NCBI GenBank assembly: GCA_022561875.1
Contig: JADFQJ010000003.1
Location: forward strand, 56,397 to 120,396
Source of the DNA: Bacteroidota bacterium
Lineage (GTDB): Bacteria; Bacteroidota; Bacteroidia; Bacteroidales; VadinHA17
Reading direction: 5' to 3'
DNA length: 64,000 nucleotides
In this document: piece after piece, positions 1 to 64,000 of the stretch
Layout: every line of letters starts with the position of its first letter
Numbering within the stretch: position 1 is the first letter of the stretch
Notes under the pieces: model-generated
The model's input: the letters and a program-made list of their open reading frames with translations, nothing else
Databases searched by the model: none
Told to the model about the DNA's origin: nothing
Translations under genes and position numbers: made by a program

Positions 1-207
1 TTCCAAAAGAAATCCGAAATCGCTTTCTGTAATATCAAGGTCAATAAGTTGTCTGGTTGCTTTCGCCCACAACTCAACTTTATTCTTTTCTTCCTGTTTA
101 AGTTGATTAACAAGTTTATGTGTATAATACAATGATCCCAAAGCAATCAAAACAGCTGACAGGAAAAGAATGAATTTCCATCTTGTTTTCCGGGTGTAGA
201 TATTCAT
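1..207 (-). CDS. 5' part of a membrane protein gene truncated by the window edge (possibly a sensor histidine kinase N-terminus)
   Basis: Reverse-strand ATG at 205-207, open to position 1 (MNIYTRKTRWKFILFLSAVLIALGSLYYTHKLVNQLKQEEKNKVELWAKA...). Short N-terminus, one hydrophobic helix, then a charged coiled-coil-like stretch. Absent from the ORF track because it is partial. Confidence 0.4.
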   Translation of the reverse strand, partial: MNIYTRKTRWKFILFLSAVLIALGSLYYTHKLVNQLKQEEKNKVELWAKATRQLIDLDITESDFGFLLE

Positions 208-324
208 TTTATTTTATCTCACAGATTAATACGATAATATTAACACTAATAAAGCTATTTTTATGCAATTTCTTTATAATAGAAAAATAGAAAAGTGAAA
301 AAGTCATTAAAATGATATTCCTTG

Positions 325-2958
325 TCACCTAATTTCAGAAGTATCGTTTTCTTCCCACAGAATCCTGAAAGTAGATTTACGTGGGGTATCAATCCTTGAA
401 AAATTCTTTTTATTTTCATCCCATAGTATTTTAAATTTGTTTTTGTTATAAACATTATCTGAAGGATACCTCGAGGTATCTTTACTAAACATTCCTAATT
501 CTTCGTGTAGTATTTTTTTTAGTTCATACTTCTCTTTTTGTAAATTCTTTTTTATTTCCAGCACTGCAGCTTTTTTATCATATGACACATGATAATCATC
601 AGGGGTTCCTTCAATTGAGAGATAAAGGCTTGTCTTACCAAGCCCGTCATCATCAATTTCCCCAAACTCTTGCAATTCAGTCTTCATTCTTTTTACTTTA
701 CTCGCAAGCATCTTCGATAATAAAACTTTTGTTTTGTACGAAAAACGGTTGTCAAAATGATGAGTTCCGGAAAGAGAAATATTAAAAGCAGAAGACTGTA
801 TTTCGGTTTGCTGGATTGTGATAGTTTCATCACGTATTAATATCCGGTTGTCAAGTTCAGAAAAACGAATATGTTTTAACTCTGAAATGTTTATGTAGCG
901 TGCAAGACCCAACATAGGTTCAAAATCGATCAGTTCTCCGTCAGTAATTTTTACAGAACTTTCAGCAAGAATCTTCTTCTTGATTATTTTTAAATTATTG
1001 GTCCATTGAGATGAAAAACTAATTTCTCCTGTCAGGGTTCCGTTTACATGCTTGTCAGTAATGAATTCCTGGTCAAAATTGTTAAAAGAATAAAACAACT
1101 CTTTAATATTTATGCCTTTTAGTGTGCTTTGGGTTCGGATTAAGAATTGACCATTAATATTTTGAAACACAACTCCGCTTCCGGAAAAATTGCCATTCAT
1201 CGATTTGAAAGTGACCGAATTAAAACTCAGCATTCCGGGTTTATATAGTAAATTACCTTTGAAATTATTTGCTGTGAATCTCTTATAATTTAACTGTCCG
1301 ATTTCCAGATTCAAATCCAGATATAAATTATCCGGAAAAACAGAAGGTTTTGTATTAGTATCTGCATTGTCTTTTTTTCCAGGAAAATCGATAAAAATCA
1401 CGGGGTTAAAATATTCTGCCCGAACAGTAGCTTCCAGCAAAAGCGGAGCCTCTTTTCCGGAAATGTGTGATAATACATTTCCGATTTTCCCATCTATTGT
1501 GATTTTCTCACCTCCGATATTCATTTTCAGACCATCCAGCCATACATTATCCCTGAACGCCATATTTCCATTAATATCTTTAAACACAATGGAATTACCC
1601 CGGATTTTAAAGGCAATATCATAGAATTCCAAACGCCCTCTGGGATCCAGGTTTTCTAAAAAGCCCCATCCTTGCTCAGCCTCATCAGACAATTTGCCGG
1701 AGAGGCTGATATTTGCATGGATTTTACCTGATCCTTTTTCAATTTTTTTCAAATCAAAAAACCTGATCCATTTAGCAAAATCTATTTCTCCGGTTGCCTG
1801 AAAATCTATGTTTGGATGAGGGAAACTGCTAATACTAAATGATCCGTGTATGTCGCTTTCTCCTATATTTACTTCGTAATGCTGAAGATCCAGGAGTGTT
1901 GTTGACCAGCTGTTTTTAGCGCCATTTGTAAAGCGCCCTGTCACCTTCCTGATTTTTAACAAATAGGGTATGTTTTTCTCCTTTAATTCACCATCAACTA
2001 TTGTAAAACTGGTTTCAATATGAGGAGTTTGTCCCCGGCCATAATTCCCGGATATAGTGGAATTTATTTTCAGGAACCCTTTGCCTTCATAATTATCAAT
2101 ATTATCTGATATTTTTTTCGGCAGAATATTAATCAACTTCTGAATATCAAGATTTTCTCCGGTGATACTTAAGTTTACTGTTTTTGACGGCCATGTTAAA
2201 TATTTCCCTGTTATTCTTAAATCAAGACCCGAAACAGTGATTTCCCCCTTTTCTATTTCATAGTTTTTGTCAAATACCTGAAGCTTAAAAGATGTCGATG
2301 CGTTAATGTTTTTCACATAGTTCTTGTCGTTTATCAGAAAATGCCTGATAAACAGATCAGAACTGATTTCCAGTTTACCTGACCCTTTTGACAATTCCCC
2401 CCGCATATTGAACCGGTTGGTGAAGAACCAGAAATCAGAATGATTCATTCTGTTCAGATAGCGGGCTTCCATATTTGTGAATCTGACATCCTTTAATTGA
2501 AGAGTTACTTTTGATGTTGCTTTATCACCTGTTGTTTTCCAGACAATAAAGTTTTTCATACCATTCCCGGATACTTCAACATTTAATTTACCGTTTTTTA
2601 CATGAATGGCCTTTATAATGTAATTCTTTTTAAACAGATCTGTTATACTGAATTGAAGGTATAAATTTTCAGCTGACAAAAGAGTATCGTGATGAAAGCC
2701 GGCATCTTTACTTTTAATAAAATTTGTTGGTGAATAAATAATTACATTTTTAAACTCCAATGCAGCGCCGGGAAATTTTTTTAATAGAGAAAATCTCATT
2801 TCACTAACGTCAATACGAGCTTCCAGATGTTTATTAATTTCTTCAACAAATATCTTTTTAATTTCATCCCCGTACATGATCACAAAGAGAGCTCCTGCGA
2901 CAATTGCCAGAAAAACCGCAAATAATAAAACGCGAAAAATCTTCCAAAATTTGTTCAT
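325..2958 (-). CDS. AsmA-family / TamB-like outer-membrane biogenesis protein
   Basis: 877 aa. N-terminal TM anchor (FRVLLFAVFLAIVAGALFVIMY) followed by a long repetitive beta-rich region typical of AsmA-like proteins. Confidence 0.6.
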   Translation of the reverse strand: MNKFWKIFRVLLFAVFLAIVAGALFVIMYGDEIKKIFVEEINKHLEARIDVSEMRFSLLKKFPGAALEFKNVIIYSPTNFIKSKDAGFHHDTLLSAENLYLQFSITDLFKKNYIIKAIHVKNGKLNVEVSGNGMKNFIVWKTTGDKATSKVTLQLKDVRFTNMEARYLNRMNHSDFWFFTNRFNMRGELSKGSGKLEISSDLFIRHFLINDKNYVKNINASTSFKLQVFDKNYEIEKGEITVSGLDLRITGKYLTWPSKTVNLSITGENLDIQKLINILPKKISDNIDNYEGKGFLKINSTISGNYGRGQTPHIETSFTIVDGELKEKNIPYLLKIRKVTGRFTNGAKNSWSTTLLDLQHYEVNIGESDIHGSFSISSFPHPNIDFQATGEIDFAKWIRFFDLKKIEKGSGKIHANISLSGKLSDEAEQGWGFLENLDPRGRLEFYDIAFKIRGNSIVFKDINGNMAFRDNVWLDGLKMNIGGEKITIDGKIGNVLSHISGKEAPLLLEATVRAEYFNPVIFIDFPGKKDNADTNTKPSVFPDNLYLDLNLEIGQLNYKRFTANNFKGNLLYKPGMLSFNSVTFKSMNGNFSGSGVVFQNINGQFLIRTQSTLKGINIKELFYSFNNFDQEFITDKHVNGTLTGEISFSSQWTNNLKIIKKKILAESSVKITDGELIDFEPMLGLARYINISELKHIRFSELDNRILIRDETITIQQTEIQSSAFNISLSGTHHFDNRFSYKTKVLLSKMLASKVKRMKTELQEFGEIDDDGLGKTSLYLSIEGTPDDYHVSYDKKAAVLEIKKNLQKEKYELKKILHEELGMFSKDTSRYPSDNVYNKNKFKILWDENKKNFSRIDTPRKSTFRILWEENDTSEIR

Positions 2959-2973
2959 ACCACCTTATTATTT

Positions 2974-3681
2974 CTAACAATTAAGAAAAGAAAGATCCTC
3001 TCCCGGGGAAATCTCCCTTGGCTCTTCTCCATTTTTAAAGATCCGGGCTGATCTGGGGCCGATAAGATCAATTTTTCCTTCTTCAATACTAAGCATGGTT
3101 CCTTCCCTTAAACCAACGACAAAAATATCAGGGTTCGCTACGAGGAACTCTTCAATTCTCATTTCCCGGGTTTCTCCGGCATGTCCTTCAGGATTTGCAT
3201 CCAGATAGTGAGGATTGATCTGGAACTTTAACAGGTTAAAAGCATTGAAAGTTTCGGGTTCGACTATTGGCATATCGTTAGTGGTTTTTATGGTTGGACA
3301 GGCAACATTAGAACCGGCACTCCACCCTATGTAAGGAACTCCGCTTTTAACTTTATCTGCAATTGGAAAGATCAATCCTTGTTGCTGCATCATTCTTGTA
3401 AGTTGCCATGTATTTCCACCGCCAACAACAATAGCATGTGCCTCTTTAACGGCTCTGACAGGATCTTCAAAACGGTGAATGGAAACAATATTATGACCAA
3501 CTTCTCTGAATCTTTCAGAAACTTTTTTTTCATAATCAGAAAAAGAGAAAGTAACAGCCGCATAGGGGATGAACAATGCTTTTATACATTTTTTTCCAAG
3601 GAAGTCCCCTATTTGTTGCTTGGGATAGTCAAGATATGCTTCTCCTGCATTTGTTGAATTGCTAATTAGTAAAAGTCTCAT
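2974..3681 (-). CDS. pepE: dipeptidase E (peptidase S51)
   Basis: From internal Met MRLLLISNSTNAGEAYLDY... the protein is collinear with E. coli PepE motifs (IVVGGGNTWQL, YIGWSAGSNVACPTIKTTNDMPIV, INPHY..GHAGETRE). The start was moved from 3780 to the ATG at 3679-3681. Confidence 0.9.
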   Translation of the reverse strand: MRLLLISNSTNAGEAYLDYPKQQIGDFLGKKCIKALFIPYAAVTFSFSDYEKKVSERFREVGHNIVSIHRFEDPVRAVKEAHAIVVGGGNTWQLTRMMQQQGLIFPIADKVKSGVPYIGWSAGSNVACPTIKTTNDMPIVEPETFNAFNLLKFQINPHYLDANPEGHAGETREMRIEEFLVANPDIFVVGLREGTMLSIEEGKIDLIGPRSARIFKNGEEPREISPGEDLSFLNC

Positions 3682-3784
3682 AGTTTGTTTTTTAAATATT
3701 TTAAAGATAAAGAAAATGAAGTACAAATTATTAAAAAAGCCCGCCATAGTTGGAGGGCTTGTCAAAATGGTGAAATACAACAGT

Positions 3785-4888
3785 TTAATTTATCACGGTT
3801 GAATCTGTTGAGAAAGTAATGATCATTTGATTTATTTCAGCCGGGCTCCAGGGGTTAAGCCCTGTCATATCCATAAAGTCCTGTGTAAAACCTTCATCAT
3901 CAGGAATATCACCTGCGTTTGAAACAAATCCCTGTTCGCCTGTAAAATATGCTGGTCCGACAGCCCTGGCTAAAAATATCTTTTTGATATCAGAAAGTGT
4001 TGCCTGGTCGACATTAGCGTAAACAATATCAATCTCTTCGGTCAAAACCTTATCAACACTGAAATCAACCCAGATATTTGACATGTCTGTTTGTAGTATT
4101 GTTGGCAATGCAATTCTTGCAATGGCAATATCATTTGGCACATCGTTCCTTGCCCGGAAACAGAAACACCTTCCGCTATTGTGATTATCATTAAGAAGCG
4201 TCATGTACGGATGGGTGGAATTACCATACAAAGAAATAATATCACCATTTTTCCCTGCAAAAAACTTAAGATTACTCATATATTGTCTTGATGTTGAGTC
4301 CATTTTGGTAATGCTTACGATCATAGTTTTGTCATAATCAGGATCGTTTTCACTATACTCAATCTGTATCATTGCATTTGGATTTCTGGTTGTACTGAAA
4401 TCAAATGCCCTGGGCTGAAGTATTGTAATAACTTCCAATGGATTTGTGTTCCAGAACAACTGGAATGCTGTTCCCAATTCTTCATCACTGACAGTAAGAC
4501 AAAAATCCCAGGTTGTATCATTAATACTGATATTTTCTTTAACCACAACATCTTTGTTTTTTCCGTCATAAATACTCTCATACGGAAAGGTTGTTGAATG
4601 GGTAATGTTATGCTTTTTAAGACTTAGCATCATATCCTGAACTAAATCAGCCGACAACTCCCCTAAATATATAAAATTCCTCAAATGCATGTATATATCT
4701 TCACCTGTTAACGCATCAACACCCAAATAAGCACTTTTATTTGTGTTAGGAGCCGGAAAGCTAATTGCATCAGATATCCCAATGGTGATATTATCAGGTA
4801 GAGAATCGCCCGATTCGTTTTTGCCACACCCCGAAAACACTATTGCTGACAGGGTAATGATTACCGTAATAACTTTAATGTTTTTCAT
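3785..4888 (-). CDS. hypothetical lipoprotein
   Basis: 367 aa with a lipoprotein signal peptide and lipobox (LSAIVFSGC-GKNE). I recognise no family. Confidence 0.6.
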   Translation of the reverse strand: MKNIKVITVIITLSAIVFSGCGKNESGDSLPDNITIGISDAISFPAPNTNKSAYLGVDALTGEDIYMHLRNFIYLGELSADLVQDMMLSLKKHNITHSTTFPYESIYDGKNKDVVVKENISINDTTWDFCLTVSDEELGTAFQLFWNTNPLEVITILQPRAFDFSTTRNPNAMIQIEYSENDPDYDKTMIVSITKMDSTSRQYMSNLKFFAGKNGDIISLYGNSTHPYMTLLNDNHNSGRCFCFRARNDVPNDIAIARIALPTILQTDMSNIWVDFSVDKVLTEEIDIVYANVDQATLSDIKKIFLARAVGPAYFTGEQGFVSNAGDIPDDEGFTQDFMDMTGLNPWSPAEINQMIITFSTDSTVIN

Positions 4889-5001
4889 CTCTTTGCTTTT
4901 TTCGTTCAGAAAACAAATTACAAAGTTATTACATAAGTTTCAAATAGATGTTTATTTATATGAATAAAATTGTTTTTGTAATTACAAATATAGTAATAAA
5001 T

Positions 5002-5057
5002 CAGTTGGCAATAGGCAATAGGCAGTTGGCAACAAAGAGCAAAGAGCGTAGAGTACA
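5002..5057. repeat. heptad word array (8 x 7 nt)
   Basis: CAGTTGG CAATAGG CAATAGG CAGTTGG CAACAAA GAGCAAA GAGCGTA GAGTACA. An 8-nt array ACTAATCA x2 follows at about 5100-5126. Confidence 0.85.
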
Positions 5058-5286
5058 GGGCTATGGGTTCCATTATGGCATAGCTTACCTGTAACATAAA
5101 ACTAATCAACTAATCAACCAATTAACGATGAAGAAGTTGGTACTCAGCAGTCTTCAGTCTGTAAAAAACAGAGATCATTGATCTAAGAAAAATCCTATGA
5201 TAAAGTCGGACTCCGACTGTGATTTAGCAAGTGGGTAGCAGTTCGGATTCCGGCTTAGTGGTTTAATACCCTGGTGAAGGTTTTAG

Positions 5287-5770
5287 CTAAAAATCAGCAA
5301 GTATCAATCCTATAGAAACAGGATATAACTCAGGACCTTGACCGGTTTCAAACATTTGTGTTAAATTGTAGGTTGCAAATATTTTTAATGCCCTGTATCC
5401 AATTCTTGCAGTTACACCATACCTGAGAGGAGAAAGATTAAAATCATCATTGATTTTATCTTTTTGTTTGCTCCCATCTTCTTTGTAGACAACCTTGGTG
5501 TGAGAACCTATTTTCAAACCACCAATAACTCCGCCACTTATATGGATTCTTTTATGTCCTGATACAGGTATCTGGAACTCAAGCAATAAAGGCACAGTTA
5601 AATAGGTGGTTGCAAGCTTTGTTTTTTCGATGTATGTGCCGGCATCATATTCCAGTGACACAATTTCCCTTGTAACAGGATCCTTAATAATACTGTTATC
5701 CCCGTCAAACCTATAATTATTGAATTCCAATCCCATACCGGTTACCAGACCAACTTTGTCGGTTCCAATA
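5287..5770 (-). pseudogene. C-terminal part of an outer-membrane beta-barrel (porin-family) protein lacking its own N-terminus and signal peptide
   Basis: Alternating beta-strand pattern (LTVPLLLEFQIP, ISGGVIGGLKIGS, LRYGVTARIGYRALKIFATYNLTQMF). The ORF (5287-5823) has no signal peptide, and its first ~18 codons overlap the sigma-factor frame. Confidence 0.55.
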
Positions 5771-6151
5771 TGAATATCCTTCATAATCCCGTAACATAAT
5801 AACTGAGCGCTGATCTGCCCCAAGTTGATTCAAAGCGTGATGTAATATTTCATTCAGCCCGTCGTAATGTTCTGAATTTGAATATTCTTCATGAATGATC
5901 TCGTCAAAATTAGTCTGCCGCTTGTCTTTTCTGATCATATCGATCATTGTATGATAAGCTGCCGAAAACAGGTAAGATTTGGCTTTGCTGTACGAAATAT
6001 CCGCTGCTTTCACCCACATTTTCTCAAAAGTTTCCTGCACAACATCTTTTGCCTTGTCCACATCCCTGAGGTTTTTTAAGATGAAACGATATACACCGTC
6101 AGAGAAATCCTCAACACATCTGTTATACTCTTCCGTGGTCATTGATATCAA
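5717..6151 (-). pseudogene. ECF-type RNA polymerase sigma-70 factor, truncated inside region 4
   Basis: Region 2 (DVVQETFEKMWVKA...AAYHTMIDMIRKDKR) and region 4.1 (QRSVIMLRDYEGYSY) are present. The 4.2 recognition helix is missing; the frame then reads WNRQSWSGNRYGIGIQ-stop across beta-barrel coding sequence. Confidence 0.6.
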
Positions 6152-6253
6152 AATTCAGTTTTAGGACGATATTAAGTAGTAAAAAGTTACAGACAAACTA
6201 TTAATGTTTTTTACATTTACCTTTCAATGTAACTATTCAGTGCCAAATGAAAG

Positions 6254-6416
6254 AAATGAGTAAATGAGTAAATGATAAAATGTTTAAAGTGACTAAAATT
6301 GAAGAATCGTGAGTCGTGAATCGTGAAGAGAAAAGAATTCAAGATCCAATGTTAAGTTTTTCTTAACTTCTTCTTTCTTCCCAACTTTAGGCACTCATAA
6401 CTTTAGGCACTTTAAG
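6254..6416. repeat. mosaic repeat patch: AAATGAGT octads, ATCGTGA heptads, AACTTTAGGCAC 16-mers
   Basis: Octads at 6254-6282, heptads ATCGTGA GTCGTGA ATCGTGA at 6306-6326, and AACTTTAGGCACTCAT AACTTTAGGCACTTTA at 6384-6415. The 25-mer at 6294-6318 recurs inverted at 21236-21260. Confidence 0.85.
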
Positions 6417-6491
6417 TACTGTATATGAAGCTTTTATAAGGAAAAGATAAAAATAATTATAAAAATACTTGCAATCGTGTACTAAATAACT

Positions 6492-6516
6492 TATCTTTGA
6501 CTTACCGGTCAGTCAA
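6492..6516 (+). promoter_or_regulatory. candidate -7 promoter box (TATCTTTG) overlapping a 20-bp palindromic operator upstream of the TetR gene
   Basis: TAtcTTTG at 6492-6499 fits the Bacteroidota TAnnTTTG box. TTGACTTACCGGTCAGTCAA at 6497-6516 is a near-perfect palindrome (one asymmetric pair) about 65 nt upstream of the TetR ATG. Confidence 0.45.
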
Positions 6517-6581
6517 AAATATAAAAATACAACCGGCCGGCATTTTATCACAGCAAAGATCGGAAAAAAAACCAAATATGT

Positions 6582-7157
6582 ATGTCACCAAGAACATCAA
6601 AGCAGTTTGAGGAAATGCGGGAATCAAAACGTAAACTGATCACGGAATCAGCCTTAAAGCTTTTTGCAAGACATGGGTTTTTCGACACCTCTATAAATAT
6701 GATATCTGTAGAAGCTGGGATTTCAAAGGGATTGATGTATAATTATTTCAACAGCAAAGAAGATCTGTTACGTTCAGTGGTGTTTCAGGGGATCAATAAA
6801 TTCCTTGTATTGTTTGATCCTGACCATGATGGTGTTCTTACAAAAGATGAATTGAAATTTTTTATTGAGGAAACTTTCCGAACAATAGAAACAGATATTT
6901 CCTTTTGGAAAATATACTTTTCAGTACTATCCCAACCACAGGTCTTAAGAATAGTCGGGAAAAAATTTTGGGAGATAATTAATCCTGTTTTCAAAATACT
7001 CGAGAATTATTTTGAAAGAAATAATTTTAAAAATCCCGAAATCGAAACACGATTTTTCGGAGCCTTAATGGACGGTATCTGTATAAATTATGTTGTTGAT
7101 CCTGACAATTTTCCTCTTGAGAAAATAAAACAGAAAGTAATTGAATTATATACATAA
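6582..7157 (+). CDS. TetR/AcrR family transcriptional regulator
   Basis: N-terminal HTH (ESALKLFARHGFFDTSINMISVEAGISKGLMYNYFNSKEDLL) and ~190 aa length. Confidence 0.85.
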   Translation: MSPRTSKQFEEMRESKRKLITESALKLFARHGFFDTSINMISVEAGISKGLMYNYFNSKEDLLRSVVFQGINKFLVLFDPDHDGVLTKDELKFFIEETFRTIETDISFWKIYFSVLSQPQVLRIVGKKFWEIINPVFKILENYFERNNFKNPEIETRFFGALMDGICINYVVDPDNFPLEKIKQKVIELYT

Positions 7158-7175
7158 CTAGAAAATCAATAAAAC

Positions 7176-7937
7176 ATGAAAACAATCTTAAAATCATTTT
7201 TAATCGGGTTGTTTATCCTGCTTTCAACGAACTCAAATGCACAGGAAACCCTTAATGCCCGTGAAATTATTGATAAAGCTAACCAACTTATGCGCGGTAA
7301 TTCGAGTTATATGGAAGCTACTATGATGGTAATAAGACCAAACTGGGACCGGACCATTTCATTTAAAGCATGGGCAAAAGGAACAGATTATTCATTGATA
7401 TATGTCACTGCACCTGCAAAGGAGGAGGGTCAGGTTTTTCTTAAAAGGGGAAAAGAGATGTGGAACTGGGTTCCCTCAATAGAAAGAATGATAAAAATCC
7501 CTCCGTCAATGATGATGCAATCGTGGATGGGCTCGGATATGACAAATGACGATCTGGTGAAAGAATCTTCTGTTGTTGAAGATTATCATCATAAGGTTCT
7601 TGGCGAAGAAACAATTGAAGGATATGTTTGTTACAAACTGGAACTTGTCCCTAAAGAAGATGCGGCTGTTGTTTGGGGTAAAATTATCAGCTGGATTTCG
7701 AAAAAAGAGTTTTTTACTCTAAAAAATGAATATTATGATGAATTCGGGGATCTCATTAACAAGGAGGTTCTTTCAAAAATCAAAGATGTGGGCAACCGGA
7801 CAATACCAACTTATTTTGAAATGATCCCACTGGATAAAGAAGGTAATAAAACTACAATGCAATTTGAAATGATGAAATTTAACATACCGTTGAAAGATGA
7901 CTTTTTTTCAATTCAGAATATGAAAAGAATACGGTAA
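7176..7937 (+). CDS. LolA-like outer membrane lipoprotein-sorting family protein (secreted)
   Basis: Signal peptide (LLSTNSNAQE). ~250 aa with the pattern seen in LolA-like proteins that accompany FtsX-type ABC permeases. Confidence 0.6.
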   Translation: MKTILKSFLIGLFILLSTNSNAQETLNAREIIDKANQLMRGNSSYMEATMMVIRPNWDRTISFKAWAKGTDYSLIYVTAPAKEEGQVFLKRGKEMWNWVPSIERMIKIPPSMMMQSWMGSDMTNDDLVKESSVVEDYHHKVLGEETIEGYVCYKLELVPKEDAAVVWGKIISWISKKEFFTLKNEYYDEFGDLINKEVLSKIKDVGNRTIPTYFEMIPLDKEGNKTTMQFEMMKFNIPLKDDFFSIQNMKRIR

Positions 7938-8111
7938 TGGAAGAATGGAATGATGGAAGTTAATAAAATCAGGGATTTAACATTGAATGTAAATAAATGA
8001 CGTGAAGGCAAAGCCCGAATATATAACACGAGTGAAACGAGAATAACGATCACAAAGTGTTCAAATGAAGCAGGCACAGCCTGCAAATAACACGGACGAA
8101 GTGAACAGATT

Positions 8112-9329
8112 ATGAATTATTCAAAAATAGCATGGCGTAACCTTTGGAGGAATAAGAAAAGGAGTCTGATTACTATTTCATCAGTCTTTTTCGGGGTGTT
8201 GTTTTCAATTTCTCTAACATCATTGCAGGAGGGGTCTTTTGCAAATATGATCGATAATATTGTAAATTTCTATTCAGGATATATACAGATTCAGGATAAA
8301 GAATACATGGAGAACAATACTATAAACCATAGTTTTGTTCCTCCGTCATTTTTTCTAAAGAAAATTTCAGAGAATAAAACAATTAGCAATTTTTCAAAAC
8401 GGCTTCAGATATTTGCTTTGGCTTCTTCAGGCGATGAAAGTCAGGGAGTTATGATCACCGGAATTGAACCTGAAAAAGAAAATAGTCTTTCCGGACTGTC
8501 AAAATGGGTTATACAGGGAAAATTTCTGGAACAGGGAGATAAAGGTATCCTGTTGGGGAATCTTTTAGCTGAAAAATTAAATGTGGAAATCGGAGATTCG
8601 ATTATTATTATTGGCCCTGGCTATCATGGCATAAGTTCAGCCGGATTATTCCCGGTTAAAGGGTTATTGTCATTTCCAATGATGGAATTAAATAAAATGG
8701 CAATATATCTTGAGCTGGAAAATTGTCAGCAACTTTTCAGTGCAGATAACAGGGTTACAAATATTATTATTAACCTGCCGGATTACACACATTTAGAGAG
8801 AGTAAAATCTGAACTTCAAATGGATGTGCCGGATGAACTTACAGTGCTTTCCTGGGAGGAAATGAATGAAGAAATTACACAGTTCATTGACGGGAAAAGA
8901 TACAGTGCTGTCATATTTAAAGGAATTTTATTTATGATAATTGGCTTTGGCATACTGGGGACAGTGATAATGCTAATAGCTGAAAGGAAAAGGGAATTAG
9001 GAGTAATGAATGCCCTGGGAATGAAGAAACACAGAATTACCAGTGTTCTGTTTCTTGAGCTTCTTTTTACAGGTTTAACTGGGGTCCTGTTTAGTGTAGC
9101 TGTTACTTTTCCTGTGATACTGCATTTTCTTAAAAATCCTATTCCCATTGGAGGTGAAATGGGGGTTGCTTTTCAGGATATGGGGTTTGAACCGGTAATT
9201 GAATTCAGTGGCCAGGGCTGGGTGTTTTACAAACCGGCAATTACTGTTTTTATCCTTACCGTTATTATTTCAATCTACATAGTTTATGCAATTAAACGAT
9301 TAAAAACAGTTGATGCTTTAAGAACTTGA
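8112..9329 (+). CDS. ABC transporter permease, FtsX/MacB/LolE type (copy 1)
   Basis: IAWRNLWRNKKRS N-terminus, TM1, a large periplasmic domain and C-terminal FtsX TM bundle (ERKRELGVMNALGM). Confidence 0.85.
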   Translation: MNYSKIAWRNLWRNKKRSLITISSVFFGVLFSISLTSLQEGSFANMIDNIVNFYSGYIQIQDKEYMENNTINHSFVPPSFFLKKISENKTISNFSKRLQIFALASSGDESQGVMITGIEPEKENSLSGLSKWVIQGKFLEQGDKGILLGNLLAEKLNVEIGDSIIIIGPGYHGISSAGLFPVKGLLSFPMMELNKMAIYLELENCQQLFSADNRVTNIIINLPDYTHLERVKSELQMDVPDELTVLSWEEMNEEITQFIDGKRYSAVIFKGILFMIIGFGILGTVIMLIAERKRELGVMNALGMKKHRITSVLFLELLFTGLTGVLFSVAVTFPVILHFLKNPIPIGGEMGVAFQDMGFEPVIEFSGQGWVFYKPAITVFILTVIISIYIVYAIKRLKTVDALRT

Positions 9330-9339
9330 AAACATACTT

Positions 9340-10554
9340 ATGAATAATTTAAAAATAGCATGGCGTAACCTTTGGAGAAACAAAAGAAGAACCGTGGTCA
9401 CTTCAGCATCCATATTTTTCGGTGTGATCTTCGCAACCATAATGACCTCAATGCAGGAAGGTTCATATGATACAATGGTGGATAATATAGTTAAGTTTTA
9501 TTCGGGATATATACAGGTGTTTAATGAGAATTATTGGGAAAATAAAACCATTAATAACACGTATGAAATAACCGATTCGCTACTAAAAAAGATTGAAAAT
9601 GTTGAAGAAATAACTCATTTTTCACCAAGGCTCGAATCGTTTGCCCTGGCATCATCATCGGATATTACTAAAGGAGCTCTGGTTATTGGGATTGACCCTG
9701 AAAAAGAGGATCAGGTAACCGAAGTGAGTAAATGGTTGAAAAAAGGAAGTTATTTGAAACCGGGCGACCAGGGCATTCTTCTGGGAATGGACTTTGCAAA
9801 GTATTTACAACTTGATGTAAACGACACGCTTATTATGCTTGGGCAGGGTTTTCATGGGATAAGTGCAGCCGGGATTTTTCCTGTCAGGGGAATACTGGAG
9901 TTTTCATCACCCGAACTAAACAAAGTGATATATATGGAGCTGGCATCCTGCCAGGAGTTTTATTCAGCTTACAATCGTGTAACTTCACTCGTAATTATGC
10001 TGAAAGATCATTACGATATACCCGTTGCATTAAAAAAAATGAAAGAATCTATACATGCTCCTTACGATGTAATGACCTGGGAAGAGATGCTGCCCGAGCT
10101 TGTTCAGATGATTGAAGCCGATCGTGCAGGAGGCGTTGTTATGAAAGTCATATTATACATGATAATTGGCTTTGGTATTTTCGGGACCATTATGATGATG
10201 GTCCAGGAACGGAGAAGGGAAATGGGTGTGATGGTAGCTATTGGAATGCAGCGTATAAAACTTGGTAATATTCTTTTTCTCGAAACAATATTGATAGGTT
10301 TTATTGGGGCTTTCACAGGTATTTTCGGGAGTCTTCCGATAATCGGCTATTATTACAATAACCCAATAAGACTCACAGGGGAAGCTGCAAAAGCAATGAT
10401 CGATATGGGAATCGAGCCGTTAATGACATTTTCATGGATGCCCCCCATATTTTATAATCAGGCTTTAACGGTTTTTATATTGACATTGTTGATTGGTATC
10501 TATCCTGTGTATAAGACGCTAAAACTAAGAATCGACCAGGCATTACGTGCCTGA
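9340..10554 (+). CDS. ABC transporter permease, FtsX/MacB/LolE type (copy 2, close paralog of copy 1)
   Basis: IAWRNLWRNKRRT..., DNIVKFYSGYIQV..., ERRREMGVMVAIGM. Collinear with 8112-9329. Confidence 0.85.
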   Translation: MNNLKIAWRNLWRNKRRTVVTSASIFFGVIFATIMTSMQEGSYDTMVDNIVKFYSGYIQVFNENYWENKTINNTYEITDSLLKKIENVEEITHFSPRLESFALASSSDITKGALVIGIDPEKEDQVTEVSKWLKKGSYLKPGDQGILLGMDFAKYLQLDVNDTLIMLGQGFHGISAAGIFPVRGILEFSSPELNKVIYMELASCQEFYSAYNRVTSLVIMLKDHYDIPVALKKMKESIHAPYDVMTWEEMLPELVQMIEADRAGGVVMKVILYMIIGFGIFGTIMMMVQERRREMGVMVAIGMQRIKLGNILFLETILIGFIGAFTGIFGSLPIIGYYYNNPIRLTGEAAKAMIDMGIEPLMTFSWMPPIFYNQALTVFILTLLIGIYPVYKTLKLRIDQALRA

Positions 10555-10610
10555 GAATAGATGACGACGGTAATTTGTTTCTTAATGTTAAATCGTATAA
10601 ATATAAAATC

Positions 10611-11828
10611 ATGATCTTTTCAATTTCCTGGAGAAATATCTGGAGAAATAAAGTCCGGAGCCTGGTGATCATCACTGCCGTGGCTTTGGGAATTTGTGCC
10701 GGAGTGTTTTCAACTGCCTTTATGAAGGGGATGATGGATCAGCGGATCCGGCAGGCTATTTCAACCGAGATCTCACATATACAAATCCACCGGCAAGGCT
10801 ACAGGCAAGAAAGCAGTTTGCAGCTTTACATGAACGAATCGCCAGCTGTGGTGGAACAAATAAAAAAAATAAATCATGTCAAAGGAGCGAGTCAGAGGAT
10901 CATTATTCAATCGATGGTCTCTTCTGCTGAAACCTCATCAGGTGTAAAGATCGCAGGGATCTATCCCGAAAACGAACAAAATGTCACTAACCTGAGTACG
11001 AAAATTGTTGAAGGAAAATATTTCGAGGGTGTACCCAGAAACCCGGTTGTTATTGGCAAGAAGCTGGCTGAAAAGCTCAATGTAAAGTTGCATTCGAAAA
11101 TTGTCATCACACTGCAGGATATGGATAAAAACATAACGGCAGGTGCATTCCGGATAGCAGGGCTTTTTGAAACACCAAATTCAACCTACGACAAAATGAG
11201 TGTATTCGTCAGGTATAATGATCTCTCACGGTTATTGAATCTGCCGGAAGGTGCAAGCCACGAAATTGCAATACTTGTTGACGATAACGAGATGGTATCC
11301 TCTGTTCAGGACGAGGTGAAAGCTTTAGTTGCTGATTATGAAGTCCTGAACTGGAAGGAAATTAGTCCTGAAATGGGTTACATAACTGAAGTTATGGACA
11401 TGTATATGTATATTTTTATTATAATCATCTTACTTGCTTTGTTGTTTGGTATCATTAATACAATGCTAATGGTAATACTCGAAAGAGTAAAAGAGATTGG
11501 AATGCTTCTGGCTGTGGGGATGAATAAATTAAGAGTGTTTACAATGATCGTGGTTGAAACCGTGCAGTTATCCCTGGTGGGGGGTGTTGCAGGGATGGTC
11601 GTCGGTAGTTTGATATCGAAATATTTTGAAACTCATGCAATAAACCTTTCCAGATGGGCAAAAGGATATTCCCAGCTCGGGTATGACACTATGGTTTATT
11701 GCAATCTTGAATCCGAAATGATTATAAATATTACCATCCTTGTGATTCTTACAGGAATCATAGCTGCCATTTATCCGGCATATAAAGCATTGAAATATGA
11801 TCCGGCAGAGGCATTACGAATGGAATAG
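10611..11828 (+). CDS. ABC transporter permease, FtsX/LolE type (copy 3, divergent)
   Basis: ISWRNIWRNKVRS..., ERVKEIGMLLAVGM. Start set at ATG 10611 (the ORF-track start 10575 is a TTG). Confidence 0.85.
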   Translation: MIFSISWRNIWRNKVRSLVIITAVALGICAGVFSTAFMKGMMDQRIRQAISTEISHIQIHRQGYRQESSLQLYMNESPAVVEQIKKINHVKGASQRIIIQSMVSSAETSSGVKIAGIYPENEQNVTNLSTKIVEGKYFEGVPRNPVVIGKKLAEKLNVKLHSKIVITLQDMDKNITAGAFRIAGLFETPNSTYDKMSVFVRYNDLSRLLNLPEGASHEIAILVDDNEMVSSVQDEVKALVADYEVLNWKEISPEMGYITEVMDMYMYIFIIIILLALLFGIINTMLMVILERVKEIGMLLAVGMNKLRVFTMIVVETVQLSLVGGVAGMVVGSLISKYFETHAINLSRWAKGYSQLGYDTMVYCNLESEMIINITILVILTGIIAAIYPAYKALKYDPAEALRME

Positions 11829-11843
11829 AATAATAAAAAAAAT

Positions 11844-11983
11844 CAGTCGGCAGTCAACAGTCGGCAATTTGCAATCGGTAGTCAACAACTGGTAGTAATA
11901 AAAAGAAAACAATTATAAAATAATAAAAAACGGGAAAAATCACATTAAAATTACACAGTCTTCTGTTTGCCGACTGCTGACTG
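11844..11983. repeat. heptad array (CAGTCGG type) with an inverted partner about 100 nt away
   Basis: 11844-11899 reads CAGTCGG CAGTCAA CAGTCGG CAATTTG CAATCGG TAGTCAA CAACTGG TAGTAAT. TTGCCGACTGCTGACTG at 11967-11983 is the reverse complement of CAGTCAACAGTCGGCAA with one mismatch. Confidence 0.85.
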
Positions 11984-12083
11984 AAGATTGCAGACTTAAA
12001 AATACAAAGTATAATAAGATTAGCCATTTTAGGCATTACAAACTTACGACACTGAATATTTATAAAATTTTAAACACAACATT

Positions 12084-12767
12084 ATGAGCATTATAGAGAT
12101 TAAAAACCTGACAAAAATCTATGACGGTTCTGGCTTTGAGGTAAAAGCCGTTAACGGAATTAACCTGAGCTTTGAGAAGGGAGAATTTGCTGCTATAGTT
12201 GGTCCTTCAGGCTCTGGAAAAACCACACTGCTTAACATGCTGGGAGGATTAGACCATCCAACCTCAGGCGAAGTGATTGTTGATGGTCAGAATATCTGGA
12301 AACTTAAGTCCAGGAAATTAACTGATTTCAGGTTGTACAACATTGGCTTCGTATTTCAGGCATATAACCTTATACCTGTGCTGACAGCAAAAGAAAATGT
12401 AGAGTTTATTATGCACCTGCAGGGCAGAAGCAAGAAAGAACGCGACAGCCGTACCAGGGAACTGATGCAGGCTGTCGGACTTGAAGAACGAATGAACAGC
12501 CGTCCGTCTAAGTTGTCCGGGGGACAACAGCAAAGAGTTGCTGTTGCACGCGCACTGGCATCTAAACCAAAATTTATCCTGGCTGATGAACCAACAGCTA
12601 ACCTGGATTCAAAGTCAACGGAAACTTTACTTGATATAATGGAACACCTTAATAAAGAAGAGGATATCACTTTTATATTTTCCACTCACGATGCCAGGGT
12701 AGTGAAGAAAGCCAGAAGAGTTATTACCATCGAAGACGGGAAAGTTAAGTCTGATGAGGTACGGTAA
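12084..12767 (+). CDS. ABC transporter ATP-binding protein (LolD/MacB-type)
   Basis: Walker A GPSGSGKTT, signature LSGGQQQRVAVARAL, Walker B ILADEPT. Confidence 0.95.
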   Translation: MSIIEIKNLTKIYDGSGFEVKAVNGINLSFEKGEFAAIVGPSGSGKTTLLNMLGGLDHPTSGEVIVDGQNIWKLKSRKLTDFRLYNIGFVFQAYNLIPVLTAKENVEFIMHLQGRSKKERDSRTRELMQAVGLEERMNSRPSKLSGGQQQRVAVARALASKPKFILADEPTANLDSKSTETLLDIMEHLNKEEDITFIFSTHDARVVKKARRVITIEDGKVKSDEVR

Positions 12768-12795
12768 TGTCATGTTAACATAATAATATTGTAAA

Positions 12796-12970
12796 GTTGG
12801 CAAAATGCAAAAGGCAGTTGGCAAATTGGAAAGGATAGTTGGTAAAATGCAAAAGGCAGTTGGCAAATTGGAAGGATAGTTGGCAAGAATGCAAAGAGCA
12901 GTTGGCAAATTGGAGGCAAATTGCGGAAAACAGTTGGCAAAATTGCAATTGGTAAAAGGTAAAATAAATT
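12796..12970. repeat. 42/41-bp tandem repeat (about 3 units plus a degenerate tail), each unit built from six NNNNGCA-type heptads
   Basis: Unit 1 at 12796-12837 is GTTGGCAAAATGCAAAAGGCAGTTGGCAAATTGGAAAGGATA. Unit 2 is 12838-12878. Unit 3 starts at 12879 and decays towards 12970. Confidence 0.9.
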
Positions 12971-12992
12971 TCAAATTGCAAAAACAGGAAAT

Positions 12993-13202
12993 ATGGCTGG
13001 AAGTTTTAGGGATTTAACAGTTTTTAAAAAAGCATTTGCTTTGTCAATGGATGTTTTTAATATTATAAATAAATTCCCTTCCAAAGAAAAGTTTGAATTA
13101 ACAGACCAAATCAGAAGATCCTCCCGTGCTGTTTGTCGGGCAATTGGAGAAGGGTATAGAAAACGGCAATATCCAAAACATTTTTCAAGTAAAATGCTTT
13201 AA
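12993..13202 (+). pseudogene. four-helix-bundle protein (23S rRNA intervening-sequence protein family), C-terminally truncated
   Basis: FRDLTVFKKAFALSMDVFNIINKFPSKEKFELTDQIRRSSRAVCRAIGEGYRKRQYPKHF matches the N-terminal half of this family. It has only 69 codons, and its stop lies 2 nt before the next ATG. Confidence 0.6.
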
Positions 13203-13204
13203 AC

Positions 13205-14368
13205 ATGAAATCCTACCGGTCAGTTATACTGATATTTATACTCTTCATGCTTGTTAACAGATCTTTTGCACAAAACAATTTTTTTTCTTTCAAAGGGTAC
13301 CTTAGCAATATGCAGACAGTTATGTTTGAAAAGATTGATGAAAACTGGCTTTCAGATCATTTAATACATAACAGACTGAATTTCAAATGGTATATTTCTG
13401 ATAACGCTACTGCCACTGTAGAAATGAGAAACCGTTTTATTTATGGTGATTTTATGAAAATAATTCCCGGGTATAGCGCTATAATCGAACAGGATCAGGG
13501 GTGGATGAATTTATCCGTCAACCTGCTGGAAGAGAATTCATTCTTATTGAACAGTAACATCGATCGTGCATATCTGGATTTATTTTTCGGGAAATTGCAA
13601 ATACGGACAGGCAGGCAGCGGATCAACTGGGGGCGGACCTTTGCCTGGAACCCTAATGATATTTTCAATGCGTATTCGTTTTTCGATTTCGATTATGTTG
13701 AAAAACCGGGAAGTGATGCCGTTCTCGTACAATATTATACGGGATTTTCATCCGTTGCGCAGGCAGCTGTGAAAATCGACAGAAATGATAAGGTTACTGC
13801 AGCCGGTCTTTTCCAATTCAATAAATGGGGATATGATTTTCAGTTCCTGGGCGGAATATTAAACAGTGATGACTGGGTAATAGGTGCAGGATGGGAAGGA
13901 GATATCAGTGGCGCCGGGTTTAGAGGCGAAATGAGCTGGTTCCGGGCGAAAGATAATTTTTCAGACACCTCCGGAACCATTATGCTCTCTCTTTCAGGGG
14001 ATTATACGTTTAAAAATTCTTTGAATATCCGGACTGAATTCTTGTATAACGGTTTCGATCAGACAACATCTGGTTTCAGCGATTATTATTTTCAGACACT
14101 TTCGGTAAAAAATATTTCATTTACTGATTATTCCGTTTTTACCGGGATATCTTATCCTTTTAACCCCCTTTTTAACGGAAGTTTTTCTTTCATGCTGTTT
14201 CCTTCCATGAATGGTTATTATATCGGGCCTGATCTGAGCCTGTCACTGACTGATAATATGGGTATTTCATTTATCCTGCAACATTTCAGCGGAGAATTCA
14301 CTGAAGGAACCAGGGAAAAACTGACGTTTGCATTCCTGCGATTAAAATGGAGTTTTGCAAAAAAATAG
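13205..14368 (+). CDS. hypothetical outer-membrane protein (probable beta-barrel)
   Basis: Signal peptide (LFMLVNRSFAQN) and an aromatic-rich alternating pattern throughout. Last gene of the ABC cluster. Confidence 0.55.
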   Translation: MKSYRSVILIFILFMLVNRSFAQNNFFSFKGYLSNMQTVMFEKIDENWLSDHLIHNRLNFKWYISDNATATVEMRNRFIYGDFMKIIPGYSAIIEQDQGWMNLSVNLLEENSFLLNSNIDRAYLDLFFGKLQIRTGRQRINWGRTFAWNPNDIFNAYSFFDFDYVEKPGSDAVLVQYYTGFSSVAQAAVKIDRNDKVTAAGLFQFNKWGYDFQFLGGILNSDDWVIGAGWEGDISGAGFRGEMSWFRAKDNFSDTSGTIMLSLSGDYTFKNSLNIRTEFLYNGFDQTTSGFSDYYFQTLSVKNISFTDYSVFTGISYPFNPLFNGSFSFMLFPSMNGYYIGPDLSLSLTDNMGISFILQHFSGEFTEGTREKLTFAFLRLKWSFAKK

Positions 14369-14582
14369 CATAATAATAACGTTATTCTTTTATCTAAAAC
14401 GTATAACTTATACTTAAACCAACGACCTGATATACCAACCATGGTTTTTTTCAATTCTTTTTATGATTTACTAAAAATGGTAAATTGATACGATAGAGAT
14501 TTCTATAATTATTGAATTACCGGATTTTTTCTACTTTTAACATGCAGCTTAAGGCAATATGATTTTAATACCTGTTAAATAA

Positions 14583-16220
14583 ATGATTTACGATTATATT
14601 GTAGTCGGGTCCGGTTTTGGGGGAAGTGTTGCATCATTGAGACTGGCTGAAAAAGGATATTCGGTATTAACCATTGAGAAAGGTAAGAGATACCGGAGTG
14701 AAGACTTTCCTGAGACAAACTGGAATTTACCAAAACATCTCTGGTATCCACGGATAGGGATGTTCGGCATTCTGAAACTATCCTTTTTTTCGGAAGCAAG
14801 CATACTCAGTGGTGTGGGAGTTGGAGGTGGTAGTCTTGTTTATGCCAATACCCTGGTTAAGCCCCCTGATGAATTTTTTCAAAACCCTTCATGGTCAGAA
14901 TTTAAAGATTGGAAAAAAATTCTTGAGCCATATTATGAAACGGCAGGTTTTATGCTGGGAAGAAAAAAATATGATAAACTGAACTATGAAGATGAGATTT
15001 TAAAAGAAGTAGCAAAGGATTTTAACAGGGAAGACACTTTTGAAGCTGTTCATGTTGGAGTATATTTTGGTGATAAGGAAAATGAAATTGATCCCTATTT
15101 TAACGGCTTGGGTCCGAAAAGAAAAGGGTGTACCGAATGTGCGGGCTGTATGGTTGGATGCAGGGATAATGCAAAAAATTCTCTTGATAAAAACTATCTC
15201 TATTTTGCTGAGAAAATGGGTGTTTTTATTCAGGCTGAAACGAAGGTTGAAAAAATTATTTGTAAGGATAATTTATATCATGTTTTCACTTATTCAGGCG
15301 CCTCTTTATTTAAGAAAAAACCAACAGTTTACAGATCAAAAGGACTAGTTATTTCAGGTGGAACACTTGGTACCTTAGACTTGTTGTTAAAACAGAAGTA
15401 CAAGTATAAAACCATGCCGGCTATTTCTGAAAAACTCGGATATGAATTACGTACAAATTCACAGACATTATGTGCTGTTTCAGGGGCAAAAGAAAAACTA
15501 AATAATGGAATTGCAATTACATCGGTTTTTAATCCCGATTCTCATACCCATGTTGAAATAGTCAAATATCCCGATAAATCGAATGCAATGAAATGGTTTT
15601 TTACCCTTTCAGCAGAAGGGAATACAAACCCCCTGATAAGAGTTTTCAAATTATTTTATAAAACACTTACACACCCTCTGCAATTCATTAAAACTGTTTT
15701 TAATTTCAACTGGTCTGCAAACCTTATAGTATTTCTGGTTATGCAAACAATCGATAATTCTATGCAGATGATATGGACCGGAAATGTATTTGGCGGGAGA
15801 ATTAAAATAAGAAACAGGGGAGAGAAAAAGGTTCCTGCATATATTGCCCAGGGACAGAAAGTGATGGAAAATTACGCAAAAAAAGTGCATGGAATTCCAC
15901 AGAATATAATATTAGAGATATTTTTAAACCGACCTACCACAGCACATATTATTGGAGGATGTCCTATGTCAGACTCAGCCGAATCGGGGGTGGTTAACGA
16001 AAAATTTGAAGTTCATGGCTATGACAACATGTATATTATTGATGGTTCGGTAATTCAGGGAAACCTTGGTATGAATCCCGCGTATACAATCACCGCGATA
16101 GCTGAGTATGCCATGGATCAAATTCCCGGAAAGCCGGGGAACAGGACAATTTCAGTACTGGAACAAATGAAAATAATCAGTCGGCAGTCACGGGAAAAAA
16201 GGCAAAAGCTTGCCACGTGA
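14583..16220 (+). CDS. GMC family FAD-dependent oxidoreductase (cholesterol/long-chain-alcohol oxidase-like)
   Basis: N-terminal FAD fold DYIVVGSGFGGSVASLRLAEKGYSVLTIEKG and a C-terminal GMC motif region (HIIGGCPM..., NMYIIDGSVIQGNLGMNP). The last ~15 codons read into a repeat patch. Confidence 0.8.
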   Translation: MIYDYIVVGSGFGGSVASLRLAEKGYSVLTIEKGKRYRSEDFPETNWNLPKHLWYPRIGMFGILKLSFFSEASILSGVGVGGGSLVYANTLVKPPDEFFQNPSWSEFKDWKKILEPYYETAGFMLGRKKYDKLNYEDEILKEVAKDFNREDTFEAVHVGVYFGDKENEIDPYFNGLGPKRKGCTECAGCMVGCRDNAKNSLDKNYLYFAEKMGVFIQAETKVEKIICKDNLYHVFTYSGASLFKKKPTVYRSKGLVISGGTLGTLDLLLKQKYKYKTMPAISEKLGYELRTNSQTLCAVSGAKEKLNNGIAITSVFNPDSHTHVEIVKYPDKSNAMKWFFTLSAEGNTNPLIRVFKLFYKTLTHPLQFIKTVFNFNWSANLIVFLVMQTIDNSMQMIWTGNVFGGRIKIRNRGEKKVPAYIAQGQKVMENYAKKVHGIPQNIILEIFLNRPTTAHIIGGCPMSDSAESGVVNEKFEVHGYDNMYIIDGSVIQGNLGMNPAYTITAIAEYAMDQIPGKPGNRTISVLEQMKIISRQSREKRQKLAT

Positions 16221-16279
16221 AATGCGACGAAGGAGCATATTTCACTGTGGGCAGTCGGCAGTCCACAGTCGGCAAAAAT
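16176..16279. repeat. CAGTCGG-type heptad arrays flanking a 7-bp hairpin, overlapping the 3' end of the GMC oxidoreductase ORF
   Basis: CAGTCGGCAGTCAC at 16178-16191, hairpin GTGAAAT...ATTTCAC at 16217-16245, and CAGTCGG CAGTCCA CAGTCGG CAAAAAT at 16252-16279. Confidence 0.8.
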
Positions 16280-16346
16280 GAAAATAACAATAAATATTTT
16301 ATCATTCCAAACTTATGACACTGAATAGTTACTAATCAAAAGTTCA

Positions 16347-17723
16347 ATGGAAGCTTCAGAAATACAATCATTAATAAAAAATCAAAGGAAATTTTTCCTG
16401 TCTCAGGAAACAAAAAACATTGATTTCAGGATCAATAATCTGAAGAAATTACTGAAAACTGTACAAGCTTATGAAAACCGTATATGTAAAGCATTATACC
16501 TTGATATGCATAAGCCGGAATTCGAAGCTTATACGGAAGTGGGTCTTGTTATTCAGGAATTAAAATTACATATCCGGAAACTTAAAAAATGGGCTAAACC
16601 GAAAAGAGTCAGAACACCGTTGGTCCATTTTTTATCCAAAAGCTATTATTATCCTGAACCATATGGGAGAGTATTGATCTTTTCTCCGTGGAACTATCCG
16701 TTCCAGTTATTGATGATCCCTCTTATAGGCGCGATATCAGCAGGGAATTGTGCTTTGTTAAAAGCTTCACGAAGAGCGCCGCATACAGCCGATGTGATAA
16801 ACGAAATTACAAGCTCAAATTTTGATCCCGGCTATATAGCTTTCATAAAAGGAGGCAATGAAATTAACCGTGTGCTTCTTGAGTCGAAATTCGATTATAT
16901 CTTTTTTACGGGAAGTGTCAGGGTAGGCAAAAGGATTATGGAAGCCGCCTCGAAAAACCTAACTCCTGTTTCTCTTGAGCTGGGAGGGAAAAATCCCTGT
17001 ATAGTATGTAAAGATGCTGATATTGATATGGCTGCGAAAAGAATTACCTGGAGTAAATTCTATAATGCGGGACAAACATGTGTTGCCCCCGATTATTTAT
17101 TGGTGCAAAAGGATATTAAAGAGAAATTGCTTAATAAAATTAAATTTTTTATTGCTGAATTCTATGGGAAAAAGCCCTCGGAAAGCCCGGATTATGCAAG
17201 AATAATTAACGCAGCTAATGTTGAAAGACTGGAGAGATTAATGAGATCAGGAAATATTATCAGCGGGGGGAACACTAATATTTCGGAAAATTATGTCGCA
17301 CCAACACTTATCGACAATGTGAACCCCGGAGATCTGATTATGCAGGAAGAAATTTTCGGACCCATTTTGCCTGTTATTGAATATAACAATATTGATGAAA
17401 TTTTCCCGCTGATAAACAATAATCCCAAACCGCTATCATTATATATCTTCTCGAAAAGCCGGAAACTCCAAAAATATATTCTTAGCAGAACCTCTTCAGG
17501 TAACGGTGCTATAAACGATGCTGTTATCCAGTTCAGTAATCCATATTTACCCTATGGAGGAGTTGGTGAAAGCGGCATGGGAAGGTATCATGGGAAAAGT
17601 ACATTTGACACTTTTTCAAACTATAGGGCAATCATGAAAAAATCAAACCTTCTTGATATTTCCCTCAGGTATCCTCCCTATACAAAAAGGAAAACTAAAA
17701 TTCTTAAAAAATTCCTTGGTTAA
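16347..17723 (+). CDS. NAD(P)-dependent aldehyde dehydrogenase (class 3 / fatty aldehyde type)
   Basis: ELGGKNP catalytic Glu motif, YNAGQTCVAPDY catalytic Cys motif, EEIFGPILPV. Confidence 0.9.
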   Translation: MEASEIQSLIKNQRKFFLSQETKNIDFRINNLKKLLKTVQAYENRICKALYLDMHKPEFEAYTEVGLVIQELKLHIRKLKKWAKPKRVRTPLVHFLSKSYYYPEPYGRVLIFSPWNYPFQLLMIPLIGAISAGNCALLKASRRAPHTADVINEITSSNFDPGYIAFIKGGNEINRVLLESKFDYIFFTGSVRVGKRIMEAASKNLTPVSLELGGKNPCIVCKDADIDMAAKRITWSKFYNAGQTCVAPDYLLVQKDIKEKLLNKIKFFIAEFYGKKPSESPDYARIINAANVERLERLMRSGNIISGGNTNISENYVAPTLIDNVNPGDLIMQEEIFGPILPVIEYNNIDEIFPLINNNPKPLSLYIFSKSRKLQKYILSRTSSGNGAINDAVIQFSNPYLPYGGVGESGMGRYHGKSTFDTFSNYRAIMKKSNLLDISLRYPPYTKRKTKILKKFLG

Positions 17724-17790
17724 CATGAGTACAATGATCCTTCATGATCGTTGCTTCCACAAAATTAATTCAAAGGAAATTAATAAAAAT

Positions 17791-18042
17791 AGCACCATGC
17801 TTCAGCATGGTGTTCTGAGGCAGGTATGCGATTGAAATAGTGCGCTTTAGCGTACTTTTTCCATGGAATTAGTCCTTATTTAAATCTGAATGTGAATTGT
17901 TGTTTACCAAATCAGGTATATAAGGTTCATATGTGAATAAAATTATATGTTAGTTGTTGTCGTTTTTTGAATTTGAAAGTCAGCTGAAGCTGACTAATAT
18001 ATTTTTGCAACTTGCTTATTTACATCATACTGAAGTATGGTG
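17791..18042. repeat. cluster of four tetraloop hairpins, the two outer ones being inverted copies of one another
   Basis: 17791-17814 (CACCATGC-TTCA-GCATGGTG core), 17839-17856, 17978-17995 (AGTCAGC-TGAA-GCTGACT) and 18023-18042 (CATCATAC-TGAA-GTATGGTG). Confidence 0.75.
17839..17861 (+). terminator. candidate rho-independent terminator after the aldehyde dehydrogenase gene
   Basis: AGTGCGC-TTTA-GCGTACT stem-loop (7 bp, one G-T pair) followed by TTTTT. Confidence 0.4.
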
Positions 18043-18121
18043 CTGGTTTTATAAATAACTGTTTCTATGATAATCGGCGCACTCCGGCAGGTCCGTAATT
18101 TAAGTTAATATGTTTGCCAGA

Positions 18122-21016
18122 CTAATACTTATTCCGGTTTATAGCAAATCCAAAAATGTTCATCTCAAACAGGAATTTTATTTCATAGGCATCTATATAT
18201 GGCATATATGCATATTCTATCCCCATGCTAACGGGAAATGGAATACGTAAGAAATGAACATCCGCCATCAAACCACCTCCAATAGACAAATATTCCTGAC
18301 GGTACTTATTAAAAGTTCTGTTTAGCAGGTCATGATTTCGTTTTCCGGCAGCATAATCCAGAAAAATACTTCCTCTGAATCGCTTCAGATAAGCCAATGT
18401 AAACAGGTTAAGATCAGGATATAAAAGAGGAACAGAATACTCAGCTGTGAAAGCATTCAACTCCTCGGAAATTGTGTGGTAATACCCCCTGGGGAAATTA
18501 AGGGTGTTGTAAAAAAAAAACTTTTTTGGGTTTTGCTTTTCTGTTCCGATTTTTAATTTTAATCCGTCATGTCTTAGAAACCCGGGAAAATAAAACACTG
18601 ACCGGAATAAAAAATCATTACCATAGTTCACCTGATCAAAGGGAGTATGCAGGAAATTCATATCAAATACCTGTCCCCAGCGTGGCTGAAAATCCCGATG
18701 CGATAATTTTAGCAGGTTGGAATAGTACAAACGATAATTCAGAAGCATCCGGCCTTTTTCGTAAACCTGCTTTTCACCGTTATATAAAAAACTGTTGGTG
18801 TATTTTACTCCGAAAGAAGGATTGAAAAATTTACTGAAGCGATTATGAGTTAAATTCAGGGGTAAGTAAATCTTTGACCTGAGATCAATTCTTTTTGAAT
18901 AATTTTCGGGAAGCGGGATTTCAACCGAATCCCGGAAGATCACAGGTGTCCCGCCATAGTCTGCCGAAAGCTCAATAACCGGATACCATCCTTTATAGGT
19001 GAGTTTTGAATGCAGATAGTGCCGGTTATTCTTGTATTCATATCCGAGGGTTGTAATTGTGGTGCTTAGATTATCCTGGCTGAGCAGGGTAAATCCGGGC
19101 GAGATAGCCGGATCTGTGAGATTAAAATTATCAAGATCAAAATAGAAGGGCATCCAGCTATGGAAATTCAGCAGATGCAATCCTTTATGATAAGTAGTAA
19201 TATTGTGTTCGGTTTCAGGGATACTGTCCGGATTAAATATGAATCTCCCCTTTTTTGAAGGCGTTTTGTAAAACCCGGATGCTTTCTTGTCTGAAAAGAG
19301 GTACGGATCAGGTAATTTATCAGGATCAAAAACCATTTCGCCAATATTGTACCCGTATGATGAGTAATCAGAGAATGCGATGCGGGACCTGTCAGGCGAA
19401 ACTGACACATCGAATGCACCAAATCTCGAAGATGTGATCTGATGTGTCTCCATAGTATTCTTGTTGAGAGCATAAATATTGTCTGTCCCGGAAAAGGTAG
19501 CGTGAAAAAGAATATAATCCTCAAGGGGAACAATATTCATAATGTCATCAAATCCCGGTTCTGTCCATGTTTTCCATGTTTGAGATTCAGGATCAACTTC
19601 GCGAATGCTTTTGCCATTTTTAGATATTACAATAATATAAATATGTCCGTCGCTTTCCGACCAGGTTGGAATTAATGGGGTTAAGCCCTTTGATATTTCG
19701 ATTTTTTGAATAGTTCTCCCGTATTGTGTATCCAAAATAACAAGTGACGCATCGTTTTCTTTGCTTATCTCAACTGTAACGATCTTTTTCCCATCAGATG
19801 ATATTGCAGGGCTGAAGTACCTGTTTCTGTTGGTAAGCCTGGTTTCAGTGGAGGTAGTAAGGTCAAATATTTTAATATCGGAATAACTACGGTTTCCCCA
19901 TCTGGGGTCCGGTATATTTTCCGACCAAACGATCTTGTTTGCTCCTGCTGAAAGTCTGACAGATTTATAATATCCGGGCTTATGCAATGTTTTTTCTTCT
20001 CCGGTTCGGAGATTTATAGTAACAAATTCTTTAATATGATCAAATCCTGATTTTTCAGCAATAATTATACTGTCATTGAGATATTGCGGGAAACGGTAAC
20101 TTGTGTATGACCTGGGCTTTGATTTGTTTATTGTGTCAAATTCAGTAAAACGGATATGAGATTCCTGTTTTTCCCACTTTTCGTGGAGATAGTTAAAGGT
20201 TTCATTATAAAGATCTTTGTTTAAAAGTCCGGTTTGTTTTTTCAAACTGAATTGTAAAGGATACAGGGTGTAAGGATTTCTTCCAACGAAGTTAATGGAA
20301 CTATCCCATAAACTATCCCCGAATTTTTGTCTCGAATAAGCAATCATCTGATAACCGTATTGATAATAGTCGGGAGTATAGTTTTTAAAAGATTCAAAGA
20401 ACATTTTATCATAGCTATAGAATTGATCTTTTTCAAGCGAAATCGCCTTTAATTTCATTTCGAATGAAGGCAAGCTGCCTCTGCCCGACCGGCTTAAGAA
20501 TGTCTCGCTTACTACCGCATCACCCTCAAGGAACCAGAATGGAAGCATGCCGGAAACACCCCCAACAGCCTGTTCTCCGAGAATATACGAGAAAAAACGG
20601 GTAAAACCCTGGTTCAGCTTATCAACCTGGACAACATGCCTCAATTCATGAAGAACCAGCTGTTCAAGAGACTCCTGGTGATAGGAACCCGGATCGGGAA
20701 CAGGGTACAACTCTATTCTTTTCGGAGCCCATGAAACAAATCCGTTTGACACGATAGAATGATTATGAACGATAACAGGAATTTTGGAGGGCTGATGTCC
20801 GAGTTGTTCAGATACATGTTTGAAGGAATATTCGAGAATATTTGTTAATCTTTGTGCCTCTTTTGAATAACTTTCAGGAAACAGGAGGTGAAAATGCTCT
20901 GTATTAATTTCTTTCCAATGGATTGAGGCCGGATCCTGACCTTTTACATAATATTGAGCTTGTAATGCTCCTGCCGTGAAAAAGGATATAAGAAGAAGGG
21001 GGATAAAATTTTTCAT
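18122..21016 (-). CDS. large secreted protein with an HExxH metalloprotease-like motif, TolB/PD40-like beta-propeller repeats and a probable C-terminal beta-barrel
   Basis: Signal peptide (FFTAGALQAQ), LVLHELRHVVQ motif, repeats such as SPAISSDGKKIV and VSVSPDRSRIAF, C-terminal residue Tyr. Confidence 0.55.
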   Translation of the reverse strand: MKNFIPLLLISFFTAGALQAQYYVKGQDPASIHWKEINTEHFHLLFPESYSKEAQRLTNILEYSFKHVSEQLGHQPSKIPVIVHNHSIVSNGFVSWAPKRIELYPVPDPGSYHQESLEQLVLHELRHVVQVDKLNQGFTRFFSYILGEQAVGGVSGMLPFWFLEGDAVVSETFLSRSGRGSLPSFEMKLKAISLEKDQFYSYDKMFFESFKNYTPDYYQYGYQMIAYSRQKFGDSLWDSSINFVGRNPYTLYPLQFSLKKQTGLLNKDLYNETFNYLHEKWEKQESHIRFTEFDTINKSKPRSYTSYRFPQYLNDSIIIAEKSGFDHIKEFVTINLRTGEEKTLHKPGYYKSVRLSAGANKIVWSENIPDPRWGNRSYSDIKIFDLTTSTETRLTNRNRYFSPAISSDGKKIVTVEISKENDASLVILDTQYGRTIQKIEISKGLTPLIPTWSESDGHIYIIVISKNGKSIREVDPESQTWKTWTEPGFDDIMNIVPLEDYILFHATFSGTDNIYALNKNTMETHQITSSRFGAFDVSVSPDRSRIAFSDYSSYGYNIGEMVFDPDKLPDPYLFSDKKASGFYKTPSKKGRFIFNPDSIPETEHNITTYHKGLHLLNFHSWMPFYFDLDNFNLTDPAISPGFTLLSQDNLSTTITTLGYEYKNNRHYLHSKLTYKGWYPVIELSADYGGTPVIFRDSVEIPLPENYSKRIDLRSKIYLPLNLTHNRFSKFFNPSFGVKYTNSFLYNGEKQVYEKGRMLLNYRLYYSNLLKLSHRDFQPRWGQVFDMNFLHTPFDQVNYGNDFLFRSVFYFPGFLRHDGLKLKIGTEKQNPKKFFFYNTLNFPRGYYHTISEELNAFTAEYSVPLLYPDLNLFTLAYLKRFRGSIFLDYAAGKRNHDLLNRTFNKYRQEYLSIGGGLMADVHFLRIPFPVSMGIEYAYMPYIDAYEIKFLFEMNIFGFAINRNKY

Positions 21017-21180
21017 TGATACTGACGATAAAAATTTCTCACAAAAATAGTAAATTCAGATTTTATAAAAGATGCATAGAGAAAAAGTATTAAATTCGCT
21101 GACAGAATTTGCGATTTTATTTTGCGTAACTAATTATTACTTAAAGTGAAATAAAGTTAAGTAATGCGAGTAAGGAGGAA

Positions 21181-21314
21181 GAATGAGTTCAAGGTTCAAA
21201 GTTCAAGGGTGAAACAGGGTTCTGGGAGCTGGTTTCACGACTCACGATTCTTCAATTTTAGACATTTTAGGCATTTCTTAATTTTAGGCACTTCAAACTT
21301 TAGGCATTTCTTCT
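21181..21314. repeat. mosaic repeat patch (GTTCAAG words, inverted CGTGAGTCGTG module, TTTTAGGCA 16/17-mers)
   Basis: GAGTTCAAGGTTCAAAGTTCAAGG. CACGACTCACGATTCTTCAATTTTA at 21236-21260. ATTTTAGGCATTTCTTA ATTTTAGGCACTTCAA ACTTTAGGCATTTC. Confidence 0.85.
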
Positions 21315-21327
21315 ATAATTACTAAAA

Positions 21328-24300
21328 ATGAAGAACTTCAAAATATATAACAGAACCCTGGGATGGATAACTTTTCTGATAGCCCTGGTTGTTTACCTTA
21401 TGACTATTGAACCAACCACCAGCTTATGGGATTGTGGTGAATTCATTGCTTCGGCTTTTAAACTTGAAGTTGGTCATCCGCCGGGAGCCCCACTTCATAT
21501 GATCATGGCGCGCGTGGCATCTTTGTTTGCCGGCAGTAATGTAGAGAATGCCGCAAAGATGATAAATGCACTGTCGGCCTTCGCAAGCGCCTTTACGATC
21601 ATGTTCCTTTTCTGGACGATAACACATTTGGCTGTTAAAATATTTAACAGGGATAAGGAAATAACCAATGGCAATATGATTGCTATCCTTGCAAGCGGTC
21701 TGGTAGGGGCGCTTGCCTATACTTTTTCCGATACATTCTGGTTCTCAGCTGTTGAAGGAGAAGTATATGGAACTTCTTCACTTTTTACTGCTGTTGTATT
21801 CTGGGCAATTCTGAAATGGGAGAATGTTGCTGATGAGAAATATGCTGACAGATGGCTTATACTCATTGCTTATTTAATGGGATTGTCTATAGGTGTGCAC
21901 CTGCTCAACCTGCTTGCTATTCCGGCAATTGTCCTGGTATATTATTTCAGGAAACACAGTTTCAGTGTAAAAGGATTCACTGTTGTCCTGATGGTTTCTG
22001 TTGTGTTGATAGCTATTATTATGTGGGGTATCATCCCTGGAATTTGTAAAACCTCTTCACAGTTTGAGCTTTTATTTGTAAATACTTTCGGCTTATTTTA
22101 TAATTCAGGGGTTCTGGTACATTTTATATTTTTGGTTTTTTCACTTATTCTTGCCATTTACTATACCCATTTCAGGAAAAAATCAGAAATTGAAACTGCC
22201 GTTTTTTCCATCATTGCAATAACCCTGTTAGGTGTTCCGTTTCTTGGCAGTACGTTTTTCGTAAATCTGGTGTTATGGCTTATTGTATCAGGGGTTGTAT
22301 ATTACCTGGCACATACTAATAAAGTAATACTGAATACCATTTTAACAAGTGCTGCCGTCATTTTGATTGGATACTCCTCTTTTGCAATGATCGTTATCAG
22401 GTCGCAGGCTGACCCTCCGATAGATGAAAACAATCCGGAAAATGTCTTTTCATTGCTTTACTACCTCAACAGGGAACAGTATGGTTCCAGTCCCTTGTTG
22501 TATGGTCAGTATTATAATGCTCCAACTGAAGCAATAGAGAATGGTAAACCCACTTACAGGCCGAGGAACGGTAAATATGAAATAATAAAATACTCTCCGG
22601 AAGTTATTTATGATGATCGTTTTATGACTTTTTTCCCACGAATGTGGAGTCCTCAATCTGACCATAAAGTCCAGTACAGGAAATGGGGGAAGATAAAAGG
22701 GACGCCTGTGAAAATCACCGATGGATCAGGGGAAACGAAAACTATCTATAAACCAACCTTTGTTGAAAATATCAGGTTTTTTATCAATTACCAGGTCGGA
22801 CATATGTACTTGCGTTATTTTATGTGGAATTTCTCCGGACGGCAAAATGATATTCAGGGACATGGAGGTCCGTTAAAAGGGAACTGGCTTACCGGGATCG
22901 ATTTCCTGGATGAGATACGCCTGGGTCCACAGGATGATCTGCCTGAAAGTATGGATACCCCATCCAGGAATGAATATTTGATGTTACCCTTACTGCTTGG
23001 TTTGATGGGATTTTTATACCAGCTTCAGCGGGATAAGAAAAACTCTTTGGTCACATCGCTTCTGTTCCTGATGACAGGTTTAGCTATCGTCATTTATCTC
23101 AACCAATATCCAAATCAGCCACGGGAAAGGGATTATGCATATGCCGGTTCTTTCTATGTTTTTACCATTTGGATTGGGCTGGGTGTTCTGGCTTTTTATG
23201 ATATCCTGAAAAAATATATTCCCGGCAGCGCCGGAGCCATAATAACCGGTTTGGCATGGTTAATACTGGTTCCGGGAATATTGGCACGTGAAAACTGGGA
23301 TGACCACGACCGTTCAGGAAAATATGTTGCAAGAGATATTGCATATAACTATCTGAATTCATGTGCCCCAAATGCCATTCTGTTTACAAATGGCGATAAT
23401 GACACTTTTCCCCTGTGGTATGCGCAGGAAGTTGAAGGGATCCGCACCGATGTTCGTGTCGTGAACATGATGTTGTACAATACGGATTGGTATATCGATC
23501 AGATGAAAAGGAAAGCATATGAGTCTGAAGCACTTCCTCTCTCATTGCCACTGAAAAAATATCAGGATGGTACAAATAACCAGGTATTTATTATTGAACG
23601 GATCGATGAGTTTACAGAAATCGGTAAGATCATTGATTTTGTGAGGAATGATAGCAGAGGAACAAAAATAAGAACCAGGGATAACGAGTGGATCGATTAT
23701 ATTCCGACAAAAAATTTCCGTATTCCTGTTAATAAAGAGAGAGTTCTTTCGAATGGCACTGTTGCTCAGGAAGATGCGGATAAAATTGTACCGCATATTG
23801 ATATAACTATTAACAAAAACTATATTTTGAAAAGCCAGTTGATGCTGATTGATTTTCTTGCTCAGAACGACTGGGATCGCCCTGTGTATTTTGTAACCGG
23901 AGGAACCGAAGATGCCATTGGGTTAGAGGACTATTTTCAGCTTGAAGGATTTGCATACCGCCTGGTTCCAATAAAAACAGAAAAAAGGGGCATAGTTGAT
24001 TATGGTCGTATAAATCAGGATGTTATGTATGATAACCTGATGAATAAATTCAAGTGGGGCAGAATAAACGAACCGGATGTTTACCTGGATTACTATTCAC
24101 GCAGGACATTATTAGTTATGAAGGTGAGGAATAATTTTGTGCGTCTTGCAAAATCCTTAATTTCAGAAGGGAAAAAGGACTCTGCAGTTGTAGTTCTTGA
24201 TCGTTGTGTTGAGCTGATACCAAACGAAAAATTACCCATTGGCATATTTACCACCGGATTGGTTGAAGGTTATTATTTGGCGGGAGCAAAAGAGAAAGCT

Positions 24301-24528
24301 GATAGTCTTGCAGAGGTTTTGTTTTCCATAGTCACTGAAGATCTTGAATTTTATTATGCAATGGGAGTTGAATTTCAGGATGCAATTAGATATGAAAAAA
24401 GTTTATCATTGCAAATTCTTCAGGACCTTCTCAGATTCACAGGCAAATATGAAAAAGGAGAATTACAGAAAAAAGTTGAGCAGGAGTTTGGGAAATATTA
24501 CCAGCTTTACCAGGGTGTTGGAGAATAG
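21328..24528 (+). CDS. DUF2723 domain-containing membrane protein (glycosyltransferase-like, TMEM260-like)
   Basis: 1066 aa. N-terminal signature TTSLWDCGEFIASAFKLEVGHPPGAPL, about 10 or more TM helices, large C-terminal soluble part. Confidence 0.75.
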   Translation: MKNFKIYNRTLGWITFLIALVVYLMTIEPTTSLWDCGEFIASAFKLEVGHPPGAPLHMIMARVASLFAGSNVENAAKMINALSAFASAFTIMFLFWTITHLAVKIFNRDKEITNGNMIAILASGLVGALAYTFSDTFWFSAVEGEVYGTSSLFTAVVFWAILKWENVADEKYADRWLILIAYLMGLSIGVHLLNLLAIPAIVLVYYFRKHSFSVKGFTVVLMVSVVLIAIIMWGIIPGICKTSSQFELLFVNTFGLFYNSGVLVHFIFLVFSLILAIYYTHFRKKSEIETAVFSIIAITLLGVPFLGSTFFVNLVLWLIVSGVVYYLAHTNKVILNTILTSAAVILIGYSSFAMIVIRSQADPPIDENNPENVFSLLYYLNREQYGSSPLLYGQYYNAPTEAIENGKPTYRPRNGKYEIIKYSPEVIYDDRFMTFFPRMWSPQSDHKVQYRKWGKIKGTPVKITDGSGETKTIYKPTFVENIRFFINYQVGHMYLRYFMWNFSGRQNDIQGHGGPLKGNWLTGIDFLDEIRLGPQDDLPESMDTPSRNEYLMLPLLLGLMGFLYQLQRDKKNSLVTSLLFLMTGLAIVIYLNQYPNQPRERDYAYAGSFYVFTIWIGLGVLAFYDILKKYIPGSAGAIITGLAWLILVPGILARENWDDHDRSGKYVARDIAYNYLNSCAPNAILFTNGDNDTFPLWYAQEVEGIRTDVRVVNMMLYNTDWYIDQMKRKAYESEALPLSLPLKKYQDGTNNQVFIIERIDEFTEIGKIIDFVRNDSRGTKIRTRDNEWIDYIPTKNFRIPVNKERVLSNGTVAQEDADKIVPHIDITINKNYILKSQLMLIDFLAQNDWDRPVYFVTGGTEDAIGLEDYFQLEGFAYRLVPIKTEKRGIVDYGRINQDVMYDNLMNKFKWGRINEPDVYLDYYSRRTLLVMKVRNNFVRLAKSLISEGKKDSAVVVLDRCVELIPNEKLPIGIFTTGLVEGYYLAGAKEKADSLAEVLFSIVTEDLEFYYAMGVEFQDAIRYEKSLSLQILQDLLRFTGKYEKGELQKKVEQEFGKYYQLYQGVGE

Positions 24529-24741
24529 CTTATATTATGGTAATCAGACCTTGAGTGATCATCTTGCTTTTGTGCAGTGTGATTCGCTTAATTATTCCAA
24601 ATTAAATTAATTTATCAATACTTTATTATTCAATGCCCGGTTTCTCCCTGATAGTCTCCGGAAGGGCATCCTTATGTGCCATGATATTGATGGTTTTTAA
24701 AAGCACAAATATCTTTCTTTCTCTTCCATATCATCCCGCCC

Positions 24742-24910
24742 TTTTCAGGTACTATTGCAATACCATTTTTTGCACTTGGGAAATCAGCCAACCGGATGAT
24801 CGGCAAATTGGAAGAAGGAAGGTATGAGAAAAAACAGATCAATTGATCTGGTTCTGATGGATATACGTATGTCTGACATGAATGGAATAGAAGCCTTTCA
24901 TGAAATACGA
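24742..24910 (+). pseudogene. decayed response-regulator receiver domain remnant
   Basis: 24842-24910 translates to IDLVLMDIRMSDMNGIEAFHEIR, a classic receiver beta3-alpha3 segment. Upstream similarity (ALGKSANRMIGKLEEGRYEK) lies in another frame, joined across an A6 run at 24831-24836. No intact N- or C-terminus. Confidence 0.45.
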
Positions 24911-24927
24911 ACTTTTATCCTGCAATG

Positions 24928-25374
24928 TTATTTTGATGGATTAGCAGTATATGAATGTTGATTTTCCCGGACCTGGTCTTTCTCAAAAAAGCGTGTGATT
25001 AAATTGAGTAGTTGTTTGGGAAGCAGTGGCTTGAACAGGAATTCATCACACCCTGCCATAAAACACTTTTCCTGAATATCCCTGGAGACATAGGCAGTGA
25101 CAGCAATAACCGGAATATTCTTACGAATCTTTTTTATTTCCCTGGTGGCTTCGATACCGGTAACAAAAGGGACCAAAATATCCATAATTACCAGATCGAT
25201 ATTGTTTGAAGGATTAGTGCAGTAATTGACTGCCTCGCGACCGTCTTTTATCCAGTGGATACTTGCCCGGGTCTTTTTCAGTATAGTTTCGAAATACCGG
25301 AAGTTTGAAACATCGTCTTCTACAATAACAATGTTCTTGTTTTTCCAGTTGAATGAGAGATCAAAATTTCCCAA
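24928..25374 (-). CDS. single-domain response regulator (CheY-like receiver)
   Basis: IVIVEDDV, DLVIMDI, IAVTAY and FKPL supply the acidic pocket, phospho-Asp, Thr and Lys positions. Confidence 0.85.
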   Translation of the reverse strand: MGNFDLSFNWKNKNIVIVEDDVSNFRYFETILKKTRASIHWIKDGREAVNYCTNPSNNIDLVIMDILVPFVTGIEATREIKKIRKNIPVIAVTAYVSRDIQEKCFMAGCDEFLFKPLLPKQLLNLITRFFEKDQVRENQHSYTANPSK

Positions 25375-25773
25375 GACGCTTATTAAATAATTCGATTAAA
25401 TTAAAAAGCTAAGTTATTAAGTTTACCAGAGTAAAAACAGAGTGGCAAAAAATAGTTTTCAACAAATTTATTAACAAATCTGACAATGAATAACTTTATT
25501 GCATATTTATTTTGAATAAGAATCATATAGATGCTCATATAACATAAAATCAACAATATATGGATGATCAATATTAATTGTTGAAAAGTCAGAAGAAGAC
25601 CTGCTTGAAATTGACCGGGGACCAGCAGGAATTATTAAAACCGGCAACAACAAGTTATTATAGATCAGAACATATGTTTCAGAATAATATTGAACAAAAA
25701 ATATTTTCAGGCATTTTTTTAAGAAATACAGAATATTTTATTTTCTTGACGGCTAATTATAAATTAATTCTTT

Positions 25774-26658
25774 ATGAAAATATCCAGGAGATTTTTTTTA
25801 GGTCTGTTTTCTGCCGGATTTTTCGGCCTTGGATTGAAAGCCAATATTAGTTTTGGAGTGAAGCCTTCTCTTCTTAATGTTAATAAATTTAAACTGGGTA
25901 GAACAGGGATATCAGTAACACCTTTAGCTTTTGGCGCTTCACGAACCCAGGAATCCGGATTACTAAAAGCCGCACTTGATTCGGGAATGAATTTCTTAGA
26001 CACCGGCCGTTCATATGCTGCCGGGCAGAATGAAGTGATGGTTGGAAAGACAATAAAAGAAATGCGGAAACAGGTTGTTATTCAATCAAAAGTCAGGGTC
26101 CCTTTTAAACCAGGAGAGAAAGACGAGATTACCAGGCATTTACAGAAAGAACTGGAAATAAGTTTGAAAGCTTTGCAAACAGATTTCATTGATATTCTCT
26201 TATACCACGGCGCCACGAATGAGGATCTGTTATTTGACAAATCGGTCATAGACTTTTTCAGGTCTGCCAAAGAGAAAGGATTGATCCGGGCTCATGGTTT
26301 CTCGACACACAGTAATCAGGTAGAGTTGATAAAAGCTAATAACAGGCAAGGATTCTATGATGTTGTAATGGTACCGGTAAACCCACATGGAGCATTTGTC
26401 CATTCCAACTCCGGTTGGGAAACCTCCTGGGATCAGGGAGCATTATTTACCGAGCTTCGTGAAGCCAGAAAGAATGGTGTTGGTGTATTGGCAATGAAAA
26501 CCTGTTCCGGAGGGCCATTTGCTTATGATAAGCCGGGTCAACCTACTTTCCCCGGAGCTATACGCTGGGTGATCGATCAACCCGAAGTGGATTGTGCAGT
26601 AGCAGCTATGGCGAATTTCAAAGAAATTGCGGAAAACACAGGAATATTTGAGGGTTAG
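25774..26658 (+). CDS. aldo/keto reductase with a twin-arginine (Tat) signal peptide
   Basis: MKISRRFFLGLFSAGFFGLGL Tat-type leader. AKR tetrad candidates are D in FLDTG, Y in RSYAAG, K in IQSKV and H in LLYHG. Confidence 0.8.
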   Translation: MKISRRFFLGLFSAGFFGLGLKANISFGVKPSLLNVNKFKLGRTGISVTPLAFGASRTQESGLLKAALDSGMNFLDTGRSYAAGQNEVMVGKTIKEMRKQVVIQSKVRVPFKPGEKDEITRHLQKELEISLKALQTDFIDILLYHGATNEDLLFDKSVIDFFRSAKEKGLIRAHGFSTHSNQVELIKANNRQGFYDVVMVPVNPHGAFVHSNSGWETSWDQGALFTELREARKNGVGVLAMKTCSGGPFAYDKPGQPTFPGAIRWVIDQPEVDCAVAAMANFKEIAENTGIFEG

Positions 26659-26798
26659 TTTGGTAAGAGAAGCGAAATGAAGGATCTCCGGCCAATTGGT
26701 AAGTCTGCCCGGTTTATCAATTCAGGTTTTCATCCATAAAATTTGTCTTTTGTCGGGCAGTCGTCTACTTTTCTCTGACAAGCACGGATTTCATTTGA

Positions 26799-27125
26799 TT
26801 ATTTTATCATTGTAAGGATCATTTTGAATTTTTCCTTCGCTTCTACTGCGTGAGGTATATTAGCCGGCATGATAATTGAGTCCCCGGCATTAAGTTCATA
26901 TGGTTTCCCCTCAATTATAATGGCTGCTTCACCTTCAACAACCTGAACCAATGCGTCGAACGGCGCAGTATGTTCGCTTAAGCTTTCTCCTTTGTCAAAA
27001 GCAAACAGGGAAATGTTTCCTGTATCCTTTTTTATCACATTTTTACTCACAATTCCACCAGAAGAATATTCCACTTTGGCAGGAAATGAAAAAATGCTGC
27101 TTGTTTCAAAATAAATGTTTGACAT
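26799..27125 (-). CDS. cupin domain-containing protein
   Basis: 108 aa with a cupin_2 pattern (SEHTAPFDALVQVVEGEAAIIIEGK...GDSIIMPANIPHAVEA). Confidence 0.75.
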   Translation of the reverse strand: MSNIYFETSSIFSFPAKVEYSSGGIVSKNVIKKDTGNISLFAFDKGESLSEHTAPFDALVQVVEGEAAIIIEGKPYELNAGDSIIMPANIPHAVEAKEKFKMILTMIK

Positions 27126-27171
27126 AATATATAATCTTTTAGTTTAGAAAAATTTGTAATTTATTTGCTCA

Positions 27172-27315
27172 TTAAATTTTGTACAGAGCTTGTTGAGGGT
27201 CGGCAATCTGGTCTTCAACATTTTCAATCCCAACCGATAGTCTGACCAAACCGTTGGTAACACCCGCTTTTAATTTTTCCTCCCCGGGCATTCCTGAATG
27301 TGTCATAGAAGCAGG
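27172..27315 (-). pseudogene. 3'-terminal fragment of a Cys/Met-metabolism PLP-dependent enzyme (cystathionine lyase/synthase or O-acetylhomoserine sulfhydrylase type)
   Basis: The reverse strand translates to [47 protein letters not shown]-stop. This is the conserved C-terminal ~48 aa of the family. Nothing upstream of it remains, and it starts within ~8 nt of the tRNA-Arg 3' end. Confidence 0.7.
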
Positions 27316-27322
27316 TCGGTTG

Positions 27323-27394
27323 TAGCCCCACCAGGACTCGAACCTGAATCTGAAGTTTAGGAAACTTCCGTTCTATCCCTTGAACTATGGGGCC
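27323..27394 (-). tRNA. tRNA-Arg (anticodon CCT)
   Basis: Manual cloverleaf: acceptor GGCCCCA/TGGGGCT, D arm GTTC-AAGGGATA-GAAC, anticodon arm GAAGT-TTCCTAA-ACTTC, T arm TCAGG-TTCGAGT-CCTGG, discriminator A. 72 nt, no encoded CCA. Confidence 0.9.
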
Positions 27395-27539
27395 GTTATA
27401 GGATCGGGATTTTGGCGGGAACAAAGATAACGGATTTTGAGCTTATGTCAAAAACAGAGATTATACTCGTTAACAAAAAAAAACGCCTGTTGCTATTTTT
27501 ACCAGCTTGCAATTGTTATTTTTGTTAAAATATAAAAAG

Positions 27540-28082
27540 ATGAATTACCTTGACCTGATACTTGCTATTCCCCTGGTATGGGGTGTTTTTGTTGGTTTTA
27601 AAAACGGACTGATCATTGAAGCAGCTTCTCTTGCAGCTCTGGTACTTGGAATTTTTGGAGCGATACATTTTTCCGACCTTACTGCAGGTTTCCTTGTTGA
27701 AAATCTTAATGTAACAACTCAGTATATCAATCTGATAGCTTTTGCCGTTACCTTTGTCGGAATAGTGATACTTGTTCATCTGCTTGCTAAAATGGTAGAC
27801 AAACTGGTAAAAGCTGTTGCACTTGGTTTTGTAAACAGGCTCCTGGGCATGGTGTTTGGTTTGATAAAATATGCTTTTATTATAAGTATAATTCTTGTCA
27901 TTATTAATGCCGTTAACAGCAATATGACATTCATTTCGAAGAAAAAAATCGAAAAATCAATTCTTTTTAAGCCATTATCCGACTTTGCCCCGGGCATCTT
28001 CCCTTATCTTGATTTTCAGGAGATAAAGAAGGGAATTAAGGATTTTAAGGATGAAAAGAATACGCCTGTATTGGAGTTATAA
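27540..28082 (+). CDS. cvpA: CvpA family membrane protein
   Basis: MNYLDLILAIPLVWGVFVGFKNGLI... with four TM helices, a typical CvpA N-terminus. Start moved to ATG 27540. Confidence 0.75.
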   Translation: MNYLDLILAIPLVWGVFVGFKNGLIIEAASLAALVLGIFGAIHFSDLTAGFLVENLNVTTQYINLIAFAVTFVGIVILVHLLAKMVDKLVKAVALGFVNRLLGMVFGLIKYAFIISIILVIINAVNSNMTFISKKKIEKSILFKPLSDFAPGIFPYLDFQEIKKGIKDFKDEKNTPVLEL

Positions 28083-28141
28083 TAAAGAAAAAAGTAACTA
28101 ATCAAACTTAAGACACGGAATAGTCATAGAAAAAAAAATAA

Positions 28142-29437
28142 ATGGATTTTATTGAAGAGTTGAAATGGAGGGGCATGATTCATGATATGATGCCCGGAAC
28201 GGATGAGCAGTTAAAAAAGGAAATGACAACTGCCTATATTGGATTCGATCCTTCCTCTGATTCATTGCATATAGGTAATCTTGTTGGAATTATGATCTTG
28301 CAGCAATTCCAGCGGGCAGGACATAAACCTCTTGTGCTTATTGGTGGCGCTACAGGTATGATAGGTGATCCTTCAGGGAAGTCGCAGGAGAGAAACCTGC
28401 TTGATGAAAAGGAATTGCGTCATAATCAGGAGGCTATAAGAAAGCAACTTGAAAAATTTTTCGATTTTGATACGGAAAAGCCCAACGCTGCCGAAGTGGT
28501 GAATAACTACGATTGGATGAAAACATTCAGCTTTCTGGAATTTATTCGTGATATAGGGAAACATCTTACTGTTAATTATTTGATAGCAAAAGAATCGGTA
28601 AAAAAACGTCTCGATCCGGAAACCGGGTCTGGAATGTCTTTCACAGAGTTTTCATACCAGTTGGTTCAGGGATATGATTTCCTGCATCTTTACAAGGAAA
28701 AGAGCTGCAAACTGCAGATGGGAGGATCAGACCAGTGGGGAAATATTGTTACAGGTACTGAACTGATCCGGCGAAAGGAGCAAGGCGAAGCTTTTGCACT
28801 GACAAGTCCGCTTATTACCAAATCCGACGGAGGAAAATTTGGAAAAACAGAAGCTGGAAATGTATGGCTCGATCCCCGGAAAACTTCACCATATAAATTT
28901 TACCAGTTCTGGCTGAATGTGTCTGATGAAGATGCAAAAAAATATATCAGGATATTTACATTATTGCCACAGGAAGAGATATTTGCTTTAATTAAAGAAC
29001 ACAAAGAAGCACCGCATGAACGGTTGCTTCAAAAAACCCTTGCAAGAGTGGTGACAATAATGGTTCATTCCGAAGATGATTATAAAACTGCAGTTGAGGC
29101 ATCCGGCATATTATTTGGTAAAACTACTGCTGAACAATTACAAAAACTGGACGAAAGTACTTTCCTTTCGGTATTTGAAGGGGTACCGGCTTTTGAAATC
29201 AGCAGCAGAGAAATAAGTTCCGGAATTGGTCTTACAAAACTTTTAGCGGAAAAAACTCAGGTTTTTCAATCCAAGGGAGAAATGAGAAGATTTGTAAAAG
29301 GAGGCGGATTGAGCCTGAATAAGAAAAAAATAACAGATCCTGAAGTTAATATCTCTCTTTCAGACCTGATCAATAATAAATATTTACTGGTGCAGAAAGG
29401 CAGGAAGAATTATTTCCTGCTTAAAGTAATTTTCTGA
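28142..29437 (+). CDS. tyrS: tyrosine--tRNA ligase
   Basis: HIGN motif ([10 protein letters not shown]), KFGKT (KMSKS-equivalent) and a C-terminal S4 domain. 431 aa. Confidence 0.95.
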
Positions 29438-29533
29438 ATATACTTTTTCTACCTCTGTTACGTTAAAAAAATATATTATGAGTCCAGGGCTTGCTCCGGG
29501 GTTTATTAATATTTAATTTTAAAAAATTCCACA

Positions 29534-30550
29534 ATGAAAAAACCAACCGAAGCAGATTTGAATTTCAAAACTACCAATCTGCTTCTTTTCATGTTCAACA
29601 AAAGGAAACCACTTATTATCATTTCAATTCTTGCTTTTGCAGTATCGGTTTTGGTTTCTTTACTTATTACGCCACGTTTTCGTTCAACAGTAATTCTTTT
29701 CCCGGCCTCCTTAACATCGGTTTCCAGGGCACTGATTTCAACATCAGGAAGTTACGAAGAAAAAGGCATTCTTCAATTCGGGGAAGAAGAAGAAACTGAA
29801 AAACTTCTGCAAATTCTTTATTCAGATGAGATAAGGGATTTCCTGGTTGCCAAGTATGATCTGTTTGACCATTATGATATAGATCCCGGCTCAAAATATC
29901 GATATACGCAATTATATAACCGGATGAAAGAGAACATCTCATTCAGAAAAACTGAATATATGTCCATTGAGATAGAGGTATTGGATACTGACCCTGTAAT
30001 TGCTGCCGGTATGGGCAATGATATTGCAGCTATGCTTGATTCAACAATAAACAGGATGAGAAAAAGAAGAGCCATGGCGGCATATAAGATAGTCAGAAAA
30101 GAATATTTTGCACTTCAGAAAGATATTAAGGAAATTGAAGATTCGCTGAGACAAATCGGGGAACAGGGAGTTTATGATTTTGAGTCACAGTCAGCCGGTT
30201 TGAATGAAGCGTATTTGAAAGCCGTTTCCGAGGGTAATACTTTTCTGACCAATAAACTTGAAGAGCAAATTAAAAAGCTTGGGAAATATGGAGCGACATA
30301 TCTTTTTTTGAAAGAATTTCTTGAGAATGAAAGTGCCCGGCTCAGCGACCTGAAAGAGAAATATGTTCAGGCTAAAGTGGATTTGGAGCAGAACCTGCCA
30401 CACACATTTATTGTGAATGATGCAAAGGTGGCTGAGAAAAAAGCTTATCCCCGGAGGTCATTGATTGTTATTACTTCTACAATGTCTGCTTTCCTTCTGA
30501 CACTTTTACTATTAATAGCAGCAGAATCAGTTCGCAGTGAACAATCGTAA
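29534..30550 (+). CDS. Wzz-like polysaccharide chain-length determinant family protein
   Basis: N-terminal TM, long coiled-coil periplasmic region, C-terminal TM (LIVITSTMSAFLLTLLLLIAA). Confidence 0.55.
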   Translation: MKKPTEADLNFKTTNLLLFMFNKRKPLIIISILAFAVSVLVSLLITPRFRSTVILFPASLTSVSRALISTSGSYEEKGILQFGEEEETEKLLQILYSDEIRDFLVAKYDLFDHYDIDPGSKYRYTQLYNRMKENISFRKTEYMSIEIEVLDTDPVIAAGMGNDIAAMLDSTINRMRKRRAMAAYKIVRKEYFALQKDIKEIEDSLRQIGEQGVYDFESQSAGLNEAYLKAVSEGNTFLTNKLEEQIKKLGKYGATYLFLKEFLENESARLSDLKEKYVQAKVDLEQNLPHTFIVNDAKVAEKKAYPRRSLIVITSTMSAFLLTLLLLIAAESVRSEQS

Positions 30551-30552
30551 AT

Positions 30553-32031
30553 ATGATCCGCCTTTCTGAATATTCAAAACGAAATTTGTGGATATACCTG
30601 GCTTCCGCCCTGTTTGTAATAGTTAACGGATTACTGGTATATAATGAGGTTTATATTTTAAATCTGTTGCCTTTTGTTTTATTGTTTTTGCTGCTTGCTT
30701 TCCTTGCGCTTGATAAGCTTTTTCTGGTTATTGTTTTCCTGACCCCGCTGTCTGTTCCTATGGCAGAAATTATCTCAGGATTGTCGGTAAATCTTTACCT
30801 TCCGACTGAGCCATTATTATTTGGAGCGATGATTCTGTTTGTTTTCAAACTGGGTTATGAAAAACAGGTTGACCTGAAAATTTTCACACATCCCGTCTCA
30901 CTGGCAATCTATTTAAATCTGATCTGGATATTGATCACCTCTGTTACCAGCACTATGCCTTTTGTCTCTTTTAAATTTCTTTTTGCCAGATTGTGGTTTG
31001 TAACCGGATACTTTTTCCTTGCAACCTACTGTTTTAAAAAACCGGAAAATATTAAATGGTTTTTCAGGGCTTATCTGGCAGGGCTCTCTCTGGTTATCAT
31101 ATATACATTAATTAATCATTCCAGGGTCGGATTGATCAATCAGGAAGCTGCTCACTCGGCTGTACATCCTTTTTATAATGATCACACCGCATATGGTGCT
31201 GCTCTTGCAATGTATATTCCGGTTATTGTTGCTTTTGTTTTTTCACTTGGCAAAAAAGGATCCTTGTATAAGGTGCAATGGATATTATTACTGGCGCTTT
31301 TTTCATTTGCCATGGTTTTTTCATATACACGGGCAGGATGGATAAGCCTGGCAGGTGCGTTTGTTATTTATTTACTTATAAAGTTCAGAGTAAGAATAAG
31401 TTTGCTGGTATTTGCAATTGTAATACTGATAGCAGCCGGATACCTGTTCAGAAGCAATATCCTGATGGAGTTGGAAAAAAACAGGCAGGATTCATCTGCT
31501 AACCTTGCTGAGCATATACAATCTATTTCTAATATCACTTCAGATGCATCTAATCTTGAAAGGATCAACCGTTGGAAATCTGCTTTCCGGATGTTCAATG
31601 AAAGACCGGTTTTCGGCTGGGGACCGGGAACTTATATGTTCCTTTATGCACCGTATCAACAATCAGGCGAGAAAACAATAATCAGCACTAATTTTGGAGA
31701 TTTGGGCAATGCACACAGCGAGTATATCGGTCCGCTGGCAGAATCGGGAGCCATGGGCACAATATCATTTTTAGTGATAGTTATGGCGGTAATAATTACC
31801 GGTATACGAGTCTGGCGTAATCTTAAGGGAACATGGAGCGGATCGCTGGCCCTTGGGACTTTGATTGGTTTGACAACATACTTCCTTCATGGACTGGTGA
31901 ATAATTTCCTTGACACTGATAAAGCATCGGCCCCATTCTGGGGATTTATAGCTATTCTTGTTGTGCTGGATATATATGGGAAAAAATCCGGAAAAAAACC
32001 CTTCACAGGGAAATTTTCAGTAATTAAATAA
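30553..32031 (+). CDS. O-antigen ligase / Wzy_C domain membrane protein
   Basis: About 12 TM helices, with the Wzy_C loop region (SYTRAGWISLAG...HSEYIGPLAESG). Confidence 0.75.
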   Translation: MIRLSEYSKRNLWIYLASALFVIVNGLLVYNEVYILNLLPFVLLFLLLAFLALDKLFLVIVFLTPLSVPMAEIISGLSVNLYLPTEPLLFGAMILFVFKLGYEKQVDLKIFTHPVSLAIYLNLIWILITSVTSTMPFVSFKFLFARLWFVTGYFFLATYCFKKPENIKWFFRAYLAGLSLVIIYTLINHSRVGLINQEAAHSAVHPFYNDHTAYGAALAMYIPVIVAFVFSLGKKGSLYKVQWILLLALFSFAMVFSYTRAGWISLAGAFVIYLLIKFRVRISLLVFAIVILIAAGYLFRSNILMELEKNRQDSSANLAEHIQSISNITSDASNLERINRWKSAFRMFNERPVFGWGPGTYMFLYAPYQQSGEKTIISTNFGDLGNAHSEYIGPLAESGAMGTISFLVIVMAVIITGIRVWRNLKGTWSGSLALGTLIGLTTYFLHGLVNNFLDTDKASAPFWGFIAILVVLDIYGKKSGKKPFTGKFSVIK

Positions 32032-33256
32032 AAAACTCGACTCCGATGATGGAGATATCATCGAACAGTCTGTCATTTCCATCCGGTATATTCTGACTCT
32101 CTATTACCTGATTAATATTTTTATCAATCCGGTCATTATTGGAGATATATTTCTCTATAATACGTGTGCCAATTTCTTTACCATTTTCATCCGGCAGTTC
32201 TGACAAACCATCGGTATAACAAAAGATTTTTGAATGTTCACGGATAGTTATAAACTTTTTGTTTATAACTGGAATTTCATCTAACATTCCCATCCCCACA
32301 CAGTTGCTTTCAAGCAGGATGGTTTTTTTCGAGTCGATAAAGTATAAAACAGGGGGGTTATGAGCTGCGTTAATATATTCAAGTTTGTGAGTTTGAAAAT
32401 TATATCTGGCAACGAATAATGTAATAAACTTTTCTCCCTGGGCGCTTTTTGTTACACGCTCATTCAACTGTTTAACAAGAGATTCCAGGCGGATCTCATA
32501 AGTAAACAAACCCCTCATATTGGCCTGAAAATTAGCCATTAACAAAGCAGCCGAGATACCTTTTCCCGACACATCGGCAATACAAAACCCAATATCATTC
32601 TTACTCAGGAATATACAATCGTAATAATCACCACCGATATCATAGTGAGGATGATAAAACCCGGTGGTAAATACATTTTTGTTCTGTGGGAGGTGTACAT
32701 TGTCTGGTATAAGAAGGTTCTGCATTTTGGAGGCCAGTTCCATCTCTTTTTTAAGAGCTTCCTGCCGGAGACTTTCGTTAAAAAGCCTTATGTTTTCAAT
32801 AGCAACCAAAATTATATTCGAGAGGGTCTGGATGAAGTGCAGATGTTTTATTGCAGGACTCATCCCATCTGCCTCTTCATCAATATCACCGATAAGAACA
32901 TATGCCAGGGGTTCATTTTTGTTAAAAACAGGAATAATAATATCAAAAGCGCTTAATTTATTCTCTTCCGAAGCAGGGACAAAAGTAATTTCCTTATGTT
33001 CCAACAGGTCATTTTCAACACTAATATTCTCATAGCTGCTTTTATTGCAACCTGAGCTTAAGATATTTTCCCACTTCTCGCTATATTTATATATCAGGAT
33101 CTTCCCAATGTTCAGATCATGCCTGAGTAGTTTCTGATAACGCTCAAGCAACTCGTCTATAGTCAGATTTTCGTTTATGGCCCTTGTGATCTCCAGAATG
33201 GAGTTCAGTTTGAATTTTGACAGCTTCAATCTTTTTATGGATGCCCTTGTTGCCAT
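32024..33256 (-). CDS. GAF-domain SpoIIE/PP2C-family serine phosphatase (RsbU-like)
   Basis: C-terminal PP2C motifs (GGDYYD, ADVSGKGISAALLMA, YTDGLSE, DDISIIG). The N-terminal half is GAF-like. Confidence 0.85.
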   Translation of the reverse strand: MATRASIKRLKLSKFKLNSILEITRAINENLTIDELLERYQKLLRHDLNIGKILIYKYSEKWENILSSGCNKSSYENISVENDLLEHKEITFVPASEENKLSAFDIIIPVFNKNEPLAYVLIGDIDEEADGMSPAIKHLHFIQTLSNIILVAIENIRLFNESLRQEALKKEMELASKMQNLLIPDNVHLPQNKNVFTTGFYHPHYDIGGDYYDCIFLSKNDIGFCIADVSGKGISAALLMANFQANMRGLFTYEIRLESLVKQLNERVTKSAQGEKFITLFVARYNFQTHKLEYINAAHNPPVLYFIDSKKTILLESNCVGMGMLDEIPVINKKFITIREHSKIFCYTDGLSELPDENGKEIGTRIIEKYISNNDRIDKNINQVIESQNIPDGNDRLFDDISIIGVEFFI

Positions 33257-33285
33257 ATTTGAACGGATCCTGTTATTAATTCTTT

Positions 33286-33540
33286 GTAATTATTCAGTGC
33301 CTAAATAAAAAAGTGCCTTAAGTTTGAAATAGCTAAAATGCCTAAAGTTATAAATAAATAGCGCCTAAAATTTAAAATGACTAAATGACTAAATGCTAAA
33401 ATGTCCAGAATGTTACGAGTTACGAGTTACGAGGTTCGGGTATTTGAACCTTTAACTTGTCTTCCTCCCTACTATTTACTACTTACTTCCTACTTCTTTC
33501 TTCACTCACCTCTCACCGCTTCTTCCTCTCCTTCCTCACC
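33286..33540. repeat. mosaic repeat patch (TGCCTAAA words, AAATGACT octads, GTTACGA heptads, TTTGAACCTTTAACT module, CT-rich tail)
   Basis: Octads at 33375-33403. GTTACGA x3 plus GGTTCGG at 33412-33439. The pyrimidine-rich stretch runs up to the efp stop codon. Confidence 0.85.
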
Positions 33541-34107
33541 TTATTTTGCTCTTTCGGAGTATGATTTATCCCTTGTGTCGATTTTTATCTTGTTACCGGT
33601 ATTTACAAACAGTGGCACCATGATGGTTGCTCCTGTTTCTACTTCCGCCGGTTTGAGTGAACTGGTTGAAGAAGTATCTCCTTTAACTCCCGGTTCGGTA
33701 TATGTTACTTCCAGTATAATGAAGGAGGGTAACTCACAGGATATAGGTGTTTCAGTTTCATTGTGATACACGATCTCAACCTTCTGGCTTTCTTTAAGCA
33801 GATCCGGGCTGACTATGAGATCTTTCTGAATTGCAACCTGTTCAAATGTTTCTGTATGCATGAAATGATATCCCAGATCATCCTTATAAAGGAATTGGTA
33901 AGGTCGTCTTTCAATTCTTGCCACAGTAACCTTATGGCCTGAAGTAAAAGTATTTTCAATTACTTTACCGGTAGTGATACTTTTAAGTTTTGTTCTTACG
34001 AATGCAGGTCCTTTCCCCGGTTTGACATGCTGGAACTGGACAATAGAATATAGATCATTGTTGAATTCGATACAAAGCCCGTTTCTGAAATCTGAGGTTG
34101 TTGCCAT
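33541..34107 (-). CDS. efp: elongation factor P
   Basis: MATTSDFRNGLCIEF...VKPGKGPAFVRTKLKS. 188 aa. Confidence 0.95.
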   Translation of the reverse strand: MATTSDFRNGLCIEFNNDLYSIVQFQHVKPGKGPAFVRTKLKSITTGKVIENTFTSGHKVTVARIERRPYQFLYKDDLGYHFMHTETFEQVAIQKDLIVSPDLLKESQKVEIVYHNETETPISCELPSFIILEVTYTEPGVKGDTSSTSSLKPAEVETGATIMVPLFVNTGNKIKIDTRDKSYSERAK

Positions 34108-34257
34108 GAATAACTATTTTTTATTAAGATACAAAATAATTCAAAAACAATGAATAATACAAGAAGATTTATGTAAAAAGACTTTTCAGACAGCCCTTAA
34201 TGTCAGCGAACGCAGCGAGCCAATGACTCGAGCGACAGCGAATTAATGGCACGATTG

Positions 34258-35061
34258 TTAGCGAGCAGGTTTAATCAAACTTTCAAAGCTGTATTTAATT
34301 CCCTGATACCGGATGAGATCCATTTTTATTGACCCGATATAAATATCAAACCTGATTCTGACAGGCAGAAAATTTTTATCTTTTGAAAACCATATTGACA
34401 TATCATTTTCAGTTTTAAAGAGTCTGCCTACTTCAGTAACCGGGTCAAAACGGTAACATTCCACTTTCCCGAGTTTTGTTCTAATAGTTTCTATTCCCTT
34501 ATAACGAATATCAAGAGGGAATAATTCATCAGTGAAATAGGTTAAAATATGAATTATCTCTCCTTGATTAATATCATTAGGGAGGTAATATTTTCTCAGA
34601 TAGAAAAAACCTGAAAGAATATCGTGTATGTTTTTTGGAACAACCTGAAGGCCTGAAGTCTGGCTGTAAACCAGGGATGAGTCGGTCCGGGATTCGTGGT
34701 CAAACAACACTTCATTGTATCTTTTGTATCTCCCTTCACTGATATTACGAATAGCTTTAACCGGCAGATCGGTGGATGGATCAATATAACTTTCATAAAT
34801 ATCCCGCACTTTATAAAGAACATCTGCAATACCTGTGGTTTTTGCATCAATTACAACATGATATGCCTTTTTACCTAAGATCGAATCATTGTTAATACTT
34901 AGAGACACTATTCCTCCATTGATAAAACCGTAATGAATAAGAAAGGTAAGGTTTTCCCCGGCCTGGTAAGGAGAATTGATAATGGTATTGTTCTCATTGT
35001 TAAAAGAGGAAATTACCGGCACAAAAAACAGGCAGGCTATTATGATACAGATTCTTTTCAT
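34258..35061 (-). CDS. DUF3108 domain-containing protein
   Basis: Signal peptide, GENLTFLIHYGFINGG and a C-terminal barrel-like pattern. Family assignment is from memory. Confidence 0.55.
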   Translation of the reverse strand: MKRICIIIACLFFVPVISSFNNENNTIINSPYQAGENLTFLIHYGFINGGIVSLSINNDSILGKKAYHVVIDAKTTGIADVLYKVRDIYESYIDPSTDLPVKAIRNISEGRYKRYNEVLFDHESRTDSSLVYSQTSGLQVVPKNIHDILSGFFYLRKYYLPNDINQGEIIHILTYFTDELFPLDIRYKGIETIRTKLGKVECYRFDPVTEVGRLFKTENDMSIWFSKDKNFLPVRIRFDIYIGSIKMDLIRYQGIKYSFESLIKPAR

Positions 35062-35179
35062 CTAACGTTTTATTACTAAACTATTCAAAAAGCATACCTT
35101 AATGCTTTTAGCAAATATAGATAACAGTTCATTACATTCATAACTACTCAATAAAAGAAATGATTAAATGAGTGAATGA

Positions 35180-35268
35180 CTTCAGAATTCATGTTTCATA
35201 TTTCGGTTACAACTTATGCATATCCTTAAAGCATAAAAAGTATAAGGATTTTGCGAACGAAGTGAAGC
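35180..35268 (+). repeat. interspersed ~90-120 bp repeat, copy 1
   Basis: ...CGGTTACAACTTATGCATATCCTTAAAGCATAAAAAGTATAAGGATTTTGCGAACGAAGTGAAGC, near-identical to the reverse complement of 57700-57821. Confidence 0.85.
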
Positions 35269-35347
35269 CTCTTCTCTTCATCTCTCAGTCGCCCCCTCGC
35301 CCACTCTCTTCGTCTCTCTTCGACCCTCTTCGACCCTTTGACCTCTC

Positions 35348-36058
35348 TTACCTGTATATATTCTTTTTAGGTATTGTAGCAATAAAATCTTTAAGGTAGA
35401 ATGGTTCGAAGTAAGCTGAGTCCTCAAAGTTTTTTTCTTTATATGCTCTGTTCGACAACGGGATCATGAAACGGGCGGATGGAAGTACACCATCTAAAAA
35501 AAAAGCGTTTCGGTGACTGAGAACGGGTTTACATTTTTCAGCCCCGGTACCAAAAAAAACCACTGGTTTTTCAGAAAGTATGTCTGAGTAGGTTTCTTTA
35601 TCAATGATATTTGCTGATACGGGGCGGGTGATTTCGTTTTTATCGTTGTAGAATGCAGAAAAAACCTCCATTCTTCGGGCATCGATCATGGGACAGTACC
35701 ATGTTTTTTCTTTAACAGACGGCATACGACAGGGATTCTTCGGGTGTGAGATTGCCCCTAAGGCAAGCGCCTGCAGTGTGCTTACTGAGATAAGGGGGAT
35801 ATCTGCACCATATGCAATTCCTTTGGCGGTTGAAACGCCTATACGGAGCCCTGTATATGATCCGGGACCTTTGCTTACTGAAACGGCATCAAGCTGAGTG
35901 GGTTTAAGATTGTTATTTTTAAGAATATCATCTATAAAAACAGCTAACATGGAGGCATGAGTTTTTTCCTGATAGCTCTCACGGATATCAATCAATTGTA
36001 ACCCTGAAGAAAGGGCAACCGAGCACACATGAGTTGCCGTCTCGATGTTTAAAATCAT
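35348..36058 (-). CDS. tsaB: tRNA t6A37 threonylcarbamoyl transfer protein TsaB
   Basis: MILNIETATHVCSVAL..., GPGSYTGLRIGVSTAKG. Confidence 0.9.
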   Translation of the reverse strand: MILNIETATHVCSVALSSGLQLIDIRESYQEKTHASMLAVFIDDILKNNNLKPTQLDAVSVSKGPGSYTGLRIGVSTAKGIAYGADIPLISVSTLQALALGAISHPKNPCRMPSVKEKTWYCPMIDARRMEVFSAFYNDKNEITRPVSANIIDKETYSDILSEKPVVFFGTGAEKCKPVLSHRNAFFLDGVLPSARFMIPLSNRAYKEKNFEDSAYFEPFYLKDFIATIPKKNIYR

Positions 36059-36089
36059 GAATTATCTGTAAATAGAACTTGTATCGGGC

Positions 36090-37355
36090 TTATTTTTCCT
36101 TAAATAATTCCTTTTTTGTAACTATTTCAATTAGAGAGCTGTCGGCAAGTTTCCTGGAGATAGCATTATATGGAGCTATTACAACCTCATCCTCAAGAGA
36201 CAACCCGGAAATTATTTCAATATAGTTGTTGTCCTGAATTCCGGTCTTAACTTCTGTTAACATTACATAATCATCGATTACTTTAAATATAACCACATCA
36301 GGTTCTTTATCAGCAACAACCAGATCGTCCTGCCCCTGCCCGATGGTATCAAGACGGGTTGTAACTGCCTGAATGGGAATTGTCAGAATATCATGTTTGG
36401 TTTCTGTCTGAATATCAACAGTTGCTGACATGCCGGGCAGGAACGGATTAGAATTTTCATCCAGCAGATCCTTGTATGATTTACGTAAGAGAAGGATCTT
36501 AACATTAAAGCTGGTAACCTGATCGGTTGCTATTCCGGTTGTTGTTGCAGAATTGGCGATCTCTGTTACAACCCCGTTGAAATCATGTTCCATATATGCA
36601 TCAACCTCAACAATAGCGGTATCATTTATTTTTACCTTCATAATATCATTTTCATTTACTTCAACAACAACCTCCATTCTACTAAGGTCAGCTATCCTCA
36701 TTAACTCAGTCCCACTCATCAATTCGGTACCTACAACCCGCTCTCCCTTTTCGATAAGAAGCGTTGAGATTGTACCGGCCATCGGTGCATAAATTGAGGT
36801 TTTATTGAGGTTCTCTTCTGCTTCCTTAAGAGAAGCCTCGGCGCTTTTCACTGTATATTTTGCTGCACTGAGATCAGCTTTAGCCATTTTGTATGAAGCT
36901 TCTGCAGATTCATAGTCTGATTCAGAGATAGTTTTTTGTTCCCAGAGTTTTTTATTCCTCTCGTATGAAAGGTTGCTTAAAACATATTGAGCTTCAACCT
37001 GGGCTAATCTGGCTTTGGCTGAGTTAAGTGAAGCTCGCACCCTGTTACGCATGGAAATATATGTGTCGGGTTTTATTTTCAGCAAGAGTTTCCCTTCTTT
37101 TACATATTCTCCTTCCTTGATATAAAGATATATGATCTCGCCTGAAACATCAGGTGTGATCCTTACTTCTGTTTCGGGTTGGATTTTACCATTGGCAGTA
37201 ATGGTTTCTATGATAGTGCGTTTTTCTCCTTTTTCTACAGCAACTTCAAATGTTTCTTCTTTGCCAAACCATCCGGCTTTCTTTCCTATAACAGCAAGAA
37301 TAACAACCAGAACGGTAATGACAATGACAATACGAAGGGTCTTATTAATTTTCAT
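36090..37355 (-). CDS. efflux periplasmic adaptor subunit (HlyD/MacA type)
   Basis: N-terminal TM, biotinyl-lipoyl halves (GEIIYLYIKEGEYVKEG / IYAPMAGTIS) and a long alpha-hairpin between them. Confidence 0.85.
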   Translation of the reverse strand: MKINKTLRIVIVITVLVVILAVIGKKAGWFGKEETFEVAVEKGEKRTIIETITANGKIQPETEVRITPDVSGEIIYLYIKEGEYVKEGKLLLKIKPDTYISMRNRVRASLNSAKARLAQVEAQYVLSNLSYERNKKLWEQKTISESDYESAEASYKMAKADLSAAKYTVKSAEASLKEAEENLNKTSIYAPMAGTISTLLIEKGERVVGTELMSGTELMRIADLSRMEVVVEVNENDIMKVKINDTAIVEVDAYMEHDFNGVVTEIANSATTTGIATDQVTSFNVKILLLRKSYKDLLDENSNPFLPGMSATVDIQTETKHDILTIPIQAVTTRLDTIGQGQDDLVVADKEPDVVIFKVIDDYVMLTEVKTGIQDNNYIEIISGLSLEDEVVIAPYNAISRKLADSSLIEIVTKKELFKEK

Positions 37356-37374
37356 TTTTATTGGGGTTTTTATG

Positions 37375-38757
37375 TTATAAATTTATTTCTTTTCCTCGGT
37401 AAAAATCAAGCACTTTTACTTTAAAAATATATTCGTATTTGGCTTGCAACAGGTCTGATTGAGTTCTGGTAAGCTGGTTCTTTGAAGTCTGATAATCAAT
37501 AGTGTTAACCAGGCCGACATTAAATTTTTGTTCTGTATATCTGAACGACTCTTTCATTGAAACCAGAGCCCGTTGAGTGGAATGAAATTTTTTCAGTGAT
37601 GCCAGGGCATCAGCATATGCTTGCTGAATATCTTTATATAACATATTTTTTTGGTACTCAAGATTATACCGTGAACGCTGTATATCAAGACGGGCATTAC
37701 TAATAGCCTGATTAACCTGCCATCCGTTGAAAATAGGGACTGACAAACTAAGTGAAAGTCCGTAATTAACGTTATCCCGCAACTGATCCATAAATGGGTA
37801 TTCTGCATAAATTGGATCAAAAGTAACCGGGTCAATCCCCAAAAACTTCTGTCTGAAATCAGAATAACGGGTGTTGTATGAACCACCTAAACTTAACCGG
37901 GGGCTCCGTGCTCCTTTTGCAATATCAAGTCCCAATTCTGAACTTTCAAGCTGGAATTCGGCGCCTTTGATCTGAGGTTGAATTTTTATTGCTTCCCGGA
38001 AAACGATCACGACAGGTTCGATCAATTCAGTTTCCCCGGGTACCTGCAATTCCGGAACAATAATATCGAAATCACCCACACTGTCCAGCTCCAGTAGCTG
38101 AGTGAGGTTTAATATGGAAATATCAAGATAGTTGCCGGCATTAACAACCTGTAATTCTTCGGAAGCTGCCTGTGCCTGTACCTCCAGAAGGCTTCCCCGT
38201 GCAAGACTCCCGGCAGCAACAAGCTTAGATGTTCTTTCAATCTGCCCCATCGTTATATCATACTGGTTGTTAGCAATTTCCAGCAATTCTTTATTCAACA
38301 ATATCTGAAGATATGCAAGGGCAATACTGAGTGATATATCATTTTTTATTTTTTCAACATCCTGGATGCTGGCCTGCAGGTCATATCTGTTTTTCTCAAT
38401 GGTTTTCCGGTTTTGAAGCCCGTTAAACAAAGTTACTGAACTGTTAACCGAAAAATAATCGGACATTACTGTTACATTATCGGTAAAACTGTAGGTTGAT
38501 TCATCCAGCGCCCTTCCGAACGAATAAGCATGTCCTGCACCGCCATTTAGTGAAGGAGCAAGATTATATTTTGATTGCTTTAATGCATTCATCTGAACGT
38601 CAGCAGCAATCTCCTGTTGTTTAACCTGAAGATTATGCTCGATGGCGTAAAGAACACATTCCTCAAGAGTCCATTTGTTTTCCTGCCCAAGAGAATTATA
38701 TGCAACCATCAGAATACCGGCCAGTGTCAATACAATAATAGAAATAAGTTTTTTCAT
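37375..38757 (-). CDS. TolC family outer membrane efflux protein
   Basis: Signal peptide, two OEP repeats (LEECVLYAIEHNLQVK...). 460 aa. Confidence 0.85.
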   Translation of the reverse strand: MKKLISIIVLTLAGILMVAYNSLGQENKWTLEECVLYAIEHNLQVKQQEIAADVQMNALKQSKYNLAPSLNGGAGHAYSFGRALDESTYSFTDNVTVMSDYFSVNSSVTLFNGLQNRKTIEKNRYDLQASIQDVEKIKNDISLSIALAYLQILLNKELLEIANNQYDITMGQIERTSKLVAAGSLARGSLLEVQAQAASEELQVVNAGNYLDISILNLTQLLELDSVGDFDIIVPELQVPGETELIEPVVIVFREAIKIQPQIKGAEFQLESSELGLDIAKGARSPRLSLGGSYNTRYSDFRQKFLGIDPVTFDPIYAEYPFMDQLRDNVNYGLSLSLSVPIFNGWQVNQAISNARLDIQRSRYNLEYQKNMLYKDIQQAYADALASLKKFHSTQRALVSMKESFRYTEQKFNVGLVNTIDYQTSKNQLTRTQSDLLQAKYEYIFKVKVLDFYRGKEINL

Positions 38758-38852
38758 AAATCCGGTTTTTAAATAACTTTACAATAATAATATAAGACGA
38801 ACAAAAGTAGTAATTAATTACAGTTTAAATTTGTATTGTTTAACACATTAAT

Positions 38853-39575
38853 ATGAGAGAGAAGACGGTTTATGTTGATAGAATTGGCAATGTATTATTC
38901 ATTAAAAAGCCCCAAGTTAAGAATATAAACATCAGGTTGTATGCCGATGGCAGGGTAAAAGTATCTTTGCCGGTTTATTCATCCTATTCACAGGCCATAA
39001 AAGTTGTTAGAAAAAAGATTCCATGGATACTGAAACAAAAAAAAACACTCAGAGAACAGAATCAAGAACAACAGATTGTTATAAGTAGTGAAACCAGCCT
39101 TCCTTTCTTAAAACATAAGCTAAAATTCGTTCCGGTTAAAAACACCCGGATGAAAATGGAGATATATAATGGGACACTTAAAATTTTATACCCGCAGGGG
39201 ATAGATATTATGGATAAACAAATTCAGGAGTTTATCCGTAAAGGAGTAACGGAAGTAATGAGAATAGAAGCCAAAGATTTTCTTCCGCGAAGAGTAGAGA
39301 CACTTGCCCGTAAATATGGATTTAATTACAGGAGGGTGTTTATTAAAAATGCAAAAAGCTTGTGGGGAAGTTGTTCATCAAAGAAAAATATTAACCTGAA
39401 CCTCAATTTAATCCGCCTTCCGGAAAGGTTACAGGATTATATTATTCTTCATGAGCTGGCACATACTGTGCATCGAAACCATGGACCGCAATTCTGGGGT
39501 CTTCTTGATAGCTACTTTGGGAATGCACGTTCATTGACTAAGGAGTTGAAGAGTTACAAGATTAATGAATTATGA
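38853..39575 (+). CDS. YgjP-like (DUF45 / M48-related) metal-dependent hydrolase
   Basis: C-terminal WGSCSSKKNINLN...ILHELAHTVHRNHGPQFW motif. Confidence 0.8.
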   Translation: MREKTVYVDRIGNVLFIKKPQVKNINIRLYADGRVKVSLPVYSSYSQAIKVVRKKIPWILKQKKTLREQNQEQQIVISSETSLPFLKHKLKFVPVKNTRMKMEIYNGTLKILYPQGIDIMDKQIQEFIRKGVTEVMRIEAKDFLPRRVETLARKYGFNYRRVFIKNAKSLWGSCSSKKNINLNLNLIRLPERLQDYIILHELAHTVHRNHGPQFWGLLDSYFGNARSLTKELKSYKINEL

Positions 39576-39582
39576 AGGGAAG

Positions 39583-39655
39583 AGTGAGTCGTGAGTCGTG
39601 AAGAAGAAAGAAGCAGGGAGTCCACCAAAGAAATAATTTAGACATTTAGCACCTT
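39583..39655. repeat. repeat patch (GTGAGTC heptads, purine-rich words, TTTAGaCA/TTTAGCAC words)
   Basis: GTGAGTC GTGAGTC GTGAAGA AGAAAGA AGCAGGG ... TTTAGACATTTAGCACC. Confidence 0.7.
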
Positions 39656-39715
39656 TTATGTTATCTTTAAAAACTCAGTAAATTATATAATTCATTAATT
39701 AGAAAAGAGCTTAAA

Positions 39716-40792
39716 ATGAGTAATAAAAATTCAAAATTCAGATCCGGAGTTCTGTTTGGTGATGAGGTGAAAGAGCTGTTTGATTATGCTAACAGTAATA
39801 ATTTTGCTATTCCTGCTGTTAATGTTATCGGGACGGATTCAGTTAACGCCGTGTTGGAAACAGCCCGTGAGGTGAATTCGCCGGTAATTATTCAATTTTC
39901 AAATGGAGGAGCAATATTTTTTGCCGGGAAAGGGCTTTCTAATGTAAATGAAAAAGCAGCTGTTGCAGGGGCGGTATCAGGAGCACAACATATTCATGTT
40001 ATGGCGGAACAGTATGGAGTACCGGTAATACTGCATACCGACCATGCTGCAAAAAAGCTGCTTCCGTGGATTGACGGGTTACTTGACGCAGGAGAACAAT
40101 TCTACGAAAAGACCGGACAACCGCTATACAGCTCCCATATGTTAGATCTCTCTGAAGAGACCCTGGAAGATAATATCTCCATTTCAAAAAAATACCTCGG
40201 GAGAATGAGCAAGCTTGGGATGACACTGGAGATAGAACTGGGTGTTACCGGAGGGGAGGAAGATGGCGTGGATCAATCAGAGATCGACAGTTCAAAGCTT
40301 TATACACAGCCCGAAGAAGTTGCATATGCATGGAAAGAGCTCAGGAAAGTAAGTGATAACTTTACAATAGCTGCTGCATTTGGTAATGTCCATGGAGTTT
40401 ATAAACCGGGGAATGTTGAACTGACACCTGTGATCCTGAAAAATTCCCAGGAATACATTATGAAAAAGTTCAATACAGGTGAAAAGCCTGTGAATTTCGT
40501 GTTCCACGGAGGATCGGGCTCTGAAAAACACCTTATCAAAGAAGCTATTACTTATGGAGTGATAAAAATGAATATTGATACTGATATGCAATGGGCATTC
40601 TGGGATGGTGTTCATAAATATTATAAAGAAAAGAAAGACTACCTGCAGAGCCAGATCGGAAACCCCGAAGGTGAAGATAAGCCTAATAAAAAAATGTATG
40701 ACCCAAGAGCCTGGCTGAGGAAAGGAGAGGAGAGTTTTATAAAAAGACTAATGGAAGCTTTTGACGACCTGAATGCGAAGAACAGGAACTAA
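39716..40792 (+). CDS. fbaA: class II fructose-bisphosphate aldolase
   Basis: 358 aa with FAIPAVNV, ILHTDHA and VFHGGSG motifs. Confidence 0.92.
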   Translation: MSNKNSKFRSGVLFGDEVKELFDYANSNNFAIPAVNVIGTDSVNAVLETAREVNSPVIIQFSNGGAIFFAGKGLSNVNEKAAVAGAVSGAQHIHVMAEQYGVPVILHTDHAAKKLLPWIDGLLDAGEQFYEKTGQPLYSSHMLDLSEETLEDNISISKKYLGRMSKLGMTLEIELGVTGGEEDGVDQSEIDSSKLYTQPEEVAYAWKELRKVSDNFTIAAAFGNVHGVYKPGNVELTPVILKNSQEYIMKKFNTGEKPVNFVFHGGSGSEKHLIKEAITYGVIKMNIDTDMQWAFWDGVHKYYKEKKDYLQSQIGNPEGEDKPNKKMYDPRAWLRKGEESFIKRLMEAFDDLNAKNRN

Positions 40793-41194
40793 TATATTGG
40801 AACTAACCGGTCTATCAGTTTGTTTTAACGGCCAACCTTTTTTCTTTTAGAATAGGATAATGGAAGAGGAATATTTGCCATTTAATATTGAATAAAAATC
40901 TTAACCAGTTTGAAAAGAAAAAAGTTAATATGGAGGGTACAGAAAAGGTATTCAAACAAGTTTCCTTATCTGCCGAGGAGGGTGCTCCGGTATACGCGTT
41001 ACGTGTTTTTACAGTTGAACCGGAAGGTTTTACACCTAAGGAAAATTTCTCAGTAGAGAACTCACGTGAGTTCATCAACATCCTGATTTGTATTTTGGGC
41101 AAAAAATAATCTCTCCCATTTCAACAGGCACTGCAACACCGCAAAATACAGTCTTTCAGGCAGATTTGCTTCTTTAACCGGTTACTTTCCATCA

Positions 41195-41232
41195 ATAAAA
41201 AAAGCCTCACTTTAATAAAAAGCAAGGCTTTA
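41195..41232 (-). terminator. candidate terminator downstream of tRNA-Gln
   Basis: On the minus strand, AAAGCCT...AGGCTTT (7-bp stem, 17-nt loop) is followed by a T7 run. The large loop lowers confidence. Confidence 0.35.
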
Positions 41233-41242
41233 ATTTATCGTT

Positions 41243-41318
41243 TGGTTGTCCCACTAGGGCTCGAACCTAGACTCTTCTGAACCAAAATCAGATGTGTTGC
41301 CAGTTACACCATGGGACA
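41243..41318 (-). tRNA. tRNA-Gln (anticodon TTG), CCA encoded
   Basis: Manual cloverleaf: acceptor TGTCCCA/TGGGACA (U1-A72), anticodon arm TCTGA-TTTTGGT-TCAGA, T arm CTAGG-TTCGAGC-CCTAG, discriminator A, then CCA. Confidence 0.9.
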
Positions 41319-41372
41319 GGCTTATTTTATAAAACTGTGCAAAATTACAAAAAAAAATATAACTCCGTAACT

Positions 41373-41410
41373 AAAGTGAAGAAATGAAGAAATGAGTAAA
41401 TGAGTAAATA
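41373..41410. repeat. 8-nt periodic array (AAATGAGT class)
   Basis: AAAGTGAA GAAATGAA GAAATGAG TAAATGAG TAAATAG. Confidence 0.8.
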
Positions 41411-41573
41411 GGTTATGAGGCGAAGAAGTGTTGCAGTGTTGAAAGGTTTATTTGTTGATGAGTTTATTGTAAGAACGGATATAATTTATTACATATTTTA
41501 ATTCGAAAACCTTTTTTAACTTTATTGTGATAAACCGCTATCATGGACGATGTTAATTTTGTTTTGCAGGTAA

Positions 41574-43169
41574 TTATTCACTCAGTGGATTATGACTGAA
41601 TCCGAACAGGGTCAGTCCTTCGTTTTTCATTATCCATTTCTTGCCAACCATATCATAATCATAAGTATCTAAAGTGTTATCAACATCATACATTATTTCT
41701 GTCATGCTCTTGTCGAAATAAACTACTTTTCCAACCGGTAAATTCAGCATGAGTTTAACATGCGGAATTCTCCATTGTTCTCCTTCCGGAAGCCGGAAAT
41801 AAGGGTCAAGGATAAGTAAAGAGTCTTTTTGCACCCAGTTGTAAATCAGACTCCTGGCATTTTCAGCAGCCGATTTGTAGGTAGATCCGTTGGATCTTTT
41901 CCGAACCTCAAGTTCAATTATTTCTGATTCTCCTTTCCTGATGTCAAATTCGGGTTTTCCGAATATTTCATTGGTGGTTTTATCCAGATAAATTCCAACA
42001 TTCTCAATTTCAATAAAAAATCTGTCGGATTCAACAAGTTTTATTGAATGCTCATTGATTTTCAGGTAAAGAGTGTCTGAAGGCAAACCGGTTATCCGGA
42101 ATGTGTTTTTAACCTTTGCATCTTCAGCAAAGTTAATTCCCTCAATCGCAGATATTGCAAACAGACTGATAACGCTCAGCAACCAGATAACAAATGCCGT
42201 AAGTCCTATCACCCTGTCATTGGCTTTGAACCTGAAGACAAGTTTAATTCCTCCGTAAATTAAAGCAAGAAGTGGAATCCCAATGGCAAGAATAAGGGTG
42301 ATTATTATGAATGTTACATTATTACCATGAGTGAATATTTTGAGCATATCGGGGAAATAGAAGTATTCCATATCCATAAAGTCGGGCAAAAAGAATGTAT
42401 GCTTGAGTAAAAAGAGACTTATTAAGCCAAGAAGTGTAAAAAACCCGGTGATAATGAAACTAATACCAATGATCATAAGTATTATTTTCAGAAAAATAAC
42501 AAGTACATTCCCTATTCCGTGGAAAACATCATAAAAAGCATCTTTAGACCGACGATACCCTTTGGAATCTTTTATCTTTCTGAAATTTTCCCTGACATTT
42601 TGGTATTCTTTTTTTACCGATCGTTCAATATTCTGAATGGTAATATTTTCACCTCTCATTTCCAGTTTCTGGGCAGTTGTTTCGGCTTTAGGTATAATGA
42701 TCCAAAGGATAAGATACAAAAGCACACCGCTGCCATAACCCAATAACAGGATAATGAACAGCGCCCTGAACCATATGGGATCAACACCAAAGTATGTTCC
42801 GAGACCGCTGCAAACTCCTCCAAGGATTGAGTTGTCCGGATCCCTGTAAAGTCTTTTACCGGCTTTAAATTTTACGGTAACCGGTTCTTCTTCCTGTTCT
42901 CCTTCGTAATAATCTTCAGGTTCACCCATAATCTCTTTCATTTTATCAATATCCTGTATATCGATTACCTGTTTTTCATCCTTTATTTCAGACTGTAGTA
43001 TTTCTGCAATTCTTGATTCAATATCTGATATAATTTCGTCTCCCTCTTCAAGATGACCAAATTTTACGGTAAGGGCATTTAAATATTCTTTCAGTTTTTC
43101 ATATGCATCTTCATCAATATGAAAAATGATTCCTCCGAGGTTTATTTTTATTGTCTTTTTCATTGTCAA
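41574..43169 (-). CDS. PspC domain-containing membrane protein (long form)
   Basis: 531 aa. N-terminal module INLGGIIFHIDEDAYEKLKEYL, PspC domain (RLYRDPDNSILGGVCSGLGTYFGVDPIWFRALFIILL), extra TM block and a C-terminal soluble domain. Confidence 0.8.
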   Translation of the reverse strand: MTMKKTIKINLGGIIFHIDEDAYEKLKEYLNALTVKFGHLEEGDEIISDIESRIAEILQSEIKDEKQVIDIQDIDKMKEIMGEPEDYYEGEQEEEPVTVKFKAGKRLYRDPDNSILGGVCSGLGTYFGVDPIWFRALFIILLLGYGSGVLLYLILWIIIPKAETTAQKLEMRGENITIQNIERSVKKEYQNVRENFRKIKDSKGYRRSKDAFYDVFHGIGNVLVIFLKIILMIIGISFIITGFFTLLGLISLFLLKHTFFLPDFMDMEYFYFPDMLKIFTHGNNVTFIIITLILAIGIPLLALIYGGIKLVFRFKANDRVIGLTAFVIWLLSVISLFAISAIEGINFAEDAKVKNTFRITGLPSDTLYLKINEHSIKLVESDRFFIEIENVGIYLDKTTNEIFGKPEFDIRKGESEIIELEVRKRSNGSTYKSAAENARSLIYNWVQKDSLLILDPYFRLPEGEQWRIPHVKLMLNLPVGKVVYFDKSMTEIMYDVDNTLDTYDYDMVGKKWIMKNEGLTLFGFSHNPLSE

Positions 43170-43183
43170 CGGTTTTTCAGGAT

Positions 43184-43513
43184 TTACTTTTTGTTTTGGA
43201 TGAGATTAACTGCTTTCACAAGATCATTCCATGAGTTATCAAGTTCCTTAAGGAAACTTTTTCCTTTATCAGTGAGCTCATAATACTTTCTGGGTGGGCC
43301 TTGTGTGGATTCTTCCCACCGGTAGCTTAACAAACCGGCATTTTTTTGTCGTGTAAGTAACGGATAGAGAGTTCCTTCAACAACAATCACTTTTGCTTCC
43401 TTCAGCACCTGAATAATGTCTGAAGTGTAACGGGAATTCTTTGAAAGTATGGCAAGTATGCAATACTCCAGAACACCTTTCTTCATTTGCGCTTTTGTAT
43501 TATCAAGATTCAT
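43184..43513 (-). CDS. PadR family transcriptional regulator
   Basis: 109 aa winged HTH (GVLEYCILAILSK...EGTLYPLLTRQKNAGLL...RKYYELTDKG). Confidence 0.9.
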   Translation of the reverse strand: MNLDNTKAQMKKGVLEYCILAILSKNSRYTSDIIQVLKEAKVIVVEGTLYPLLTRQKNAGLLSYRWEESTQGPPRKYYELTDKGKSFLKELDNSWNDLVKAVNLIQNKK

Positions 43514-43553
43514 TTTTCGTCTGTTTTTCAGTTAATAAATATTATTCCAGTTC

Positions 43554-44153
43554 TTATAGATTCATGTTTTTTTTCACATTGTTAAATTCTTCTTTGAAAG
43601 CTTTTCCAATATTGGACACATTTACTTTTTCGCCCATCATTTCAAGTTTCTGAGCTTTTGTTTTTGCCTCAGGTAAAACGATCCATAGGATTATATAAAT
43701 TATTAACCCCGTGCCGAATCCCAGGAAAGCTATGACAAACAGGATACGTAGAATTATAGGATCTATTCGCCAGTAAGCTGACATTCCCGAACATACACCA
43801 CCAAGGATCCGGTTATCCGGATCGCGATACATTCTGCGATAGCCTGATGGTCCGAAACGTTCCCTGTGCTCATGCGTTGATTCTTTACCGGTTTCACCGA
43901 TCTGCTCAGGCTTTCCCATTATCTCTATTATCTCGTGAACATCTTTCGATGTAATAACCTGTTTGTAATTGGTGATCCTCTCATTAAATAACTCAGCAAT
44001 TCTTACCTCAATATCATTCATTATTTCTTTGCTTTCTTCTCTGTCGGAAAAACAACTTTCTATTTTTTCGAGGTAAGCTTGTAATTCCCTGTAGGCGTCA
44101 TCATCAATATTGAAAACGATACCTCCCAGGTTAATACTTATAGCTCTTTTCAT
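43554..44153 (-). CDS. PspC domain-containing membrane protein (short form)
   Basis: 199 aa. Same N-terminal module (INLGGIVFNIDDDAYRELQAYL) and PspC domain (RMYRDPDNRILGGVCSGMSAYWRIDPIILRILFVIAF). Confidence 0.8.
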   Translation of the reverse strand: MKRAISINLGGIVFNIDDDAYRELQAYLEKIESCFSDREESKEIMNDIEVRIAELFNERITNYKQVITSKDVHEIIEIMGKPEQIGETGKESTHEHRERFGPSGYRRMYRDPDNRILGGVCSGMSAYWRIDPIILRILFVIAFLGFGTGLIIYIILWIVLPEAKTKAQKLEMMGEKVNVSNIGKAFKEEFNNVKKNMNL

Positions 44154-44404
44154 AATCTATTTTTTAATTAATAGTTTAACGATAAATTTTTAATGATTAT
44201 TTTTATTTAGTGAAAAACATATTTCCGTATTTCTGATTAAAAGGTACCTGACATTACATTGTATTAAACATTGCAAAGATATATAAAAAAAACAATACCA
44301 TGCAATACCTGGTACTAAATATTTTTCATTAGTTTTTGCAATTTGCAGTAACACAATGATATATATGACGAAAAAAAATGAAAATATTTTATATATTTGG
44401 GATA

Positions 44405-44512
44405 TTATTGAGAAAAAGTTTAAAGTGAGCTAAAGTTAAGAGTGCCTAAAGTTGAGAAGAAGGTTTAACTTTAGGCATTTTAGGCACTTTTAACTTTAGG
44501 CACTTTTTTATC
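44405..44512. repeat. TTTAGGCAC word patch containing a perfect 11-bp hairpin
   Basis: TGCCTAAAGTT at 44443-44453 pairs with AACTTTAGGCA at 44467-44477. TTTAGGCA words continue to about 44507. Confidence 0.85.
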
Positions 44513-44560
44513 TAACCATATATTAAGCCACAAACACTGAGTAGTTAATGATTAAGATTC

Positions 44561-45199
44561 ATGGAGGTAAATAGTAAAGAATACGACAAGAAACGATTTA
44601 TTCACAGCCTGGTATTTCCGGCTTTTTTTGTTTTTGTTGTGGTTATGGCGAAAGTTATTGAATCGGGGTTTGACCTTGATCTTACTCACTTGGGAATATA
44701 TCCCTTAAAAGCCAAAGGACTGAAAGGTATTTTATTATCACCAATGGTGCATGCCGATTACCGGCATCTGGCAGACAATTGTATTCCATTGTTTTTACTG
44801 GGAGTTGCACTGTTTTATTTTTATCAAACATTAGGCTATAAAATATTTTTCCTGAACTACCTTATGGTTGGTATATGGGTATGGGCCGGAGGTCGGGGTG
44901 CGTATCATATAGGTGCCAGCGGACTTGTATACGGACTGGCATCTTTTCTGTTTTTCAGCGGGGTAATAAGAAACGATATGCGCTTGCTCGCTATTTCACT
45001 ATTAGTGGTATTTTTGTATGGTAGCATGATATGGGGTATTTTTCCTATATTTCCGCAAGTATCGTGGGAATCGCATATGCTTGGTAGTATTTCAGGGTTT
45101 GTGCTGGCAATATATTATCGTAAGCAAGGTCCTCAGCTGAAAGTATATGAATGGGAATTGGAAGAGGAGGATGAGATGATTGAAGATAATGAGGAATAA
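44561..45199 (+). CDS. rhomboid family intramembrane serine protease
   Basis: Six TM helices with GASGLVYG (catalytic Ser) and a downstream His in SWESHMLGSISG. Confidence 0.8.
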   Translation: MEVNSKEYDKKRFIHSLVFPAFFVFVVVMAKVIESGFDLDLTHLGIYPLKAKGLKGILLSPMVHADYRHLADNCIPLFLLGVALFYFYQTLGYKIFFLNYLMVGIWVWAGGRGAYHIGASGLVYGLASFLFFSGVIRNDMRLLAISLLVVFLYGSMIWGIFPIFPQVSWESHMLGSISGFVLAIYYRKQGPQLKVYEWELEEEDEMIEDNEE

Positions 45200-45202
45200 A
45201 AA

Positions 45203-45229
45203 AAGCCGGTAACGAAACCGGCTTCTTTT
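45203..45229. terminator. bidirectional rho-independent terminator (rhomboid gene / tRNA-Asn)
   Basis: AAGCCGGT-AACGAA-ACCGGCTT, a perfect 8-bp stem, flanked by an A-run upstream and CTTTT downstream. This gives T-tracts on both strands. Confidence 0.7.
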
Positions 45230-45230
45230 G

Positions 45231-45304
45231 CTCCCCAGGTTGGACTCGAACCAACGACCCTCTGATTAACAGTCAGATGCTCTAACCAACTGAGCTACTG
45301 AGGA
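45231..45304 (-). tRNA. tRNA-Asn (anticodon GTT)
   Basis: TCCTCAGTAGCTCAGTTGGTTAGAGC..., anticodon arm TCTGA-CTGTTAA-TCAGA, T arm GTTGG-TTCGAGT-CCAAC. 74 nt. Confidence 0.9.
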
Positions 45305-45418
45305 ATTTTTTCGCGTGGCAAAAATAAGTGCTTTTATTAAATTATACAATTATATTTGCAAAAAAACGAGCGCTATTATTTTGTATAGCAATAAAAATTT
45401 AGTAACAAAGAACTTTAT

Positions 45419-46402
45419 ATGAAGAAAATACTTGGTATGGGTAATGCCCTTGTTGATATATTAATAAAACTGGAAAATGACAATGTGTTGGCAACCTATG
45501 ACCTTCCAAAAGGAAGTATGCAACTGGTAGACAGGTTGAAGTCAGAAAGAATATTGGCAGGAACAGAGGATCTTGATAAAACAATTGCCTCAGGCGGGTC
45601 GGCTGCGAATACAATTCACGGATTAGCGGCTTTAGGCGTTGGCACCGGATTTCTTGGTACAATAGGCAAAGATCATTGGGGAGAACTGTTTAAGCAGGAT
45701 ATTGAGAATAATAACATCGAGCCAAAGCTTATATACAGCAACACAGAGTCGGGAAGAGCAATTGCGCTGGTATCAAAAGATTCGGAACGTACTTTCGCAA
45801 CATTTCTGGGTGCGGCTGTGGAGTTATCGGCAGATAATATTGACGAAAAAGTTTTCCGGGGGTATGACTATCTTCATATAGAGGGGTATCTTGTACAGAA
45901 TAAGGATCTGATAAGAAAAGCGGTTACTCTGGCAAAAAAGCTTGGTTTGAAAGTATCGCTTGACCTTGCAAGTTATAATGTAGTAGAGGATAATATTGAT
46001 ATGCTCAGGGAGCTTGTAAGAAACCGCGTGGATATCTTGTTTGCGAATGAGGAAGAGGCGAAAATTTTTACCGGTAAAGAACCCGGAGCGGCAATATTTG
46101 ATATTGCAGAAGATGTGGAAATTGCAGTTGTAAAGCTGGGAGAGAACGGATCGATTATTAAAAGAGGGAATGAATTTACTGAAATTGGTGTTATAAAGGC
46201 TGATAGTATTGATACTACCGGCGCAGGTGATCTATATGCATCGGGCTTTCTGTATGGTTTAATAAACGGAATGACATTAAAGCGCTCAGGCGAAATTGGT
46301 GCATTACTTTCAGGGAAAGTTATTGAAATTATCGGACCGAAACCGGATCGGAACAAATGGGAAGAAATCAGGAAATTGATCAAATCAGGTCAGATTCTTT
46401 GA
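45419..46402 (+). CDS. PfkB-family kinase, probably adenosine kinase
   Basis: GNALVDIL N-terminus, GGSAANT, and the C-terminal DTTGAGDLYASGFLYG motif. Confidence 0.75.
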   Translation: MKKILGMGNALVDILIKLENDNVLATYDLPKGSMQLVDRLKSERILAGTEDLDKTIASGGSAANTIHGLAALGVGTGFLGTIGKDHWGELFKQDIENNNIEPKLIYSNTESGRAIALVSKDSERTFATFLGAAVELSADNIDEKVFRGYDYLHIEGYLVQNKDLIRKAVTLAKKLGLKVSLDLASYNVVEDNIDMLRELVRNRVDILFANEEEAKIFTGKEPGAAIFDIAEDVEIAVVKLGENGSIIKRGNEFTEIGVIKADSIDTTGAGDLYASGFLYGLINGMTLKRSGEIGALLSGKVIEIIGPKPDRNKWEEIRKLIKSGQIL

Positions 46403-47012
46403 ATAATCCGTGAATTTCAGCGTTGATTTTATCAATTACCTCACGCAAATGCCCCGTATTATTGGGGAAATTGTAATCATCAGCTTCAACGATCAATAAT
46501 TTCCCGAGGTTATAACCATTGATCCATGCCTCATACCTTTCATTCAACCGTTTAAGGTAATCGATACGTATAGAAGTTTCATATTTACGGCCTCTTTTCT
46601 GAATCCGGTTCACCAGCGTTGGAACTGATGCCCTGAGGTATAAAAGCAGATCTGGCGGCTTGACAAGAGAACTCATCAGGTTAAACAGGGTAGAATAATT
46701 TTCGAAATCCCGTGTGGACATTAAGCCCATTGCATGCAGGTTTGGGGCAAAAATGTATGCATCTTCATAAATAGTACGGTCCTGGATAATTGTCTTCCCT
46801 GATTTGTGGATTTCAAGTATCTGATTAAACCTGCTATTTAGAAAATAAATTTGAAGGTTGAAAGACCATCGTTGCATATCTTCATAAAAATCATTAAGAT
46901 ATGGGTTTTCATCTACATCTTCATAGTGAGCTTCCCATCTATAATGCCTGGCAAGCAAACCTGCGATTGTTGTTTTTCCTGAACCGATATTTCCGGCTAC
47001 GGCTATATGCAT
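46380..47012 (-). CDS. deoxynucleoside kinase
   Basis: P-loop AGNIGSGKTT, ENPYL..FY, DRTIYED. 210 aa. Confidence 0.85.
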   Translation of the reverse strand: MHIAVAGNIGSGKTTIAGLLARHYRWEAHYEDVDENPYLNDFYEDMQRWSFNLQIYFLNSRFNQILEIHKSGKTIIQDRTIYEDAYIFAPNLHAMGLMSTRDFENYSTLFNLMSSLVKPPDLLLYLRASVPTLVNRIQKRGRKYETSIRIDYLKRLNERYEAWINGYNLGKLLIVEADDYNFPNNTGHLREVIDKINAEIHGLFKESDLI

Positions 47013-47041
47013 ATTTTTTCTGTTTTTAGTAATTAACCTAA

Positions 47042-47200
47042 GTTGCCAGTTACTGGTTGCTGGTTGCTTGTTTGTTGAATATCAGATAGTTAGAAAAATG
47101 GTTAATCTTTGAATTAAACATACAATGATTTTATAAACAATTGAATTATAGTATATTAACCAGTAACTAGTAACGAGCAACTAGCAACTTGAATTAATTA
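47042..47200. repeat. inverted pair of heptad arrays around an AT-rich spacer, plus a 35-nt module shared with 58945-58980
   Basis: GTTGCCA GTTACTG GTTGCTG GTTGCTT GTTTGTT at 47042-47076. CAGTAAC TAGTAAC GAGCAAC TAGCAAC at 47161-47188. The module at 47165-47200 matches 58945-58980 with 2 mismatches over the 35 nt after the first base. Confidence 0.85.
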
Positions 47201-47295
47201 GACGAAGGCTAAAAGTATAAATTATTACCAGAATATACCAGAATGAGATTTATTCTTGTGTAACTATTTAGCGCCTTATGTTTGAAATGCCTAAT

Positions 47296-47374
47296 AAAAT
47301 AAGTGCCTAAAGCGCCTAAAGTTTAAAGTGCTTAAAATTCAAAAGGCATAGAATGCTAAAATGCTAAAATATCT
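47296..47374. repeat. TGCCTAAA words and GAATGCTA/AAATGCTA octads
   Basis: AATGCCTAATAAAATAAGTGCCTAAAGCGCCTAAAGTTTAAAGTGCTTAAAA...GAATGCTA AAATGCTA AAATATCT. Confidence 0.8.
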
Positions 47375-47387
47375 ACAATGTTTAAAG

Positions 47388-48923
47388 TTAGGGCTGTTTC
47401 CCCTGCTTTATTTGCTCATTAATCACCAGTAACTCTTCAACATATTTTCTTTCATTTGAAAGACGGGGGATTTTATTTTGTCCACCCAGTTTCTTTTTGT
47501 TATTAAACCAATTATAAAATACCCCGGGTTCCATTTTCCTTATAATGGGTTTATCGAGTGTGATATTTTTATAACGTTTTGCCTCATAGTCGGAATTTAA
47601 CGAAATAAGAGCATTATCTAATACTGATATAAAGTACTCAAGATTTTCCGGGTCGGTTTCAAATTCAATTAACCATTCGTGCTTACCCTTTTTTTCGATA
47701 TCCATATAGATAGGCGCTGCAGTAAACTCACTAATTTGGGCGCCTGTTTTATTGCAGGTAATTTCAAGAGCTTTCAAGGCATTGTCAATGATCACCTCTT
47801 CGCCGAAAGCATTAATAAAGTGTGTAGTGCGGCCGGAGATTTTAAACTTATGGGGATATAATGAAGTGAAAATAACGGTATCGCCGATCACATATCTCCA
47901 TAATCCCCCGTTTGTTGATATTATGATAGCATAATTCTTATTCTTTTCCACATCGGCAACAGTAAGGATCTTTGGATTTTTATTATTAAACTCTTCCATG
48001 GGAATAAATTCATAAAAGACACCATAATCAAGCATCAGTAGCATATCGTCGCAAGAGAGATCATCCTGTATTCCGAAAAACCCTTCAGATGCATTGTATG
48101 TTTCCATATAATTCATTTTTTCTGAAGGTATCAGTTTTTCAAATTGTTTCCGGTAAGGTGTGAAATTTACCCCTCCATGTATGAAAAGTTCAAGATTAGG
48201 CCAAATCTCCAGGAGGTTCTTTTTCCCGGTGCGTTTTAAAATGTATTTGATCATAACCAGGTTCCACGAAGGAACCCCGGCCAGGTTTGTAACGTTTTCG
48301 ACAATAGTAGCCTCTGTAATTTTCTCAAGTTTTTCTTCCCACTCATCCAACAGTGCAATTTTATTGTGCGGGGTTCTCAGGAAATTTGCCCAGAAAGGAA
48401 TGTTTTCGATTAGTATGGCAGACAAATCGCCATAATAAGATTGATTACTGTAATTATTGATCCGGTGACTACCCCCAAGAGTTAATGCCTTTCCTGTAAA
48501 AATTTTTGTTTCAGGAAAGTTTGATGTATAAATAGCAAGAGCATCTTTGACTCCTCTGAAATGACATTCCTCAAGAGCCTCCTTACTAACAGGAATAAAT
48601 TTACTTCTGTCACTCGCTGTACCTGAAGTTTTAGCGAACCATTTTATTTCACCGGGCCAGAAAATATCTTTTTCTCCTTTACGTAACCTGTTAACAAAAG
48701 GCATGATTTTTTCATAGCTAAGCAAAGGTACCCGTTCCTGAAACAGGTCAATAGTGTTTATTGATTTGTAATCATATTTCTTTCCCCATTCTGTATCAGA
48801 AGCCGCCTGGAGGATTTTTAAAAGCGCCTCTTCCTGAACTTCAAATGGATATTTCTTGAAAAGCTCGATTTGATGAAGCCTTTTGGTGTTTAACCAGGCA
48901 ACTATGGAATTGATCAGAGGCAT
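47388..48923 (-). CDS. GH3 (auxin-responsive promoter) family adenylating enzyme
   Basis: 511 aa with FAKTSGTASDRSKFIP and YNASEGFFG motifs typical of bacterial GH3 homologs. Confidence 0.75.
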   Translation of the reverse strand: MPLINSIVAWLNTKRLHQIELFKKYPFEVQEEALLKILQAASDTEWGKKYDYKSINTIDLFQERVPLLSYEKIMPFVNRLRKGEKDIFWPGEIKWFAKTSGTASDRSKFIPVSKEALEECHFRGVKDALAIYTSNFPETKIFTGKALTLGGSHRINNYSNQSYYGDLSAILIENIPFWANFLRTPHNKIALLDEWEEKLEKITEATIVENVTNLAGVPSWNLVMIKYILKRTGKKNLLEIWPNLELFIHGGVNFTPYRKQFEKLIPSEKMNYMETYNASEGFFGIQDDLSCDDMLLMLDYGVFYEFIPMEEFNNKNPKILTVADVEKNKNYAIIISTNGGLWRYVIGDTVIFTSLYPHKFKISGRTTHFINAFGEEVIIDNALKALEITCNKTGAQISEFTAAPIYMDIEKKGKHEWLIEFETDPENLEYFISVLDNALISLNSDYEAKRYKNITLDKPIIRKMEPGVFYNWFNNKKKLGGQNKIPRLSNERKYVEELLVINEQIKQGKQP

Positions 48924-49079
48924 TTTGTAACTGTTATAACTTCGTTTAAGGTAACAATTTTAGTTCTTCAAAGTTAAGGATTATTATTTTCTGAGAGAAC
49001 GATTTCTGTTGTATAAATTCTTATTCAGCGCCAATTGTCTGTTTAGTTAAACTTAGAAACCTGCTTTCCCATCTGGCGC

Positions 49080-49811
49080 CTATTCCTCGTGAAAAACCTC
49101 CTTCATTATTTGAAAAGACCTGATTTCTCCATAAAAAGAATGATGGAGCTTATAAAAATCCAGTATTCCGGCCAGCAGGTTTGTTCTTGAAGCTGAATTT
49201 AGTTTCAATGAATTTATTTCCTCAAAACCGGTGTTTTGTATCTTATTAAACAATCTGCTCTCTTTAAGATTAAGATAATGCATATGATTTGGAACTGCCG
49301 GAACATACCCCCCGTTTTTTAAATCCAGAATGGGTGTCTGTTCCGAGAAATTATCATTTGGATAAAAGCCAAGATATTTAGTGAGCTGGATTAGAAATAA
49401 TAAATGGAAATTTGAAACACCTTCTTTTATTATGTCAAGGTAATGGATAGAGTTTAATAAATATTCAAAGAGGTTTTTGTTACCCGCTTCTTCAAGCAGG
49501 GTCCGGTAAAGCACTTCGCCAAGAAAAATGGCAATAGTACTTTTTCTTATATCATATGGTATGGAAACAAAGGGTATAATATTCTTGTATTCTTTAATGA
49601 TTTGAAGTTCTCTTTTAGGGTTATAATAAATTTCAAGCTCGAGAGCATAAAGAGATTGGAAAAGATTTACTTTGATATGCGATTTTTTTCTCCTGGCTCC
49701 TCTTGCAAGGAAGACCTGACGACCTGATATCTCAGTATAAATATATACTATTACGCTGGAATCAGAATATTTGATATGGTGAAGAACAATCCCCCGTGTT
49801 TTCTGAAGCAT
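49080..49811 (-). CDS. recO: DNA repair protein RecO
   Basis: MLQKTRGIVLHHIKYSDSSVIVYIYTE... OB-fold N-terminus. 243 aa. Confidence 0.8.
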   Translation of the reverse strand: MLQKTRGIVLHHIKYSDSSVIVYIYTEISGRQVFLARGARRKKSHIKVNLFQSLYALELEIYYNPKRELQIIKEYKNIIPFVSIPYDIRKSTIAIFLGEVLYRTLLEEAGNKNLFEYLLNSIHYLDIIKEGVSNFHLLFLIQLTKYLGFYPNDNFSEQTPILDLKNGGYVPAVPNHMHYLNLKESRLFNKIQNTGFEEINSLKLNSASRTNLLAGILDFYKLHHSFYGEIRSFQIMKEVFHEE

Positions 49812-49965
49812 TTATTACTTTTTTTTACTAAGATACACACAATTCAGATACATTTAATTACCTTTTAGGGATATCCATGGAAACCTGGAAAAATATATAT
49901 ATTTTTATGTATCTAAATAAATTTTAAGACTCACTCTAAGTAATAAAGTTTCAAAACAATAACCA

Positions 49966-51372
49966 ATGACTAATAGTAGAGAAAAAGAATTAGTAAAAAG
50001 AATTGCAAAACTTGCCAAACAAAACCGGGAGTTGGAGGAACTGGTAAGGAAACTGCAAAGGAAAAACGAAAAACTTATCCGGGATAATGAAAAAATAAAA
50101 GCTGTCCTGGAAAATTTATCACCTGGTAAGCTTGATAAAGAATTATATATAGAACAGAAACCCAGATCTCTTAAATTTGAGATGGCAACAGTTTTATTTG
50201 CTGATATTCATGGGTTCTCGAAAATTTCGGATAAGGTTGATTCTGAAGCATTGATGGATGAACTTGATGAAATATTTTTCGCCTTCAATGCTATTGTAAA
50301 AAAATATAATATTGAAAAAATAAAAACCATTGGTGATACATATATGTGTTCCGGTGGTATACCCGTGAAGAATATTACCAACCCTGTAGATGTCGTTATG
50401 GCTGCCATTGAAATGCAAAGTTTTTTACGGGCATTTGATAAAAATGGGGAGGAAAAATCAGGTAAATTCTGGGAACTGAAACTCGGAATCCATACAGGTC
50501 CGGTAACAGCACAATCATCAGGAAAAAAGAAAGTTACTTATGACATTAAGGGTGATACGGTAAATACTGCAAGCCGGATTGAATCAGTTGTTGAAGTCGG
50601 GGAGATAATAATATCGGTGATGACATATGAACTTGTAAAAGAATTTTTTGTTTGTGAATATTATGGAAAATTGCCGGTCAAATACAAGGATGACCTGGAA
50701 ATGTATATTATAGAAGGTATTAAACCGGAGCTTTCGGTTGACGGGAAAGGTTTATTGCCAAATAAAACATTTGATATCAGATTCGGGCTGATACAATTTA
50801 CAGATATGCAGGAGGTTATTCTTGACAAACTGGAAGAAGAACTTCCGGGAAAACTGTATTATCATAATGTTAAACATACTGTCGACATAGTTACTGAAGT
50901 GGAACTGATTGGTTGGGGTGAAGGCATAAGTGACGAAGAGATCCTGTTGATAAAAACAGCCGGACTTTTTCATGATGTAGGGCATGTTGTTCAATATGCT
51001 GATCATGAATATCATGGCACATTGATTGCCCGGGAGATGCTCCCAAAATATAACTATTCTGAAAAACAGATCGATAGAATATGTGACGTTATTATGTCAA
51101 CAAAACTTCCACCTAAGCCAAAAGATCTGCTCCAGTCAATTATATGTGATGCGGATCTTGATTACCTGGGAAGGAGCGATTTTATTCCGGTTTCAAACAC
51201 ATTGTTTAAAGAGCTTAAAGAACAGAATATGATTGGAACACTTAATGACTGGAATAAATTACAGGTGAAATTCATTACCGGGCATCAGTATTTTACCAAA
51301 ACGGCAAGAAACCTGAGGGAAGTAAATAAACAGAAGCAAATTGAGAGGATCTCAAGTTTGATAGAAGATTAA
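49966..51372 (+). CDS. class III adenylate cyclase fused to a C-terminal HD-domain phosphohydrolase (soluble, coiled-coil N-terminus)
   Basis: Cyclase motifs VLFADIHGFS, IKTIGDTYMC and YDIKGDTVNTASRIES. HD motifs HNVKHTVDIV, GLFHDVGH and CDADLDYLG. Confidence 0.8.
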   Translation: MTNSREKELVKRIAKLAKQNRELEELVRKLQRKNEKLIRDNEKIKAVLENLSPGKLDKELYIEQKPRSLKFEMATVLFADIHGFSKISDKVDSEALMDELDEIFFAFNAIVKKYNIEKIKTIGDTYMCSGGIPVKNITNPVDVVMAAIEMQSFLRAFDKNGEEKSGKFWELKLGIHTGPVTAQSSGKKKVTYDIKGDTVNTASRIESVVEVGEIIISVMTYELVKEFFVCEYYGKLPVKYKDDLEMYIIEGIKPELSVDGKGLLPNKTFDIRFGLIQFTDMQEVILDKLEEELPGKLYYHNVKHTVDIVTEVELIGWGEGISDEEILLIKTAGLFHDVGHVVQYADHEYHGTLIAREMLPKYNYSEKQIDRICDVIMSTKLPPKPKDLLQSIICDADLDYLGRSDFIPVSNTLFKELKEQNMIGTLNDWNKLQVKFITGHQYFTKTARNLREVNKQKQIERISSLIED

Positions 51373-51375
51373 CAA

Positions 51376-51439
51376 GTTGGCAATTGGCAAAAAGCAGTTG
51401 GCAAATAATAGTCCACTGTTAATATCACATTTGCCAACT
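51376..51439. repeat. GTTGGCA heptad array forming a perfect 11-bp hairpin between convergent genes (possible bidirectional terminator)
   Basis: GTTGGCA ATTGGCA AAAAGCA GTTGGCA AATAATA. AGTTGGCAAAT at 51396-51406 pairs with ATTTGCCAACT at 51429-51439. Confidence 0.8.
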
Positions 51440-51477
51440 ATTCGTCAACCGTCAAAATCAAGTTAACACGGCGCTGG

Positions 51478-53775
51478 CTAATGTATAAATAATAGCTTTG
51501 TAACATGAGTCTCCGTGCCATCTTCGTTTGAACAGAAGACAAGATAAACCCCGGTTTGCACCCTTTTACCATTTAAGTTTTTCCCATCCCAAATTGCCTG
51601 ACCTCCCAAAGCTGTAGTTTCAAAAACCAGGTTGCCGCTAATATCCGTAATCTTAACATTTACATTTGGTACAAGCCTTGAAATGGTTATAGGACCATTG
51701 TAATTTTCACGTACCGGATTTGGGAAAACATAAACCTCATTGAAATCATCCCTGCCTGAGGTTGAAGTACTTCTGAACGAGATTACTCCTTTATCCGTTC
51801 CGAAAAACACTTCACCGGTTTTATGATCGAGGGCAATTGAAGTAATTCGGTTTGAAAGTAAGGGACTGTTATTGCTGTTGAAGTTATAAATTTGTTTTGT
51901 GCCATCTTCAGAAAGCAGAAATACTCCGGCATTTTCTGTGCCGATCCATTTCCGGTTTGCACCGTCAACTTCAATAGCTGTTATGGTTTCTGTTCCAAGC
52001 ACATAGTCGGCAAGCCCGCTGCCATCATCACGGGGAATTTTTATTCGTTGTGCTTCAAAGGAGTTTTCAGAAAAGACATTTTCAGGAGAATAATATACCA
52101 GAGGCCCGTGGTCAGTGCCTACCCAGATATTACCATCTATATCTTCAGCTAATGAAAAAATATTATTAAAACTTTCTCCTTCAGTATCTTTTACTGAGAA
52201 TTTCCGCCAGTCATCATCATTTGTGTTTTCAAAAGTTCCTTTTTCATCAAAAGCAAACAGACCGTTTCCTTTTGGTAGTATAATCCATTTATGCCCATAT
52301 TCGGTTATTAGAATATTCCCCTGAAAGGACGAATTAATGTGGTTGCCGTAAGGAAAACTTATCCAGTCACCCTTGCTTGTCATAACAGAAACAGGGTTAT
52401 TGACACCTGAATTTGTTATCCAAAGATTATGATCTTTGTCAAATCCCATACCTCCTATTCTTACATACGGTTCCCCCGGAATCATGCTCTCCAGGCTCGA
52501 ATTCGACTCGGAATACTGGTCAATAATCTCACCATTTTCATAAACGAGAAGTCCGTTCCCCCAGGTACCGACGTATAACCGGGCACTGTTTGCCGGATCG
52601 ACAAGAATATTAACTGCATCGTGAACAGAGTAATTGAGGATACTTTCCCATTGTTCGTTCTGAAAAACAAATATTTCTCCATTTTTATATATACCGCTCC
52701 ATGAAGCATCAATGCCGCCACCAGCAACACAAACGGTACCATTGTCTGCCGCCACGTCAAATGCACCGGTAGTATAAGGACCATTCGGGAAAATTCCATC
52801 GAAAAATTCACCCCTGCTTTTAACCAAACCAGAGTTTTGGTCTGCTATCCAAATTGTTCCATCCATATCTATAATAGCATCCATTGCGGAAGGCTCACCG
52901 TAGCCGTAATGGTCAATTTCACGGGTCAGATTCAATTCATCATCGAATATTCTTACAATCTTATCGCTCGAAATGACCAGATAACCGGGGCAGGACCTGA
53001 GAGAATAATTTTTTGTTCCGGGTTTAAAGTTAAACAGTAGCCGGTTTGTGGTATTTAATATAAAAATTGAGTCGGTATCTGAATTGGCATTAGTTTGATT
53101 TATGAAAATATTATTACGGAAACTGACTATTTGATTATAAACATTACCATTGAATGTTTTACTGATGTTTTCCCAGGTTGCATAAAAGAAGAGACCGGGA
53201 TCGCCATACGGAGCACGAAAAACCCCCTGTTCAGTTACTGCATATAAATAGGTTCCATCAAAGGCCATATCAAAAACATTTATCCGGGCGCCTTCATTTC
53301 CAATATAATAAGTATCTTTTATCTCCTGCTTATCCAGATCTACCACAACAATTCCAAAACCGCAGGATAAGTAGGCATATTCACCGGCAAAAAGAATATT
53401 ATTGATAATCTTAAGGCCGGGAAGTTGTTTTCTTTTTATGTCTGACAGGTTAACGATTTTGTCGTCCTTAACAATATCAAGATTTGAGTTTTCATAGGCG
53501 ATAAGAAGCAGGTTTAACTCACCTGAGAAATTAATAGAACTGATGCCAATATCCGATAATCCTTCCACCCTGGATAATTTATTTATATAATTTCCCGGTT
53601 TGTTATAGATAAATACAGACTGTCTGGTTGCACAGAAAATATTGTTTTCAGAGGAAGCAACCTTTTTTGCATGCATATAGGGAAGATGGTCTCTCCATTC
53701 TCCAATTGCTATCTGACTTTTGATAAACATAAAAGGGAGTAGCAGAAAGACTGAAGATATAATGATTTTTACCAC
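51478..53775 (-). CDS. two-component-regulator-propeller protein with a T9SS C-terminal sorting domain (PorZ-like)
   Basis: Signal peptide, about 650 aa of beta-propeller-type repeats (NIWVGTDHGPLVY, KWIGTENAGVFLL) and a CTD (VYVFPNPVREN...VKITDISGNLV...WDGKNLNGKRVQTGVYLV). The PorZ assignment is tentative. Confidence 0.6.
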   Translation of the reverse strand: MVKIIISSVFLLLPFMFIKSQIAIGEWRDHLPYMHAKKVASSENNIFCATRQSVFIYNKPGNYINKLSRVEGLSDIGISSINFSGELNLLLIAYENSNLDIVKDDKIVNLSDIKRKQLPGLKIINNILFAGEYAYLSCGFGIVVVDLDKQEIKDTYYIGNEGARINVFDMAFDGTYLYAVTEQGVFRAPYGDPGLFFYATWENISKTFNGNVYNQIVSFRNNIFINQTNANSDTDSIFILNTTNRLLFNFKPGTKNYSLRSCPGYLVISSDKIVRIFDDELNLTREIDHYGYGEPSAMDAIIDMDGTIWIADQNSGLVKSRGEFFDGIFPNGPYTTGAFDVAADNGTVCVAGGGIDASWSGIYKNGEIFVFQNEQWESILNYSVHDAVNILVDPANSARLYVGTWGNGLLVYENGEIIDQYSESNSSLESMIPGEPYVRIGGMGFDKDHNLWITNSGVNNPVSVMTSKGDWISFPYGNHINSSFQGNILITEYGHKWIILPKGNGLFAFDEKGTFENTNDDDWRKFSVKDTEGESFNNIFSLAEDIDGNIWVGTDHGPLVYYSPENVFSENSFEAQRIKIPRDDGSGLADYVLGTETITAIEVDGANRKWIGTENAGVFLLSEDGTKQIYNFNSNNSPLLSNRITSIALDHKTGEVFFGTDKGVISFRSTSTSGRDDFNEVYVFPNPVRENYNGPITISRLVPNVNVKITDISGNLVFETTALGGQAIWDGKNLNGKRVQTGVYLVFCSNEDGTETHVTKLLFIH

Positions 53776-53820
53776 AGCGTCCGGGAATAAGGTCTTTATT
53801 GATAAAAAACAGGGGAAGAA

Positions 53821-54414
53821 CTAATTTATTGTATAAATACCTTTTTTTAAAAAACCAATAAGCTTATTAAACGCAATAGCCCTGTGTGAGATCAGATTTT
53901 TTTGCTTAAGCTCCATTTCAGCAAAGGTTTTTGTATATCCTGAAGGTTGGAACAGGGGATCATATCCGAATCCTTTTTTCCCTCGTAATAATTTCAATAT
54001 TTTTCCTTCAACGGTTCCTTCAAAAGAGAATTCTTTACCATTAACTATCAGCGTAATTATTGTACGAAATCTCGCTTTTCTGTTACTTGTATACTTAAGT
54101 TCATGAATAACCCGCTTAATATTGGCTTCAGGATCTTTGTCCGGACCGGCATACCTTGCTGAAAGGACTCCGGGCTTTCCCCCTAATGCATCAATTTCAA
54201 GACCGGTATCATCAGCGAAAACATCTCTGTTAAAATGCCCGTAAATAAAATTTGCTTTTTGGGATGCGTTTTTTTCAAGAGTATCTCCTGTTTCAGGAAT
54301 ATCTCCTGAGAAATTCATGTCCTTCAGACTGTAAAGTTTAAAACCGTCTCCAAGCAGGTCTTGAATCTCCCTTAGTTTATCAGGATTGTTTGTGGCAAAG
54401 ATCAATTCTTTCAT
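53821..54414 (-). CDS. rdgB: non-canonical purine NTP pyrophosphatase (RdgB/HAM1)
   Basis: MKELIFATNNPDKLREI..., FGYDPLF, SHRAIA. Start moved to ATG 54412-54414. Confidence 0.9.
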   Translation of the reverse strand: MKELIFATNNPDKLREIQDLLGDGFKLYSLKDMNFSGDIPETGDTLEKNASQKANFIYGHFNRDVFADDTGLEIDALGGKPGVLSARYAGPDKDPEANIKRVIHELKYTSNRKARFRTIITLIVNGKEFSFEGTVEGKILKLLRGKKGFGYDPLFQPSGYTKTFAEMELKQKNLISHRAIAFNKLIGFLKKGIYTIN

Positions 54415-54522
54415 AAATAAAAAGGCAAAAGTATAATGTCGAAAGCTCACAGGATGTACATCTGCCATTTGCCATCATTTGGCTCTCAGACTTTATGCTT
54501 ATTATTCCAACTACTATTACAT

Positions 54523-54606
54523 GTTACGGGTTACGAGTTCAGGTCTTTGAACCTTTAACTCTTCTCTTCCCTTTTGCCATTTGCCATCTGCCTTTTGCCT
54601 TACTTT
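54523..54606. repeat. GTTACGG/GTTACGA heptads, TTTGAACCTTTAACT module and TTTGCCA heptads
   Basis: The module order matches 33412-33470. TTTGCCA TTTGCCA TCTGCCT TTTGCCT at 54573-54600. Confidence 0.85.
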
Positions 54607-54610
54607 TCAT

Positions 54611-55447
54611 TCACCCCCCCATGGCAGAAAATCCGCCTTCTTTACGAATACTGGCACTTGGATTTATGCACATTACAGGAATGCCTTCCGGATTAGCAAG
54701 GATATTCTGCTCATTTGCTCCAAAGGCATAATCAGCAACACCAATATCCCGGGTTGCCATAATCAGAATAAGGTCAGCATTTATTTCTTTGGCGTGACTT
54801 AATGTTCCTTTCCAGAATTTTGTTTTTGCAGGTGCAGTGTGTATTTCAAATTCTACATTTCTTGAAGTGAGATATTTTTTTGCAAAAACCATATTTGAAT
54901 TAATACGCCTCTTAAAAGCCTTGTCCTTAATATCCTGTTTTATCAGGAAGAATTTTGATTGGTAATGTTTTGCAAGATAATTTACCCACTGGTTTTTCTC
55001 CTTATTTTCAACTTTAAAGTCAATGGGGAAGACGATCTTTTTAAATTTTTTCGACTTCGGAGGTTCCTGAACAATAATAAAAGGAACTTCTGAATGTACG
55101 ATAACCTTAAGCGCCCAACTGCCGGTTAGTTTCTGCATACCTTTAATGCCATGAGTTCCCATAATAACCAGACTGGCATTAGTTTCTTTTGCTGCCTTAC
55201 CAATAGCAGTAAAAATACTGCCTGTTTTTACTACTACTTTTGGCCTACGAAAGTGCTTTTTAAAAGTATTACCGGCAATTTCGTTGCATTTTTCCAATGC
55301 GGTATCATACTTCGATTCATTATCGATAATATGAACCATGGTAATATCATTACCTGTGTTTTCTGCAACTAAAATTGCATGTTGAAGCGCATAGTCGGCA
55401 ACTTCAGTAAAATCATGCGGAACTAAAATAGTTTGTCGTTTTTCCAT
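54611..55447 (-). CDS. tandem universal stress protein (UspA family)
   Basis: Two USP halves (ILVPHDFTEVADYAL...LVIMGTHG and FPIDF...LILIMATRD). Confidence 0.8.
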   Translation of the reverse strand: MEKRQTILVPHDFTEVADYALQHAILVAENTGNDITMVHIIDNESKYDTALEKCNEIAGNTFKKHFRRPKVVVKTGSIFTAIGKAAKETNASLVIMGTHGIKGMQKLTGSWALKVIVHSEVPFIIVQEPPKSKKFKKIVFPIDFKVENKEKNQWVNYLAKHYQSKFFLIKQDIKDKAFKRRINSNMVFAKKYLTSRNVEFEIHTAPAKTKFWKGTLSHAKEINADLILIMATRDIGVADYAFGANEQNILANPEGIPVMCINPSASIRKEGGFSAMGG

Positions 55448-55532
55448 ATCAAAAAATTATTTGAATTTCGAAATCAACAATTTTTGCTATATTTATGAAA
55501 TGCTGAGAAATCCACTACGAGTATACTAAGAT

Positions 55533-57422
55533 ATGAAATTTTTGAGAAAAACATATAAAATCTTACTAATTTTCTCTTTTTCGGGTCTTTTTTTACCAGG
55601 TTATTCATCATTACAAGTACCTGAAGAACAACAGATACCGGTTCCTTTGCTTAATAAGCTTGTTTTGGGAAATGATTCTGTTTATTTCAGTGACGGGAAT
55701 TGGACTTCGGGAAATTTTTACATTGATCATGGAATTTATACCATATCTCCCATTCCATATTTTTTAAATTCCATATTTTTTGAGTTCAAATCATCTGAGA
55801 ATTCAGTTTTCCCATTATATTTCCAGTATTTTCTTGAAGGTTTTGACGATGACTGGCTCAATATTACTTCATATAATATTAAGGAGTATTCTAACCTGGA
55901 TGAAGGAGAATACACAATTCGTGTCCGGAATTTATCAGCTTCGGGAGAAGCAGGCAAAACGTTTTCTTTGAATTTCAGGATTAAACCTCCTGTTTACAGG
56001 ACAAAAATTGCCTATTCCATTTATTTTGTTTTTGTTGTTTTAGTACTGTGGGCTATAATTCAGGCCAGAACTTTCCAGTTTGCAAAAGAGAGGTATGAAT
56101 TAGAAAGAATTATAAATGAGCGAACAGAAGAGATGGTAAAGGAAATGGATAAGTCTGATAATTTACTGGCAAATGTTTTACCAAAAGACACTGCAGATGA
56201 ATTGAAATCAAAAGGGAAAGTTTCAAAGAGAAAATATAAAATGGCCACTGTCTTGTTTTCAGATATCCAGGGATTTACAAAGATTGCAGAGGAGATGAAT
56301 CCGGAAAAGCTTATTGATGAACTCGATACTTTTTTCTTTCATTTTGATTCAGTTGTAGAGAAGTATAATATTGAAAAAATAAAAACTATTGGGGATGCCT
56401 ATATGTGCGCTGGAGGTATTCCCGATAAAAACAGGACAAACCCGGTTGAAGTGGTACTGGCAGCTATTGAAATGCAGGAATATATGAAGAAGTTAAAAAA
56501 GACGGCAGAAATTCGAAATCAAAATTTTTGGGATATCAGGATTGGGATACATACAGGACCGGTAATTGCCGGCGTTGTTGGTCAAAAAAAATTATCTTAT
56601 GATATCTGGGGTGATACGGTAAATACAGCAAGCCGGATGGAATCTTCAGGGGAACCGGGGAAAGTAAATATTTCCGGAACAACATATGAAATGGTAAAGA
56701 AATTTTTTATTTGTGAGTACAGGGGTAAAATGCCCGTTAAGTATAAGGGTGAGATTGACATGTATTTTGTAAATGGTGTTCGGCCTGAACTGTCGATTGA
56801 TATGAAGGGATTACCAAATAAAAAATTCAGGACCAGACTGCAGCTTCTGAGACTTACGGATGTTGAAGAAGATCTGCTTATGAAGCTGGAAAATGGTCTG
56901 CCGGACAATCTTAGTTTCCACAATTTGAAACATACGGTAAATGTATCAACACAAGTTGAGCTTATTGGCAGGGCTGAAGGAATATCTGATGAAGAAATAA
57001 TACTTGTACAGACAGCCGGCCTTTTTCATGATTCTGGCTTTCTTGATGGTTATGAAAATTATAAACAGACAAGTTGTTATTATGCCCGCGATATGCTGCC
57101 AAAATACGGGTATTCAGAGAATCAGATTGAGGATGTTTGCAAACTTATTATGTCTGCCCGGATGCATGTTTCATCCGGTAACAAGCTGGAGGAAATACTT
57201 TGTGATGCAAATCTTATGTATTTAGGCAGGGTTGATTGTATTCAAATGATGAAAAATCTGGCGAAAGAAATGGTTGATAATAATGTTCTCTCATCTGAAA
57301 AGGAGTGGTTTGAGAAACAAATAGAATTCATAAAAGATCACGAATTCTTTACTGCCACTGCCAGGGCTCTCAGAGAGGTTTCAAAGGAAGAACAGAGAAA
57401 GAAAATGGAAGAGCTTATTTAG
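55533..57422 (+). CDS. membrane sensor: periplasmic Y_Y_Y domain, TM helix, class III adenylate cyclase, HD domain
   Basis: Y_Y_Y signature YFQYFLEGFDDDW...YSNLDEGEYTIRVR...KPPVYRT, followed by a TM helix. Cyclase motifs VLFSDIQGFT, IKTIGDAYMC and YDIWGDTVNTASRMES. HD motifs HNLKHTVNV, GLFHDSGF and CDANLMYLG. Confidence 0.8.
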   Translation: MKFLRKTYKILLIFSFSGLFLPGYSSLQVPEEQQIPVPLLNKLVLGNDSVYFSDGNWTSGNFYIDHGIYTISPIPYFLNSIFFEFKSSENSVFPLYFQYFLEGFDDDWLNITSYNIKEYSNLDEGEYTIRVRNLSASGEAGKTFSLNFRIKPPVYRTKIAYSIYFVFVVLVLWAIIQARTFQFAKERYELERIINERTEEMVKEMDKSDNLLANVLPKDTADELKSKGKVSKRKYKMATVLFSDIQGFTKIAEEMNPEKLIDELDTFFFHFDSVVEKYNIEKIKTIGDAYMCAGGIPDKNRTNPVEVVLAAIEMQEYMKKLKKTAEIRNQNFWDIRIGIHTGPVIAGVVGQKKLSYDIWGDTVNTASRMESSGEPGKVNISGTTYEMVKKFFICEYRGKMPVKYKGEIDMYFVNGVRPELSIDMKGLPNKKFRTRLQLLRLTDVEEDLLMKLENGLPDNLSFHNLKHTVNVSTQVELIGRAEGISDEEIILVQTAGLFHDSGFLDGYENYKQTSCYYARDMLPKYGYSENQIEDVCKLIMSARMHVSSGNKLEEILCDANLMYLGRVDCIQMMKNLAKEMVDNNVLSSEKEWFEKQIEFIKDHEFFTATARALREVSKEEQRKKMEELI

Positions 57423-57699
57423 TGCCCGTCTATAAAGTCCGAAAGTTTATATAAATATTAAAAATCACAAATGACAAGCACCAAAACACAAATAAATCTC
57501 AATGACCCAAATCACAATATTCAAAGCTGTTTCGGTCATTTGGTAATTGATATTTGGAATTTATTTGTTATTTGTTTTTTGTTATTTGGTGCTTTGTTTA
57601 CGAAAATGCTTGACTTTATGGACAGACACTATTTAGACTGCAAGAAAGGTGAGTAGTTGAGTAAGAGGAGTAGAGAAGCAAATGAGTAAATGATAAAAT

Positions 57700-57821
57700 G
57701 TGCGAAGAGATGAACTTTACGAAAAGCCGGGAGAGATTGCTTCACTTCGTTCGCAAAATCCGTAAACTTTTTATGCTTTAGGGGTATGCATAAGTTGTAA
57801 CCGGAATATGAACTCTGAAAG
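57700..57821 (-). repeat. interspersed ~90-120 bp repeat, copy 2 (inverted)
   Basis: The reverse complement reads ...TTCCGGTTACAACTTATGCATACCCCTAAAGCATAAAAAGTTTACGGATTTTGCGAACGAAGTGAAGCAATCTCTCCCGGCTTTTCGTAAAGTTCATC. Confidence 0.85.
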
Positions 57822-57889
57822 CTAATAAATACGAAATATTATAATAATTAATTTATTTTTGGCCTGCGATTTAAAATCAAGTATAAATC

Positions 57890-58909
57890 ATGAAAAATAT
57901 TGACTGGAAAAACTTACCATTTGGGTATCAAAAAACAGATTATAATATTCGGTGTTATTTCAAAGATGGTAAATGGGGAGAACCGGAGGTCTCTTCATCA
58001 GAATATATTAAAATGCATATTGCCGCTACAGCATTGCATTATGGACAGGAAGCATTTGAGGGGATGAAAGCTTTTCGGGGGAAAGACGGAAAAATCCGGT
58101 TGTTTCGCTGGGAGGAAAACTCAAAGAGACTTAATAATTCTGCAAAAGGAATCAAACTTGCTGAAGTACCCCGGGAACTTTTTAAAGAAGTTGTATTTAA
58201 AGTTGTGAAGTTAAACGAGAAACATATTCCCCCTTACGGCTCAGGTGCTTCACTGTACATTCGCCCTCTGCTTTTCGGATCAGGCCCCCGTATTGGAGTA
58301 AAGCCATCTTCGGAGTATACATTTATAGTTTTTGTTACTCCGGTAGGCCCATATTTCAAAGGCGGGATAAAACCGGTTGACATATTGCTTTGCCGGGATT
58401 ATGACCGGGCTGCTCCGTTGGGGACAGGCCATATAAAAGTTGGAGGAAACTACGCTGCGAGCCTCGACCCAATTGAAAAGGCTCATAGTAAGGGTTTTGC
58501 AAATATTGTGTTTTTAGATGCTAAAGAGAAAAAATATATTGACGAATGTGGTCCGGCAAATTTCTTTGGCATAAAAGGAAATACTTATGTAACACCCGAT
58601 TCGCCTTCGATATTGCCTTCGATAACAAATAAGAGCCTTATACAGCTTGCTGAAGATATGGGATTAAAAACAGAACGCAGAAAAATTCCTGTTGAGGAAC
58701 TGGATTCTTTTGATGAGGCGGGAGCATGTGGAACGGCTGCTGTAATTAGCCCCATTAAATCTATATCAGACCCCGCAAGAAATAAAATTTATAAATTTTG
58801 CAAGGATGATAATCCGGGACCGATTTCAATGAAATTGTATGAAAAATTGATTGCTATTCAAAATGGTGATGAACCTGATTTACACGGGTGGGTTGAGGTG
58901 GTGGAATGA
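57890..58909 (+). CDS. ilvE: branched-chain amino acid aminotransferase
   Basis: 339 aa, class IV aminotransferase pattern (QEAFEGMKAF, YIRPL, catalytic-Lys region GHIKVGGNYA, GTAAVISPI). Confidence 0.9.
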   Translation: MKNIDWKNLPFGYQKTDYNIRCYFKDGKWGEPEVSSSEYIKMHIAATALHYGQEAFEGMKAFRGKDGKIRLFRWEENSKRLNNSAKGIKLAEVPRELFKEVVFKVVKLNEKHIPPYGSGASLYIRPLLFGSGPRIGVKPSSEYTFIVFVTPVGPYFKGGIKPVDILLCRDYDRAAPLGTGHIKVGGNYAASLDPIEKAHSKGFANIVFLDAKEKKYIDECGPANFFGIKGNTYVTPDSPSILPSITNKSLIQLAEDMGLKTERRKIPVEELDSFDEAGACGTAAVISPIKSISDPARNKIYKFCKDDNPGPISMKLYEKLIAIQNGDEPDLHGWVEVVE

Positions 58910-58944
58910 GGATAAACACTTACGACAAATTAAAATTGATACAA

Positions 58945-58980
58945 CACTAGTAACGAGCAATTAGTAACTTGAATTAATTA
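58945..58980 (+). repeat. second copy of the CTAGTAACGAGCAA.TAG.AACTTGAATTAATTA module
   Basis: Its 35-nt core ACTAGTAACGAGCAATTAGTAACTTGAATTAATTA differs from the copy in 47165-47200 at 2 positions. It ends 5 nt before the ftsX ATG. Confidence 0.85.
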
Positions 58981-58985
58981 AAGGA

Positions 58986-59864
58986 ATGGGAGAAAAAAAA
59001 CCGAAAACTACCAGAAGAAAATTAAGGAGTTCATATATTTCATCGGTTATTAGTATTTCTCTGGTGCTTTTTTTACTTGGAATTTTAGGGCTGCTTATTC
59101 TTAACGCACATAAACTTTCGGTTTATGTGAAAGAAAATATCAGTTTTTCAGTGATAATTAACGATCAGGTAAAAGAAATTGAGATAAAAAAATTGCAAAA
59201 AGAACTGGATGCTTCCAATTATATTAAATCGACTGAATATATATCAAAAGAAACTGCAGCCAGGGAACTACAGGAAGATCTTGGTGAGGATTTTATTGAT
59301 TTTCTGGGATATAATCCACTGTTAGCGTCCATTGATGTTTATCTTTATGCGGATTTTGCTAACCCGGACAGTATAAGTTTAATTGAGGAGGATCTGTTAT
59401 CTTATCCGATGGTGAAGGAAGTCTTTTATCAGGAATCTTTGATACATTTAATCAATGAGAATGTGAGAAAAATCGGAGTATTCCTTCTGGCATTCAGTGG
59501 GTTATTGTTTCTCATCGCCATAACATTGATCAATAATACTATAAGACTTTCAGTTTATTCAAAACGTTTTATTATTCATACTATGCAATTGGTTGGTGCA
59601 ACAAGAGCTTTTATACGATGGCCATTTCTTGCTAAAAGCGCTTTGCATGGAATACTTGGAGGGCTATGTGCTTTAATATTACTGACAGGACTGCTCTCGG
59701 TTATACAAAAAGAATTTATGGAAATTATCAGCTTGCGGGATGCCGATATAGTAGCAATTCTTTTCACCGGGATCATCGTTATGGGCCTTATCCTGAACTG
59801 GTTTTCGACATATTTTGCAGTAAATAAATATCTCAGGATGGAAGAGGACGAATTGTATTATTAA
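58986..59864 (+). CDS. ftsX: cell division protein FtsX
   Basis: 292 aa with 4 TM helices. FtsX topology and synteny with DUF3098-uppP-truB. Confidence 0.8.
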   Translation: MGEKKPKTTRRKLRSSYISSVISISLVLFLLGILGLLILNAHKLSVYVKENISFSVIINDQVKEIEIKKLQKELDASNYIKSTEYISKETAARELQEDLGEDFIDFLGYNPLLASIDVYLYADFANPDSISLIEEDLLSYPMVKEVFYQESLIHLINENVRKIGVFLLAFSGLLFLIAITLINNTIRLSVYSKRFIIHTMQLVGATRAFIRWPFLAKSALHGILGGLCALILLTGLLSVIQKEFMEIISLRDADIVAILFTGIIVMGLILNWFSTYFAVNKYLRMEEDELYY

Positions 59865-59876
59865 ACTAAAATCATT

Positions 59877-60131
59877 ATGACAATAAAGGACAAAAATGAG
59901 CAGACAAATTCCGGGTTTGCTTTAGGCCGGGAAAATTACATATTATTAATTATTGGACTCGTAATTATTATAACAGGCTTTCTTCTTATGATTGGAGGAA
60001 AGGCAGAAAATCCTGATGAGTTTCACCCGGAGGAGATATTTAGTTTCAGAAGAATAACCCTGGCTCCGATTATCGTTTTATTCGGATTTGTTTTTGAAAT
60101 TTGGGCTATTATGAAGAAGCCGAAGAAGTAG
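59877..60131 (+). CDS. DUF3098 domain-containing small membrane protein
   Basis: 84 aa, two TM helices, in the conserved position after ftsX in Bacteroidota. Confidence 0.65.
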   Translation: MTIKDKNEQTNSGFALGRENYILLIIGLVIIITGFLLMIGGKAENPDEFHPEEIFSFRRITLAPIIVLFGFVFEIWAIMKKPKK

Positions 60132-60392
60132 GGAGTAAAAAGACAAAAGGCAGAAGGCAAAAAAAATGAATGCCACAAAACACTAAGACACAAAATTGCA
60201 CAAATAATATTATAATTCGTGCATTCGTGGCTTATTGTATTATCGGAGTGGACTCAACTTTTAACATTTAACGTATAACCCTTTGGAATGATGAACGGTG
60301 ATTGTTGAATGATGAAGTTTACATTGAACTTTTGAACTCTTTGGAAGAATTTATTATGATAATGTATTTTCAAAACAAACTCACATTTTGTT

Positions 60393-61175
60393 ATGAACTG
60401 GTTTGAGGCTCTCCTATTAGGGTTAATACAGGGACTTACCGAGTTTTTGCCTGTAAGCAGCAGCGGACATTTGGAACTGGGTAAACATTTTCTGCAAATA
60501 GAAGCCGAACAAAGTTTAAGTTTTACAATAGCTGTTCATGGTGCTACTGTGTTAAGCGCTATAGTTGTGTTTCGGAAAGAGATTAGCAGGCTGTTTGCAG
60601 GGTTTATCACGTTCAGGTGGAATGATGAAAATGAATATATCCTGAAAATATTAATATCAATAATCCCCGTGGGGATTCTCGGGTTATTCTTTGAGGAGGA
60701 AATAAAACAATTTTTTACCGGGAATATTGTTTTTGTGGGTGCTATGCTCCTGGTTACAGCTACTCTGTTATCCTTTACTTATTTTGCAAAATCCAAGGAG
60801 AAAAATATTTCATTCATTGATGCTTTTATCATTGGAATCGCACAGGCATTGGCCGTTTTACCGGGTATTTCCAGATCAGGGTCAACAATAGCAACCGGTT
60901 TAATGCTTGGAAATAAGAAAAAGGATATGGCACAATTTTCATTTTTAATGGTGCTCATTCCTGTAATAGGAGCAAATTTGAAGGATGTTTTATCCGGTGA
61001 GTTTTCAGAATCCGGGAATATTGGTGTTATACCTCTTGGTATTGGTTTTATTGCAGCATTTGCCTCCGGGCTTCTGGCATGTAAATGGATGATTAATCTT
61101 GTTAAACGGAAAAAATTGATTAATTTTGCAATTTATTGCGCGATTATTGGTTTATTGGCAATATTATTAGGATAA
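60393..61175 (+). CDS. uppP: undecaprenyl-diphosphate phosphatase
   Basis: LLGLIQGLTEFLPVSSSGHL and PGISRSGSTI motifs. Confidence 0.95.
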   Translation: MNWFEALLLGLIQGLTEFLPVSSSGHLELGKHFLQIEAEQSLSFTIAVHGATVLSAIVVFRKEISRLFAGFITFRWNDENEYILKILISIIPVGILGLFFEEEIKQFFTGNIVFVGAMLLVTATLLSFTYFAKSKEKNISFIDAFIIGIAQALAVLPGISRSGSTIATGLMLGNKKKDMAQFSFLMVLIPVIGANLKDVLSGEFSESGNIGVIPLGIGFIAAFASGLLACKWMINLVKRKKLINFAIYCAIIGLLAILLG

Positions 61176-61867
61176 TGTTTCGGGCAGGAAAAAATGATTT
61201 CCAGGAAGGGCAGGTACTAATATTTTCTAAACCTTATCAGTGGACATCTTTCGATTTGGTTAAAAAGATTAAGGTAATACTAAAAGCAAAACTTAACCGG
61301 AATATTAAGATAGGACATGCCGGGACCCTAGATCCGTTAGCAACAGGACTAATTGTTTTATGTACCGGAAAAGCTACAAAAAGAATCTCCGTGTTTCAGG
61401 ACTTGAACAAAGAATATATTGCAACAATTGAATTGGGAAAAACAACTCCGTCGTTTGATCTTGAAACGAGAGTTGATAAAGAATATGAATTCGAACATAT
61501 AACCAAAGATCTTTTTAAATCGGTTCTTACAACTTTTACAGGAGAAACTGACCAGGTGCCACCTGTCTATTCAGCAAAGAAGTATAAAGGCAAAAAAGCA
61601 TATGAATATGCACGTAAGGGTGAAGAAATTGAACTTAAGCCCAGCAGGATTAATATTTATGAATTAAAGTTATTGGAATTTGATCTTCCTGTCGTAAAAC
61701 TCAGAATACTCTGTAGTAAGGGAACCTATATCCGTGCTTTAGCAAGGGATATTGGTAAAGCCCTTAATAGTGGAGCATACCTTATAGCATTGGTGAGAAC
61801 ACGAATTGGGCAGTATGAATTAAAAGATGCTTATACAATAGATAGTTTTGAAAAAGAACACATATAA
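61175..61867 (+). CDS. truB: tRNA pseudouridine(55) synthase
   Basis: GHAGTLDPLATGLIVLCTG catalytic Asp motif. Start set at the ATG of the TAATG overlap with the uppP stop. Confidence 0.9.
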   Translation: MFRAGKNDFQEGQVLIFSKPYQWTSFDLVKKIKVILKAKLNRNIKIGHAGTLDPLATGLIVLCTGKATKRISVFQDLNKEYIATIELGKTTPSFDLETRVDKEYEFEHITKDLFKSVLTTFTGETDQVPPVYSAKKYKGKKAYEYARKGEEIELKPSRINIYELKLLEFDLPVVKLRILCSKGTYIRALARDIGKALNSGAYLIALVRTRIGQYELKDAYTIDSFEKEHI

Positions 61868-61938
61868 GAGTGAAATGCGATAATATCGGAAACAGATACT
61901 TTTCAGACCGAACTCAACTATAAAAAAACCACAAGCCG

Positions 61939-62994
61939 ATGAAAATGAAATTGTCTCAGTTTAAGTATGACTTGCCTTCAAATCTGATTGCAATGTATCC
62001 TGCAAAAAATCGTGATGAATCCCGTCTCATGGTTATGTACCGGAATACCGGAAAGATTGAACACAAAATATTTAAGGATATTATTAGTTATTTTGAGGAT
62101 AAAGACATACTTGTATTTAACAATACTAAAGTCTTTCCCGCCAGGTTGTATGGGAACAAAGAAAAAACCGGAGCTGAGATTGAAGTATTTTTATTAAGAG
62201 AGCTTAATAAGGAACAACGGCTCTGGGATGTTCTTGTTGATCCGGCAAGAAAAATAAGGATTGGAAATAAACTTTATTTTGGTGAAGAAGGAATTCTAAT
62301 TGCGGAAGTGATAGATAATACAACATCTCGGGGACGTACACTGAGATTTTTGTATGACGGATCATATGAAGAGTTTAAGAAAACACTGTATAGTCTGGGA
62401 GAAACCCCGTTGCCGAGATTTATTAAAAGAGGAGTGGAGCCGGAAGACAAGGAAAGATATCAGACAATTTATGCAAAACATGAAGGAGCAGTTGCAGCGC
62501 CAACAGCGGGAATGCATTTCAGTAAACAACTGTTAAAGCGATTTGAGATTAAGGGAATTGAATTTGCCGAGATCACACTGCATGTAGGTTTAGGAAATTT
62601 CAGGTCGGTTGAGGTAGAAGATTTGACTAAACATAAGATGGATTCCGAGGAGATTCAAATCTCAGAGGAAGCAGTCCAAATTGTAAATGGCGCTAAAAAA
62701 AGGAAAAGCGACATCTGTTATGTCGGGACAACAGTTATGAGAGCGCTTGAAAGCTCTATGTCAACAACCGGTTACCTTAAACCTTTTGAAGGCTGGACAA
62801 ACAGGTTTATTTTTCCGCCCTACCAATTCAAGATACCAACAAGAATGGTTAGTAATTTTCATCTGCCTTATTCCACCTTGCTAATGATGGTTTCTGCCTT
62901 TGCAGGATTTGACTTCCTGTTTAAAGCGTATAAAGTTGCCATTGAAGAAAATTACAGGTTTGGAACTTACGGAGATGCGATGTTGATTATTTAA
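61939..62994 (+). CDS. queA: tRNA preQ1(34) S-adenosylmethionine ribosyltransferase-isomerase
   Basis: [48 protein letters not shown]. Confidence 0.95.
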
Positions 62995-62997
62995 GAA

Positions 62998-63039
62998 GTT
63001 ACGGGTTACGAGTTACGAGTAGTCAATAGTCAATGCCTA
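62998..63039. repeat. heptad array directly after the queA stop
   Basis: GTTACGG GTTACGA GTTACGA GTAGTCA ATAGTCA ATGCCTA. Confidence 0.85.
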
Positions 63040-63099
63040 AGCTCTTACTATCTTTCTTTATTCGAACTTCGAGCATATCAAGTTTCATTTTTCCAAAAG

Positions 63100-63267
63100 G
63101 CTCAAGGTTTGTCATGTGTTTCCTTTTAAGCATTGTAAGTGCCGTGATTTTGCGAACGAAGTGAAGCAATCTTTCTTGACTTTTCGTAAAGTTTATGACA
63201 GTACTTTTTCTTGGTATCTCGGTTACTCTTAGGAGATTGCTTCGTCGCTTCGCTCCTCGCAAAATCC
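63100..63267 (+). repeat. interspersed repeat copy 3 plus an inverted partner of its GATTTTGCGA...GAAGCAATCT core
   Basis: 63146-63172 (GATTTTGCGAACGAAGTGAAGCAATCT) is identical to the copy-2 core. 63233-63267 is its imperfect reverse complement (GAGATTGCTTCGTCGCTTCGCTCCTCGCAAAATCC). Confidence 0.8.
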
Positions 63268-64000
63268 TTTTTCACCCTGTAAAATCCGATTAAAACCGCG
63301 TCCTTTGGAACAAAGCATAATCTTGGATCAAATTCTTTCCCCTTTCCGGTCATTTCTGATTCATCTTTACTTTTGACTTGACCTAATACCTTCTTGTCTC
63401 CTTACCTACTACTTCTTACGAATCTTTACTCTCTTCCCTCCGCTCTTTTCTCCTTCCGGCTTCCAGTTTCGGGTTTCGAACTTCCAGCTTATATCTTCAT
63501 CATTCCAATAGTTCTCAGGGGAGTATCTATGGTACAATATCTCCAGGATGCACTATCCGGAATGATCCAATAAAAAATATTTACATTATAGAGAACAATT
63601 AACACACAATTTCGTAAAATGATAAGATAAATCTAAATCTGTAAGTAAAAACATAATGTCCACAGATTCACTAATTTAAGACTAATTAATATACATCTTT
63701 TTGAGTCATCCAATATTTTCTTTTTATTCGTGCATACGTGATTTATAAAAAAGACTTATTATCACTATTTTAGGAGCCATTTTGATTATTATGACTAAAA
63801 CCCTCGTAAATCTTTTACACAGAAAGGATTTGGTGCAACCATTGTTGCATTAGATAAGTCTTAAAAGATAGTAAAAACAACAGGTTTTTACCTGTAAAAA
63901 ATTATAAATAATGTCATTAATAAATAATAGTCTTACGGTAGCTCCATAACACTATGATATTAATGGCAATTTTTTTTTCATCGACCTTAAAAAAAAAGAG

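Follow-up and report, generated by a model that had tools for sequence, protein, structure and literature searches.

The window, by which we mean the whole 64-kb stretch of DNA analysed here, carries PorZ/T9SS genes, and its nearest genomes are Bacteroidales/Bacteroidota MAGs. Gene models are ORF-based throughout. Many of the gaps between genes hold short tandem arrays, the first of which was flagged in an earlier note made on the sequence alone. The array sites listed in that note read as claimed; their heptad registers were verified and most were recovered by Tandem Repeats Finder (TRF). The arrays of the window are the following, with the strand given where one was assigned.

5002..5057, plus strand: the flagged array, eight heptads (CAGTTGG CAATAGG CAATAGG CAGTTGG CAACAAA GAGCAAA GAGCGTA GAGTACA), with the start of the minus-strand gene 3785..4888 lying 113 nt downstream; two hairpins with T-runs that resemble terminators, read by eye, stand downstream of gene 5287..5823 and precede this array.
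5100..5126, plus strand: 8-nt array of 3.4 copies of AACTAATC, which on the sense (minus) strand is GTTGATTA.
6245..6430: composite in a divergent gap, with AAATGAGT 8-mers at 6254-6299, GAATCGT heptads at 6304-6327 and two TTTAGGCAC units at 6384-6415.
11844..11990, plus strand: CAGTCGG-type heptads at 11844-11899 with an inverted partner, TTGCCGACTGCTGACTG, at 11967-11990; it starts 16 nt past the stop of 10575..11828 and, judging from gene order, would lie inside an ABC-transporter operon.
12795..12970, plus strand: 42-bp unit of six NNNNGCA heptads, 2.9 copies and a degenerate tail (TRF period 42, 91% matches), beginning 29 nt past the stop of an ABC ATPase gene.
16250..16279, plus strand: CAGTCGG CAGTCCA CAGTCGG heptads in the sense direction, 27 nt past the stop of 14583..16220.
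21185..21314, plus strand: GTTCAAG heptads at 21187-21208, a reverse-complement copy of the GAATCGTGAGTCGTGAA word at about 21237-21253, and TTTAGGCAY units every ~16 nt at 21262-21314, which end 14 nt before the start of 21328..24528.
33296..33540: multi-part gap after efp (33541..34107, minus strand), reading on the sense strand ~100 nt of purine-rich heptads with one C, an AGGTTC..GAACCT hairpin, (TCGTAAC)3, (AGTCATTT)n and, ahead of the next gene, TTTAGGCAY units.
35158..35349: AAATGAGT-type 8-mers at 35158-35179 and CTCTTCGACC 10-mers at 35306-35349, the latter G-rich on the sense strand of 35348..36058 and abutting its stop codon.
39579..39604, plus strand: GTGAGTC heptads, sense and G-rich, 4 nt past the stop of 38853..39575.
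41372..41415, plus strand: GAAATGAA/GTAAATGA 8-mers, 54 nt upstream of tRNA-Gln (minus strand).
44415..44507: near-perfect hairpin (I5) with TTTAGGCAC units as arms (44430-44450 and 44479-44499, 95% complementary).
47042..47189: GTTGCTG heptads at 47042-47076 and inverted CAGTAAC/GAGCAAC at 47157-47189, forming a hairpin of ~150 nt.
47296..47373: AGTGCCTAAAG units (inverted TTTAGGCAC) grading into AATGCTAA 8-mers, ending 15 nt from the stop codon of the GH3 gene.
51376..51445, plus strand: GTTGGCA heptads starting 4 nt past the stop of 49966..51372; the gap is convergent, and a short inverted partner, ATTTGCCAAC, completes a hairpin.
54515..54602: GTTACGR heptads at 54523-54543 and TTTGCCA heptads at 54570-54601, the latter reading GGCAAAN on the sense strand and starting 9 nt past the stop of 54611..55447.
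57420..57631: MITE-like hairpin element with 20-nt terminal inverted repeats (I2, I12), its arms at 57468-57502 and 57554-57594 being heptad arrays of GTTATTT type.
57650..57701, plus strand: TGAGTAAA/AAATGAGT 8-mers.
60138..60162, plus strand: AAAAGGC heptads, ~9 nt past a putative small ORF (roughly 59896-60128, read by eye).
62997..63034, plus strand: three GTTACGR then two TAGTCAA heptads in the sense direction, 2 nt past the stop of 61939..62994.

Everything outside ORFs of 100 aa or more was counted as intergenic and came to 10,068 bp (15.7% of the window), with 53,932 bp coding. Autocorrelation of the intergenic DNA at lag 7 was 0.328, compared with 0.288 in dinucleotide shuffles (z = 9.4), and at lag 8 the z score was 5.7. 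Strict patches were defined as at least 12 matches in 14 positions at lag 7 (or lag 8). The intergenic DNA contained 13 such patches at lag 7 against 0.15 expected (the maximum in 100 shuffles was 2) and 6 at lag 8 against 0.21 expected; the 53,932 bp of coding DNA contained none of either kind. TRF placed 48 of its 64 rows in the intergenic 15.7% of the window; its output has 17 period-7 rows and one array of period 21/42, with the copies arranged head to tail. The period-7 arrays described in the earlier note were confirmed as real in the window. Its statement that the arrays occupy most operon boundaries was too strong, since period-7-type arrays were present in 15 of the 35 intergenic regions, and 19 of 35 (about half) when the period-8/16 type was included.

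Period 7 was also the modal short period elsewhere. Sister species had 14 such patches in 63 kb, and other Bacteroidia loci totalling 1.19 Mb had 62 against ~5 expected. In the latter, periods 8, 9 and 6 gave 29, 25 and 23 patches, and the short-period spectrum was single-peaked. A trinucleotide-at-period scan gave nothing useful.

The 8-nt arrays (AAATGAGT) and the ~16-nt units (TTTAGGCAY) had been described as separate classes. We found them to be one family read on opposite strands. They are neighbours, and at some sites, such as 6245..6430 (I3) and 44415..44507 (I5), they make up both arms of a single inverted repeat. TTTAGGCAY occurred 13 times in the window against 1.35 expected and was essentially restricted to this species. 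All six 8-mer arrays were on the plus strand, as the earlier note had it. In four or five of the six cases the gene downstream was on the minus strand (or was a tRNA), and it may be this gene and not the chromosome strand that sets their orientation.

Folding was compared with shuffles for 19 regions, and five of them folded clearly better (z of -4 or below on the plus strand; -4 to -7 overall). The hairpin at 11844..11990 (I4) scored E = -41.4, where its shuffles averaged -22.1 (z = -6.3). The others were 44415..44507 (z = -6.1 on the plus and -7.1 on the minus strand), 47042..47189 (z = -5.7), 51376..51445 (z = -5.3) and 57420..57631 (z = -4.2 plus, -5.4 minus). The outer parts of 6245..6430 were inverted copies, and the fold there was weakly significant (z = -0.1 plus, -2.3 minus). 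With five of 19 regions folding clearly, a description of all arrays as hairpins was ruled out.

Other known features were screened for in the window. Rfam at gathering score returned three tRNA matches in the whole window, none of them in array regions. Scans of positions 1-20000 gave 75 sigma-70 promoters (70.8 in shuffles) and 20 intrinsic terminators (14.1 in shuffles), and both scans are uninformative for Bacteroidota. The -24/-12 elements of sigma-54 promoters have a 12-nt GG-GC offset; the likeness of TTGGCA..TGCA to them was rejected by eye on its GG-GC spacing of 7, 8, 14 or 15 nt. A CRISPR array, with repeats of 23-50 nt and unique spacers, was rejected since the units here are 7-16 nt, head to tail and without spacers. 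The window contained no G-quadruplex motif (G3+N1-7 x4), and STRR1-3, TAACTGA, GGGAATC and GGGGAYT were absent from it as tandem word families.

We compared the window with 42 near-identical contigs of the same species from independent assemblies, in the aligned stretches only. Four indels were found in total in these stretches, a small population sample, and three of the four were whole-unit changes (-7, +7 and +14 nt). One strain contig (L212) had a 7-nt deletion at 5007, which is one unit of the flagged array, in ~420 nt that were otherwise identical. At 33510 there were three alleles with 0, 1 or 2 extra TGAGAGG units (+7, +14 nt). The fourth indel removed 11 nt from an A-run bordering the array at 11844. 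The whole-unit gains and losses between near-identical strains showed slippage at work: arrays originate and evolve where they stand, through slipped-strand mispairing or a comparable duplication and deletion of units. The argument of the earlier note, that many unrelated words sharing one period point to a single generating mechanism, was supported by these changes.

A whole array can also grow from a short local seed. In strain L088 (97% identical) the array at 12796 was absent, and the junction read GTAAAGTTG, AAAAAATCGAAATT and ATGG in succession; at this empty site the window carries ~190 nt of GTTGGCA/AAATGCA heptads. TTG(G)CAAAA stood at both junctions of the array, which grew in situ from a GTTG(G)CAAAA seed. 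The proposal that all arrays are transposed MITEs was ruled out for this array by the in-situ growth at the empty site. Five Logan contigs ended inside the same array (12795..12970), and short-read unitigs often broke inside arrays.

Between sister species the words, copy numbers and gap lengths turn over completely. The comparison of orthologous gaps in relatives suggested in the earlier note showed other words, copy numbers and gap lengths at the same position. The dNK-GH3 gap measured 375, 434, 195, 170, 30 and 156 bp in six species with coding DNA 80-88% identical, and its heptad words (including those of the site at 47042..47189) differed between sister species. A CCGACTG array at one orthologous site had 2, 4, 2 and 3 copies across species, and in sister species L004 the gap orthologous to the 51376 array was ~20 nt or less, without the array. 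In four species a CAGTCGG array has been retained behind the GH3 stop; selection or concerted evolution may be the reason, and this retention counts against the reading favoured below. Orthologous arrays were present in four separately assembled sister MAGs. A homologue of the 57420-57631 element was found at a different locus in sister species L001; this element has terminal inverted repeats, and no target duplication was identified. Copies of the element at 11958-12066 were found at three places in L001 and at one in L003. With at least two hairpin elements having copies at other loci, some words have also spread by mobility.

Strand polarity was measured near stop codons. Among arrays within 25 nt of a stop in the Bacteroidia loci, which were unselected by word, G exceeded C on the sense strand in 18 and C exceeded G in 2 (p = 4e-4). 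The sense strand of stop-adjacent arrays contained 7.8% C and 29.4% G, where the background of C is 16%. Array-free 3' flanks showed no bias (G>C in 280, G<C in 310; G and C both near 16%). We also fished (CAGTYGG)n arrays from metagenomes, on contigs with a GC content of 33-71%. The fished arrays stood within 16 nt downstream of a same-strand stop at 15 loci, compared with one locus with an opposite-strand upstream ORF, and the stop-adjacent ones had G>C in 39 against 7. Stop-adjacent arrays outnumbered start-adjacent ones ~2.4 to 1. Arrays nearest start codons had no significant polarity (18 vs 15), so that the mirror-image polarity upstream of start codons in the symmetric rule of Rehm 2015 was not reproduced. 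The stop codon next to the fished arrays was TAG in 27 of 56 cases, and in 11 it was in register with the CAG of the heptad. This TAG usage is suggestive of arrays abutting or overrunning ORF ends, a reading confounded by spurious ORFs in GC-rich contigs.

The arrays of the window are not a new kind of element, as heptanucleotide intergenic repeats have already been described in bacteria. The novelty implied in the earlier note therefore fell away, over-representation of heptanucleotides in bacterial intergenic DNA being on record (Mrázek 2007 as cited; STRR; PMC4692102; PMC4679880). According to Mrázek, Guo & Shah 2007 (PNAS 104:8472, as cited in PMC4679880 and PMC4692102), 7-nt tandem units are the most abundant of the 5-11-nt repeats, are intergenic and are scattered over phyla, with the richest genomes in Burkholderia, cyanobacteria, actinobacteria and Xanthomonas. 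The window arrays share with those long SSRs the 7-nt head-to-tail units in at least three copies, the over-representation, the non-coding location and the instability of unit number. They differ from the repeats so cited in their host, an uncultured Bacteroidales with ~0.2 arrays per kb, and add unit indels at the population level.

Rehm et al. 2015 (PMC4692102) described the G-rich heptamers GGGAATC in Xanthomonas and GGGGAYT in Nostoc. Those of Xanthomonas favour the sense strand close to stop codons, occur in inverted pairs and vary in length from species to species. The arrays here are likewise heterogeneous heptads with fixed and free positions, usually in 3-4 units, frequently in inverted pairs, and varying in length and sequence between close species. 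The G-rich strand is again the sense strand near the stop (within 50 bp by the criterion of Rehm 2015; 18 vs 2 and, when fished, 39 vs 7 here). However, the words of the window are AT-rich and without G3-4 tracts, and many different words coexist. Since both G3-4 tracts and a canonical G4 motif are lacking in the window, the G4 explanation does not carry over. MacGregor 2015 (PMC4679880) reported TAACTGA and 'other heptamer direct repeats' in Beggiatoaceae, Cyanobacteria and five Bacteroidetes (Flexibacter litoralis, Paludibacter, Gramella, Aequorivita and Elizabethkingia). Those are also intergenic heptamer direct repeats of 2-6 units that close relatives lack at the same locus. In contrast, TAACTGA occurs in the window as seven single copies and none in tandem. 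The repeats of MacGregor 2015 lie forward just upstream of start codons, whereas the window arrays favour the stop side and have no significant polarity on the start side. STRR (short tandemly repeated repetitive) sequences are tandem heptanucleotides in intergenic DNA of the heterocystous cyanobacteria Calothrix/Nostoc (Mazel et al. 1990, as cited in PMC4692102). By our own word comparison, several of the STRR words given there share a CAGT core with CAGTYGG, but the phylum is another and CCCCAGT, TTGGTCA and CAACAGT are not tandem in the window in any rotation on either strand.

With REP/BIME/REPIN and MITEs the window has in common that five array pairs are extragenic hairpins after genes or inside operons, and that further copies of two or more of the elements stand elsewhere in sister species. 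The arms here are tandem repeats, however, most arrays are unpaired and growth in situ was observed. Contingency-locus microsatellites of Haemophilus and Neisseria are similar in slipped-strand mispairing and in unit-number polymorphism within populations. Their units are 1-5 nt, in ORFs or promoter spacers, and switch genes on and off, whereas here no strict patch fell in coding DNA and most located arrays were on the stop-codon side.

We consider it rather probable that the arrays are heptanucleotide (less often octanucleotide) intergenic simple-sequence repeats of this known bacterial class, made by slippage and filtered by strand. The 7-nt mode may be a mutational optimum. Looped-out units of 5 nt or more escape MutS-type mismatch repair, and a misaligned primer needs ~7 bp of re-annealed duplex for extension unsensed by the polymerase. 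Longer seeds are rarer by chance. The idea of a polymerase footprint (~7 nt) behind slippage is that of Mrázek et al., as cited in PMC4679880 and PMC4692102.

Selection would act on these products by strand, such that transcribed arrays (within ~25 nt of a stop) survive nearly only when G-rich and C-poor in the RNA. Such RNA would be the opposite of a Rho-loading (rut) sequence, so that the strand filter would keep Rho from terminating too early, and from causing polarity, where the RNA is untranslated. On the base composition observed, a filter against Rho-loading sequence may explain the polarity next to stops. Against such a filter, C outnumbers G by no more than 3:2 on the C-rich strand of (CAGTCGG)n, which would make a weak rut site. 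In RNA, at 3' ends or between cistrons, paired arrays may behave as REP-type hairpins do, and most single arrays would be tolerated spacer DNA and not dedicated signals.

Four other accounts were weighed. That the arrays are chance low complexity or an assembly artefact is already refuted. The breaking of short-read unitigs inside arrays fits an artefact, but the patch count lies far above every shuffle, and identical arrays were present in ENA and Logan assemblies made independently from other samples and with other pipelines, as were orthologous arrays in the separately assembled sister MAGs. It is very unlikely that the polarity is a by-product of replication, arising from an asymmetry of leading- and lagging-strand slippage together with gene co-orientation and no selection at the transcript level. 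By inspection the G-rich strand is the plus strand in about 18 of 23 window arrays, as that account would have it. However, the stop-adjacent arrays of minus-strand genes are G-rich on the minus strand (33468-33540, 35306-35349, 54570-54601), array-free 3' flanks have no skew, and the sense bias of 9:1 exceeds the product of gene-strand bias and any plausible replication bias (about 0.6 by our own estimate). With this bias, and with minus-strand genes following the sense rule, replication strand was rejected as a sufficient account of orientation.

The two remaining accounts are unlikely, although both are more credible than a replication by-product. One holds that the arrays are dedicated cis-elements, bound one unit per domain by a single-strand binder with a ~7-nt footprint (cold-shock/OB-fold, S1 or Bacteroidota RRM). 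Binding on 3' UTR or leader RNA would tune mRNA stability, termination or translation. Period and conserved core would then stem from the protein, with slippage adjusting no more than the copy number. The single period shared by many words agrees with this, as do the GCA core every 7 nt with other positions variable, the strong position and strand polarity next to stop codons and the recurrence of CAGTYGG in contigs of GC 33-71%. S1, Csp and CsrA-like binders have been proposed, B. subtilis CspB binds heptamers (PMC4679880), and deletion of heptamer repeats in Nostoc is reported to affect reporter expression (bioRxiv preprint 10.1101/2022.06.06.494920). Yet the words are very diverse within the genome and between sister species, TTTAGGCAY is nearly confined to one species, and strains and species can do without whole arrays. 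No array position was conserved with a particular class of gene, and no candidate protein was identified. The other, about equally doubtful, makes the arrays mainly parts of mobile REP/REPIN/MITE-like hairpins, with heptads building the arms and solitary arrays as decayed halves. It draws on the five array pairs that form long hairpins, the terminal inverted repeats of 57420-57631 and its homologue in L001, the dispersed copies of 11958-12066 and the ~90% identity of 33419-33457 to 54523-54560; 70 to 75 inverted pairs are present per Xanthomonas genome (Rehm 2015, PMC4692102). Most arrays, though, have no inverted partner or significant fold, the junction in L088 marks expansion of a local seed and not insertion with target duplication, the polymorphisms seen were single-unit changes and not presence or absence of whole elements, and no transposase or RAYT gene was noticed in passing in the 64-kb window.

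Two observations weigh against the favoured reading as slippage-made, strand-filtered repeats. A constant GCA core every 7 nt is present in the arrays at 5002, 11844, 12796, 51376, 54573 and 60138, and a small vocabulary is re-used at several loci. Either could be the mark of a protein that recognises the arrays, and not of drift.

Descriptions of heptanucleotide repeats in bacterial genomes go back to 1990, and the literature as cited here gives no accepted function. The earlier note's remark that it knew of no functional description is fair, since the papers cited here offer speculation on that point. The window is a clean natural example in a lineage where such repeats are barely described. 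It catches the mutational process acting, and the empty site shows the birth of an array from a local seed. The strand rule at stops holds both in the unselected Bacteroidia loci and in the CAGTYGG-fished contigs of GC 33-71%, which makes it testable whether Rho or a single-strand binder is its cause and whether the polarity is gone in phyla without Rho; to our knowledge Cyanobacteria have none. In practice, short-read assemblies break at these arrays, to the cost of MAG contiguity, and their hypervariability could make them useful as strain markers. It is conceivable, if improbable, that the stop-adjacent G-rich, C-poor period-7 arrays are a selected 3'-end module widespread among Rho-containing bacteria, as an anti-rut spacer or a platform for a conserved single-strand binder with a 7-nt footprint. 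Such a module would set where untranslated RNA opens to termination or decay, with slippage as a built-in tuning knob, and (CAGTYGG)n behind stops across contigs of GC 33-71% would then represent convergent use or horizontal spread of a functional motif.

TRF reported 64 short arrays in the window, 48 of which lie in the intergenic 15.7% (the complement of ORFs of at least 100 aa). On re-inspection each site listed in the earlier note reads as stated there, and the autocorrelation check that it called for bore out the 7-nt beat. Over 10,068 bp of intergenic DNA the match frequency at lag 7 was 0.328 against 0.288 in dinucleotide shuffles (z = 9.4), and at lag 8 it was 0.314 against 0.288 (z = 5.7). 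Patches were defined as at least 12/14 matches at a given lag, with dinucleotide shuffles as the control. The same intergenic DNA held 13 lag-7 patches against 0.15 in shuffles (maximum 2 in 100 shuffles) and 6 lag-8 patches against 0.21, and no patch at either lag was found in 53,932 bp of coding DNA. Since period-7-type arrays occur in 15 of the 35 intergenic regions, and period-7-type or period-8/16-type arrays in 19, the original wording of "most operon boundaries" becomes about half.

The window has a GC content of 36.9% over 64 kb and carries Bacteroidota marker genes, for example a PorZ/type IX secretion protein with a Por_Secre_tail domain. Its GH3-family protein showed 85-89% amino acid identity to uncultured Bacteroidales/Bacteroidota MAGs, the closest genomes (a species-level collection), and 60-66% to Ancylomarina, Prolixibacter and similar genera. 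An Rfam scan of the whole window matched three tRNAs and no other family. The outer-membrane beta-barrel ORF 5287..5823 and the ECF-type sigma factor ORF 5717..6151 overlap by 107 nt with TTG starts, probably a start-codon artefact because other pipelines give a shorter beta-barrel gene (149-165 aa). Genes 49966..51372 and 55533..57422, each with an adenylate/guanylate-cyclase domain, form a paralogous pair, 78-88% identical at the nucleotide level in shared stretches (50182-50976 and 56232-57032), and both are retained in the sister species.

We used exact-protein look-ups to collect 42 same-species contigs (97-100% identity) out of ENA assemblies and Logan unitigs built from other samples with other pipelines. 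The same array was present in every contig spanning its site (a strain difference near 12796 is described below), and many unitigs terminate within arrays or hairpin loops, as expected for repeats. The arrays, thus reproduced across independent samples and pipelines, are real sequence rather than mis-assembly, and chance or assembly artefact is excluded as their origin.

Heptanucleotides are the most abundant 5-11-nt repeat class in most genomes, and the ~7 nt of DNA held by the polymerase has been suggested to favour slippage (Mrázek et al., 2007, as cited in PMC4679880 and PMC4692102). Three tandem heptanucleotides were described in Calothrix (Mazel et al., 1990, as cited in PMC4692102). Rehm et al. 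(2015; PMC4692102) reported on heptads of GGGAATC type in Xanthomonas and of GGGGAYT type in Nostoc, the latter preferring the non-coding strand; the repeats were heterogeneous, mostly of four units, differed widely in length among close species and were for the most part transcribed. Beggiatoaceae, Cyanobacteria and five Bacteroidetes carry TAACTGA repeats together with "other heptamer direct repeats", according to MacGregor (2015; PMC4679880), who noted that relatives have none at these loci and proposed S1, Csp or CsrA-like binders. In Nostoc, deletion of heptamer repeats is reported to affect reporter expression, and a binding protein was speculated (preprint, 10.1101/2022.06.06.494920). 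None of these named words (the Calothrix heptanucleotides, TAACTGA, GGGAATC, GGGGAYT) is tandem in the window, and the arrays therefore belong to the general heptanucleotide class and not to any named word family. No G-quadruplex motif was found within the window. The arrays are real, but part of an already known repeat class.

The 8-nt words (AAATGAGT) and the ~16-nt TTTAGGCAY unit, which had been listed as separate second and third classes, proved to be a single family read from opposite strands. At 33296-33403 and 47296-47373 one type runs directly into the other, and at 6275-6424 and 44430-44499 they make up the paired arms of inverted repeats. TTTAGGCAY at ~16-nt spacing had 13 copies in the window against 1.35 expected, and is essentially restricted to this species.

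The folds of five array pairs were much more stable than those of shuffles (z = -4 to -7); those of the remaining tested regions, including the one with the eight heptads at 5002-5057 (z = -0.9), were much less clear or absent.

Array-pair hairpins in the window
11838-11995
44410-44512
47035-47195
51373-51450
57420-57631

The last of these has 20-nt terminal inverted repeats and heptad arms (fold z = -4.2 and -5.4), with a homologue at another locus of the sister-species contig L001. The ~110-nt segment 11958-12066 (…AAGATTGCAGACTTAAAAATACAAAGTATAATAAGATTAGCCATTTTAGGCATTACAAACTTACGACACTGAA…) has three copies in L001 (83-170, 9572-9679, 11531-11601) and one in a second sister species, L003 (8816-8927); in the window and L003 it immediately precedes gene starts. 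It could serve as a mobile module that supplies a promoter or leader. Stretches 33419-33457 and 54523-54560 are about 90% identical. A subset of arrays are thus parts of hairpin elements found at more than one locus, and in 3' or inter-cistronic RNA the paired arrays probably act as REP-type hairpins do. A dispersed ~75-nt repeat with TTTTGCGAACGAAGTGAAGC was also observed at 57739-57812 and 35195-35268 (inverted to each other, 93% identical), with a shorter, partial third copy at 63146-63193; it may be a small RNA, a MITE or a REP-like element.

Coding DNA of the sister species (L001-L005) is 80-88% identical to the window, yet in the comparison of related Bacteroidota proposed earlier the intergenic regions failed to align.

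The dNK-family/GH3 gap in six species-level loci
Window: 375 bp; GTTGCTG and CAGTAAC heptads, TTTAGGCAC units
L001: 434 bp; AAATTAC, CCGACTG x2
L002: 195 bp; CCGACTG x4
L003: 170 bp; CCGACTG x2
L004: 30 bp; no array
L005: 156 bp; AAATTAC, CCGACTG x3

The differing words, with the confinement of TTTAGGCAY, point to a lineage-specific, fast-changing vocabulary on a common 7-nt beat; array turnover between species is rapid. Under the 12/14 definition, 63 kb of sister loci held 14 lag-7 patches. Across 1.19 Mb of other Bacteroidia loci, patches at periods 4, 5, 6, 7, 8, 9, 10 and 11 nt numbered 6, 11, 23, 62, 29, 25, 13 and 10, respectively (shuffled expectation ~4-7 per period), a spectrum with one peak, at 7. 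The 62 period-7 patches were clustered in 25 of the 75 loci, and the window, at 0.20 per kb, was more densely populated than the rest of the class, at 0.05 per kb. Two Pedobacter genomes carry TTTAGGG arrays, a heptad identical to the plant-type telomere repeat, directly 3' of a stop codon (L077 4971-5018, Pedobacter miscanthi; L065 4508-4528).

Alignment of all 42 same-species contigs to the window revealed four indels within aligned stretches.

Indels between same-species strains (window position)
5007, in the eight-heptad array (+): -7 nt in L212; exactly one CAATAGG unit gone, other ~420 nt identical
33510, ~30 nt 3' of the stop of efp (33541..34107, -): +7 nt in L236; one TGAGAGG unit (sense strand)
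33510, same site: +14 nt in L233; two TGAGAGG units
A-run bordering array 11844: -11 nt in L088

Unit-wise slippage is presently active in the arrays. The ~100 nt 3' of the efp stop (33505-33540 region, sense strand) hold one C only and several Shine-Dalgarno-like AAGGAG/GGAGAGG stretches, which are odd because Bacteroidota largely do without Shine-Dalgarno pairing. The entire array at ~12796-12990 was missing in L088, a 97%-identical strain, which reads GTAAAGTTG-AAAAAATCGAAATT-ATGG where the window reads GTAAAGTTG-[ GCAAAATGCAAAAGGCAGTTGGCAAA ... CAAATTG ]-CAAAAACAGGAAAT-ATGG. Because TTG(G)CAAAA stands on either flank and the array units are variations on it, this array has grown in place from a seed and was not inserted; arrays arise in place from seeds. 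Directly 3' of it, and abutting the following gene, lies a 69-aa, apparently truncated ORF (12994-13204) of the 23S rRNA intervening-sequence/four-helix-bundle family (PF05635), kept in strains with and without the array.

With all loci taken together, arrays lay 25 nt or less from a stop codon ~2.4 times as often as they did from a start codon. Stop-adjacent arrays were then read on the sense strand of the gene concerned.

Base composition of arrays on the sense strand
Stop-adjacent, loci not selected by word (window and L001-L080): G>C 18, G<C 2, p = 4e-4
Stop-adjacent, loci fished by (CAGTYGG)3, among matches listed: G>C 39, G<C 7, p = 1.8e-6
Control, array-free 35-nt 3' flanks (window and L001-L080): G>C 280, G<C 310
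Nearest a start codon (within 150 nt): G>C 18, G<C 15, p = 0.73

In the sense direction, arrays next to stop codons show a marked excess of G and a shortage of C (29.4% G and 7.8% C in the unselected set; ~16% each in control flanks). (CAGTYGG)n arrays were present in at least 120 metagenome contigs, those examined having a GC content of 33-71%. Among the (CAGTYGG)3 matches listed, the array begins within 16 nt past a same-strand stop in 15 and has an opposite-strand upstream ORF in 1. The longest (CAGTYGG)n arrays among the matches listed reach 18 units, and TAG was the adjacent stop in 27 of 56 cases listed, 11 of these in register with the heptad CAG. A 93-nt sense-strand tract of almost pure C lies beside a stop codon in a Bacteroidetes MAG (L058 18303-18395) and may be an assembly artefact.

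That the polarity stems from replication is very improbable, such an effect being too weak for a 9:1 bias, and stop-adjacent arrays of minus-strand genes are G-rich on the minus strand (33468-33540, 35306-35349, 54570-54601), so that polarity follows transcription and not the chromosome strand. That the arrays are primarily mobile REP/MITE elements is unlikely, since this holds for a subset only. Dedicated protein-binding elements are just as doubtful a reading, with the recurring GCA core and the occurrence of CAGTYGG across phyla as its main support.

The 7-nt mode may be a mutational optimum for slippage: MutS-type repair deals poorly with loops of at least 5 nt, re-annealing over ~7 bp is required before a slipped primer evades the polymerase check of newly made duplex, and the longer a seed is, the rarer it is by chance. 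A polymerase-footprint effect has also been suggested.

The stop-adjacent polarity may stem from selection at the RNA level. Untranslated RNA that is rich in G and poor in C would be the reverse of a Rho-loading site, and this may be why no other orientation is tolerated where RNA polymerase is sure to read on, immediately past a stop codon and in many cases inside an operon, such as the putative ABC-transporter cluster around 11844. Upstream of promoters, arrays would be free in orientation, which fits the lack of polarity on the start-codon side. The polarity at stop codons outside G-quadruplex-type words, and the unit indels at the population level, are each a modest addition to the known repeat class.

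Follow-up and report, generated by a model that had tools for sequence, protein, structure and literature searches.

The conserved box upstream of genes in a Bacteroidota genome segment is most probably one end of IS66/ISBst12-type MITEs

Short repeats that combine conserved ends with a modular interior are abundant between the genes of several bacteria; examples are the Correia/NEMIS elements of Neisseria and the BOX elements of pneumococcus. They are transcribed together with the adjacent genes, and promoters or RNA processing sites arise from some of the copies. Correia elements duplicate the dinucleotide TA, and to our knowledge BOX elements have neither a transposase nor a target duplication. 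Sequences, hosts and transposase families of both groups differ from those of the elements described below. Among insertion sequences, the IS66 family is characterised in ISfinder by inverted repeats beginning with 5'-GTAA and by an 8-bp duplication.

The closest described analogue in the phylum Bacteroidota is the BrickBuilt MITE of Porphyromonas gingivalis, a strictly intergenic element with terminal repeats around short direct-repeat bricks, which is separated from the nearest genes by tens to hundreds of nt and has been proposed to influence them (PMC4596501). Its terminal repeats are of the GAGACCTTTGCA type and were matched to ISPg elements, and it contains one type of brick with a length of 23 nt. 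Promoter activity was measured for BrickBuilt, segments of which drive lacZ in both directions (PMC4596501). Another system of relevance is ISDge4 of Deinococcus geothermalis, a member of the ISBst12 group of the IS66 family with the terminal inverted repeats (TIRs) GTAACTGCTCAGCA and GTGACTACTCAGCA and an 8-bp direct repeat (PMC12898284). In a limited literature search, no IS66/ISBst12-derived MITEs with brick-like interiors were encountered.

The DNA analysed here, called the window throughout, is a stretch of 64 kb with a G+C content of 36.9% in which patches of short repeats fill most of the intergenic spacers. Its sequence is present nearly whole in marine-sediment metagenome runs and partly in cold-seep runs; its aldehyde dehydrogenase shows only 55-57% identity to genome representatives. 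In an initial annotation, a conserved box had been noticed five times close to gene starts. The window indeed harbors exactly five matches to CACTGARTANTTA, at 6230-6242 (-), 12050-12062 (+), 16319-16331 (+), 33287-33299 (-) and 44535-44547 (+), with a chance expectation of 0.04 and no shuffle out of 100 giving five or more. All five copies are intergenic and point at the next gene, the start of which is 13 to 87 nt away. The distance from the box end to the start codon is 21 nt for an ABC ATPase (copy A), 15 nt for an aldehyde dehydrogenase (copy B), 13 nt for a rhomboid protease (copy C) and 30 nt for a SpoIIE-type phosphatase (copy D); in the case of an ECF-type sigma factor (copy E) it is 78 nt to a TTG and 87 nt to an ATG. 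Pfam searches agreed with the gene names proposed earlier for all five neighbours. Also present are the longer stretch common to copies A and B, AAACTTAYGACACTGAATA, and the weak relative that had been placed near 39675 (39672-39686). More degenerate copies were found at 47260-47275 (-), reading GGCGCTAAATAGTTAC, at 28114-28127 (+) and at the right end of an element at 21126-21322.

With a probability of about 90%, the box corresponds to the terminal 13-16 nt on one side of non-autonomous transposons (MITEs) that belong to the IS66/ISBst12 type. Terminal inverted repeats, a target-site duplication (TSD) of fixed length, small size without a transposase in many dispersed copies, and presence or absence at orthologous sites were all found. 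The proposal that the box lies at the edge of mobile-looking mosaic elements was correct, the box being the terminus itself. Intact elements were recovered from related Bacteroidota MAGs and from metagenome contigs; they have a length of 100-505 bp, contain no transposase and show stops in all frames. They begin with the left end GTAACTAATCAGT and finish with the right end ACTGAATAGTTAC, which are complementary at 12 of their 13 positions and thus represent inverted repeats. The conserved box, CACTGAATAGTTA(C), is the right end, and its reverse complement reads GTAACTATTCAGT. Owing to the single mismatch between the TIRs, the left ends had been missed by the original box pattern.

Target-site duplications were assessed in 51 box copies having a left end that matched GTAACTAATCAGT with at most two mismatches 100-505 nt upstream. 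The 8-bp flanks were identical in 21 of these copies and agreed at seven of eight positions in 12 more (33/51 at 7/8 or better), while only 0.8% of mismatched, shuffled flank pairings reached this level, which identifies the flanks as 8-bp target-site duplications. Conservation fades gradually within the ~35 nt that precede the box and ends at …TTAC, a boundary that was partly forced by a search pattern with fixed last positions.

The interior of the elements is made of short tandem and inverted bricks, namely TTTAGGCAC, CAGTCGGCAG, CTCGTAAC and AATGAGTAA. The patches of TTTAGGCAC and CAGTCGGCAG are therefore the interior of these MITEs, and the brick repeats imply that an element folds as a long hairpin; for one intact copy, a single long hairpin running end to end with paired ends was predicted (z = -3.5). 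Two main architectures have only the ends in common. The A-type comprises CAGTCGGCAG arms and a conserved …GACTTAAAAATGCAAAGTATAATGAGATTAGCCATTTTAGGCATTCCAAACTTAAGACACTGAATAGTTAC, in some copies with a fragment of a four-helix-bundle gene. The B-type comprises AAAGTGAACTAAAGTT / AACTTTAGGCACTTT arms, in some copies with AATGAGTAA and CTCGTAAC bricks. In the window, elements of this family and related features were located as follows.

12048..12063 (+): box copy A, GACACTGAATATTTAT, tip degenerate; right TIR of an A-type MITE, aligning over its full length with intact A-type MITEs having TIRs and TSDs
11835..12063 (+): MITE A, ~229 bp, between the FtsX permease gene and the ABC ATPase gene; degenerate left end AAAAAAAATCAGTCGGCAG, inverted arms CAGTCGGCAG / CTGCCGACTG, conserved right part GACTTAAAAATACAAAGTATAATAAGATTAGCCATTTTAGGCATTACAAACTTACGACACTGAATATTTAT, box
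12038..12045 (-): TAAGTTTG (CAAACTTA on the plus strand); perfect match to the Bacteroidota -7 consensus, antisense to the box and directed into the MITE; same motif at 16307-16314
16169..16332 (+): MITE B, 164 bp; left TIR GAAAATAATCAGT (2 mismatches), overlapping the last ~17 codons and the stop of a GMC oxidoreductase ORF; right TIR and box GACACTGAATAGTTAC at 16317-16332
44534..44548 (+): box copy C, ACACTGAGTAGTTAA, degenerate; right-end remnant of an ancient A-type MITE, separated from the rhomboid ATG by 13 nt; remnant of a B-type (TTTAGGCAC-type) MITE just upstream at ~44409-44512
33286..33301 (-): box copy D, GGCACTGAATAATTAC, forming the right end of a decayed brick-type MITE; the latter occupies the spacer that separates efp from the SpoIIE phosphatase gene (33286-~33540)
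6229..6428 (-): MITE E, B-type, ~200 bp; box GGCACTGAATAGTTAC at 6229-6244, left-end remnant CAGTACTTAAAGTG, lacking the tip, at 6408-6421
47260..47275 (-): degenerate box copy F, terminating a TTTAGGCRC patch, ~250 nt upstream of a deoxynucleoside kinase gene and co-oriented with it
21126..21322 (+): MITE G, B-type; left TIR GTAACTAATTATT followed by ACTTAAAGTG, degenerate right end …TTCTTCTATAATTAC 5 nt before the ATG at 21328
28086..28135 (+): region of a 34-bp mini-MITE (28094-28127) consisting of both ends only, GTAACTAATCAAACTTAAGACACGGAATAGTCAT, with a perfect 8-bp direct repeat AGAAAAAA on both sides; 14 nt before the ATG at 28142
41359..41378 (+): left-end remnant GTAACTAAAGTG adjoining the flank ATAACTCC; no box, orientation opposite to that of the flanking genes; in the MAG C2.bin.40 (locus L235), this insertion site is occupied by an intact MITE with the TSD ATAACTCC

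When compared with intact elements, copies A and B of the window align with the A-type, and copies C, D and E as well as the element at 21126-21322 with the B-type. The window copies are older and partly decayed, with left ends and duplications mostly eroded. In four of the five box copies the left tip and the duplication are unrecognisable, and homology to intact copies elsewhere suggests that these, too, are MITE ends. Left-end-like sequences, GTAATAAATCAGT and ATAACTACTCAAT, occur at 4993-5088 (+) and 35140 (+), followed by GGCAAT and AATGAGT bricks. They are oriented opposite to the flanking genes, have no recognisable box end and are possibly antisense-oriented decayed copies. In the wider sample, an ungapped search detected no left end in about half of the box copies. 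A comparison of the persistence of right and left ends is biased by the way in which the loci were retrieved, and left ends with indels were missed. Such a left end, AACTATTTGAGTG, is present in loci of lake Bacteroidales MAGs (L215:2526-2644; L126, L158, L165, L231) and explains why ungapped searches fail there; the box unit of these loci is ~99 nt long and can be tandem, with two boxes 99 nt apart.

Ends of the GTAAYTNNTCAG type together with 8-bp duplications also flank elements that encode IS66-family transposases. An element of 1658 bp from Methyloprofundus (locus L167, 3068-4726) has the ends GTAATTATTCAGACCC…GGGTCTGAATATTTAC (GTAATTATTCAGAC…), a perfect 8-bp duplication and a single ORF of 521 aa. 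This ORF reads inward from the box-type end and encodes an IS66-family transposase (PF03050, 3.8e-43; NF033517, 5e-72). More distant single-ORF IS66 elements with GTAACCGTTCAGA… ends and 8/8 duplications were found at the loci L307, L332 and L334. In the autonomous IS66-type relatives, the transposase gene starts ~90-120 nt inside the box-type end and is likewise directed inward. Insertion sequences of the ISBst12 type such as ISDge4 thus resemble the MITEs described here in TIRs of the form GTAACTnnTCAG… and in the 8-bp target duplication, and all four loci named above encode a single IS66-family DDE transposase between such ends. The start with 5'-GTAA and the 8-bp duplication of the MITEs fit the hallmark of the family. 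Differences concern the interior, which in the Bacteroidota elements of 100-505 bp lacks a transposase gene and is unrelated to the insertion sequence. Two-ended copies of MITE size with duplications also occur in other phyla (L099, L100, L113, L129, L177, L204), which indicates that this type of end is widespread.

The autonomous partner was searched for as well. By tblastn, the L167 transposase had no match in the window or in ~200 Bacteroidota loci, the hits of a protein-based scan were confined to Gammaproteobacteria and a few further lineages outside the Bacteroidota, and the A-type end was not matched in the plasmid collection. As a rule, IS copies interrupt the assembly of MAGs. With short-read MAGs, the failure to find an autonomous element with the exact Bacteroidota ends is unsurprising. 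From the similarity of the ends to those of elements in other phyla, we infer that a transposase of this family would mobilise the Bacteroidota MITEs.

The distribution of the box was surveyed with queries of two lengths. A 16-nt query across genomes gave mostly chance matches, and ~16 matches in Bacteroidota MAGs had the upstream context known from the window. A 20-nt query, TTWRGRCACTGAATANTTAC, returned at least 107 stretches; among the matches listed, almost all belong to few lineages. These are C2.bin.40 with at least 35 loci, the cold-seep MAGs CSMAG_406, _1436, _487, _490, _1309, _2868 and _2487, the lake Bacteroidales MAGs Loc080925 bin-499, KTt_bin-0938 and LJ-5-9m_bin-0023, and furthermore SMBSF07, SMBSF39, B93T1L10, a Rikenellaceae MAG, several Flavobacteriaceae and a Ferruginibacter MAG. 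Metagenome contigs contributed 86 further stretches with the box. In summary, dozens of copies per genome occupy unrelated loci, and more than 100 distinct loci are known from a handful of genomes and metagenomes. Box matches in unrelated phyla at L085, L109, L114, L130, L151, L179, L184 and L195 have the common context …GCAATGRCACTGAATATTTACYGCNACNGGCA…, which gives the appearance of a conserved coding or RNA sequence without any relation to the MITEs.

Of the genomes found, the MAG “Bacteroidetes bacterium C2.bin.40” is closest to the window; it is collinear with parts of it at 80-94% amino-acid identity and ~86-90% DNA identity in genes. The element content of the two differs at three orthologous spacers, and one insertion site is common to both, where C2.bin.40 has an intact copy and the window a decayed one. 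In the spacer from the rhomboid gene to tRNA-Asn, C2.bin.40 (L235:6202-7652) carries an insertion of ~1.45 kb that is absent from the window (45184-45223); it holds an ORF and an A-type MITE.

Several other repeats and genes of the window were noted. MITE B encloses a hairpin repeat of 38 nt, CCACGTGAAATGCGACGAAGGAGCATATTTCACTGTGG, at 16213-16250, and a related unit is present in L281. Two bins spanning 16025-16426 reached ~52-54x contig depth in run X1 versus ~8x in the flanks, and many contigs branch there; the depth jump and the branching together indicate that the hairpin repeat is a separate high-copy repeat in that metagenome. The ORF of the GMC oxidoreductase (14583-16220, +) has a Pfam match that stops at residue 507 of 545, and the position of its last codons inside the left end of MITE B indicates that the insertion rewrote the C-terminus. 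A shortened ORF of 68 aa at 12993-13196 (+) belongs to the family of 23S rRNA-intervening-sequence/four-helix-bundle proteins (PF05635, 4.3e-16, profile positions 1-61 of 106) and follows a GTTGGCAAA-type brick array at 12790-12990. Fragments of four-helix-bundle genes are also located inside A-type MITEs of L240, L241 and L243. Finally, a repeat family of ~90 nt without a box has inverted copies at 35162-35268 and 57723-57810. Its core is GGATTTTGCGAACGAAGTGAAGC plus the reverse complement, adjoining …CATAAGTTGTAACCG…, and it also occurs in L235 of C2.bin.40.

Mosaic, intergenic and hairpin-forming patches could also be expected of REP/BIME-like extragenic palindromes or of a structured RNA motif instead of a cut-and-paste transposon. 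The hallmarks of DDE transposons, however, include target duplications as precise as the 8-bp ones seen here and inverted repeats at both ends, and a search with Rfam 15 at the gathering threshold matched only three tRNAs in the window. We therefore regard this explanation as very improbable.

The initial annotation had further described the box as always oriented with the downstream gene and at a consistent distance from it. Orientation statistics were calculated for a larger sample with a crude ORF-based gene call (at least 110 aa, ATG starts) after removal of near-identical flanks. Of the 129 family copies left, 125 are intergenic. In 76 cases the box end is directed towards a gene start, in 26 towards a gene end. 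Among the elements flanked by tandem genes, 36 are in sense and 15 in antisense orientation (p = 0.005); divergent genes flank 24 copies and convergent genes 7. Of the 84 co-oriented copies, 36 are located within 50 nt of the start codon. Where the box faces the 3' end of a gene, it is often only 0-35 nt away from the stop, and some of these copies supply the stop codon itself, as TAA from …TTA or as TAG from a following CTA. The rule thus applies to five of five copies in the window, while across the family it is reduced to a real but partial bias of ~70-75%. This tendency is the same in intact and decayed copies. A hint from genomes only that older copies are more biased than young ones disappeared when metagenome copies were added (Fisher p = 1.0). 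A scan of 32 intact copies for hairpins followed by T-runs gave one sense and three antisense terminator-like structures; with almost no such hairpins in intact elements, terminator polarity does not explain the orientation bias.

The bias bears on the original proposal that the box end, instead of or besides being a transposon end, acts as an outward promoter, 5'-UTR or regulatory module. Such a function is not needed for the conservation of the box, which transposition explains. 

The excess of box ends facing gene starts speaks for such a module, and so do the copies within 50 nt of a start codon, which leave no room for a separate promoter; BrickBuilt provides a precedent for activity in both directions (PMC4596501). 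On the other hand, ~25% of the copies abut gene 3' ends. The box itself does not match TAnnTTTG, as had been noted before, and no sense-strand motif of this kind lies in or after it; within ±200 nt of the box, no enrichment of TAnnTTTG at a fixed offset was found on the sense strand in 104 copies. The upstream spacers of genes A, B and D contain no sense-strand TAnnTTTG at all, which would favor a promoter within the element, but these genes follow co-oriented genes and read-through is plausible. The only TAnnTTTG of the rhomboid and sigma genes precedes the entire element, at a distance of 169 and 379 nt, respectively, from the ATG, and that of the rhomboid gene is conserved in C2.bin.40 although the intervening element is wholly different. 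In L281, a native TATTTTTG lies between box and ATG, and it is kept in the window, whose orthologous site has no box. Moreover, at the only orthologous site that could be compared, the box has drifted faster than the adjacent leader: CACTGAGTAGTTA of the window and CAATGAATAGCTA of C2.bin.40 differ at 3 of 13 positions, as against one difference in the next 16 nt up to the ATG.

Further searches for a promoter of the adjacent gene gave little. Sparse, unstranded contigs of one doubtful “metatranscriptomic WGA” run had no ends near boxes, and a generic sigma-70 scan of 11800-12100 yielded nothing relevant on the plus strand. The sequence TTGCCG-N16-TATAAT inside A-type copies resembles an E. 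coli promoter, yet it does not fit the Bacteroidota -7 consensus and was rejected. Taken together, a promoter or regulatory module at the box end appears unlikely, since TIRs and TSDs account for the box. What stands of the proposal is the orientation bias and a passive delivery of 5'-UTR sequence, as an insertion 5-40 nt from a start codon becomes part of a 5' UTR or operon spacer. A sigma-54 promoter with TGGCAC as -24 element was also considered because copy E, TTGGCACTGAATAGTTAC, resembles the -24 half of TGGCAC-N5-TTGC. In no copy is the GG followed by GC at a spacing of 10 nt, TT stands where the -12 GC would be expected, about half of the copies show GACAC rather than GGCAC, and GGCAC is simply the last TTTAGGCAC brick. 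Spacing and GACAC variants thus refute this reading, the probability of which is close to nil.

A different picture emerged on the opposite strand. A positional scan of 104 copies revealed a perfect antisense TAnnTTTG (CAAACTTA read as TAAGTTTG) at one fixed position beside the box in 41 copies and no comparable peak elsewhere. The motif is probably a relic of the transposase promoter, as it reads into the element in the same way as the transposase gene does in autonomous relatives. It is conceivable, if rather doubtful, that the arrangement TTG-N16-TAAGTTTG overlapping the box is this ancestral promoter and still fires into the MITE, giving rise to antisense or non-coding RNA or driving a downstream gene when inverted. 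The fixed position of the motif and the inward start of the transposase gene in IS66-type elements are in line with such activity, and an inverted copy in L201 places the motif ~75 nt upstream of the next gene. Against it, the motif is confined to one subfamily (…CAAACTTAAG…) and missing from TTTAGG-type ends, the TTG lies partly in flanking DNA and is weakly enriched, and the spacer of 16 nt is shorter than the 17-23 nt of Bacteroidota promoters.

According to the transposon model, the box would be kept because an IS66-family transposase must bind and cut there, as the properties of the family suggest, and it would be alike across copies also because these are recent descendants of one another. 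Its vicinity to genes would follow from insertion into AT-rich intergenic DNA. Elements often land 5-40 nt from a start codon and would probably be co-transcribed as part of 5' UTRs or operon spacers. The transposon model alone leaves the orientation bias unexplained; the excess of box ends facing gene starts would most likely reflect selection on the orientation that is tolerated in transcribed DNA. Given this bias and the insertions beside start codons, there may be a modest chance of an added regulatory role. Specifically, the box end might have been co-opted, with elements kept where the box abuts a start codon and affects transcription or SD-independent translation initiation, or the inward relic promoter and the hairpin might act together as an insulator; we consider either form of co-option improbable.

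The finding explains most of the mosaic repeat patches in the genome of the window and its relatives as nested, decaying IS66-type MITEs rather than regulatory architecture. The combination of GTAACTAATCAGT…ACTGAATAGTTAC with an 8-bp duplication is diagnostic for the family. For genome annotation, this knowledge makes spurious promoter and sRNA calls avoidable; contigs of MAGs tend to break at these repeats, and some ORF ends are supplied by transposon sequence, as in the GMC oxidoreductase gene. The partial orientation bias and the insertions 5-40 nt from starts offer a reasonable test case for the way in which Bacteroidota put up with insertions in their leaders or exploit them, which would be an incremental question. 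If co-option were true, a family of mobile elements would be rewiring expression across cold-seep Bacteroidota genomes.

Follow-up and report, generated by a model that had tools for sequence, protein, structure and literature searches.

A truncated four-helix-bundle gene and its heptad array at a Bacteroidota operon junction: the probable remnant of an inverted-repeat cassette

Two old puzzles, the role of the "23S rRNA intervening-sequence proteins" and the excess of 7-base tandem repeats in bacteria, join at one short locus in the genome of a Bacteroidota bacterium from marine sediment (assembly of 2.77 Mb in 104 contigs, 38% G+C). An array of heptads stands there directly before an open reading frame (ORF) of 69 codons that breaks off just ahead of the next gene, and the locus raises the question of how the array and the half-length gene came to lie side by side. 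The stretch of DNA analysed, hereafter referred to as the window, is 64,000 nt long and corresponds to positions 56397-120396 of contig C61 of this genome (G000). Positions given below are those of the window unless a contig is named, and the relatives in which the same junction was compared are referred to as G001-G006. The coordinates of the features are collected in Table 1.

Table 1. Features at and around the four-helix-bundle remnant, in window coordinates
Feature	Position	Strand	Basis or remark
Putative second, gene-less cassette derivative	11843..12063	+	spacer before the ATPase gene; sequence
ABC-transporter ATPase gene (LolD/MacB-like), upstream host	12084..12767	+	PF00005, E 1.2e-36; TAA at 12765-12767
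5' junction segment TGTCATGTTAACATAATAATATTGTAA	12768..12794	+	congeners: TTGGAAGAATA; junction alignment of G000, G003, G004, G005
Putative 5' arm of the cassette	12795..12914	+	2.9 x 42-nt higher-order unit of GTTGGCA / AAATGCA / AAAGGCA words; Tandem Repeats Finder
Degenerate tail of the 5' arm and leader to the start codon	12915..12992	+	sequence
Surviving 5' part of the gene, 68 codons	12993..13196	+	PF05635 1-62, TIGR02436 1-58
Deletion junction AGTAAAATG, 9-nt word	13188..13196	+	occurs within the gene (codons S-K-M); undeleted alleles have it again in their 3' flank
Native spacer remnant CTTTAAAC	13197..13204	+	provides the in-frame TAA; motif also precedes the ATG in G002 and G001, where the site is empty
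Exported-protein gene (putative outer-membrane protein), downstream host	13205..14368	+	387 aa

The 69-codon ORF (12993-13202 in the ORF list, C-terminus YPKHFSSKML) matches the profile PF05635 with an E-value of 3.7e-16 (59.7 bits, cut-off 33.8) over profile positions 1-62 of 106, and TIGR02436 with an E-value of 3.8e-13 (49.6 bits, cut-off 24) over positions 1-58 of 109. Judged by these two matches, it is a genuine member of the four-helix-bundle (23S rRNA IVS protein) family cut at about mid-domain, which bears out the initial annotation, where this assignment had been made from the DNA and comparison with the same two profiles had been proposed. The ORF falls short of the full-length domain of about 106-109 positions and four helices, and the missing half exists at the same site in G004. 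A search of the PDB sequences with the truncated protein returned XCC0516 (2gsc) as the sole match (E 0.003), which fits the family and is silent on function. The stop codon TAA at 13200-13202 lies, as had been noted, 2 nt ahead of the next start, the ATG at 13205. The array had been described as a 42-bp tandem repeat with six heptads per unit followed by degenerate words, and was recovered as such by Tandem Repeats Finder (TRF) at 12795-12914 (period 42, 2.9 copies, 91% matches, score 203), with a period of 21 also called over the same interval. The 42-nt unit consists of six in-phase heptads (AGTTGGC AAAATGC AAAAGGC AGTTGGC AAATTGG AAAGGAT), and beyond 12914 degenerate GGCAA/GCAA words extend to about 12990, within a segment (12915-12992) that aligns with the leaders of the G004 copy and of two paralogues on contigs C81 and C33.

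Neighbouring genes of the remnant code for an ABC ATPase, a GMC oxidoreductase and an exported protein. The 387-aa product of the downstream gene has a signal-peptide-like N-terminus, as judged by eye, and no match to it was obtained in the Pfam and NCBIfam profile searches. Of 41 relatives, 28 have its orthologue next after the ATPase gene; the adjacency is kept in all 16 related genomes examined, with spacers mostly of 10-90 nt, and outside the genus no four-helix-bundle gene was present at this junction in the 16 genomes. The spacer before the ATPase gene (11843-12063) is occupied by a CAGTCGGCA-type 5' arm, a leader, no gene, a complementary 3' arm and a MITE-like tail ending CACTGAATA, with arm words, leader and tail as in the copies on contigs C15, C26 and C36.

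Comparison of the same junction in the congeners, which the initial annotation had also proposed, revealed five states of it, among them empty, full and differently broken ones. In G002 and G001 the spacer between the ATPase and exported-protein genes measures just 17-19 nt, reading TAATTGAATTAAAGCTTTAAAC-ATG in the former and a near-identical 17-nt form in the latter. G004 carries a complete unit at this place, made up of two 42-nt 5'-arm units, the full gene (ending in ...YPKHFSSKMSDADMENTETQVSLDFAKDCKYISQEEYMELINKSEEVGRMLNHMVKNPEKYRPK and a stop) and the 3' arm ATTGCCAACTGCTTTTTGCCAACTGCCAACT, which is the reverse complement of the GTTGGCA-type 5' arm; a 1-nt deletion near codon 18 of this copy may be real or an assembly error. 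Folded in silico as RNA, the G004 unit is predicted to enclose the gene in a stem formed by its 5' and 3' arms, at -133 kcal/mol and a z of -4.4 vs shuffles. Both arms are present in G003 and G005, where the gene is reduced to its last ~25 codons; the window (G000) holds the 5' arm and 68 codons and no 3' arm, and G006 has an unrelated hairpin insert at the junction. Because the empty site is without repeats, the arms came together with the gene. Insertion of the gene into a pre-existing array hairpin was considered and rejected for the window site, there being no array at the empty site of G002 and G001. The sequence TAATT(R) is found on both sides of the unit in G003 and G004 and is a candidate target-site duplication, possibly a chance occurrence in AT-rich DNA. 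A 1.5-kb tree of the flanking genes, built from the ATPase gene and 273 codons of the exported-protein gene, has low bootstrap values and a root made unreliable by the long outgroup branch; one gain with precise losses and repeated gains at the junction both fit this tree, which cannot tell them apart.

The way in which the window copy lost its second half can be read from the breakpoint. The segment 12993-13196 shares 90.7% identity with the full-length G004 copy at the same site, over the first 203 nt of the latter; past this point the G004 gene runs on as ...AGTAAAATGAGCGATGCAG, and at the breakpoint G004 has ...CATTTTTCAAGTAAAATGAGCGATGCAG vs ...CATTTTTCAAGTAAAATG in the window, followed there directly by CTTTAAACATG. 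In this alignment the gene-derived sequence stops at 13196, and the TAA comes from the native spacer CTTTAAAC. G005 reads 3' arm - ATTTTGATTAAATTATTG - AGTAAAATGCTTTAAAT - ATG, and a contig from run X4, a sample that also contains the window's own sequence, has AATTTGATTAAATTATTG, near-identical to the G005 form, directly before window position 13188, the pattern common to both being 3' arm - A(A/T)TTTGATTAAATTATTG - AGTAAAATGCTTTAAA(C/T) - ATG. Because G005 and the X4 contig show a flank copy of AGTAAAATG, a second copy of this word must have sat in the 3' flank of the window allele. When the sequences are aligned, a deletion between two such 9-nt copies yields the window sequence exactly, with the loss of helices 3-4, of the 3' arm and of some of the spacer. 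At the other deletions, too, the ends fall at short direct repeats, namely GAAGAATA / AAAGAATA in G003 and G005 and AAAACA in the C81 paralogue. With the full cassette present in a congener and a 9-nt direct repeat at the junction, the abrupt truncation, earlier suspected to be a deletion scar, is on this comparison such a scar, and a microhomology-mediated one.

The surviving 5' arm differs in length at the orthologous site, with about 1.3 of the 42-nt units in G005, 2.3 in G003, 2 in G004 and 2.9 plus the degenerate tail in G000. A contig from run X6, a different metagenome, skips 12797-12975 and is thus missing the whole 5' arm, and over its ATPase part it has 2 mismatches to the window in 297 letters. 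By these comparisons the window array is a higher-order slippage product of the cassette 5' arm, still varying among strains, and the arm, now unpaired, varies by whole 42-nt units. As in heptanucleotide simple sequence repeats (SSRs) of the STRR type, the units are 7 nt long, intergenic and arranged head to tail, and their copy number varies among relatives.

A profile search for PF05635 identified 13 loci genome-wide, which include five intact copies and eight that are truncated, interrupted or fragmentary. Upstream of each of the five intact copies lies an array of heptad or octad words, which recur downstream in reverse complement; the arm words across the cassettes of this genome are GCAAGAC, AGTAAGA, GGCGAxG, CTGGTTA, TTGACTA, GTTGGCA, CAGTCGGCA and GTGCCTAAA. 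The pairing was scored by aligning the 160 nt upstream of each gene to the reverse complement of the 160 nt downstream, with 1,488 genes as controls (median 8.5, 99th percentile 14.5). Scores of 13.5-25 were obtained for 5/5 intact and 2/8 broken copies, and 7/13 loci stand above the 98th-99th percentile of the controls. The window copy scores 8.0, and therefore has no 3' arm. For the relatives, 61 genomes from the bacterial family of G000 were searched for PF05635 and the best 30 genes taken; 25 of these 30 intact genes score at or above the control 99th percentile; their arm words vary by cassette, save a few recurring word families. Across these copies the complementarity of the arms is preserved while their sequence varies among cassettes, and the word array is, by the same scores, tied physically and evolutionarily to the gene family. 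The physical link proposed by the initial annotation was thus upheld, including on the point that could have told against it, that is, intact members lying apart from any array: all five intact copies in this genome are flanked.

The pairing of the arrays in inverted orientation around the gene is a further observation, absent from the earlier reading; the window copy retains one arm.

Taken together, the locus very probably represents the 5' half, now decayed, of a cassette once inserted here. In an ancestor within the genus, a unit of ~550 nt, composed of a GTTGGCA-type 5' arm, a full PF05635 gene and a reverse-complement 3' arm, was inserted into the 17-19-nt operon junction between the ABC-ATPase gene and the next gene, and separate lineages then broke the unit differently. 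In the lineage of the window, ~250 nt or more were deleted between the AGTAAAATG copies of the gene and the 3' flank, which joined the ORF to the TAA of the native spacer. The 5' arm ranges from ~1.3 to 2.9 units over four species and is missing in one closely related strain, with the downstream gene presumably expressed through operon read-through. Intact cassettes would be co-transcribed with the host operon and would form a predicted arm stem of ~30-35 bp around the gene. By analogy with the ORF-bearing intervening sequences of 23S rRNA, we tentatively suggest that this stem may have a role in RNA processing of the RNase III type, a suggestion in which our confidence is limited. An RNase III gene is present in the genome (C35:13921-14568, 176 bits), and the metatranscriptome of the matching sample gave a single weak 40-nt match, which falls in the conserved part of the ATPase gene.

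A second possibility for the arms, somewhat less likely still, is that they act as DNA, as hairpin or terminal-repeat substrates for a recombinase or transposase acting in trans (REP/RAYT-like, IS200/IS605-like, or the enzyme of a local MITE), the cassette being a passenger-carrying MITE. Filled and empty sites at three junctions speak for it. Besides the window junction, these are the sites of two further intact cassettes: the C5 site, filled only in G000, empty in G004 and G001 and occupied by unrelated arrays in G002, and the C2 site, likewise filled in G000 alone, empty in G001, holding only a 5' GGCGA arm in G006 and another array in G005. For the C5-type protein, no relative of >55% identity was found in 60 genomes of the family. 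The possible TAATT(R) duplication would also fit, as would the multi-copy, internally deleted derivatives: the CAGTCGGCA and GTGCCTAAA types have many internally deleted copies within elements with GTAACTAWTCAGT ends. Elements with terminal repeats of the GTAACTAWTCAGT type moreover enclose several kinds of cassette (for C15 and C8 these are MITEs with such ends), and an IS200-like gene is located at G000:C6:40667-41119. The three G000 loci on C61, C81 and C33 have GTTGGCA arms and gene DNA in common, and those on C81 and C33 also have a common outer inverted repeat, GTGTCGTGTCAA...TTGACAAGACAC. Of the features of MITEs and transposable elements, the inverted arms, three copies with the same arms and filled and empty sites at three junctions are present, and the TAATT(R) duplication is only possible. 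However, the simple cassettes have no linked transposase and no movement enzyme was identified; the words vary by cassette type, which is hard to square with one sequence-specific enzyme; and the shared orientation of cassette and downstream gene in 12/13 copies is what a role at the RNA level predicts. The upstream stop codon is followed after 0-5 nt by the 5' arm in each of the five simple cassettes. The carrier elements, not the cassette itself, may be behind some of the duplications. The DNA-level and RNA-level roles of the arms are not exclusive. The cassettes are probably mobile as a unit, or recently were, and may move by way of DNA hairpins or of carrier MITEs.

The initial annotation had further proposed that the word patches elsewhere are the remains of such cassettes after loss of the gene. 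This holds only for a small minority (~25 loci), with no sign of it at most patches: in the 2.77-Mb genome TRF identified 1,396 arrays with periods of 6-9 that do not overlap one another, whereas cassette remains can be detected at the 13 HMM loci and at ~12 DNA fragments, 27-76 nt in length. Only about 20 arrays have an inverted partner of the same word within 500 bp, such pairs being no commoner than direct pairs, and within 3 kb there are 38 inverted vs 50 direct array pairs genome-wide, a TRF pairing that underestimates short arms; on these counts the arrays of the genome are in general unpaired. That most heptamer patches here descend from four-helix-bundle cassettes is thus improbable, even with a decay series of intact, truncated, fragmentary and gene-less forms (arm pairs without a gene on C48, C83 and C75 and at 11843-12063 of the window), with the 5' GGCGA arm that alone is retained at the C2 site of G006, and with the abundant words AACCAGT, AAAGTGCCT, ACTGCCG and AAGAAGT doubling as arm words. 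The commonest word, AACCCGT, has no cassette in this genome, and different, unrelated arrays appear de novo, by themselves, in spacers that are empty in sister species. An orphaned arm can nevertheless pass for a free array, as the window locus and the C2 site of G006 suggest.

The 69-codon ORF might alternatively encode a functional short protein, or a leader translationally coupled to the exported-protein gene, being open, starting with ATG and stopping 2 nt before the next start. This reading is very improbable, as the stop codon belongs to the native spacer and also precedes the ATG at the empty sites, the junction is that of a repeat-mediated deletion, a four-helix bundle cut in half would probably not fold, the gene is disrupted in other, incompatible ways in sister species, and the empty sites show that the downstream gene can do without such a leader. 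The remnant is very probably non-functional. Finally, a mere coincidence, in which an ordinary small gene lies beside a heptamer array made by slippage and there is no cassette, would find room among 1,396 short-period arrays in 2.77 Mb, some of which arise alone in spacers empty in sister species, but is hardly credible and largely refuted by the comparison of filled and empty sites (neither array nor gene in G002 and G001, both at the filled sites) and by the control distribution (inverted arms at 5/5 intact copies and 25/30 in relatives vs ~1% of control genes), the paralogues too having arms and gene jointly in common.

With the decayed cassette as the preferred reading, one orthologous junction holds the life history of such a unit, from the empty site through the full insertion and two independent deletion products to a strain devoid of the arm. 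The series shows that the arms arrive with the gene, that the cassette decays by way of short direct repeats, and that an arm left orphaned can both persist and expand as a seemingly free array. For some heptamer arrays at least, this offers an origin that is concrete and testable. The allelic series is also a clean natural set for experiments on stem processing and mobility. Going further, it is conceivable, though we regard it as unlikely, that PF05635 genes, and apparently GxxExxY genes as well, make up a single, widespread class of hairpin cassettes when taken together with their inverted heptamer arms, and that these insert at transcribed operon junctions, just past stop codons. Arms orphaned by microhomology deletions and expanded by slippage would then be a major seed of the excess of tandem 7-nt repeats in bacterial spacers, and the protein might target its own heptad arms.

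Among known systems, the cassettes resemble MITEs and REP/BIME hairpins in being short, non-autonomous spacer units bounded by inverted repeats, with multiple copies, filled and empty sites and internal deletions. They differ from these in that their cargo is a conserved protein gene other than a known transposase, and that their arms are tandem arrays differing among copies and not one conserved terminal repeat.

Heptanucleotide repeats of the STRR type were reportedly described in cyanobacteria by Mazel and colleagues in 1990, and an excess of heptamers in prokaryotes is said to have been noted by Mrazek and colleagues in 2007. In Xanthomonas, GGGAATC arrays include 70-75 convergent pairs, with no gene named between them (Rehm et al. 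2015, PMC4692102). The arrays described here are like both the STRR and the Xanthomonas repeats in their intergenic tandem 7-nt units and their variable length among relatives, and like those of Xanthomonas in the occurrence of paired inverted arrays. Unlike in the papers on heptanucleotide SSRs, where no gene or protein family is named, the arrays here are the two arms of a PF05635-carrying unit and arrive with the gene.

The four-helix-bundle proteins belong to a fold family that also includes Avd of the diversity-generating retroelements (DGRs), with detectable sequence similarity in the form of a weak match to NF033474. A DGR reading of the locus was rejected, the match reaching 19.6 bits vs a cut-off of 80 and no adjacent gene being a reverse transcriptase. 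Genes annotated as 23S_rRNA_IVP have also been found inside cas operons (Zhang et al., PMC3936711). A full-text literature search yielded no paper in which PF05635 genes at ordinary gene junctions are tied to inverted heptamer arrays; in the searched full texts the link between gene and array is described for the Coxiella rRNA intervening sequence (IVS) only, and not for operon junctions.

The Coxiella system is the closest of these in its parts. The IVS in helix 45 of the Coxiella burnetii 23S rRNA has an S23p ORF within a 28-bp stem, with three tandem GACAGAT heptamers before the start codon, the number of which is strain-variable, and a 176-bp deletion of the ORF in one strain; its excision by RNase III has been demonstrated, and the authors raise the possibility that it was once a mobile element (Warrier et al. 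2016, PMC4990558). The window locus itself was rejected as a 23S rRNA IVS, as it sits between the ABC-ATPase and exported-protein genes. The cassettes thus differ from the Coxiella IVS in lying between protein genes of an operon and not in an rRNA helix (25 or 45), and in having arms that are wholly heptad arrays, of which the window copy retains one; RNase III excision is demonstrated for Coxiella, whereas we infer it for the cassettes. They are alike in having a PF05635/S23p gene between complementary termini (a stem of 28 bp in Coxiella and a predicted ~30-35 bp in the cassettes), tandem heptamers just 5' of the start codon in strain-variable number, and an ORF that is decaying.

The spacer 5' of the ATPase gene carries a derivative of another cassette type that lacks the gene, with a cassette being a four-helix-bundle (4HB) gene set between a 5' heptad-word arm and a reverse-complement 3' arm; a cassette remnant thus lies on each side of the ATPase gene. 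On the 3' side, at the junction of the ATPase and exported-protein genes, the congener G006 has a different insert, which carries an inverted repeat of its own (CGAACAAGGATTAACGATTT...AAATCGTTAATCGGTGTTCCTTGTTC), and this junction appears to be a hot spot shared by several small elements.

The CAGTCGGCA-type cassette is also represented in the window's own genome (G000) by several copies of internally deleted derivatives, which retain ~12 codons from the start of the gene, ~25 codons from its end, or both, together with a small hairpin (TCCCGATAAATCGGGA). These derivatives are enclosed by elements with GTAACTAWTCAGT ends and thus behave as non-autonomous MITE-like copies. The same genome encodes an IS200/IS605-like (RAYT-like) transposase; a long structured inverted repeat, with the highest score in the arm scan (29), surrounds its gene. 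The transposase is a candidate trans-acting factor for the hairpin elements of G000.

Coordinates of cassettes, derivatives and other elements
Feature	Location	Organisation
Gene-less derivative	window 11843-12063	CAGTCGGCA-type 5' arm, leader, complementary 3' arm, MITE-like tail with CACTGAATA end
Insert at G006 ATPase junction	L006 1128-1345	~215 nt
CAGTCGGCA-type derivatives	G000: C36:46850-47100, C41:19400-19700, C12:65450-65750, C2:16500-16760, C86:81600-81780, C48:4700-4890	
Transposase gene	G000:C6:40667-41119	
Simple cassettes	G000: C61 site, C5:22412, C2:27390, C98:23049, C82:8378	
Partial tandem duplication	G000:C31:1-280 (contig start)	5' 90 nt of C31 4HB gene and its GCAAGAC arm
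GxxExxY gene 1	G000:C98:26562-26939	arms CTTTGCG/CGCAAAG
GxxExxY gene 2	G000:C16:3799-4170	arms CACAAAG/CTTTGTG
tRNA-Leu(CAG), tRNA-Leu(GAG)	G000:C18:67340-68270	GATGAAT arrays and reverse complement

In all five simple cassettes of G000 the 5' arm begins 0-5 nt past the point where the upstream gene stops, and in the C98 cassette the array contains the stop codon itself. This distance points either to a target preference or to the sole insertion point tolerated in tight junctions. The partial duplication on contig C31 lies directly upstream of the intact 4HB copy.

Unrelated, unpaired arrays were observed in two congener spacers whose counterparts in sister species are empty, namely three repeats of a four-heptad, 28-nt unit, with ACCCGTA words, at the C5 site of G002 (L074), and GTTACTG repeated 4.5 times at the C2 site of G005 (L082). 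The 4HB cassette is therefore not required for arrays to arise.

Inverted word arrays also lie on both sides of the two GxxExxY (TIGR04256) genes of G000, outside the window, with arm-test scores of 20.5 (gene 1) and 17.5 (gene 2); GxxExxY thus seems to be another cargo family, the second, in cassettes built like those of 4HB. Likewise outside the window, GATGAAT arrays and their reverse complement lie between and around two tRNA-Leu genes, both confirmed by ARAGORN, so that an inverted heptad pair encloses at least the second tRNA, an arrangement reminiscent of a processing stem.
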